DNA from: Nitrospirota bacterium
GTDB lineage: Bacteria; Nitrospirota; UBA9217
Assembly: GCA_963737155.1 (NCBI GenBank)
Contig: CAVTRN010000002.1
Span: forward strand, 756,960-788,959
Length of the DNA: 32,000 nt
Reading direction: 5' to 3'
The position numbers and the translations under genes are program-made. This document shows, piece after piece, positions 1 through 32,000 of this stretch; position 1 is the stretch's first letter; every line of letters begins with the position of its first letter. The notes under the pieces were generated by a model that worked only from the letters and a program-made list of their open reading frames with translations, had not been told where the DNA came from and did not search any database.

Positions 1-789
1 TTTTTTACACTGGGCCTTGGTGATATCGCGCCCTATATTCCCCTTGCGCGGGCTCTAACCGTGATCGAAGTTGGTGTAGGCTTCGGTTTTTTAGCCATTG
101 TAATCAGCTACCTGCCGGCGCTTAATCAATCCTTCTCGAAAAGAGAGGTTAACATCTCGCTCCTGGATGCGCGTGCGGGCTCGCCTCCCACGGCCACTGA
201 AATGCTACGGCGCCAATCGCAGGACGCCGCAACGGAATCGCTGACGCGGCTCCTTCGAGAATGGGAACAATGGTCCGCGGAAATACTGGAAAGTCATCTC
301 TCCTATCCGGTCCTCGTGTATTTCCGTTCCCAGCACGATAATCAATCATGGCTCGCGGCGCTGACCTCCATCCTTGATGCCTGCGCCTTCGTTATGACCA
401 ACTTACAAGGAACGTGCGTGCGCCAGGCGCAATTGACCTTTGCCATGGCCCGCCATGCTGTCGTTGATCTCTCGCTCGTGTTGCATGTCGCGCCCGAGGA
501 CCTGCTGATCGACCGGTTGCCGCCGAGAGAACTTGCTTCGATGCGCGCGACGCTCGCGGCTGAGGGCATGCAACTCCGGGAGGACGCGGAGGTGGCCCCG
601 CGGCTTAAAGAACTGCGACAGATGTACGAACCCTATGTGTATTCACTTTCCCATCGCTTGCATCTGTCAGTGCCACCCTGGGTGTCAGAAACTAGCAGGC
701 TGGACAACTGGAAAATTAGCGCTTGGGGAAATCATAGCGGTATGAAACGGACAGAAGGGATTGAAAAACGGGATGAAGAGCATTTCTGA
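1..789 (+). CDS. Ion-channel (K+-channel-like pore) membrane protein, 5' end cut by the window edge
   Basis: Frame 1 is open from nt 1, so the listed ORF 61..789 is only its GTG-internal part. The first residues FFTLGLGDIAPY resemble a TxGxGD selectivity-filter motif. A TM helix follows (VIEVGVGFGFLAIVISYLP), then a soluble C-terminal domain. Stop at 787-789. Confidence 0.6.
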   Translation, partial: FFTLGLGDIAPYIPLARALTVIEVGVGFGFLAIVISYLPALNQSFSKREVNISLLDARAGSPPTATEMLRRQSQDAATESLTRLLREWEQWSAEILESHLSYPVLVYFRSQHDNQSWLAALTSILDACAFVMTNLQGTCVRQAQLTFAMARHAVVDLSLVLHVAPEDLLIDRLPPRELASMRATLAAEGMQLREDAEVAPRLKELRQMYEPYVYSLSHRLHLSVPPWVSETSRLDNWKISAWGNHSGMKRTEGIEKRDEEHF

Positions 790-1422
790 TCATGTATCTA
801 TTTGAAATAAATTAACCAGCCCAATTTGAGGTAATCAATCGAAATAATGTTGGAAAGCACGGCGAAGTTAGGGAAGCCAGCAGAAGGACAGCGGTACTGA
901 AGCTATTTCCGTTAGCCGAGCAATCATTCAGGTGTCGACTCTGGAATACAGTAACAACGATGGTGGTCTGGACTTTATCTCATACATCAATTGCAACCAT
1001 CAAGTAACGCACTAGACTCAGAGGGACAGGCAATACTGTATTGAGAGGTTGTTGTAGCATTTTTGCAGTGCCGGATGGAATCTTGGATTCAACAATTGTA
1101 GGTATTAACGGATGCATACTCCCTGAAAGGGCTTCCTGGGTCCCTATGCGAATTCCCCTCGTACTGTGTCACTTATTTCGCAGCAGTTTCTTGATCCGTT
1201 TGGAAGACAGTAGATGTCATTATAGGGAGTTATGATGAAGACCGAAATGACGAGGAATGCAGTTTTAACGAGATGGGGATTTTAGCGATGCTCTTCTCGA
1301 TAACTTCTTAGTAGAGGATTACAATCTGTCTCAACTGAAATGTAAAAAAGAGGAATGAAGAGGAATAGGGGTATGACAGCCATGCTAGGTTGCCTGAACA
1401 TGGTCGTACGTGACTTTTCTTG

Positions 1423-1795
1423 TTAGAGCAATATTGCCAAGAATGACAAGCCCGTTCCTTGAAGGGCCATCTCAATAAAAGCCCCGGAGACAGCCTTGGT
1501 CACAACCTTGAAGGCTTTTGTCGTCGCCTGATGGACTACCTGGTCGTTGGTGACCGTTTTTGCGGGATGATAAAAGCCTGCTCTCTCAAGGGTGTTCAGG
1601 ATGTCCCTGGTAATGAATCTCTGCCGGATGATAGTGAATCAAAAGACTGCCTGTTGTAGTATTGAAATCGGTGGTTCCAATGCCATGCCCCATATTCACG
1701 AGAGCTTTCTGTACATCATAATGGACGGCGCTGTTCTTAAATAATGGATTTTTGAGACGCAACCTGCCAGGAACGTTATGAACATAACAGTTCAT
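1423..1795 (-). pseudogene. Single-domain HMA-like 'VPGRLR' protein with an apparent 1-nt frameshift (or a sequencing error)
   Basis: ORF 1586..1795 (MNCYVHNVPGRLRLKNP...TTGSLLIHYHPAEIHY) matches the repeat unit of the 4671..5516 protein. It stops where the unit should continue. The continuation (RDILNTLERAGFYHPAKTVTNDQVVHQATTKAFKVV...) is found in the adjacent frame and runs to a TAA at 1423-1425. It aligns with GQIISFLEKQGYFILSKAKT of the paralog. The total span is 373 nt, which is 3n+1. Confidence 0.5.
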
Positions 1796-2627
1796 GTGTC
1801 CGTACCTCCTTTTCTATGGTCTAAGTATAAAACTGATTTGTTACAGTCATATGAAGCAAATGTTACAGTTATGTTACATAATTCAGGTGTGATGAGATTA
1901 TTGAAAAAGACCATAAGTACCAGGTGAGAACAAAACTCAAAAACACCGGTAGCCATTAAGGAAAAGCAAGGACGGTATCAATCGCTGGACCATCCTTGGA
2001 AGAGACTCAGAAGAGCATCGGAACAACTTCCCGTTGCTTCCTAAAGGCGGACATTTTTGTTTTGCTAAGAGTAGGCAATTCTACGTTGCCTTGACAAGCT
2101 CTTGAACTCATCTTGTGTAGCTGCTATACTCACTTCGACGTTTACGAAGATACATACCGAGGAGAGGCTACGTAGACTGGAAACTACTGCTTGCTTATTA
2201 TTATTGAACTGTTGATCAGGAACTGCTCCTTTTTTAATTAATCCCTGGTGACAGAAAACCGCATATGATGCTATCAGTATCAAGTGCTTTCTCCAGATTC
2301 CCGATGGTGAGCGAATAACCTTGGCAGAGATCGGAAAGCACTTGGGGAAACAGGCATTGGCCGATGTGATTATGGGCCAGTTCCAAATCTGATGCTTTCA
2401 AGTCGAAATAAATCGTAACCATAATCAATTGTAACTATGGCTTTATTTTGCAAAAGATTGGAGGCTGTAATCAACTCTAAGAGAGAGTATTTTTTACGCA
2501 ACGTCAACATTTTGTCTCGCGGCATCTGTTTTTGCGACTGGTATGTAATTACCAATAAGCGAGACTCTAAGTATGATTCAACAGCCATGCTAATGGTCTA
2601 GTATTTTTAATTTGTATAGGAGTACTT

Positions 2628-3638
2628 ATGTCCCATGTGCTCATGCTTTTTATCGCTCTCGCTGTCATTCTTCTTGGTGCTACTGTATTTACAAACGGGC
2701 TGGAGTGGTTCGGAAAGAAGATGAACCTTTCCGATGGGGCTGTCGGAAGCATCTTCGCTGCTGTTGGCACCGCTTTGCCGGAAACCCTCATCCCCCTTAT
2801 CGCGATTCTTTTCGGTACCAAAGATGCTGGTCACAAAATCGGTGTTGGTGCCATAATTGGTGCCCCGTTTATGCTAGGGACACTGGCGTACTTCATCAGT
2901 GGCCTCGCTGTGATGGTTAACAGAAAAAAACGGGATGATTATCCCACTATGCGGGTTGATGCGATCGTTATGCGCCGGGATATCGAATATTTTCTCGTTC
3001 TCTACAGCGTTGCCATTGTCAGCACCTTCTTACTAAATCATCCTGTTTTCAAAGTTGCTATTGCCCTCATCTTGTTACTTTCATATGGAGCTTATGTTTT
3101 AAAAACCCTTACGGGCACGAGCGGAAATCATGTGGTCGAAGAAGCAGATCTGGATCCGTGTTATTTCGCCCCAAAGTCCCACGACCCCAATTTCCCCATA
3201 ATTGTAGTTCAGGTTATGAGTTCCTTACTCTTGATTGTCTGGGGAGCCTACATTTTCGTTGAGAAAGTTCAGATAATATCTGGGCAAATTGGGGTATCAC
3301 CGTTTATCCTTTCCATGGTTATTGCACCGATTGCGACAGAATTGCCGGAGAAGTTCAATAGTGTAATTTGGATTAATAAAGGAAAAGATACCCTCGCAAT
3401 CGGAAACATCACTGGCGCAATGGTATTTCAAGGTTCCGTAATTACCGCCATTGGAATCTTAATGACTGAATGGGACCTGACGCCTGCGGCGTTCATAACA
3501 GTCATTCTGACCTTTGCTTCGGTTGGTTTGGCTTATTGGCAAATACGCGCACAGAATAAGCTGACACCATATGCGCTTCTAGCTGGCGGTGCTTTTTATC
3601 TCATCTTTATTGTGCTGGTATTGATAGGAAGGATTTAA
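2628..3638 (+). CDS. CaCA-family cation/Ca2+ exchanger (YrbG-like Na+/Ca2+ antiporter type) membrane protein
   Basis: 336 aa and polytopic. It has two alpha-repeat-like motifs, AAVGTALPETLIP in the N-terminal half and IAPIATELPEKFNS in the C-terminal half. An AGGAG Shine-Dalgarno sits a few nt upstream of the ATG. Confidence 0.7.
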   Translation: MSHVLMLFIALAVILLGATVFTNGLEWFGKKMNLSDGAVGSIFAAVGTALPETLIPLIAILFGTKDAGHKIGVGAIIGAPFMLGTLAYFISGLAVMVNRKKRDDYPTMRVDAIVMRRDIEYFLVLYSVAIVSTFLLNHPVFKVAIALILLLSYGAYVLKTLTGTSGNHVVEEADLDPCYFAPKSHDPNFPIIVVQVMSSLLLIVWGAYIFVEKVQIISGQIGVSPFILSMVIAPIATELPEKFNSVIWINKGKDTLAIGNITGAMVFQGSVITAIGILMTEWDLTPAAFITVILTFASVGLAYWQIRAQNKLTPYALLAGGAFYLIFIVLVLIGRI

Positions 3639-4341
3639 AAAGAGTTTATTGCGTACCATTTGCAACTCAGTGGACCCTGCCTCGCGCAGTAGTTTACTTC
3701 TGCATTCCATCAATACAAGATTCCACAAAGCACGTGCCACGTACGAACTCAAATACAACGGTCCGGTTAAGAAAATATTATTCGGAATATTGTACGTGAT
3801 GAAGTGCTCGGAACTCTTACGTGCGGGGTTTCCTGGGATAATGATCGACTTTATTATGCAAGTTAACAATATGGCTTTTGAGCATATATCCATGAACGCT
3901 GCAGCCACATACGCTTTCCCTCACGCTGCACTCATTATCTGACGAATAAAAAGACAATTCGAACATGGATTATCCACGTTCTACTGGTCGCCATGCCGAA
4001 GAACGCGTTGTGTTTCTACTCGGCTAAGTTCAGTCCGATGATCAGATATCCCATAGAACCGCGAATATGGTTCTAAATTGACAAATATCCCGAAGCCTGA
4101 TATCTTTTAGAATATACAGACTAAACCTTCTGCTCAAACTTTAAGTTACCTATGAATATATTCTTGGCGGCAGGTTTCTGTTTTGCGTAGGCTGTAAATA
4201 AACATATTCCCTGTTGTACTTATCCTCCCATCTATTCATTTTTACATATATATATATCTGGAGTCTGCGGCGGTTTCTTCTTTTTGAAAGAAACGCTGAA
4301 TACACGGCACAATCGTCATACAGGTAATAGGGAAGCAGTGA

Positions 4342-4515
4342 ATTCTGATATTGTCTTACTCAACGATATACTCCACGATCACAGTGACCGTATTCTTTCG
4401 TGGTGGATCGCATAGGGCGTTGAAGCCTGATGGAATGCTATTCTTTTCGGATCAACACAGGCAAGAAAAAGATATAATAGCCAAAATAACCGGCGCAGGC
4501 CTGTTCAAGCTGTAA
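4342..4515 (+). pseudogene. Possible C-terminal remnant of a class I SAM-dependent methyltransferase (truncated and frameshifted)
   Basis: The frame ending at TAA 4513-4515 reads RALKPDGMLFFSDQHRQEKDIIAKITGAGLFKL. The adjacent frame just upstream reads SDIVLLNDILHDHSDRILSWWIA*. Together they resemble the D-x-V-x5-LHH...L-x4-R-x-LKPGG-x-L end of methyltransferases. There is no N-terminal SAM-binding part, no start codon and no SD. Confidence 0.3.
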
Positions 4516-4670
4516 ACAGGGGGGAAAGAATAGCTATAGCTTGTGAGAACAAGATAAATATTCAAAATGGTTTTTGCCTCCTCCTCTGGCTCTTTGCCAT
4601 CTGTACGATTATCTAGTTCATGCTACGATTCAGCGAGGTGTGCATTTTTGTACTTGGAGAGGAGAATTTC

Positions 4671-5426
4671 ATGGACTACTATTATAACCATGTGCCGGGC
4701 AGATTAAGAATTCAAACGCCATTCATCCACGGTAGCCCGCAAAATGCAGCCACTTTTGAAAAGAATATACTGGGCCTGGAAGGGATAACGTCGGTCGAAA
4801 CCAACCCTGTTACCGGCAGCGCATTAATTCTTTTCGATGAAAAGAAGATCGAATACGGGCAGATCATCAGCTTTCTCGAAAAACAGGGTTACTTTATTCT
4901 TTCTAAAGCAAAGACGTTTGATATGGACTACTATTATAACTATATGCCGGGCAGATTAAGAATTCAAACGCCATTCATCCACGGTAGCCCGCAAAATGCG
5001 ACGATTTTTGAAAAGTATATACAGGGCTTGGAAGGGATAACGTCGGTTGAAACCAACCCTGTTACCGGCAGCGCACTGATTCTATTCGATGAAAAGAAGA
5101 TCAAATACGAGCAGATCACAAGCTTTCTCGAAAAACAGGGTTACTTTATTCTCTCTAAAGCAAAGGCGTCTGATATGGACTACTATTATCACTATGTGCC
5201 GGGCAGATTAAGAATTCAAACGCCATTCATCCGCGGTAACCCGCAAAATGCGGCGATTTTTGAAAAGAATATACAGGGCTTGGAAGGGATAACGTCGGTT
5301 GAAACCAACCCTGTTACCGGCAGCGCATTAATTCTTTTCGATGAAAAGAGAATCAAATACGAGCAGATCACCAGCTTTCTCGAAAAACAGGGTTATTTTA
5401 TTCTGTCTAAGGCTAAGACGTCTGAT
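4671..5426 (+). repeat. Three in-frame tandem direct repeats of exactly 252 bp
   Basis: Units begin at 4671, 4923 and 5175, each with ATGGACTACTATTAT. My by-eye count is about 20 mismatches per 252 nt between units 1 and 2. Confidence 0.9.
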
Positions 5427-5516
5427 GAAGTTATCGAGCAGGCAGCGGAAAAGGTGCTTGATGTGGCAGAGAAGATAGTAGTCGACTCGGTTGATGGTGG
5501 GATTGAAGATGTTTGA
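4671..5516 (+). CDS. Triplicated HMA-like 'VPGRLR' domain protein (3 x 84 aa plus a 29-aa acidic tail)
   Basis: The ATG at 4671 is preceded by GGAGAGGAG at 6-nt spacing. The track ORF start at 4620 has no SD. There are three units of MDYYY(N/H)(H/Y)(V/M)PGRLRIQTPFI(H/R)G.PQNA..FEK.I.GLEGITSVETNPVTGSALILFDEK.I.Y.QI.SFLEKQGYFILSKAK. No unit has a CxxC motif. Confidence 0.8.
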   Translation: MDYYYNHVPGRLRIQTPFIHGSPQNAATFEKNILGLEGITSVETNPVTGSALILFDEKKIEYGQIISFLEKQGYFILSKAKTFDMDYYYNYMPGRLRIQTPFIHGSPQNATIFEKYIQGLEGITSVETNPVTGSALILFDEKKIKYEQITSFLEKQGYFILSKAKASDMDYYYHYVPGRLRIQTPFIRGNPQNAAIFEKNIQGLEGITSVETNPVTGSALILFDEKRIKYEQITSFLEKQGYFILSKAKTSDEVIEQAAEKVLDVAEKIVVDSVDGGIEDV

Positions 5517-5689
5517 TGTAGCTGTGCTTCCACGCAAATGACGCCAAATAATAGATTTATGGAGTGTAATTAGTCGCCCCTTCTACAATATCTACTATTA
5601 AGGTCCTCATAGTGTCCTGACGGCGTAGATAGTTAGAATTATTTTGTAATAAAAAAATTATATTTTATTCCTCTGAAAGGAGTTCGTGC

Positions 5690-6328
5690 ATGATGATTCG
5701 GACACTTAACATCGGTCTCCCGAAAAAGGAGTTGTTTCATGGGAAGGAGTTCATTACGGGCATGTGCAAAAAGCCCGTTACAATCCCTGTTATGCTGACG
5801 AAGCAGGGCCTTGAAGGAGACGGCGTCGGCGACCTGAAGCACCACGGTGGAAGCGACAAGGCCGTTTGTGTCTACGCCATCAATTACTACGAGTACTGGG
5901 AAAAGTTACTCGGAAGAAAAATGACCGATGCGGCATTTGGTGAGAATTTTTCCGTAACGGATATGAAAGAGGATGATGTCTGTATCGGCGATATTTACCG
6001 AGCGGGCATGGCGACTGTGCAGGTGAGTCAGCCCCGCCAGCCATGCTCGACGCTGGCGGCCCGATACGGCCGGGGGGATTTCGTGAAGCTTGTCGTCGAT
6101 TCCGGCCGAACGGGTTTCTACTTCAGGGTGCTTGAAGGCGGAAGGGTAAAGGCCGGTGACGGTCTCTTCCTCGTTGAAGAGGATCCACGCCGGGTATCGA
6201 TCACTTTTGCCAATCGCATCTATCATTACGATAGAAAAAACCGCGAAGGAATCGAGAAGGTTCTTGCGGTTCCCGCTCTTTCGGAATCATGGCAGAAATC
6301 GTTTCTAGAATTAAAAGACCGGGCATAG
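5690..6328 (+). CDS. MOSC domain-containing protein (YiiM-like)
   Basis: 212 aa. Motifs are GLEGDGVGDLKHHGGSDKAVCVY and VSQPRQPCSTLA with a conserved Cys, followed by GFYFRVLEGGRVKAGD. A GAAAGGAG SD lies upstream. Confidence 0.8.
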   Translation: MMIRTLNIGLPKKELFHGKEFITGMCKKPVTIPVMLTKQGLEGDGVGDLKHHGGSDKAVCVYAINYYEYWEKLLGRKMTDAAFGENFSVTDMKEDDVCIGDIYRAGMATVQVSQPRQPCSTLAARYGRGDFVKLVVDSGRTGFYFRVLEGGRVKAGDGLFLVEEDPRRVSITFANRIYHYDRKNREGIEKVLAVPALSESWQKSFLELKDRA

Positions 6329-6796
6329 CGCTCCGCCCGGCCGCGGCAATACTGCTTAAAATCGGATGTTTACTGATCCCCAGCCGAAAGTACCATGTAG
6401 ATTTGATTATTCAGATTGAGTATTATATGTGCCGTTCAAATCATTTTTGGCATGCAAATATCAACTTAGGACTATCCTGCATTTACTCTTAAATTACCTT
6501 ATCTCTATATATAACATTGCTTGTAACTTTTCAATAAAGTAGCATTTCAAAAAAACCTTTCCCTGTTTTCTTCTCAGGACCTGCTATGCATGCTATACTT
6601 AAATCTATTCGATCAATCATGGATTCAAGTTAGGCCACATCTAATATGAACGGCCCAGGGCTGAAAAACCGAAGTTGTTCTGCCAAGGAAAACGGCTCTG
6701 CTGAATTATCCCGTCAAAGAATGCCGCTATTCGCGAGGTAGGGGCGCTTTCTACGGCTGCGGGGCCGTATCACCCTGCGGAGAACCGAGGGAAATT

Positions 6797-9700
6797 TTGC
6801 TGAACATCCTGCCCAAGAGACAGAATGCTTCGCTACAGGAAACGCCGCAGCCGTACTGTGTGGGCGTGAACATCGGTGCGATCACGGTGAAGGCGGTGGC
6901 CTTGCGAGGGGGCGATGCCTTCTCCACGGTGGTGACCCATCAGGGCCGTCCTCTGGAGGTGCTCGGAGAAATACTCGCTGGGAAGGAGTTCAACGGTGCC
7001 GAATATTTCGGGGTATCTGGCCACAGGGGCCACATTTCCGATGTTGCCGCCATTCAACGGGCGTTGGACGAACTGGGGGGTGATTTTGACGCGGTCGCCT
7101 CGCTAGGCGGCGAGTCCTTCCTGGTCTATCTTCTGGTTGACGGAAGGATCTCGAATGTGCTTTCGCACAATAAATGCGCCGCCGGAAGCGGCGAATTTTT
7201 TGTGCAGCAGATCGGCCGGATGCAGCTCACGATTGAGGATGCTATCGAGCGCTCGTTTGTCGGGAAGGTCGTGCCACTGGCAAGCCGGTGCTCGGTCCAT
7301 TGTAAGTCGGACATCACTCACAAGCTTAACCGGAAGGAAGCGAGCCCCGAAGACATCTTGCATACGTTGCATGACAGTATGGCTGACAAGGTGGTCTCGC
7401 TGCTCGAAAAGGCTCAGCGCCAGATCGATCGGGTGCTCGTCATAGGAGGCGTATCCCGGAACGCTGCTCTCCTGTACGCCTTGCGAGAGAAGCTTCCCTC
7501 CACGGAATTCATCGTCCTTCCCGAGAGTCTTTGCTGGGAGGCCTGGGGGTGCGCTTTGCTCACCCGGGAGGAGCCTCGTTACAACTCTCCGAAGATCTCT
7601 CCTCAGCCGATGCCGGACAGTTATCCCCCGCTTCATCACCAGGCAGACCGGGTGCAGGTCATTGCGCCGCTGCAGCGGCAGCCGCATCCGGACCGCTTGC
7701 TGATCCTCGGTCTCGATGCGGGATCGACGACGACCAAGGCAGTCCTGCTCGATCCTGACACGAGGTGCGTGGTAGCATCGAACTACACCCGCACGCGAAG
7801 CGATCCCGTGGCCGCAACGCGCGAGTGCCTCAGGTCTGTCGCGCGTGAAGTCGGCAATCTCAGGGTCGGGCTGACCGGAACCACCGGCTCGGCTCGGGAA
7901 CTTGTCGGCGCCTACTTGGGCACGGCCCATGTTTACAACGAGATTTCGGCCCATGCGACAGGAGCGAGCCACTTCGACCCTGACGTGGACACCATCTTCG
8001 AGATCGGCGGCCAGGACTCCAAGTACATCCGTCTCCGGAACGGCGTACCCGTCGATTATGCGATGAACAATGCCTGCTCTGCCGGTACCGGTTCATTTCT
8101 GGAAGAGAGCGCTCAGGGAGACCTCGGCATAACGGTGTCGGATATCGCCGAAAGCGCGCTGGCCGCAGCGTCTCCGGTGCAGTTAAAGGCGACCTGCGCG
8201 GCATTCATCAATTCCGACATCCGTATCGCGTTCCAACAGGGCCAGTCGCGAGAAAACATTGTGGCTGGGCTGGTTTACGCGATCGCCGCAAACTATCTCA
8301 CCAAGGTCAAGGGGCCGCGTGCTTTGGGCAAAAAGGTGTTTCTGCAAGGCGGAGTTGCCCTGAACCGCGCCGTAGGCCATGCCTTTGCTCATAGCGTGGA
8401 CCGCACGGTCGTGATTCCCCCTAACCCGGAACTTATGGGAGCGCTGGGCGTCGCGCTCCTTGCCCTGGGACGCTGCAACGGTAAGCTTGATGCCGCGACG
8501 GATCTGCTTTCCCTGTCTGCCCCAGAGATGGCTTCCCCGGGGCACTTCATTTGCAAGGCATGCCGGATGCACTGCAGCATCGACCGTTTTGAGGTAGCTG
8601 GCCGGCGTTTTCCCTTTGGCGGGCGCTGCAGCCTTTATGAAAATGTATGGAAAAGAAACGCCCGCGTTGTTGCCGCGCCGGACCTAGTCGGACAACGGGC
8701 TGAGTTGATCTTTGGAAAAAACGACACCAGCGGAGAAAGACAGGCGCTGGAGCGCGGCCGACCTCGCATTGGAATTCCGAGAGCGCTCTTAACGCACTCA
8801 CTCTATCCTCTTTTCTCAACTTTTTTCTCGAGTCTGGGACTGGAGGTGGTCTTGTCCGGTCTGGACCTCCATGGCGAGCTGAAGTCCTATTCAGGCTTTT
8901 GCTATCCCGCGCAGACAGCGCATGGCGCGGTCCTGGATCTTGCCAGGCAGAGTGTGGATCTGGTCTTCCTCCCTCATGTAAAACGTATGCCCCTGCCCGG
9001 CCTGTGCGATGATTCCTATCTCTGCCCGATCACCCAGGCCAGCCCCTTTTTCCTTGCCGCGGCATTTTCGGATGTCCGCTTCCTTTCTCCGGTCCTGGAT
9101 TTCACTTGTGGCTACGAATGCGGTCCGGAAATGGAAGAGATGATTGCTCGGGAGTTGGGAATCGGTCGCGAACAGATACGGCAAGCCTGGAAAGCGGCAA
9201 GGAGCGCCCAGATACGGACTGACTGCGCGATGCAAGAGCTCGGACAGCAGTTTCTTGAGCGTGCGCTGGCGGAAGGAAAGCCAGCGATCGTGCTTGCGGG
9301 CCGAAGCTACAACGCTTACGCGCCTGAGGCTTCCCAATCAGTCGGCAAAAAGCTCTCCAGCATGGGTATGGTGGCCATCCCCGCTGATTGCCTGGCACAG
9401 ACCGAAGAGGGGCCCTTTGCCTGGCACTTCTCCAACCAGGTATTGAACGCCATGGCTCTGGCTAAGAAGCATCCCAATCTGTTTCTGGTCTGCATCAGTA
9501 ATTTCAGCTGCACCGTGGACGCCTTTACGCATGCCAAAGTCGCGTCCGAGATGGGTTCCAAACCCTACCTGATTCTTGAGATCGACGCGCACACAGCCGA
9601 CGCCGGCGTCCAGACCCGCCTTGAGGCTTTCCTCGACATTGTTCATAACTATCAGGGTATGCCGGCCATCCAGAGTCGACAGTTCTCATTGTGCCGGGTC

Positions 9701-11017
9701 GGCGCCGGTAATACGGTCATCCGTTCTTCGGGGGAGACTGTATCGATGTTCGATTCACGGGTAAAGTTTTATTTTCCCAATTTCTCGGAATTCCATACAC
9801 AGGCAATGGCAATGGCGTTCCGTTGGCTGGGCCTGCAAGCCGGAGAACTCACTCCGCTCGACCGGTACCAGCTCGAACTGGGGCTCCAACACACGTCAGG
9901 ACGCGAGTGCCTTCCACTGCCGCTCTGCGTCGGACAACTGCTCAAGATCAACGAGCAGCGCAAGCCCGGCGAACTCGCAGGATTTTACATGCTGAAAGGT
10001 GGAGCGCCCTGCGTATTGGACGCCTATCTGGATTACCTCAGACGTTTCATCTCGGATCAGCAATTGCCCGACATTTTTCTGTTCGTCCCGACCGAAGATT
10101 ACGGACAAGGTTCAATCGACAGAATGGCGCTCGCAAAATACTCAGCGCTCACGCTCCTTCTGGCGGACCTCCTTGTGGAGATCGAGCATGTTCTGCTGGT
10201 TGTCGGCGATCGAGGGAGCGTGGACCGACTCAGGCAGGAGTGGCAGCGATTTGTTGCCGTAGCAGACTCGGAGGGCCGTTTTCAGGACGAGTTGGCCTCA
10301 TTTATCGAGCGGATCGCAGCCCTTCCACGCACGCGGGACCCAATGGCCTGTCCGCGGGTCGTTGTCATTGGTGACTTCTTTACCCGCTTTAGCCCCTTCT
10401 TCATGGACGGCGTCCGAGACCTGTATTCCGGGCAAGGCATCATCCTGAAGCCTGTTGATATGACCGACTTGCTGCTGTATCACACCTATTACCCGGTGGC
10501 CGAAACGGCCCGCGAATGGGGTATGAAACCGGGCGGGCTGGCTTTGGCCAAAGCCTGCTCCAGGATTTTTCAAAGGGATGGAAAGCGGTATCTGCAGCAC
10601 TGGCTTGCCTATATGGCGGAGAGGCATGTCGAGGAAAACTACCGGAGGCTGTTTGCGAAGACCGGCCTTCTCGTGGCTGGTTCCAATGATGCGGCTTCCT
10701 TGTTCGAGAAGGCTTCTGATTATGTGTCACCGGGAATCTACGGTGAGATTATATCGACCATTGGCCGGGGCTTGGAGGCCGAGGCTGAAGGCTACGATGG
10801 CATCATCTGCATCGGGCCGTTCAACTGCCTCCCATTCCGCATTTCCGAAGCGATCCTAAAACCGTTCAGCATCCGGCAGGGGATGCCTGTCCTGACCTAT
10901 GAGAGCGACGGCTACACGGTTTCGCCGTCGGTCCTTCGTCAGGTGGACGTACACATCCAGCAGGTTCTTGAACGCTCGGCCCGGATTCCGCGTTATCAAA
11001 ATATTCGAACCCACTGA
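6797..11017 (+). CDS. Fusion protein of two HgdC/BcrAD_BadFG-type activase ATPase domains and a DUF2229-like (BCR/HAD dehydratase-related) C-terminal region
   Basis: 1406 aa with a TTG start and GAGGGA upstream; the start is uncertain. ATPase 1 carries GVNIGAITVKAV and NKCAAGSGEFF. ATPase 2 carries LGLDAGSTTTKAVLLD and NNACSAGTGSFLE. A Cys-rich FICKACRMHCSIDRFEVAGRRFPFGGRCSLYE follows, then a long DUF2229-like region. Confidence 0.8.
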   Translation: MLNILPKRQNASLQETPQPYCVGVNIGAITVKAVALRGGDAFSTVVTHQGRPLEVLGEILAGKEFNGAEYFGVSGHRGHISDVAAIQRALDELGGDFDAVASLGGESFLVYLLVDGRISNVLSHNKCAAGSGEFFVQQIGRMQLTIEDAIERSFVGKVVPLASRCSVHCKSDITHKLNRKEASPEDILHTLHDSMADKVVSLLEKAQRQIDRVLVIGGVSRNAALLYALREKLPSTEFIVLPESLCWEAWGCALLTREEPRYNSPKISPQPMPDSYPPLHHQADRVQVIAPLQRQPHPDRLLILGLDAGSTTTKAVLLDPDTRCVVASNYTRTRSDPVAATRECLRSVAREVGNLRVGLTGTTGSARELVGAYLGTAHVYNEISAHATGASHFDPDVDTIFEIGGQDSKYIRLRNGVPVDYAMNNACSAGTGSFLEESAQGDLGITVSDIAESALAAASPVQLKATCAAFINSDIRIAFQQGQSRENIVAGLVYAIAANYLTKVKGPRALGKKVFLQGGVALNRAVGHAFAHSVDRTVVIPPNPELMGALGVALLALGRCNGKLDAATDLLSLSAPEMASPGHFICKACRMHCSIDRFEVAGRRFPFGGRCSLYENVWKRNARVVAAPDLVGQRAELIFGKNDTSGERQALERGRPRIGIPRALLTHSLYPLFSTFFSSLGLEVVLSGLDLHGELKSYSGFCYPAQTAHGAVLDLARQSVDLVFLPHVKRMPLPGLCDDSYLCPITQASPFFLAAAFSDVRFLSPVLDFTCGYECGPEMEEMIARELGIGREQIRQAWKAARSAQIRTDCAMQELGQQFLERALAEGKPAIVLAGRSYNAYAPEASQSVGKKLSSMGMVAIPADCLAQTEEGPFAWHFSNQVLNAMALAKKHPNLFLVCISNFSCTVDAFTHAKVASEMGSKPYLILEIDAHTADAGVQTRLEAFLDIVHNYQGMPAIQSRQFSLCRVGAGNTVIRSSGETVSMFDSRVKFYFPNFSEFHTQAMAMAFRWLGLQAGELTPLDRYQLELGLQHTSGRECLPLPLCVGQLLKINEQRKPGELAGFYMLKGGAPCVLDAYLDYLRRFISDQQLPDIFLFVPTEDYGQGSIDRMALAKYSALTLLLADLLVEIEHVLLVVGDRGSVDRLRQEWQRFVAVADSEGRFQDELASFIERIAALPRTRDPMACPRVVVIGDFFTRFSPFFMDGVRDLYSGQGIILKPVDMTDLLLYHTYYPVAETAREWGMKPGGLALAKACSRIFQRDGKRYLQHWLAYMAERHVEENYRRLFAKTGLLVAGSNDAASLFEKASDYVSPGIYGEIISTIGRGLEAEAEGYDGIICIGPFNCLPFRISEAILKPFSIRQGMPVLTYESDGYTVSPSVLRQVDVHIQQVLERSARIPRYQNIRTH

Positions 11018-11137
11018 AATCTGACTTGGCCGTTATTCTTTCGACAGCGGGAAATCCGGGTTTATCATGAATAGACTGGATGCCCGTTTTCTCGGGCATG
11101 AAGAATTATTCTGCCACAGAAAGCTTTTTCAACAGCC

Positions 11138-11920
11138 TCATTCCTGGAGTGTGAAGGCGGACAGAATTTCCACCAGCGAGTCCACGGCCTTTCCCAGGTT
11201 TTTCGAAGCCCTTGCGGCGTTTCTCCCGAGTTTTATGCTTACCGGGATAAGCGTCGGCTTTGAGAGAAGGAGGCCGAAAGCCTGTGAAAAACGGTAATGG
11301 CCCGTCTTGTCCGTTACGGCGATAAGTTCCGGAGGAATATCTTCATCCAGCCGATCGGTGATCGAGCGTAACGCGAGAAAGGGCACGCGATTCTGATGCG
11401 AGAGCTTTGCGAAATAAAATGTTTCCATGTCGCATACGGGGAAGGGGAGGTCGCCGGGGATCATCTTTTTGATTTTTGATTTTGTCATCATTTCCGAGAG
11501 GGTAACAATGCCTCCCTCCCTTGCGGCGATCCTTTCATTGAGCTTGTCCCCAATTTGTCTGCCGAGGGCGGAATCGGGGACGACGTCTTCCGGGAGATGT
11601 TCTCGCTCCCGCGTTCTGTCTCCCCTGATGAGGAAGGAGCGGGAAGACCACACAATATCCCCGATACCGGCGTTTTCGTACAGGGCGCCGCCGAAACCGG
11701 CGGATAAAACAATGTCGGGGCGGCGCTCCTGGAGCACGTGCCGGAATGCGGTTTCCGCGTTCGCAGCGCCTATGCCGGTTTGTACTGCGATGACGTCACA
11801 CGGGGGATGCAGCTCCCTCTCCAAGGGGAAAGGACGGTTCACCGGATTTTGTGCTGATGGACGGTTTTTACGTATGTGCTTTAATTCCTGCGGAAAGGCC
11901 GCAAAAAGTGCCATGATCAT
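11138..11920 (-). CDS. hpnG: Hopanoid-associated nucleoside phosphorylase/nucleosidase (HpnG-type, PNP_UDP_1 family)
   Basis: 260 aa with motifs QTGIGAANAETA, SAGFGGAL and CDMETFYFAKL. It lies within the hpn gene neighbourhood. Confidence 0.7.
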   Translation of the reverse strand: MIMALFAAFPQELKHIRKNRPSAQNPVNRPFPLERELHPPCDVIAVQTGIGAANAETAFRHVLQERRPDIVLSAGFGGALYENAGIGDIVWSSRSFLIRGDRTREREHLPEDVVPDSALGRQIGDKLNERIAAREGGIVTLSEMMTKSKIKKMIPGDLPFPVCDMETFYFAKLSHQNRVPFLALRSITDRLDEDIPPELIAVTDKTGHYRFSQAFGLLLSKPTLIPVSIKLGRNAARASKNLGKAVDSLVEILSAFTLQE

Positions 11921-11968
11921 TTTGAGAAGGTGTTCTGCCTTTCTTTGAGGATCGACAGCGTGGCCTGA

Positions 11969-12538
11969 TTATATCCCTTCCTGCTCGGGAAAGTATTTCT
12001 TCCTCAACTTGTTTTGATGGCCCTGTTCGACGAATGTGTCGGAGGTCCCGTCTCGCTTGCGGTGTACGGCTTCTATTTCGCGATCAAGGAAAAGTTCAAG
12101 TAGGGCGCTGCCGAAGCCCTGGGCAAGAACATTCTCTTTAACGGGACGAGCTTCATGCCGCTGACGCGACGAACGGATCAGCCTCGCGTCCGGCGGTTTA
12201 ACGAACCGTGCATTGACGGCCGCTGCGTCGATGCCTTTCGCTTCTGGCAACGTCGCTGCCGACAGGACCGGGAGCACGGTATGGCCCAGCGCCATCAACG
12301 CAACGTCGCCGCAACTTCTCGGGAGCTCGGCCTCTCCGATGTGAAGGGACCGGGCGAACTCCCGTTCTCCGAGGGGCGTCCGGGCAGCCTTATCACTTTT
12401 TCTCTCGGATACCGGATGTCGGCAGATCCGCTGTGTTTCAGCGCCAAGCCGAGCATGGCAGACCAATTCAATGTTGTCCTTCGAGGCCTTGACCACGAGG
12501 TTCGGAATATGTCTGAGATAGGAAGGGTCCTGTATACG
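11969..12538 (-). pseudogene. dxs: Eroded C-terminal remnant (about 190 codons) of 1-deoxy-D-xylulose-5-phosphate synthase
   Basis: The minus-strand frame reads QDPSYLRHIPNLVV...SKDNIEL...GDVALMALGHTV...GIDAAAVNARFVKPPDARLI...VKENVLAQGFGSALLE...SDTFVEQGHQNKLRKKY. It is collinear with the last third of DXS (FDLSYLRCIPxMV, DVAIxxxG, VxxRFVKPLD, TVEEN, GGxGSxV, PDxFxxxG). Conserved positions are replaced, and the N-terminal roughly 430 codons are absent. Confidence 0.65.
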
Positions 12539-12763
12539 TGAAGCCGATTTCGCGTGGAGAGGGTTTTTTCTCCTCTTTTTGTAGTATAGTCTTTGTCGTA
12601 TAGTCCTAGTATAGCAGGGAAAATGGCGACGGCAAGTTATTTTAGGAGCGGGGACTTGAGCGAGGACTTGATTTCTGATATCATAGACCTCACGTGAGCG
12701 CGAAAGGCTGAACGGTTAAGTACACTCCCAATTGACGTCCCGCGGCGCGGGACGAGAAGCGAC

Positions 12764-13915
12764 ATGATCATCTCGATACCGGCAATTCTTATTCTACTTA
12801 TCCTTTGTGCGGGAGCCTATCATCTTTTCTCTCTCTATTGCGTATGGGAATTTTTCCGGGAGGAAATAAGCGAGCCGGCGCTTCGGCCTCACATCCCCGT
12901 ATCAATCATCAAACCGCTCAAGGGAATCGAACCCGGATTCGGGGAAAACCTCAGGACTTTTTGCGAGCAGGACTATCCCGAATTTGAGGTCCTGCTGGGA
13001 TTTTCCGATCCGGCCGACGACGCCATCCCGCGGGTCAATGGGACGGTTGATACCCTAATGGATTGCAATGTCCGTACGGTCATCGGCGCGGGTCGCCCGG
13101 CTGTGAACCGGAAGGTGTCGAATCTTGGAGGGCTGGCGGAATCAGCCCGGCACCCCATCCTCGCTATCAGCGACAGCGACATGAGAGTGGACCGAGCCTA
13201 CCTCGGGCGAAGCATGGAGGAATACTTCAGCGCCCGAAACGTCGGCCTGGTCACGTCTCTGTACAAGATCTCAAACCCCGAATCGATCGGCGCCGCGCTG
13301 GAGTCCCTAACGATCGCGCTCGATTTTATTCCGTCCGTTCTTGTCGCCCGTCGACTGGAGGGCATTACGTTCGGATTAGGGGCATCTTTGGTGCTCTCGA
13401 AGAAGGCGTTGGAGGAGATCGGCGGCTTTGCCGCGATCGGCGACTACCTTGCAGACGATTACCAGCTCGGCAACCGGCTTTGGAAGCGGGGGTATTTGAT
13501 CGTCCTTTCCCGGTATGTCATCGAGAACGTTGTGGGTCCCATGAGCATTGCTGATTACTACAGGCATCAGCTCCGGTGGGCGCGGACCTACCGGTCATCA
13601 AGGCCCAAGGGTTTTGCCGGTTATGGCATTACGCACATGGTTCCCTTTTGCCTGCTTCTCCTCATTGCGGCAGGTCCGAACGCCCTCTCGCTGTCTGTAC
13701 TTGGATCTGCCGTCATGGTGCGGTACGGCCTTGCATATGTCCTGTACAGAAAGGTAATTCACTCACGGCAGTGGCTGAAATGGATTGTGCTCGTGCCTGT
13801 AAAAGACGTCCTAGGCTTCGGTATCTGGGCCTGGAGTTTCACGAGCCGGAAAGTCCGCTGGCGGGGCAACGAGTATCGTATCTTGAAAGACGGAAAGCTC
13901 CGGCAGACGGAGTAG
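12764..13915 (+). CDS. hpnI: Hopanoid-associated glycosyltransferase HpnI (ceramide-glucosyltransferase-like, GT family 21 type)
   Basis: 383 aa with an N-terminal TM. Motifs are PVSIIKPLKG, EFEVLLGFSD, SDSDMRV (DxD) and QLRWARTYR (QxxRW-like). It sits in the hpn context. Confidence 0.8.
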   Translation: MIISIPAILILLILCAGAYHLFSLYCVWEFFREEISEPALRPHIPVSIIKPLKGIEPGFGENLRTFCEQDYPEFEVLLGFSDPADDAIPRVNGTVDTLMDCNVRTVIGAGRPAVNRKVSNLGGLAESARHPILAISDSDMRVDRAYLGRSMEEYFSARNVGLVTSLYKISNPESIGAALESLTIALDFIPSVLVARRLEGITFGLGASLVLSKKALEEIGGFAAIGDYLADDYQLGNRLWKRGYLIVLSRYVIENVVGPMSIADYYRHQLRWARTYRSSRPKGFAGYGITHMVPFCLLLLIAAGPNALSLSVLGSAVMVRYGLAYVLYRKVIHSRQWLKWIVLVPVKDVLGFGIWAWSFTSRKVRWRGNEYRILKDGKLRQTE

Positions 13916-13979
13916 CCGCAGGTTAGGCTTTAAAGTGGGGCTGCCGCTAAAACCACACCTCCATTCCAGCACATAAACT

Positions 13980-15212
13980 ATGCTATCTTCGTTCCCGTTG
14001 TTTTTGCTGACAATGTCCTTGTGCTTGTTTGCTTGCACCACCATGGTGCAAAAGCTCCCATACCCTCTGATCAACTTGGACGAGCAGGTAAAAGTGGTCA
14101 CCGTGCCAGTCCCGGTCATTGCTGCCAACCCCAACGAAGGACTCTACCGTGGCGCCATGGTTGCATTTCTTATCCACAACAAGAATGACGAAGTCAGCAT
14201 GCTGCTGGCCCCGCAGGTGAATTTCAATCAGAACTTCGGTGTCTCCACTTCCCTTTTCGGCGCCTACTACCCGTCACCCGCCCAGAGCTTGGTATTCAAT
14301 ATCTCCAAGTCCACTTACGTGGACGATGACTACGAGTTTAGTTACGTTGACCGGTCGCTTTTCGGCGGCAAGGCAGAGGTCCGCTCCTTTTTCGACATAT
14401 TTACTGATGGCTCTGCGCGTTTCTTTGGCTTCGGACCTAACAGCCTGCAGTCGAACCAGACGAATTTCGGTGACAGGGAGTCGGGCATCACCCTATCGCT
14501 GGCTTACAGGATCGCGAAAAATCTCCAGTTGGTCGTGGGAGACCGTTTCAGACGTGTAGATATTGAACAGGGAGCAGTGCAGTCGGTTCCCTTCATCGGC
14601 GATAAGTTCTTCGGGGCTGAGGTGCCTGGCATTGATGGCTTCTCCGTTCACGCGCAAAAGCTCGGTCTTGTTTACAGCACCCTCGACTTCCCCGACTTGC
14701 CGACTGTCGGGCTATACGCCGAGACGTCGGTCGAAGACAGCGCGAAGGACTTCGGCAGCAGCGCGAGCTTCGTTCATTACCATGCCGAGGTAAAGGGATA
14801 TGTGCCGTCCGAGAGCGCACGCTGGATCAGTGTTCTCCGGGTCGCCTACAACCAGACTCCCGGCAACGATGTTCCCTTCCTTGAGCGAAGCATCCTTGGA
14901 GGGGAGACCACTTTGCGCGGGTATGGTCGCAACCGTTTTATAGATTCCACGTCCCTGCTTCTCAACCTGGAAGAGCGAATCAGTGTCTTTCGCTGGAATG
15001 TATTCAACGTTAGGGCAGACTGGGAAGTGGCGCCGTTCGTTGATTACGGCGGAGTTATGAGAACGCTCGGAACTTTGCAGCGCGAAGATTTCAAAATCAA
15101 TCCCGGCATTGGTTTCCGCGCCGTGGTTCGTCCTAATATTGTCGGTAGGTTGGATGTTGGCTTTGGTGATGAGGGGGCGGCTGTATTTGTCGGCCTCGCC
15201 TATCCATTCTAG
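13980..15212 (+). CDS. Omp85/surface-antigen (D15)-type outer-membrane beta-barrel protein, POTRA-less, possible lipoprotein
   Basis: 410 aa. The N-terminal signal ends LCLFAC, a possible lipobox. The motif LGGETTLRGYGRNRF is present, and the C-terminus ...VFVGLAYPF ends in an aromatic residue as in beta-barrel OMPs. The start codon is uncertain because no clear SD is seen. Confidence 0.6.
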   Translation: MLSSFPLFLLTMSLCLFACTTMVQKLPYPLINLDEQVKVVTVPVPVIAANPNEGLYRGAMVAFLIHNKNDEVSMLLAPQVNFNQNFGVSTSLFGAYYPSPAQSLVFNISKSTYVDDDYEFSYVDRSLFGGKAEVRSFFDIFTDGSARFFGFGPNSLQSNQTNFGDRESGITLSLAYRIAKNLQLVVGDRFRRVDIEQGAVQSVPFIGDKFFGAEVPGIDGFSVHAQKLGLVYSTLDFPDLPTVGLYAETSVEDSAKDFGSSASFVHYHAEVKGYVPSESARWISVLRVAYNQTPGNDVPFLERSILGGETTLRGYGRNRFIDSTSLLLNLEERISVFRWNVFNVRADWEVAPFVDYGGVMRTLGTLQREDFKINPGIGFRAVVRPNIVGRLDVGFGDEGAAVFVGLAYPF

Positions 15213-15537
15213 AAACCACTATTTTCTCGCGGAGCAAGGGACACAGATCTTTCTAATACGGCAGTTGATGCGATGGTTTCTTATTAAATCAATAAGATGC
15301 TTTATATTCTTTTAAATCTGTTAGGTGAGGAATTAATTGCAATTGCCGTAGTTTTTATAAATTTGATATATTATTATTAACTAAAGAATTAAGTATCATA
15401 ATTGTCCACAACTGCTAAGAGTTCTGGCCAAAGTAACAATACTTTAGTTATATTGATATTTGAGATGAACTGCGCTATCGTTTCTTTAAATATCGACGGG
15501 TGAATGGTTTAAGTGAGCGGAAAATCAAGAAAGTTGA

Positions 15538-15566
15538 TTGACAATTTCTTTCTTTTTTACTAGAAT
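15538..15566 (+). promoter_or_regulatory. Near-consensus sigma70-type promoter (TTGACA-N17-TAGAAT)
   Basis: TTGACA is at 15538-15543 and TAGAAT at 15561-15566, with an exact 17-nt T-rich spacer. It is embedded in an AT-rich intergenic region upstream of hpnJ. Confidence 0.55.
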
Positions 15567-15704
15567 GCCACTCGAAAAGGGCATCGTTCGCATCTTACGA
15601 AGAAACAGGAAGCATAGAGGGGAACGGACATCTTAACACCCCGTGATCTATCCAAGCGATGGAGCATAGAGGTGGAGGAGCGTTCGGATGACATTGATTA
15701 CTGT

Positions 15705-15757
15705 GAGGAGGATCTGAAGGGTGATTTTCTGCTTCAGTCGCTTCTCCTCATTTTTTT
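15705..15757 (+). terminator. Intrinsic-terminator-like hairpin inside the hpnJ leader
   Basis: A two-tier stem pairs GAGGAG (15705-10) with CTCCTC (15744-49) and CTGAAG (15714-19) with CTTCAG (15732-37). An A-TTTTTTT run (15751-57) follows immediately. It lies 76 nt upstream of the hpnJ GTG. Confidence 0.55.
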
Positions 15758-15832
15758 CTTATTTCTGGATTCCTGCCGGGGCACAGTAACGGTCTGCTCA
15801 GGTCGGGCTTCATAAAGCTGGGGGAAATAAAA

Positions 15833-24210: not shown

Positions 24211-24518
24211 TGCCCTGCCGGAAAGAATGTGTAGCTCACCCAGACGAGGATGCAGAACAGGCCGATGCCAAGGCCGATGCTCCACCCGATCGACTTCTTC
24301 TTCACGGGAAGGGGCGAACCCCTTCCATCGTTATCGCCAGTCTCAAAATCACTGCATCGTTGCCATGAAGAGAGAAACAGTTCGTGTCTGCTGCAGATTC
24401 CCGCGTCGGACCGCACGGATGCATAAGCAGAGCTGAGCACATTCAACCCGGGAAAGGTTGCTTCGATCAGCGCGGAATCATTCGCGAAAAATCTGCAGCT
24501 GATGCACCGCTCATTCAT
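24207..24518 (-). CDS. Hypothetical small protein with an N-terminal Cys-motif domain and a C-terminal TM anchor
   Basis: 103 aa from MNERCISCRFFANDSALIEATFPGLNVLSSAYASVRSDAGICSRH...QRCSDFE. A TM segment (IGWSIGLGIGLFCILVWVSYTFF) follows. An AGGAGAAGG SD sits directly upstream of this ATG. The 33 upstream codons of the track ORF overlap the preceding gene. Confidence 0.55.
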   Translation of the reverse strand: MNERCISCRFFANDSALIEATFPGLNVLSSAYASVRSDAGICSRHELFLSSWQRCSDFETGDNDGRGSPLPVKKKSIGWSIGLGIGLFCILVWVSYTFFPAGH

Positions 24519-24558
24519 AGCCTTCTCCTGACGCGCGTCAGCCCTCCGGCCCAGAATG

Positions 24559-25962
24559 CTACTTGCCGAGATTTGACCAGTAATTACCGAATACATACAC
24601 CGACAGGACGAACCCAAGCAGCACGTTAATTGCCACCCCGATAGTGAAAGCGCCGAATGGTTTCCAGCCGGCTGCTTTCAAGTCCTTAAACCGGGTAGTA
24701 AGCCCTATGCTAAGGAAGCAGAAAATAAACGCCCACGACCTGAGGGAAACGATAGGCATGATTAGGCCCGGTTTTACAACCTTACCGAAGTCCGCGGCAG
24801 AGTAGCCGGCCGTTATCATGGTCATGAAAAGCGAAGCTACGAAGAACCCGATGACGAATTTCGGGAACCTCCACCAGATTTCCATGGCGCTGGGCTTTAC
24901 ACCGCATTCCTCTTTTTCCCACTTCATACAGGCAATAAGCGCGAAGACGAATGACCAGATACCAATCCACATGTCCCTGCCGATGACCTTCATGAGGGTG
25001 AATGCCTGTATGGAGGCATTCTCATTGCCAGCCATCCGGCCATAAGCGCTTGCTGCGGCAAAGCCGGCCGCGTCGGCGAACTCCGAGGTCCCCACCCAGG
25101 CGCCCGCGTCTCCCGCACTCAGATTGAGGGCCTTAGAAGCGAAGGGAATAAAAAAGATCATGATCAAGGCCCATACTACCACAAGCGTGACCGAGGTGTA
25201 GAGATCCTCTTTTTTCGCCCGTACCGAGCTTGCGATTGCCATGGATGCGGACACGCCACAGACCGCGCCTCCCACGCCGATAACGGAGGCAAGTCGCTTG
25301 TCGAGACCGAACACCTTCGTGGCAACAAAATAGATGGTGAGGCATGTCGTCAGGGAGATTATTGTGGCCTGGAGCAGGGCGATAGGCCCTGCTGAGGCGA
25401 TGAGAGTGATGGGGAACGTCGCCCCGAGCAGCACGATTCCAGTCTTGATGTAGTACTCCACCCGGAACCCCGCATCCATCCATTTGGGCAGAGGGACGAT
25501 GTTTGCGATAAGAAGCCCGATGATCAGCGCGACCAGAGGCGGCTCCAGGTTGTACTTGGAAGCATTAATCCACCCGCCGATCGAGAACATGATGATGGAC
25601 AGCACGTAGAGCACGATGAAGGAGGGGAGAAACTCCGAAGTCTTGATGCCTATGATTTTTGTGGAAATGCCAAAAATGACGAGCCAGAAAATCAATTGCA
25701 GGGCGTACAAGTGGATATTGCTGCGAAAGTGGTCGATCAACTGGCCGAAGGACGACCACTTTAATCCTCCGGGATTTATGGCGAGCGACTTTACGAGGGT
25801 GCTTCCATTTAGAAAAGCGACCAGTGAGATGAGCACGATCCCAACCCCGAGATAGATCGCCCACCAGTCTTCTTTCAGGTAGAACTCTTTCCAGCCCATC
25901 TGCACCGGTTTCGGCGGAGATTCAACAACACATTGCTTTGTCTCACAATTATCGGTTGCCAT
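24559..25962 (-). CDS. YeiH/UPF0324-family ('putative sulfate exporter'-type) polytopic membrane protein
   Basis: 467 aa with more than 10 TM segments. The segment IGVGGAVCGVSASMAIASSVRAKKEDLYTSVTLVVVWALIMIF resembles the conserved G-x-ICG-x-SA..A....kAk.ee core of this family. An AGGAGGG SD is present. Confidence 0.6.
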   Translation of the reverse strand: MATDNCETKQCVVESPPKPVQMGWKEFYLKEDWWAIYLGVGIVLISLVAFLNGSTLVKSLAINPGGLKWSSFGQLIDHFRSNIHLYALQLIFWLVIFGISTKIIGIKTSEFLPSFIVLYVLSIIMFSIGGWINASKYNLEPPLVALIIGLLIANIVPLPKWMDAGFRVEYYIKTGIVLLGATFPITLIASAGPIALLQATIISLTTCLTIYFVATKVFGLDKRLASVIGVGGAVCGVSASMAIASSVRAKKEDLYTSVTLVVVWALIMIFFIPFASKALNLSAGDAGAWVGTSEFADAAGFAAASAYGRMAGNENASIQAFTLMKVIGRDMWIGIWSFVFALIACMKWEKEECGVKPSAMEIWWRFPKFVIGFFVASLFMTMITAGYSAADFGKVVKPGLIMPIVSLRSWAFIFCFLSIGLTTRFKDLKAAGWKPFGAFTIGVAINVLLGFVLSVYVFGNYWSNLGK

Positions 25963-27176
25963 GCATTATACCCTCCTATTGCCTTTGAAATTTTCAAATA
26001 CCGCAAAGAGCAAGGTCATGTCATTTTTCTGCGGCGCCTATGCAGCAAGACCATGCAGCGTTATCGATAAGTTGCATGATTGAGCGCCTGGTCTACCTAG
26101 CGGGCGCTTCCGGGCAGTCAAAGTAGTGCAAGCGCAACATAATGCATGTTGCACACAGGAATTGGGTTCTCCTCTCGTGTTTTTCTGAGAACCGCGTCCG
26201 CTCTGGATGGACAGGACCTTCTTTACCGGCATTGTTTTGTTTGTCACGATCACCTTGAGCGCGAGCCGTGTGCATGAGGAGCGAACAGGTTTCGCTGAAC
26301 AAGTTTTTTCATTTGCAACGTGAACTTGATGCGAAAAAAAAGAAACAGAAAACACTCATCCTGGCATTTCGGTTTTCCAAAAAGTATAGAAATACGAAAG
26401 CTCAGCGTTGTTGAATCGCCGACAGTGCACTTTATTTATTATTAGCCGTTTGTGCCCGGCAAACCGTTTAAAGAAGACTGAAATGGTGAACTTGATGCCC
26501 GTATGGCAAAAAAAGCATACAGCCGCATGTTCTTTGGTGAAATGTGTTCGGCATGACATGAAAGTCTATCTTGATGATTCAATTGAAAGCGGAAACTTGA
26601 AATGATAAATAAGTTTATAGCTGATCGAAGGAAATGTCAACGGGAAATTGGGGGATTCTAAGGCAATGGAAGTGTAAGGGCAAGCAGGCGAAAACTGTGA
26701 CGCAAAAATAATGCAAACCGGGGAGTTTGAATATGGTATCGAGACGTATTTATCTATTGAATGGTTGATGATGTTACACTTGGCTTCTGCCAATGCTCCG
26801 CGGTCATTCATGCCCAAAATATTTCTGCCACATTCACGAAATTATAATTTTTGACAATCCTCATATCTGTTTGTTTTCCTTAACAGACTTTTTTTACCGC
26901 ATGAAACATCATGTCGCTATTTTCTTCGAAAAGCATTACTCCATACTAAATCTCAATTATATATGCAGGTATAGTAATCTCACGGCAAAATGGAACCACA
27001 GAACCCGCACCTGCTCAATGCGGTCCGCCAGTTCATCGATTTTACGGGATAGATAGAACAGGCGGGCTGACGAAACCCTGCCTGATTTAGTGTAGCATTC
27101 TTCCGAAGATACTTTGCCAGAAGAAGTCTTATAATCGGAGGGACTTCTCAATTTTAAGCATTCCTGCATTTCCCCA

Positions 27177-28022
27177 TCAAGAGCCTTTTTTTGCGACCAG
27201 AACGGCGCAGTCCGCCAGTCCAATAACCTTTTCTGTTGTACTCCCCATCAGGAGCCTTTTGAGTCCCGTTTTCCCGTACGCGCCCATGACGACCAGATCG
27301 ACGCCCATGCTTTTTGCGGTCTCTGCTATGACCTCATGGGGTTTCCCGACGAGGGCCATCGTCTCGGCGTGAATACCGGCCTGCTGTGCCGCCAGCGCGA
27401 TATCGCCGGCGTTCACCCGCGCCTTGTCTTTCTCGTCTTCCGAGGGAACCACAGCAATGGCTATCAGGCGGCTTCCACAGCGTTTTGCAATTTCAATCGC
27501 CTCTGTTCCCGCTGTACGTGCATGATCCGATCCGTCCGTTGCAACCAAAACATTCTTGAACCCGATTCCCGCTGCCCGGGGAACAACCAGAACCTTGCAC
27601 GGCGCGTGTCCGATGACCTTCGCGGCAGCGCTGCCGAGGAAAACCTTCTCCAGCCCGCTGCGGCCGTGCCTTCCGACTGCAATCATATCAATTTTATTTT
27701 GCGCCGCTTCTTCAACGATAAGCCGAGAGGCGCTGTCCCCGCGGCGCAAAATCGTCTCGCAGAACGGTAACTCATTTAGCGCTCTCACCTTGAGGGATGC
27801 TAGATACCGGGCGGCCTCCTCCGTTTCTTTCTGCAGAAGCTCTGCGCCGGCGGTCTCATATTCCGGATTTTTTTCTACAACCGTCATTACATAGAGCTTG
27901 CTCGAACAGTGCTTTGCAAAAGTTATTGCCGTGTTTATTGCACCGTCGCTGAACCTCGAACGGTCCGTTGCTACAAGCAGTTTTTCAAGTTTTGACACGG
28001 GGCAGGACTGGCCGATATTCAT
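27177..28022 (-). CDS. Tandem universal stress protein (two UspA domains)
   Basis: 281 aa. The two halves start LLVATDRS... and VLVATDGSDHA.... Each ends with a G(R/A)(H/Y)G(R/K)(S/T)GL..(V/L)(F/L)(L/M)GS...KV...A.C.VLV(V/A) signature. An AAGGAGGA SD is present. Confidence 0.85.
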   Translation of the reverse strand: MNIGQSCPVSKLEKLLVATDRSRFSDGAINTAITFAKHCSSKLYVMTVVEKNPEYETAGAELLQKETEEAARYLASLKVRALNELPFCETILRRGDSASRLIVEEAAQNKIDMIAVGRHGRSGLEKVFLGSAAAKVIGHAPCKVLVVPRAAGIGFKNVLVATDGSDHARTAGTEAIEIAKRCGSRLIAIAVVPSEDEKDKARVNAGDIALAAQQAGIHAETMALVGKPHEVIAETAKSMGVDLVVMGAYGKTGLKRLLMGSTTEKVIGLADCAVLVAKKGS

Positions 28023-28544
28023 GGTATCATCCTCCTTGCATTTTCAATCTTTTTTCCGGCTTTCCGGGTATCTGTTTCAAAGTATACCAACTTTTCATCG
28101 CCCTAGTTGCCTGTCGGGTTCAATGTGCAGGGCTGAATTGGCAGGGTGAAACTGTTCTACCTTAATAATAAACAGCCGGGAGAAAAAATAATTGCAAATT
28201 AAACAGGTGAAATAAATATCACAGCAATGGCCAAGTAGAATACTTCTTAATCACTTACCTTCAGCATTTTTCTCATTTTTGCGTGCTCTTCGTGGCTAAC
28301 ATGACAACTTGCCTTCCTTGAGGCGTCTGACTATGACTGCGCCCGGTGCAACCCAAGGAATCATGGCTTCCTTATTATCTTTCGTGCTCACGTCCCACAA
28401 AAACCCCACAGAATTATTTTTCCTAAGCGGAGTCGATTTGCGTTTTACCCGCTCGTCGGTATGTCGGCAAACTCCGCAGATTATTTACGAGATGCGAAAT
28501 CGCATCCGCCACACACGAGTTGAACTCTCCGCATCCGAATGATC

Positions 28545-29162
28545 TTATGTCATCCTCGGCCCGGCATATGGCGGGACATCCGAGGGGAAGGAATACCTGC
28601 CCTCCAGTTTGTCAAGTGCACACCATAGTAAATTCTGAAGATCATCATCAGTCTTATGTCCCAAGAATGTTTTTATCAATGTCTCGCGAATGGTAAGCAT
28701 CAATGGGTCTTTTTTGAGGAACCGCAGGAACGTCCGAAGGCGTTTTTCCCCATCACCTATCTTCGATGCTGCATGTGGGTTCACAGCAGTTTTATAATAT
28801 TCCTGCAGATAGATCAAAAACCATAGCTGCGTCATGTCATAAAAAAATTCGAGCGTCGGATAGTATCCGTATTTTTGCCTGATGTGCGCCTCAACGGATA
28901 AGTGGTTTTCGGGGATGCTCGGAAAGACAGCTATAAGCAGACCTTCCGCGAAGTCTTCATAGAAAAAGGGAGAATCGGAATACTGCCGATTCTGACAGTG
29001 AGGACAGATAACTATATTAAGCTCCCAGTTCTGTAGGATTGTTTTTACCCAAGGTGTCCGGGAAATATCGATCCAGGTGGCGATTCGAGCCTGAAAGCTG
29101 CGTCTACAAGAGCCACAATAAAGTAATTCATTCGTGTAAGCTGCAGTCTGAAGTGTCGGCAT
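28545..29162 (-). CDS. CpXC-domain-like zinc-ribbon protein
   Basis: 205 aa from MPTLQTAAYTNELLYCGSCRRSF...WIDISRTPWVKTILQNWELNIVICPHCQNRQYSDSPFFYED. The pattern is CxxC...WI(D)...CPxC...P..Y.D. An AGAGGTGAG SD lies before this ATG, so the upstream 43 codons of the track ORF are probably not translated. Confidence 0.55.
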   Translation of the reverse strand: MPTLQTAAYTNELLYCGSCRRSFQARIATWIDISRTPWVKTILQNWELNIVICPHCQNRQYSDSPFFYEDFAEGLLIAVFPSIPENHLSVEAHIRQKYGYYPTLEFFYDMTQLWFLIYLQEYYKTAVNPHAASKIGDGEKRLRTFLRFLKKDPLMLTIRETLIKTFLGHKTDDDLQNLLWCALDKLEGRYSFPSDVPPYAGPRMT

Positions 29163-29373
29163 TTGCTCACCTCTATAAATGAAATGCGTGTTTTTGTGAA
29201 GGCCGAAGACAACGCAGATACGATCGGAACCACGCCTCCTTTTCAGGAGAAGGATCACGGTGTCTGGGGGTGTCTGCACTGTCGGATTCATGCCGAGGCC
29301 GATCCGAGAGAAGGGAACGAGTTCTGATTTCGTTGTCTATCTTAGATACATGAATTTGAAAATAGAGGAGTGC

Positions 29374-29649
29374 CTACGTGGGAGGAGCGCGGGTTTCAGT
29401 CGATGAGGGAAGAACGCTCGGTAGATTACACGAAGTATCGAGTGTCGAGGAGCTTCTTGTCCAGCTGAGATGACAGTCAAAATTATAAGCGGTGTTAAAC
29501 GCGGTATAGATGTGGCTATAGACGCTGTAAATAGAGGAGTCCTTGAGCGGAACCTCATCCTCAGCCGGATAGAAGGCGGGGATAAGCGCGAGAAAGAAAA
29601 GAACCACTACAATAAGAAGTGCAACTCTTTTCTGCAACAGTCCTTTCAT
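29374..29649 (-). CDS. Hypothetical small signal-anchored protein
   Basis: It starts MKGLLQKRVALLIVVVLFFLALIPAFY, a hydrophobic N-terminal anchor. No SD and no recognisable family were found. Confidence 0.3.
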   Translation of the reverse strand: MKGLLQKRVALLIVVVLFFLALIPAFYPAEDEVPLKDSSIYSVYSHIYTAFNTAYNFDCHLSWTRSSSTLDTSCNLPSVLPSSTETRAPPT

Positions 29650-30072
29650 TCTCAAATTATACGTGGTAAGAATATTTTAGTCAAGTCTCTTTCCAGCAAG
29701 TGAATTGATTCATAATGAATGTCACCCAAATGGATTTTGAAATAGATCGTTGATAATCATAACTCTTGTTGCCGAAACCTGAGCCGCAAAAGAAGGATGT
29801 GTTACCTTGAGCTTGGCCTCCTCTGCGAGGTCGAGCCTGTCGTACTTTGCTGAATTGTATTTTTTCCCCGGCCAGCCAGAGTTGTTGTGTTACTCTTTGG
29901 TTGTGCCGATGGGGAGAACGGAGATAGCGTAACTAAGGGTTAAAAAAAGTGATATCAAGTAGAAATTAACTAAAAACGATGCAAAGCAGGGGATTCCGGC
30001 AGACGGGGCATTGCAGGATGATGGTCATGGCATCACGTTGTCAGTGTCTCATTGCGCAAAGCCTGCACGGTT

Positions 30073-30450
30073 CTATTTAGCCTTATGGTACTGGATATTG
30101 ACTTCATAGGCAAGACTGGCGTGTCCGAAGGAATTGTTCATGCCGCGGCAATAGACCTTTCCCTTTGTTGTTTTCTTATGGGATTTAGCCAGGCCCGCAA
30201 CCACGGGGGCCAGATCGAAACCGCCGCCCGTACACCCTTCCTCCATGCATTTCATGTGAAAACCGGCGTAATCCGCGGACGAGAAACTGAGGGTACGATT
30301 CATTAATACCGAATCGAAACCGCGCCGGTAATAGGTCATGCGAAATTCGATCTTCGAGACTTTGGCATACCGCTCGGAAATCAGGCCAAAGGCGGCCAGG
30401 GCGATCCTCTCCATCTCCATCTTTTCTCTATAACTTTGTCTGTGGTTCAT
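30073..30450 (-). CDS. Hypothetical protein (125 aa), family not recognised
   Basis: It is a clean ORF with an AAGGAGAG SD at appropriate spacing before the ATG. No motif was recognised. Confidence 0.5.
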   Translation of the reverse strand: MNHRQSYREKMEMERIALAAFGLISERYAKVSKIEFRMTYYRRGFDSVLMNRTLSFSSADYAGFHMKCMEEGCTGGGFDLAPVVAGLAKSHKKTTKGKVYCRGMNNSFGHASLAYEVNIQYHKAK

Positions 30451-30530
30451 TGCTCTCCTTTAGGATAAAAGACAAAAGCCCCACGCGGTAAGGATTCAAG
30501 ATGCGGGACGATGATTCCGGATGCGACAGC

Positions 30531-30567
30531 AAAAGAAAAAACAGGCCCTGAAATGACCAGGGCCTGT
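30531..30567 (-). terminator. Rho-independent terminator of csp
   Basis: A perfect 10-bp stem pairs ACAGGCCCTG (30541-50) with CAGGGCCTGT (30558-67) around a 7-nt loop. On the minus strand it is followed by TTTTTCTTTT (30540-30531). It lies 19 nt downstream of the csp stop. Confidence 0.8.
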
Positions 30568-30585
30568 GAAGGTCCAAACCTTTGA

Positions 30586-30786
30586 TTAGAGCTTTACAAC
30601 GTTGGCTGCTTTGGGGCCTTTGGGTGAGTCGACAACGTCGAACTGCACTGACTGGCCTTCGGCCAGCGACTTGAAGCCGCTGTCCTGAATGTCGCCGAAA
30701 TGAACGAACACATCGCCGCCACTTTCACGGGAAATGAATCCAAAGCCTTTGGAATCATTGAACCACTTTACGGTGCCTGTTTCCAT
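30586..30786 (-). CDS. csp: Cold-shock protein (CspA family, CSD)
   Basis: 66 aa reading [30 protein letters not shown], with the RNP1 motif KGFGFI and RNP2 motif VFVHF. An AGGAGG SD is present. Confidence 0.95.
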
Positions 30787-30830
30787 GATGAGCTACCTCC
30801 TTCTGGTGAATTGAAGCGACGGAAAAGGAC

Positions 30831-30865
30831 AACAAAAAAGCCGCAAAGCCTATCTGTCTTTGCGG
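30831..30865 (-). promoter_or_regulatory. Terminator-like hairpin plus U-run within the csp 5' leader (candidate attenuator)
   Basis: On the minus strand, CCGCAAAG-(9-nt loop)-CTTTGCGG is followed by CTTTTTTGTT. It lies 45-79 nt upstream of the csp ATG. Confidence 0.45.
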
Positions 30866-31105
30866 TTTCCCTACAAGAACATCCGGAACTTCTTGATACT
30901 ATAATCCCCCTTCTGCGCTGGAAAGTCAACGGTTATTATTGCCCGAGCGATATTAATGCCGACCGGGGATGCCTGAAGTGGCAGTGGTGGCGGGGAAAAC
31001 ATATTGATTTACAATTGGTTGCTGAAATATATTCCGAGATGCTCATCGAGTGGCCGGGATGGTAAGTCCCCTTTGGAAATAGCATCCCGAAGATGTACGG
31101 AGATG

Positions 31106-31134
31106 TTTACAATTGACTGCAAAACCCGTATAAT
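31106..31134 (+). promoter_or_regulatory. Sigma70-type promoter candidate for the RNA-binding-protein gene (TTTACA-N17-TATAAT)
   Basis: TTTACA is at 31106-11 and TATAAT at 31129-34, with an exact 17-nt spacer. This implies a 5' UTR of about 265 nt before the ATG at 31407. Confidence 0.5.
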
Positions 31135-31406
31135 AACTATATACAACATCAACGGGGTAAGGCCCTCTCATTTTGGAGCGAGATGCCGTCCGCGCCTCAT
31201 CATCGATCACTGACTCTTCCTGCTCTCACCTGTTCCTGCGTAAAAAAGCGACAGCATGCCTGGTTGGCGAACGATGCGGTTTTTGCGGACACCCCGCGCG
31301 ATTCGGCGTCCCCACTTCGGGGACGCGGTGTTATGGCGGAGAAGATGTAAACGCGCTGTGCGGCAACGACCGTCAGCGCGAAAATTAAATCACACAGGGA
31401 GGCAGC

Positions 31407-31748
31407 ATGGGGAAGAAGCTTTATGTGGGGAATTTGTCATATAACACCCACGAGGAAGATTTGCGGGATGCATTCTCGAAGATCGGCGAGGTGGTGTCTG
31501 CCACGCTGATCGTGGATCAGACGAACGGCAGGTCCAAGGGTTTCGGTTTCGTGGAAATGGCGTCGGACGAGGATGCGGCAAAGGCAATCTCATCCATGAA
31601 CGGCACAATGTTCATGGACCGGACGATCACGGTGAACGAGGCCAAGCCGAAGACTGACCGCTCGGGGTCGGGCGGCGGCGGTGGCGGCGGTAGGGGTGGT
31701 CGCGGCGGATACGGCGGTGGCGGCGGAGGGGGCAGGTCGTGGAGGTAA
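31407..31748 (+). CDS. RRM-type glycine-rich RNA-binding protein
   Basis: 113 aa. KLYVGNLSY is the RNP2 motif and KGFGFVEM is RNP1. The C-terminal tail is GGGGGGGRGGRGGYGGGGGGGRSWR. A GGGAGG SD is present. Confidence 0.9.
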   Translation: MGKKLYVGNLSYNTHEEDLRDAFSKIGEVVSATLIVDQTNGRSKGFGFVEMASDEDAAKAISSMNGTMFMDRTITVNEAKPKTDRSGSGGGGGGGRGGRGGYGGGGGGGRSWR

Positions 31749-32000
31749 GGGTCCTGTCCCGAGACATCGAAAAGGCCCTGCGTAATCTGAAAAAGAAACT
31801 CCAACTCGACGGAGTATTCGGGGAACTGAAGAAGCGGCGCTATTACGAAAAGCCCTCGGTGAAGAAAAAGAGGAAGCGGCTGGAGGCTCAGAAGCGGAAG
31901 CGCAAGCTCCTCAACAAGCGACCGCGGCCATCTGGTTCGGGGCCGCGTCCGGACAGGCCGTCGCAGTCACCCGCTGCATCGAACGACCAAGCCCGAAATT
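31739..32000 (+). CDS. rpsU: Ribosomal protein S21, 3' end runs off the window
   Basis: This ORF is not in the supplied track because no stop occurs before the window end. The GTG at 31739 is preceded by GGAGGGGG. It encodes MEVRVLSRDIEKALRNLKKKLQLDGVFGELKKRRYYEKPSVKKKRKRLEAQKRKRK, which matches the S21 pattern ALRxxKRK...G...E...R..YEKPS..RKRK. It overlaps the 3' end of the RRM gene by 10 nt. Confidence 0.75.
   Translation, partial: MEVRVLSRDIEKALRNLKKKLQLDGVFGELKKRRYYEKPSVKKKRKRLEAQKRKRKLLNKRPRPSGSGPRPDRPSQSPAASNDQARN

What the first reader, a model, noticed from the sequence alone, without database searches (positions are those of the whole stretch)
4671..5426. Three near-identical 252-bp in-frame tandem repeats create a triplicated-domain protein with mosaic differences
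Units start at 4671, 4923 and 5175 and are each exactly 84 codons. My by-eye count is about 20 differences in 252 nt between units 1 and 2.

The differences are mosaic. Unit 3 shares GCATTAATTCTTTTC with unit 1, where unit 2 has GCACTGATTCTATTC. Unit 3 also shares CAGGGCTTGG, GTTGAA and AAATACGAGCAG with unit 2, where unit 1 has CTGGGCCTGG, GTCGAA and GAATACGGGCAG. That pattern suggests gene conversion or unequal crossing-over between units.

Repeats of this length and identity inside a gene are recombinogenic. Copy number may therefore vary between cells or strains, and short-read assembly may have mis-estimated it. Many of the differences are non-synonymous (NAATFEKNIL / NATIFEKYIQ / NAAIFEKNIQ). 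They cluster in the predicted first helix region, which would be the ligand or partner surface in an HMA fold.
Basis: seen in the sequence. Interest (0 to 1): 0.65.

Follow-up and report, generated by a model that had tools for sequence, protein, structure and literature searches.

The report
Triplicated cysteine-free CoBaHMA (HMA-like) domain protein
A gene in a probable soil Nitrospirota genome encodes three back-to-back copies of a cysteine-free, HMA-like "CoBaHMA" domain, made by an old in-frame triplication that is real and conserved by selection, but it is a fairly ordinary case of domain amplification in a family whose function is unknown.

Summary
Window 4671-5426 holds exactly three in-frame 252-bp units (92-93% identical, no indels) inside one 281-aa ORF (4671-5516).

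Each unit is a CoBaHMA domain (Pfam HMA_2, PF19991). This is an HMA-like ferredoxin fold with an extra N-terminal strand and the PGRxR basic motif, but with no cysteine, so it is not a CopZ-type metal binder.

Relatives occur only in Nitrospirota MAGs and soil or peat metagenomes. About 35-40 loci have one unit and about 11 have two, with a different 270-bp period. None has three. The three window units form a 100%-bootstrap clade nested among single-unit genes, so the triplication is lineage-specific and independent of the two-unit duplication.

The "mosaic" is mostly what any three sequences give. Differences are largely unit-private and not spatially clustered (P=0.17). No identity tract is longer than chance allows. 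All three pairs have dS≈0.19 and dN/dS 0.2-0.3. The array is therefore old, stable and under purifying selection, not a hypervariable or mis-assembled repeat.

The function is inferred only: a soluble, multivalent adaptor acting on anionic membrane or transporter partners. Interest is modest.

The parts
4614..4670 (+). Conserved about 57-nt leader with a Shine-Dalgarno sequence (GGAGAGGAG) and an imperfect inverted repeat (CATGCTACG-ATTCAG-CGAGGTGTG).
   Evidence: A covariance model built from 14 relatives finds this leader only directly upstream of this gene family, in 28 loci and at window 4614-4673 (58.8 bits). The hairpin has no covariation support: 68-70% of cells are paired against 66-67% in shuffles.
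4671..5516 (+). CDS of 281 aa: three CoBaHMA (HMA_2) domains plus one acidic C-terminal tail. It has no Cys, no signal peptide and no TM segment, and its pI is 5.3.
   Evidence: ORF list. Pfam HMA_2 E=4.1e-44, 3 stretches. AlphaFold2 mean pLDDT 77.3 with three beta0-beta1-alpha1-beta2-beta3-alpha2-beta4 modules. Composition.
4671..4922 (+). Repeat unit 1 (84 codons). It has about 7 private derived substitutions and N6/H7 instead of the family's H6.
4923..5174 (+). Repeat unit 2 (84 codons). It has about 7 private derived substitutions. It shares a few derived sites with unit 1 (65, 222, 237) and with unit 3 (83, 197, possibly 126).
5175..5426 (+). Repeat unit 3 (84 codons). It is the most ancestral-like unit: about 4 private changes, it keeps the canonical beta0 His (H6) and a basic residue at position 20, and it is closest to single-unit orthologues (84.5-86.9% nt).
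5427..5516 (+). Single-copy tail EVIEQAAEKVLDVAEKIVVDSVDGGIEDV plus the stop codon. It is an acidic predicted helix, conserved in 1-, 2- and 3-unit relatives, and it matches the HMA_2 profile beyond the fold core.
   Evidence: profile positions 12-112 matched by unit 3 plus tail; helix 255-269, low pLDDT

Best explanation
Shown: the repeat is the coding sequence of a soluble 281-aa protein made of three directly abutting CoBaHMA domains and one shared acidic C-terminal helix. CoBaHMA corresponds to Pfam HMA_2. It is an HMA-like ferredoxin fold with an extra N-terminal strand and the conserved PGR-x-R basic motif, and it has no metal-binding cysteines.

Inferred from sequence comparison: the array arose in this Nitrospirota lineage from a single-domain ancestor by in-frame tandem amplification of codons 1-84. 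The likely route was a duplication followed quickly by an unequal crossover. This event was independent of the codon 1-90 duplication that produced the two-domain relatives. Since then the three units have diverged equally (dS about 0.19) under purifying selection. The array is therefore an old, fixed, functional architecture, not a currently unstable or mis-assembled repeat.

Inferred function, not shown: like other stand-alone CoBaHMA proteins it acts at the cytoplasmic face of the membrane, through its basic beta-sheet face, on an anionic partner. That partner could be anionic lipid head groups and/or cytoplasmic parts of ion transporters such as the neighbouring CaCA antiporter. Triplication would raise valency or avidity or allow bridging of several partners. 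It does not carry copper or other soft metals.
For: Anatomy:
- TRF and alignment.
- HMA_2 scores 150.6 bits for the protein and 48.7 bits per unit, against a cutoff of 30.
- The AF2 model has domain cores at pLDDT 87-95 and strand beta0 at residues 3-8 of each unit.
- Foldseek top hits are tandem HMA arrays (CzcP 4u9r, CopA 2rml/1p6t, ATP7B). Single HMA domains match at target-normalised TM 0.69-0.80 and rmsd 1.5-2.3 Å.
- The protein has 0 Cys.
- HMA_2 is equated with CoBaHMA in bioRxiv 10.1101/2024.07.07.602159.

Origin:
- Relatives have 1 unit (about 35-40 loci) or 2 units with a 270-bp period, whose 18-bp linker is homologous to the first 6 tail codons. None has 3 units.
- The window units form a 100% bootstrap clade nested among single-unit genes.
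- Window 4347-4922 is collinear with L032, where an intact methyltransferase precedes a single-unit gene.

Stability and selection:
- dS is 0.192-0.195 for all three pairs and omega is 0.21-0.30.
- The N:S test gives P=9e-4.
- No long identity tracts and no spatial clustering of differences.

Function, indirect:
- R11 and R13 are invariant in all units and family-wide.
- An inorganic-ion transporter lies next to the gene in about 6 of about 20 independent contexts: CaCA, CLC, SulP twice, a P-type ATPase, and CDF plus NhaP.
- The related 123-aa CoBaHMA type sits with CoBaHMA-fused P2-type cation ATPases in 4 of 7 loci, and with phospholipid genes (PS-decarboxylase-like, LGT-like or acyltransferases) in 4 of 7.
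- The literature hypothesis is a regulatory role with anionic lipids (citing Gaschignard 2024).
Against: - No experiment or conserved operon ties this subfamily to any partner. Neighbours differ in almost every locus. The transporter enrichment is only suggestive (binomial P between 0.004 and 0.07, depending on the assumed background).
- The family's basic signature is only partly kept. Position 15 is Q rather than K/R, and the canonical beta0 His is present only in unit 3.
- The gene lies in a low-GC stretch with two frameshifted neighbours, so relaxed selection is possible. Omega between units is somewhat higher than between orthologues (0.12-0.25).
- The inter-domain arrangement and the tail in the model are low-confidence (pTM 0.59, tail pLDDT below 50).
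- Copy number could not be checked against reads.
Confidence: 0.65

Rival explanations
1. One reading: the array is an actively recombining, copy-number-variable (contingency-like) repeat. Gene conversion or unequal crossing-over is ongoing and the non-synonymous differences tune a ligand surface.
For: - Identical runs of 49-59 bp remain between units. From general knowledge this exceeds the roughly 25-30 bp needed for RecA-dependent exchange.
- Two-unit relatives show concerted evolution. L002 units A and B are 92.5% identical, while orthologous A units of L002 and L001 are 80.6% identical.
- A few conflicting shared-derived sites are ordered 12|23,23,23|12,12 along the unit. This fits a hybrid middle unit.
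- Unit number differs among lineages.
Against: - dS is equal at about 0.19 for all pairs, with 4-7 private substitutions per unit.
- No identity tract is longer than chance (P=0.12-0.22).
- Runs test P=0.17. For the six informative sites, the chance of seeing this few runs or fewer is 0.3 by hand enumeration, 6 of the 20 possible orderings of the sites.
- The two clean 2+3 sites give I28 and T66, states that recur independently in relatives.
- Omega is 0.2-0.3, and differences fall at generally variable positions.
- No three-unit or linker-less variant appears in any database searched.
Confidence: 0.1
2. It is a copper or heavy-metal chaperone of the CopZ/HMA type, as some sources annotate its relatives. 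The three domains would be three metal sites.
For: - JGI names several relatives 'copper chaperone CopZ'.
- There is weak HMA (PF00403) and CopZ model similarity.
- The nearest solved structures are CopA, CopZ and ATP7B domains.
Against: - The whole protein has no cysteine, so there is no CxxC motif.
- CopZ NCBIfam models score 55-71 bits for the whole three-domain protein, against cutoffs of 91-95.
- PF00403 scores 24.6 bits per unit against a cutoff of 24.8.
- PDB sequence matches start after the metal loop, at query residues 26-30.
- The literature describes CoBaHMA as lacking the metal-binding residues.
Confidence: 0.04
3. The three units are an assembly artefact: an expanded or collapsed repeat, or strain haplotypes concatenated in tandem.
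For: The source is probably a metagenome-assembled genome. Two neighbouring genes carry frameshifts that could be sequencing errors. No reads are available.
Against: - Each unit has its own private substitutions and the frame is intact over 846 bp.
- The D84|M1 junctions share no overlap with the flanks (TTTC|ATG upstream, GAT|GAA downstream), so an assembler had nothing to mis-join there.
- The contig is 3.08 Mb long.
- Substitutions show purifying selection, not error-like noise.
Confidence: 0.03
4. It is a decaying or neutral gene in a degenerate low-GC islet. The extra domains would be selectively irrelevant passengers of a duplication.
For: - GC is about 0.41-0.44 across 1001-6000, against about 0.51-0.60 over the next 8 kb.
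- The methyltransferase upstream and the second CoBaHMA gene are frameshifted.
- Omega between units (0.21-0.30) is higher than between orthologues (0.12-0.25).
- The family moves between contexts. One relative copy (L010) is truncated and flanked by Mutator-family IS.
Against: - The ORF is intact after about 0.19 synonymous substitutions per site.
- All three units are individually constrained (N:S test P=9e-4).
- The core strands and the PGRLRIQ motif are invariant.
- The Shine-Dalgarno sequence and leader are conserved.
- The gene has this low GC in all hosts, since it is 80-87% identical at the nucleotide level to relatives.
Confidence: 0.1
5. The domains bind nucleic acid. A ferredoxin-like fold with a basic and aromatic beta-sheet face, arranged in tandem like RRM proteins, might autoregulate through the conserved 5' leader.
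For: - A weak Pfam hit to RRM_PARP14_3 (34.7 bits for the whole protein, 12.6 bits per unit).
- Foldseek hits to multi-RRM proteins at low probability.
- A conserved leader with an inverted repeat travels with the gene.
- The basic patch is expected to bind anions.
Against: - The RRM similarity is at the level of a shared fold only (per-unit E=0.15).
- The leader hairpin has no covariation support, and RNAalifold predicts no structure.
- Family contexts point to membranes and transporters, not to RNA metabolism.
Confidence: 0.05

Closest known systems
CoBaHMA domain family (Pfam HMA_2, PF19991). Sources: Benzerara et al. 2022, PMC8890360; Gaschignard et al. 2024, Proteins 92:776, which is not held in the library and is cited through.
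   Same: - Strong HMA_2 profile match for each unit.
- HMA-like fold with an extra N-terminal strand beta0.
- PGR-x-R basic motif in beta1.
- No CxxC motif.
- Occurs as a small stand-alone protein.
- Genomic links to transporters.
   Different: - Three domains in one chain with no linkers. Among the 150 best of 1116 representatives none has more than 2 matched stretches.
- The third basic position is Q.
- The beta0 His is canonical only in unit 3.
- The C-terminal hydrophobic segment typical of the 123-aa members is replaced by a purely acidic helix.
Two-domain relatives in Nitrospirota (P0002-P0008; loci L001-L005, L019-L024)
   Same: - Same subfamily (71-75% aa identity).
- Same tail and same conserved leader.
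- Tandem whole-domain duplication starting at codon 1.
   Different: - Period is 270 bp (codons 1-90), leaving a 6-aa linker derived from the tail. The window period is 252 bp with no linker.
- They form a separate clade in the unit tree.
- The window's tail and upstream synteny match single-domain genes instead.
Tandem canonical HMA metal-binding domains of P1B-ATPases (B. subtilis CopA 2rml/1p6t, ATP7B, CzcP 4u9r)
   Same: - Best structural matches.
- Several ferredoxin-like domains in series.
   Different: - Those domains carry CxxC and bind Cu(I) or Zn, and they are fused to a pump.
- This protein has no Cys, is free-standing, and has the beta0 strand.
Calcyanin (CcyA) CoBaHMA-type N-domain and the Microcystis ccyA neighbourhood
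   Same: - CoBaHMA domains occur near a Ca2+ transporter gene. The literature discusses a cax Ca2+/H+ transporter acting with ccyA.
- The window has two CoBaHMA genes flanking a CaCA antiporter.
   Different: - The window has no (GlyZip)3 calcyanin gene.
- The CaCA adjacency is not conserved in relatives.
- The second CoBaHMA gene is frameshifted.

Membership tests
CoBaHMA / Pfam HMA_2 (PF19991) | Sequence match to the HMA_2 profile above the gathering score | tested here: met
   The whole protein scores 150.6 bits (cutoff 30) with 3 stretches. Unit 1 alone scores 48.7 bits.
CoBaHMA / Pfam HMA_2 (PF19991) | Ferredoxin-like HMA core (beta-alpha-beta-beta-alpha-beta) | tested here: met
   AF2 secondary structure for each unit, with cores at pLDDT 87-95. 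Foldseek matches single HMA domains at target-normalised TM 0.69-0.80 and rmsd 1.5-2.3 Å.
CoBaHMA / Pfam HMA_2 (PF19991) | Additional N-terminal strand beta0 before beta1 | tested here: met
   The model has strands 3-8 and 11-15 in unit 1, 88-92 and 95-99 in unit 2, and 172-176 and 179-183 in unit 3. This rests on a prediction only.
CoBaHMA / Pfam HMA_2 (PF19991) | Conserved basic residues in beta1/beta2 and a conserved His in beta0 | tested here: inconclusive
   R11 and R13 are invariant in all three units. Position 15 is Q where most of the family has K/R. Position 20 is H/H/R where most of the family has K. The canonical His (position 6) is present only in unit 3; units 1 and 2 have N6.
CoBaHMA / Pfam HMA_2 (PF19991) | Binding of an anionic partner (lipids are proposed) | not testable with these tools
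   This is a hypothesis in the literature only.
Canonical HMA / CopZ metallochaperone | CxxC (GMxCxxC) metal-binding motif in the beta1-alpha1 loop | tested here: not met
   The 281 aa contain zero cysteines. The loop reads TPFIHGSPQNA.
Canonical HMA / CopZ metallochaperone | Score above the curated cutoff of the CopZ, MerP or HMA models | tested here: not met
   CopZ_Bs 71.1 bits vs 91. CopZ_Eh 54.8 vs 95. MerP 16.9 vs 92.55. PF00403 per unit 24.6 vs 24.8.
Hypervariable (contingency-type) intragenic tandem repeat | Near-identical units kept homogeneous by frequent exchange | tested here: not met
   7-8% nt divergence, dS 0.19 for all pairs, and private substitutions in each unit. No excess identity tracts.
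Hypervariable (contingency-type) intragenic tandem repeat | Copy number differs between cells or strains of one species | not testable with these tools
   No reads are available, and no contig from the same species turned up in any collection. The best relatives are at most 87% nt identical.

The most novel reading that the evidence does not exclude
Soluble CoBaHMA proteins of this Nitrospirota clade may be valency-tunable membrane or transporter adaptors. Whole-domain amplification happened at least twice independently, both times starting exactly at codon 1: one unit to two with a 270-bp period, and one unit to three with a 252-bp period. In this genome the three-domain form sits with a second CoBaHMA gene and a CaCA Ca2+/cation antiporter. 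This could be a remnant or variant of a cation-handling module, possibly for intracellular Ca-carbonate, analogous to the CoBaHMA-rich ccyA neighbourhoods of cyanobacteria. iACC has been reported in some Nitrospirota.
Probability: 0.08. Interest if true: 0.6.

Novelty: new member of a known kind. Interest (0 to 1): 0.3.

Why it matters
CoBaHMA (HMA_2) is a large family with no experimentally known function: 1116 representative clusters match at E≤1e-3. It is routinely mislabelled 'copper chaperone CopZ'.

This locus gives a clean natural series of 1-, 2- and 3-domain versions of one orthologous soluble protein, produced by two independent amplifications and all kept under purifying selection. 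Once a binding partner is suspected, that series is a ready-made test of whether valency matters.

It is also a worked example that a three-way 'mosaic' of differences between repeat units is not by itself evidence of gene conversion. Beyond that, the finding is an ordinary domain amplification.

Tried and rejected
- **Source contig:** an exact look-up of the window protein's contig found nothing on record.
- **CoBaHMA paper:** Gaschignard et al. 2024 (10.1002/prot.26668) is not held. Its content is used only as cited by other papers and from memory.
- **Synteny:** none of 14 window proteins other than the CoBaHMA genes recurs near relatives. All-vs-all clustering of neighbours found no conserved partner, apart from a small divergent ORF in the two-unit clade with no Pfam match.
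- **RNA elements:** Rfam found no family in the window at gathering thresholds, and there are no tRNAs.
- **5'-leader hairpin:** it looked like covariation by eye. It failed the tests on a MAFFT alignment and on a CM alignment, and RNAalifold predicted nothing. It is rejected as a demonstrated RNA structure.
- **Promoter and terminator scans:** counts were no higher than in shuffled sequence.
- **Defence systems:** PADLOC gave only sub-threshold noise.
- **Microhomology:** none was found at the duplication junctions.
- **Calcyanin:** a glycine-zipper scan of the window found none.
- **123-aa-type system:** the Zn-ribbon partner and the CoBaHMA-fused P-type ATPase of that system are absent from the window.
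- **Spurious Pfam hits:** matches of the triple protein to EBNA-3, Methyltransf_31, ToxN and others are repeat-inflated noise below their cutoffs.
Full report
**1. Observation**

Tandem Repeats Finder reports one strong array in the window: 4671..5426, period 252, 3.0 copies, 92% matches, no indels, score 1309. The units start at 4671, 4923 and 5175. They are 84 codons each and lie in one ORF.

Pairwise differences are 20, 20 and 17 nt (92.1, 92.1 and 93.3% identity) and 11, 11 and 8 aa.

The likely start is the ATG at 4671. It is preceded by GGAGAGGAG, the same Shine-Dalgarno sequence and start are conserved in relatives, and several relatives are called from that Met. The product is 281 aa: three 84-aa units plus a 29-aa tail. 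The ORF list shows an upstream in-frame ATG at 4620 (298 aa), which I consider less likely.

**2. What the unit is**

- **Profile matches.** Each unit matches Pfam HMA_2 (PF19991). The whole protein scores E=4.1e-44, 150.6 bits, with three stretches. One unit alone scores 48.7 bits against a cutoff of 30.
- **Canonical HMA and CopZ.** These models match weakly and below their cutoffs. PF00403 scores 24.6 against 24.8 per unit. CopZ models score 55-71 bits for the whole three-domain protein, against cutoffs of 91-95.
- **Cysteines.** The protein has none at all, so it has no CxxC metal site.
- **Identity of the domain.** A bioRxiv paper states that the HMA_2 profile corresponds to the CoBaHMA domain, which has strand beta0 and a charged patch on one face of the sheet. 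Benzerara et al. 2022 define CoBaHMA by basic residues in beta1/beta2 and a His in beta0, without the metal-binding residues.
- **Structure model.** AlphaFold2 used an 8-sequence alignment and gave mean pLDDT 77.3 and pTM 0.59. It predicts three modules with order beta0-beta1-alpha1-beta2-beta3-alpha2-beta4, with cores at pLDDT 87-95. The tail is a low-confidence helix.
- **Structure search.** The best Foldseek matches in the PDB are tandem HMA arrays: CzcP N-terminus 4u9r, CopA 2rml/1p6t, and ATP7B. Single HMA domains superpose at target-normalised TM 0.69-0.80 and rmsd 1.5-2.3 Å.
- **Solved structures.** No structure of a CoBaHMA domain itself was found. PDB sequence matches begin after the metal loop.

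**3. Signature residues**

A family alignment shows these invariant or near-invariant positions: Y4, H6, P9, G10, R11, R13, K/R15, K20, G38, N45, T48-G49-S50, G73, F75 and T82.

All three window units keep P9, G10, R11 and R13. Position 15 is Q, which is typical of this Nitrospirota clade. Position 20 is H, H and R in units 1, 2 and 3. The canonical H6 is present only in unit 3; units 1 and 2 have N6.

Membership in HMA_2/CoBaHMA is therefore met by profile and fold. The "conserved basic/His signature" is only partly met.

**4. Relatives and unit number**

- **Large protein collection.** The search returned the window protein itself (one cluster, on a 3.08-Mb contig) and seven close relatives of 203-231 aa at 71-74% identity. 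All seven have two units.
- **Genome scan.** A scan of one genome per species found 14 loci, all in Nitrospirota MAGs; one is named Dissulfurispiraceae.
- **Metagenome scan.** This found 37 more loci.
- **Unit counts.** About 35-40 loci have one unit. About 11 have two: L001-L005, L019-L022, and L023/L024, which are cut by the contig end. None has three, and none has a linker-less junction.
- **Wider family.** An exhaustive HMMER search with unit 3 plus the tail found 1116 representative clusters at E≤1e-3. Most are single-domain proteins of about 123 aa. Among the best 150, only four have two matched stretches and none has three.

**5. Origin**

In the two-unit relatives the period is 270 bp. 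The 18-bp linker (for example GAAGTTAAAGCGCGTTCA) is homologous to the first six codons of the tail (GAAGTTATAGAGAAGGCA). That duplication therefore covered codons 1-90. In the window the period is 252 bp, covering codons 1-84, and there is no linker.

Other evidence points the same way:
- The window's tail (EVIEQAAEKVLDVAEK...) matches the single-unit genes, not the two-unit ones (EVIEKAAEKVLEVAEK...).
- A neighbour-joining tree of 34 distinct units puts the three window units in one clade (bootstrap 100) nested among single-unit genes. The two-unit genes form a separate group. Within the window clade the (u1,u2) grouping has only 59% support.
- Window 4347-4922 is collinear (74% nt) with locus L032. 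There an intact 207-aa SAM methyltransferase directly precedes a single-unit gene. The window retains only a frameshifted C-terminal remnant of that methyltransferase, at 4284-4515.

The triplication is therefore lineage-specific. It came from a one-domain ancestor and is independent of the other duplication. Both amplifications begin exactly at codon 1. I take this as selection for intact domains, since beta0 starts at residue 3. This point is an inference.

**6. Is the "mosaic" evidence of conversion?**

With three sequences, any variable site leaves two units agreeing. The 28 variable sites split as follows: 11 where unit 1 is the odd one, 8 where unit 2 is, 8 where unit 3 is, and one site with three states.

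- Their order along the unit gives 16 runs against 18.8±2.3 expected (P=0.17).
- The longest identical runs (55, 49 and 59 bp) are not longer than chance for 17-20 differences in 252 sites (P=0.12-0.22).
- Polarising with four outgroups makes most differences unit-private derived changes: 7, 7 and 4 for units 1, 2 and 3; polarising with twelve does not alter that picture.
- Shared-derived sites are few. For 1+2 they are 65, 222 and 237, with site 16 ambiguous. For 2+3 they are 83, 197 and possibly 126. None supports 1+3.
- Their order along the unit (12 | 23, 23, 23 | 12, 12) fits a hybrid middle unit made by one unequal crossover near positions 198-221, plus one homoplasy. With six sites this is not significant. 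The chance of seeing this few runs or fewer is 0.3; I enumerated this by hand, and 6 of the 20 possible orderings of the sites qualify.
- Under uniform rates, two chance coincidences for 2+3 would be unlikely (P about 7e-4). However, the derived states I28 and T66 recur independently in relatives, so parallel change is plausible.

My conclusion is that the phylogeny is near star-like. The likely history is a duplication followed quickly by a second step, then long independent divergence. Ongoing conversion is not supported in this genome.

It does occur in the family. In L002 the two units are 92.5% identical, while orthologous units of L002 and L001 are 80.6-84.5% identical.

**7. Selection and age**

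Nei-Gojobori estimates between units are dS=0.195, 0.192 and 0.195, and dN=0.057, 0.057 and 0.041, giving omega 0.29, 0.30 and 0.21. Units compared with single-unit orthologues give dS 0.43-0.88 and omega 0.12-0.21. Orthologues compared with one another give omega 0.12-0.25.

On the star tree there are about 15 non-synonymous and 14 synonymous changes, where 79% non-synonymous would be expected under neutrality (P=9e-4).

The 15 variable amino-acid positions lie as follows:
- beta0: positions 6-8
- beta1-alpha1 loop: positions 20 and 22
- alpha1: positions 27, 28, 32 and 34
- beta3-alpha2 loop and start of alpha2: positions 59, 61, 63 and 66
- last residues of the unit: positions 82 and 83

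There are none in beta1, beta2 or beta3. Twelve of the 15 positions also vary among 12 single-unit orthologues (Fisher P=0.053).

The differences therefore sit where the family is free to vary. All three domains are constrained, with mild relaxation. The time since the last homogenisation is roughly 35-45% of the synonymous distance to the nearest sampled species.

**8. Assembly artefact?**

I could not examine reads. The evidence against an artefact is:
- Each unit has private substitutions and the frame is intact.
- The junctions (…GAT|ATGGAC…) share no overlap with the flanks (…TTTC|ATG…, …GAT|GAAGTT…), so there was nothing to mis-join.
- The substitution pattern shows selection.
- The contig is 3.08 Mb long.

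**9. Context and function**

*Local setting.* The gene lies in a low-GC stretch: 0.41-0.44 over 1001-6000, against about 0.51-0.60 over the next 8 kb. That stretch also holds:
- a second CoBaHMA gene of the 123-aa type, split by a 1-nt frameshift (1423-1795, minus strand);
- a CaCA-family antiporter (2628-3638; Na_Ca_ex; closest to calcium/sodium antiporter models but below their cutoffs);
- the methyltransferase remnant;
- a MOSC/YiiM gene (5690-6328).

A hopanoid cluster follows. It contains HpnG-like, HpnI, HpnJ, YdjC/HpnK-like, squalene-hopene cyclase, an epimerase, and an HpnH-like radical SAM enzyme.

*Neighbours in relatives.* No neighbour is conserved across relatives. One relative copy (L010) is truncated and flanked by Mutator-family IS. 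Even so, an inorganic-ion transporter is the adjacent or next-but-one gene in about 6 of about 20 independent contexts:
- CaCA in the window
- CLC in L001
- SulP with a K+ channel in the L002 group
- SulP in L029
- a P2-type ATPase 126 bp upstream on the same strand in L028
- CDF and NhaP on either side, on the same strand, in L013

MFS transporters are adjacent in L012 and L034. This gives binomial P=0.004 if 8% is the chance expectation and P=0.07 if it is 15%. The enrichment is suggestive only.

*The 123-aa CoBaHMA type.* I examined its context in seven loci.
- Four loci hold a roughly 1010-1035-aa P2-type cation ATPase with an N-terminal HMA_2 domain, plus further HMA_2 proteins (L056, L059, L060, L061).
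- Four loci have a 92-98-aa Zn-ribbon gene overlapping its start.
- Four loci (L057, L058, L059, L062) have phospholipid genes: PS-decarboxylase-like, LGT-like or acyltransferases. Three (L057, L058, L062) also hold glycosyltransferase or MGDG-synthase genes.

This agrees with the literature view that CoBaHMA may be regulatory and may interact with anionic lipids.

*Working hypothesis.* On this basis I propose a soluble, multivalent CoBaHMA adaptor that works at the membrane or on ion transporters. This functional part is inference. I put it at about 0.3 on its own. The anatomy, the origin and the stability of the array are well supported.

**10. Comparison and novelty**

- **Family.** The protein belongs to the known HMA_2/CoBaHMA family.
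- **Precedents.** Tandem HMA-type domains are well known; ATP7B, for example, has six (general knowledge). Two-domain CoBaHMA proteins also exist.
- **What is new.** This is the first three-domain, linker-less version in the collections searched. There is also evidence that whole-domain amplification happened independently twice in one clade.
- **Rating.** I rate it a new member of a known kind, with modest interest (0.3).

**11. Not demonstrated**

- The conserved roughly 60-nt leader (window 4614-4673) travels with the gene in 28 loci. It contains an imperfect inverted repeat, but there is no covariation.
- A link to Ca handling or biomineralisation rests only on the CaCA adjacency in this one genome. 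The window has no calcyanin gene.

Noticed in passing
window 1423-1795 (- strand): There is a second CoBaHMA (HMA_2) gene of the widespread 123-aa type, with a hydrophobic C-terminus ...GTGLSFLAILL. A single-base frameshift near 1614-1625 splits it into two frames. The span is 373 nt, which is 124 codons plus 1 nt. It is either a pseudogene or a sequencing error. It is transcribed divergently from the CaCA antiporter at 2628-3638.
   Followed up: partly
window 4284-4515 (+), compared with L032:2143-2766: This is a frameshifted C-terminal remnant of a SAM-dependent methyltransferase, directly upstream of the triplicated gene. Window 4347-4922 is collinear (74% nt) with L032. In L032 the methyltransferase is intact (207 aa) and the CoBaHMA gene has a single unit.
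   Followed up: yes
window about 1001-6300: This is a low-GC segment (0.41-0.44, against about 0.51-0.60 over the next 8 kb). It holds both CoBaHMA genes, the CaCA antiporter, two frameshifted genes and long stretches with no convincing ORF (about 3650-4280). It may be an acquired or decaying islet. No tRNA, integrase or IS was seen in the window.
   Followed up: partly
window 4614-4673 (+) and 28 related loci: A roughly 60-nt 5' leader is conserved and travels with this gene family into unrelated genomic contexts. It contains an imperfect inverted repeat around a conserved GATTCAG, about 25-50 nt upstream of the start. Pairing is in register (68-70% against 26-49% when slid), but there is no covariation beyond shuffles, so it could equally be a protein operator.
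   Followed up: yes
L056, L059, L060, L061 (contexts of 123-aa CoBaHMA proteins P0187, P0274, P0189, P0025): A gene set recurs in Nitrospirota and in MAGs labelled Deltaproteobacteria or Pseudomonadota. It comprises several small HMA_2 proteins and a roughly 1010-1035-aa P2-type cation ATPase with an N-terminal HMA_2 domain. Also present in some loci are a 92-98-aa Zn-ribbon gene overlapping the start of the 123-aa gene, SAM synthetase, a DUF5132 protein (L061), and PS-decarboxylase-like and LGT-like genes. It looks like an uncharacterised membrane, cation or lipid system. DUF5132 and CoBaHMA genes also neighbour ccyA in Microcystis.
   Followed up: partly
L010:6002-9863 and L006:11157-12425 (same MAG, CAWJQQ010000001.1): A truncated paralogue of the gene is flanked on both sides by copies of a 422-aa Mutator-family transposase gene (clustered by BLASTP; sequence identity not measured). 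A third copy lies 3 kb from the intact gene in L006. IS elements may explain why the gene has no conserved synteny.
   Followed up: partly
relatives P0002, P0003, P0006, P0007 and many 123-aa family members: Source annotations call these proteins 'copper chaperone CopZ', 'cation transporter' or 'cation transport ATPase'. The members of the window's subfamily that I read lack a CxxC motif, so 'copper chaperone' is most likely an over-annotation from weak HMA similarity. I did not check this across the 123-aa family.
   Followed up: partly
window 11138-23204: This is a hopanoid side-chain biosynthesis cluster. HpnJ scores above its cutoff (695.6 bits) and HpnI scores above its cutoff (316.3 bits). 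It also holds an HpnG-like phosphorylase, a YdjC/HpnK-like gene, squalene-hopene cyclase (18653-20680), an NAD epimerase and a radical SAM enzyme with DUF3463 (HpnH-like). An Omp85-family gene (13980-15212) is embedded in it, and a short ORF with only a transketolase C-terminal domain lies at 11969-12496 (- strand).
   Followed up: partly
window 6797-11017 (+): This is a very long ORF (1406 aa) that fuses two BcrAD/BadFG-type ATPase domains with DUF2229. It resembles CoA-enzyme activases and begins with TTG.
   Followed up: no
window 31407-31748 (+) and 31736 onwards: The other tandem repeat in the window (GGCGGCGGT, 31674-31731) encodes the Gly/Arg-rich tail of a small RRM-type RNA-binding protein, going by its sequence motifs (MGKKLYVGNL...KGFGFVEM). 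No profile search was run on it. Downstream an ORF runs off the window end; by eye it resembles ribosomal protein S21.
   Followed up: no
L001:9207-9566 (-), L002:6891-7193 (-), L005:7223-7525 (-): A small ORF (100-119 aa, no Pfam match) is transcribed divergently just upstream of the two-unit genes. It is the only neighbour conserved between the L001 and L002 lineages. L001 also has a weak glycine-zipper protein 1.5 kb upstream (7252-8445).
   Followed up: no

What the first reader, a model, noticed from the sequence alone, without database searches (positions are those of the whole stretch)
15538..15832. Promoter, structured leader of about 185 nt and strong terminator upstream of hpnJ: candidate riboswitch, attenuator or sRNA controlling the hopanoid operon
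A near-consensus promoter (TTGACA-N17-TAGAAT, 15538-15566) is followed about 140 nt later by a two-tier hairpin plus a T7 run (15705-15757). I see no convincing promoter between that terminator and the hpnJ GTG at 15833. Expression of hpnJ-hpnK-DMT-shc-hpnA would therefore seem to require read-through.

The leader has internal order. GCATAGAGG occurs twice (about 15612 and 15664). CGTTCG(C/G)AT also occurs twice (about 15585 and 15681), in a mirrored A-B...B-A arrangement. GAGGAG occurs twice (15675-80 and 15705-10), and either copy could pair with the terminator's CTCCTC (15744-49). That is the logic of alternative terminator and antiterminator folds.

Two mini-ORFs complicate or enrich the picture. 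(a) ATG 15688 lies 7 nt after GGAGGAG and encodes MTLITVRRI. Its tandem AGG-AGG Arg codons and UGA stop lie on the 5' arm of the terminator, so a translating or stalled ribosome would block terminator formation. (b) GTG 15721 lies 9 nt after GAGGAGG and encodes a 22-aa Phe-rich peptide, MIFCFSRFSSFFSYFWIPAGAQ, spanning the terminator.

I looked for a cobalamin-riboswitch B12 box, since HpnJ is B12-dependent, and did not see one. I do not recognise this leader as any known RNA family. Alternatively, the promoter-to-terminator unit is a stand-alone sRNA of about 185 nt.
Basis: partly seen in the sequence, partly recalled or inferred. Interest (0 to 1): 0.72.

Follow-up and report, generated by a model that had tools for sequence, protein, structure and literature searches.

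The report
Scar of a deleted idi gene
The "structured leader" upstream of the hopanoid gene hpnJ is the leftover of an isopentenyl-diphosphate isomerase gene (idi) that lost 442 bp, still flanked by that gene's old promoter and terminator-like hairpin; this is ordinary gene decay, not a riboswitch.

Summary
The promoter (TTGACA-17-TAGAAT, 11/12) and the hairpin plus U7 (-19.9 kcal/mol, z -3.2) are real. The riboswitch, attenuator and sRNA readings fail.

In the closest relatives (HpnJ 86-91% identical) the same promoter drives an intact 180-aa type-1 IPP isomerase gene (idi). The same hairpin follows the idi stop codon by 7-8 nt, and hpnJ comes next.

Window 15572-15612 aligns to the idi 5'UTR plus its first 16 nt, with the start codon changed from ATG to ACG. 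Window 15613-15697 aligns to the last 85 nt of idi and carries two in-frame stops. The 442 bp in between are deleted.

The leader folds no better than shuffles (z +0.13). Rfam finds nothing. Neither mini-ORF is conserved.

Two other lineages lost idi through different deletions. Overall, the idi-hpnJ spacer diverges about as fast as synonymous sites; only the hairpin base stands out as conserved.

Most likely the inherited promoter still drives hpnJ-hpnK-shc by read-through of a leaky inherited terminator. That step is inferred, not shown.

Interest is low.

The parts
15538..15566 (+). Sigma-70-type promoter TTGACA-N17-TAGAAT. It is the ancestral promoter of idi and probably of the idi-hpnJ operon. 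The expected transcription start is about 15573-15575.
   Evidence: scores it 11/12. Homologous L082 2267-2295 has identical hexamers and a diverged spacer. Sigma-70-like promoters scoring 10-11 of 12 also lie upstream of idi or its remnant in L165, L167 and L172.
15572..15612 (+). 5' end of the idi remnant: the former 5'UTR plus the first 16 nt of the coding sequence. The start codon has mutated from ATG to ACG at 15597-15599, and a TAG stop lies seven codons in.
   Evidence: The pairwise alignment pairs window 15572-15612 with L082 2302-2342 at 71% identity, and 15596-15612 with L165 2326-2342 at 88%. Frame-0 translation reads LTKKQEA* against Idi MEKQEE.
15612..15613 (+). Deletion junction. 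442 bp of idi (L082 and L165 positions 2343-2784) are missing. The length is not a multiple of 3. GAAG microhomology lies at or within a few bases of both breakpoints.
   Evidence: One search gives the same boundaries against both L082 and L165.
15613..15697 (+). 3' end of the idi remnant: the last 85 nt, Idi residues about 153-180. In-frame stops lie at 15644-15646 (Trp codon TGG to TGA) and 15689-15691. The ancestral stop TAA now reads TGA at 15695-15697.
   Evidence: tblastn aligns SIEGNGHLNTP*SIQAMEHRGGGAFG*H to Idi 153-180 at 61% identity, E 4e-6. Nucleotide identity to L082 2785-2884 is 76% over the aligned block window 15613-15712, which runs 15 nt past the ancestral stop. NCBIfam identifies the relatives' gene as type-1 IPP isomerase.
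15705..15749 (+). HP1, a two-tier hairpin inherited from the idi-hpnJ spacer. The outer stem pairs GAGGAGGA with UUCUCCUC and the inner stem pairs CUGAAG with CUUCAG.
   Evidence: -19.9 kcal/mol, z -3.2. The outer 8 bp are present in all 8 aligned sequences, with 94% of cells paired against 44-60% when partners are slid. The closing pair is GC, GU or AU across lineages.
15751..15757 (+). U7 tract one base after HP1. Together with HP1 it forms an intrinsic-terminator-like signal.
   Evidence: A U-run is also present in L082 (U6), L174 and L172. It is weaker in L165 and absent in L167.
15790..15805 (+). HP2, a small GC-rich hairpin (CGGUCU-GCUC-AGGUCG) in the spacer. Its role is unknown.
   Evidence: The CGG...CCG base is conserved in the alignment. 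By eye, L082 has CGACUU-GCUC-AAGUCG and L174 has CGGC-UUCG-GCCG. Support is weak.
15820..15835 (+). Shine-Dalgarno sequence GGGGGA and the GTG start of hpnJ at 15833.
   Evidence: HpnJ scores 695.6 bits on TIGR03471 (cutoff 577.6), aligned from residue 1. Relatives start at the same position.

Best explanation
The interval 15572-15697 is the scar of a type-1 isopentenyl-diphosphate isomerase gene (idi, Nudix fold). In sister lineages this gene sits between the Omp85-family gene and hpnJ.

In the window's lineage idi was destroyed by:
- a 442-bp internal deletion;
- loss of the start codon (ATG to ACG);
- in-frame stop codons.

The flanking signals are inherited, not newly evolved for regulation. 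The promoter at 15538-15566 is the old idi promoter. The hairpin plus U7 at 15705-15757 is the old idi-hpnJ intercistronic hairpin, which lies 7-8 nt after the idi stop codon in relatives.

How it probably works today (inferred):
- The promoter starts transcription near 15574.
- RNA polymerase crosses about 130 nt of non-coding gene remnant.
- Part of the transcripts end at the hairpin and U7, giving a by-product RNA of about 185 nt.
- The rest read through into hpnJ-hpnK-EamA-shc-hpnA.

The hairpin would thus be a constitutive, leaky intra-operon terminator that lowers operon output. It would not be a ligand- or peptide-sensing switch.
For: Shown:
1. The relatives' gene order is hpnI, Omp85, idi, hpnJ, hpnK, EamA, shc. 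idi is intact in L082/83/84, L165/166, L174, L168/169, L177 and L176.
2. That gene is a type-1 IPP isomerase by NCBIfam. L168 scores 127.3 against a cutoff of 127, and 110.4 against 105.8. L082 falls just below.
3. The window is colinear with the two ends of idi, with one 442-bp gap at identical boundaries against two relatives. The protein-level remnant has E 4e-6 and two in-frame stops.
4. The promoter hexamers are 12/12 identical to L082, while only 9 of 17 spacer bases match.
5. The HP1 outer stem is present in all six distinct lineages.
6. The leader is not unusually stable and has no Rfam match.
7. The covariance model of the spacer matches only the sequences it was built from and near-identical copies of them. 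The 94 sources searched comprised the window and 93 loci.

Supporting the read-through inference:
- No sigma-70-like site lies between HP1 and hpnJ in the window, L082, L165, L167 or L172.
- Each of these has a 10-11/12 promoter upstream of idi or its remnant, including the three lineages in which idi is dead.
- In L168 and L177, idi and hpnJ are only 22-23 nt apart, which suggests that co-transcription is the ancestral state.
Against: - No transcript data exist, so promoter activity, termination efficiency and read-through are all inferred from sequence.
- U7 directly after a -20 kcal/mol hairpin looks like an efficient terminator. If it is efficient, hpnJ needs another promoter. A non-sigma-70 promoter in 15758-15832 cannot be excluded, and a moderately conserved block lies at 15768-15792.
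- Covariation support for HP1 is a single event and is not significant against shuffles.
- Overall spacer identity (0.67-0.85) is close to identity at four-fold degenerate sites of hpnJ (0.60-0.77), so most of the spacer is near neutral.
- The date of the deletion is unknown, so promoter retention could reflect recency rather than selection.
Confidence: 0.8

Rival explanations
1. HP1 plus U7 is an efficient terminator that simply ended the idi transcript. hpnJ has its own promoter, not of the sigma-70 type, in the 83-nt spacer or is driven from elsewhere. The promoter at 15538 would now make only a junk RNA of about 185 nt.
For: The terminator geometry in the window is canonical: -19.9 kcal/mol, then A plus U7. 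A block of invariant columns lies at 15768-15792 downstream of the hairpin. From my own knowledge, hopanoid genes in some alphaproteobacteria are controlled by ECF sigma factors.
Against: There is no sigma-70 match in the spacer in any of the five lineages scanned. By eye, sigma-54-like GG/GC doublets are intact only in L165 and L174. L168 and L177 have 22-23-nt idi-hpnJ spacers, which implies co-transcription. Strong promoters persist upstream of dead idi in three lineages.
Confidence: 0.25
2. Ribosome-sensitive attenuation. Ancestrally, a ribosome finishing idi 7-8 nt before HP1 masked the base of the hairpin and favoured read-through. In the window the 9-codon ORF (ATG 15688, stop 15715-15717, preceded by GGAGGAG at 15674-15680) took over that role after idi was lost.
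For: The idi stop lies 7-8 nt before the HP1 5' arm in L082, L165 and L174. Window-lineage substitutions created both the GGAGGAG and the ATG. L172 keeps a 34-codon ORF that ends at the ancestral stop, and it keeps the U-run. L167 has no ORF reaching HP1 and has lost the U-run.
Against: This rests on three lineages. The mini-ORF is unique to the window. AGG is not rare. About 24% divergence in a decaying gene easily creates a Shine-Dalgarno plus ATG combination in purine-rich sequence. Nothing links translation of such an ORF to any signal relevant to hopanoids.
Confidence: 0.08
3. The promoter-to-terminator unit (about 15574-15757) is a stand-alone small RNA exapted from the gene remnant.
For: A strong promoter and a terminator-like 3' end bracket about 185 nt. 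A hairpin at 15625-15686 has z = -2.0.
Against: The unit exists only in this lineage; relatives have a coding gene or different remnants there. The whole unit has z +0.13. There is no Rfam match. No conserved single-stranded seed region is apparent by eye.
Confidence: 0.05
4. A ligand-binding riboswitch, for cobalamin, an isoprenoid intermediate or something else, controls the hopanoid operon.
For: Only its position: upstream of a B12-dependent radical SAM gene, with a terminator-like hairpin.
Against: There is no Rfam hit at gathering thresholds, and only spurious lncRNA hits at permissive ones. The would-be aptamer is decayed coding sequence and is absent as such in relatives. It has no excess stability. 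No antiterminator pairing partner was seen by eye.
Confidence: 0.02

Closest known systems
Bacterial pseudogene remnant made by an internal deletion (here of idi, the type-1 IPP isomerase, which from my own knowledge is dispensable in bacteria using the MEP pathway)
   Same: It is colinear with both ends of an intact orthologue, has lost its start codon, carries a frameshifting 442-bp deletion and in-frame stops, and diverges at about the synonymous rate.
   Different: The remnant keeps a near-consensus promoter and sits in front of a probably functional operon. It is therefore probably still transcribed as a 5' leader.
Intra-operon (intercistronic) intrinsic terminator or attenuating hairpin
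   Same: A GC-rich stem followed by a U-tract lies between two co-oriented genes of one pathway, just after the upstream stop codon, with no recognisable promoter after it.
   Different: Activity is untested. In the window the upstream gene is gone, so the element now lies in a 5' leader. The U-tract is degenerate in one relative lineage (L167).
Leader-peptide transcription attenuators (trp or his type)
   Same: A short ORF overlaps the 5' arm of a terminator hairpin.
   Different: There are no regulatory codon runs for a relevant amino acid and no alternative antiterminator helix. The ORF is not conserved. AGG is not rare in this genome.
Cobalamin riboswitch (Rfam RF00174)
   Same: It would lie upstream of a B12-dependent enzyme gene.
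   Different: There is no match to the covariance model at any threshold, and no conserved core is present.

Membership tests
idi (type-1 IPP isomerase) pseudogene | Sequence homology to an intact idi at the syntenic position. | tested here: met
   Window 15572-15612 and 15613-15712 align to L082 2302-2342 and 2785-2884. tblastn gives E 4e-6 to Idi residues 153-180. The relatives' gene matches NF002995 and TIGR02150 at or near their cutoffs.
idi (type-1 IPP isomerase) pseudogene | The reading frame is disrupted so that no functional protein can be made. | tested here: met
   The start codon is ACG, not ATG. There is a 442-bp deletion (not a multiple of 3) and stops at 15644-15646 and 15689-15691. 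No ORF of 60 aa or more lies in 15316-15832.
Intrinsic (Rho-independent) terminator | A stable GC-containing hairpin immediately followed by a U-tract. | tested here: met
   -19.9 kcal/mol, z -3.2, then A plus U7. The strict pattern scan misses it because of the internal loop and the long apical loop.
Intrinsic (Rho-independent) terminator | Transcripts actually end at the U-tract. | not testable with these tools
   This needs Term-seq or 3'-end mapping.
Riboswitch (any Rfam family, including cobalamin) | A match to a curated covariance model. | tested here: not met
   There are 0 hits at gathering thresholds over 32 kb. Only eukaryotic lncRNA noise appears at E up to 10.
Riboswitch or structured cis-regulatory leader (novel) | An aptamer-like structure conserved in orthologous leaders, with covariation. 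| tested here: not met
   Orthologous positions are idi coding sequence or different remnants. The leader has z +0.13.
Leader-peptide attenuator | A conserved leader ORF plus mutually exclusive antiterminator and terminator helices. | tested here: not met
   ORFs differ in frame, length and presence across 8 sequences. No upstream complement to the HP1 5' arm was seen by eye. Upstream GGAGGAG copies would pair with the same 3' arm and still leave a helix before the U-run.
Small regulatory RNA | An independent transcription unit conserved across relatives. | tested here: not met
   The promoter and terminator are present, but the intervening sequence is lineage-specific decay. Expression is not testable.
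Hopanoid side-chain operon (hpnI, hpnJ, hpnK, shc, hpnA) as context | Matches to the equivalog models. | tested here: met
   HpnJ scores 695.6 (cutoff 577.6), HpnI 316.3 (310) and HpnA 454 (367.65). HpnK scores 207.7, below its cutoff of 232.6. SHC domains are found.

The most novel reading that the evidence does not exclude
HP1 is a ribosome-sensitive intercistronic terminator that couples transcription of the hopanoid side-chain genes to translation of the upstream ORF. After idi was deleted, the window's lineage evolved a new 9-codon ORF (GGAGGAG at 15674-15680, ATG at 15688, stop inside the hairpin arm) that restores ribosome masking. Lineage L167 instead lost the U-tract. These would be two alternative compensations for losing the upstream gene.
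Probability: 0.07. Interest if true: 0.5.

Novelty: new member of a known kind. Interest (0 to 1): 0.15.

Why it matters
Mainly as a caution. A near-consensus promoter, a GC-normal 'leader' with repeats and a good terminator can be the two ends of a deleted gene. Comparison with close relatives settles the question at once.

Biologically, it shows that the idi copy attached to the hopanoid cluster in this Nitrospirota clade is expendable. It was lost by at least three different deletions. The operon's promoter and the base of the intercistronic hairpin are kept.

This gives a modest, testable hint that the hairpin tunes hpnJ-shc expression. It does not open a new class of regulator.

Tried and rejected
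- Rfam at gathering and permissive thresholds found nothing relevant.
- Folding the whole leader and sub-windows gave no excess stability. The exceptions were HP1 and a marginal hairpin at 15625-15686 (z -2.0, chosen after the fact). That hairpin is not shared by L165 and is not significant in L082.
They returned only relatives at 76% identity or less, whose upstream regions are unrelated. The informative relatives came from exact-protein contig look-ups.
- A covariance model of the idi-hpnJ spacer, searched over the window and 93 loci, found only the sequences it was built from and near-identical copies of them. The element is therefore specific to this clade.
- The covariation test on HP1 and HP2 was not significant against shuffles, because the pairs are mostly invariant.
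- Conserved small ORFs in the spacer were rejected.
- A sigma-54 promoter in the spacer, checked by eye, was rejected because the -24 GG and -12 GC doublets are not conserved.
- AGG-AGG as a rare-codon stall site was rejected.
- Literature searches found no described riboswitch or leader for hopanoid genes, and nothing on idi-hpnJ linkage.

Full report
**Observation**

- TTGACA at 15538, a 17-nt spacer and TAGAAT at 15561, 11 of 12 matches.
- GCATAGAGG at 15612 and 15664.
- CGTTCG(C/G)AT at 15585 and 15681.
- GAGGAG at 15675 and 15705; CTCCTC at 15744; T7 at 15751-15757.
- ATG at 15688 and GTG at 15721.

The hairpin 15705-15749 is more stable than chance: -19.9 kcal/mol, z -3.2. The leader as a whole is not. 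15574-15765 has z +0.13 and 15574-15704 has z +0.14. Exact 9-mer repeats arise in 5% of shuffles. No Rfam family matches.

**Context**

The window carries a hopanoid side-chain cluster:

| Gene | Coordinates |
|---|---|
| hpnI | 12764-13915 |
| Omp85-family gene | 13980-15212 |
| intergenic region (620 nt) | 15213-15832 |
| hpnJ | 15833-17257 |
| hpnK | 17257-18132 |
| EamA transporter | following hpnK |
| shc | 18653-20680 |
| hpnA | 20614-21666 |

The HpnJ protein is found identically on a 3.08-Mb contig. Its closest named homologues are labelled Nitrospirota MAGs. An independent Logan assembly has an identical intergenic region.

**What the leader is**

I fetched contigs that encode the closest HpnJ homologues. 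In those at 91%, 89% and 86% identity the upstream order is Omp85, then a 180-aa NUDIX gene, then hpnJ. This covers L082-84, L165/166 and L174.

Homologues at 82-83% identity also carry this gene, separated from hpnJ by only 22-23 nt (L168/169, L177). So does L176 at 79%.

NCBIfam identifies the gene as type-1 isopentenyl-diphosphate isomerase. L168 passes both equivalog cutoffs and L082 falls just below.

Alignment of the window to L082 and to L165 gives the same picture:
- The promoter is homologous. Both hexamers are identical and 8 of the 17 spacer bases differ.
- Window 15572-15612 corresponds to the idi 5'UTR and its first 16 nt. The start codon is ACG instead of ATG.
- A single 442-bp gap follows, near short GAAG microhomology.
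- Window 15613-15697 corresponds to the last 85 nt of idi.

Translation of that tail reads SIEGNGHLNTP*SIQAMEHRGGGAFG*H against Idi AIKRNGHLYTPWLILAMEHMAGGSFGGH (61% identity, E 4e-6, two in-frame stops). The 'leader' is therefore a gene scar.

- The second GCATAGAGG, the second CGTTCGGAT and the first GAGGAG lie in former Idi codons (...MEHMAGGSFG...).
- The first GCATAGAGG is at the deletion junction.
- The first CGTTCGCAT lies in the poorly conserved former 5'UTR.

**Flanking signals**

The hairpin HP1 is inherited. In idi-intact relatives it begins 7-8 nt after the idi stop codon.

Its outer 8-bp stem is present in all eight aligned sequences, which represent six distinct lineages. 94% of cells are paired, against 44-60% when partners are slid. 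The closing pair is GC, GU or AU in different lineages.

The covariation measures are not significant, because most pairs never vary.

The inner stem and loop differ freely between lineages. A U-run follows the hairpin in the window (U7), L082 (U6), L174 and L172. It is weaker in L165 and absent in L167.

Overall spacer identity (0.67-0.85) is like identity at four-fold degenerate sites of hpnJ (0.60-0.77). Only local blocks are constrained: the HP1 base, a CGG...CCG mini-hairpin and the Shine-Dalgarno sequence.

A covariance model of the spacer, searched over the window and 93 other loci, matched only the sequences it was built from and near-identical copies of them. The spacer element is therefore clade-specific.

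**Recurrent loss of idi**

- L167/170/171 keep about 125 nt of the idi 5' end, also with ACG in place of ATG. They lack nearly all the rest.
- L172/173 keep short 5' fragments and the last 100 nt or so, with further small deletions.
- A neighbour-joining tree of hpnJ-hpnK DNA puts the window next to the idi-intact L082, with 90% bootstrap support.

The window's loss is therefore independent of the others, and three different deletions are involved.

**Mechanism**

This part is inferred. Every lineage has a 10-11/12 sigma-70-like promoter upstream of idi or its remnant. None has one between HP1 and hpnJ. The 22-23-nt idi-hpnJ spacers in L168 and L177 imply that co-transcription is ancestral.

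The simplest model is that the promoter at 15538 still drives the hopanoid operon. HP1 plus U7 would act as a constitutive leaky terminator, yielding a by-product RNA of about 185 nt.

I put about 0.95 on the gene-remnant identity and about 0.5-0.6 on read-through from this promoter.

**Rivals**

- **Own promoter for hpnJ (0.25).** An unrecognised promoter in the 83-nt spacer, with HP1 acting as a full terminator. This is the main rival.
- **Ribosome masking of HP1 (about 0.08).** idi ancestrally, or the window-specific 9-codon ORF now, would block hairpin formation. This is an attractive story resting on three lineages. AGG is not rare here.
- **Exapted sRNA (0.05).** Nothing positive supports it.
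- **Ligand riboswitch (0.02).** Nothing positive supports it.

Extra copies of the 5' arm would pair with the same 3' arm and leave a helix before the U-run. No upstream complement of the 5' arm was seen by eye.

Neither mini-ORF is conserved in frame, length or presence.

**Verdict**

This is an ordinary pseudogene remnant with an inherited promoter and an inherited terminator-like hairpin. It is a new instance of a known kind and of low interest.

Two points have minor value. idi has decayed repeatedly in this clade's hopanoid cluster. The hairpin's base is conserved, which makes it a testable candidate for an intra-operon attenuator.

Noticed in passing
window 11969-12496 (- strand): A 175-aa ORF matches only the C-terminal domain of Dxs (TIGR00204 model positions 466-598 of 616; 62 bits against a cutoff of 466), and its sequence looks degenerate. 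The 267 nt before hpnI show no obvious Dxs-like ORF. This is probably a second truncated isoprenoid-precursor gene beside the hopanoid cluster, alongside the idi scar.
   Followed up: partly
L167/L170/L171 about 2715-2860; L172/L173 about 2716-2860: idi upstream of hpnJ has decayed in two further lineages by different deletions. L167 shares the ATG-to-ACG start-codon change with the window, although the window groups with idi-intact L082 (90% bootstrap). This is either a parallel mutation or recombination.
   Followed up: yes
window 15611-15620 and 15663-15672: The exact 10-mer AGCATAGAGG occurs twice. One copy sits at the 442-bp deletion junction. The other lies 52 nt downstream in former idi codons. 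In relatives the two sites read CATCAAGAGG and GCATATGGCC, so the identity arose in the window's lineage. It could be chance (5% of shuffles give an exact 9-mer repeat) or a template-switch or conversion patch.
   Followed up: partly
window 13980-15212: An Omp85-family outer-membrane protein gene is conserved between hpnI and idi/hpnJ in L165, L167, L170, L172/L173 and L174. It also lies directly upstream of idi in L168/L169 and L177. It might have a hopanoid-related outer-membrane role. The hopanoid distribution and transport preprint I checked does not mention it.
   Followed up: no
window 15213-15537: A very AT-rich stretch (GC about 31-36%) lies upstream of the promoter. Parts of it are homologous to the L082 intergenic region: 81% identity over 83 nt, and 69% over 179 nt. 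The second match runs on into the promoter and the idi 5' remnant (window 15435-15612). The stretch also carries several weaker promoter-like sites at 15343, 15425 and 15453.
   Followed up: no
L167 and L170 2435-2680 (- strand): The L167 group has about 300 nt of extra sequence in the Omp85-idi intergenic region, with a called 81-aa minus-strand ORF that has no Pfam hit. The window and L082 lack it. It may be a small insertion.
   Followed up: no
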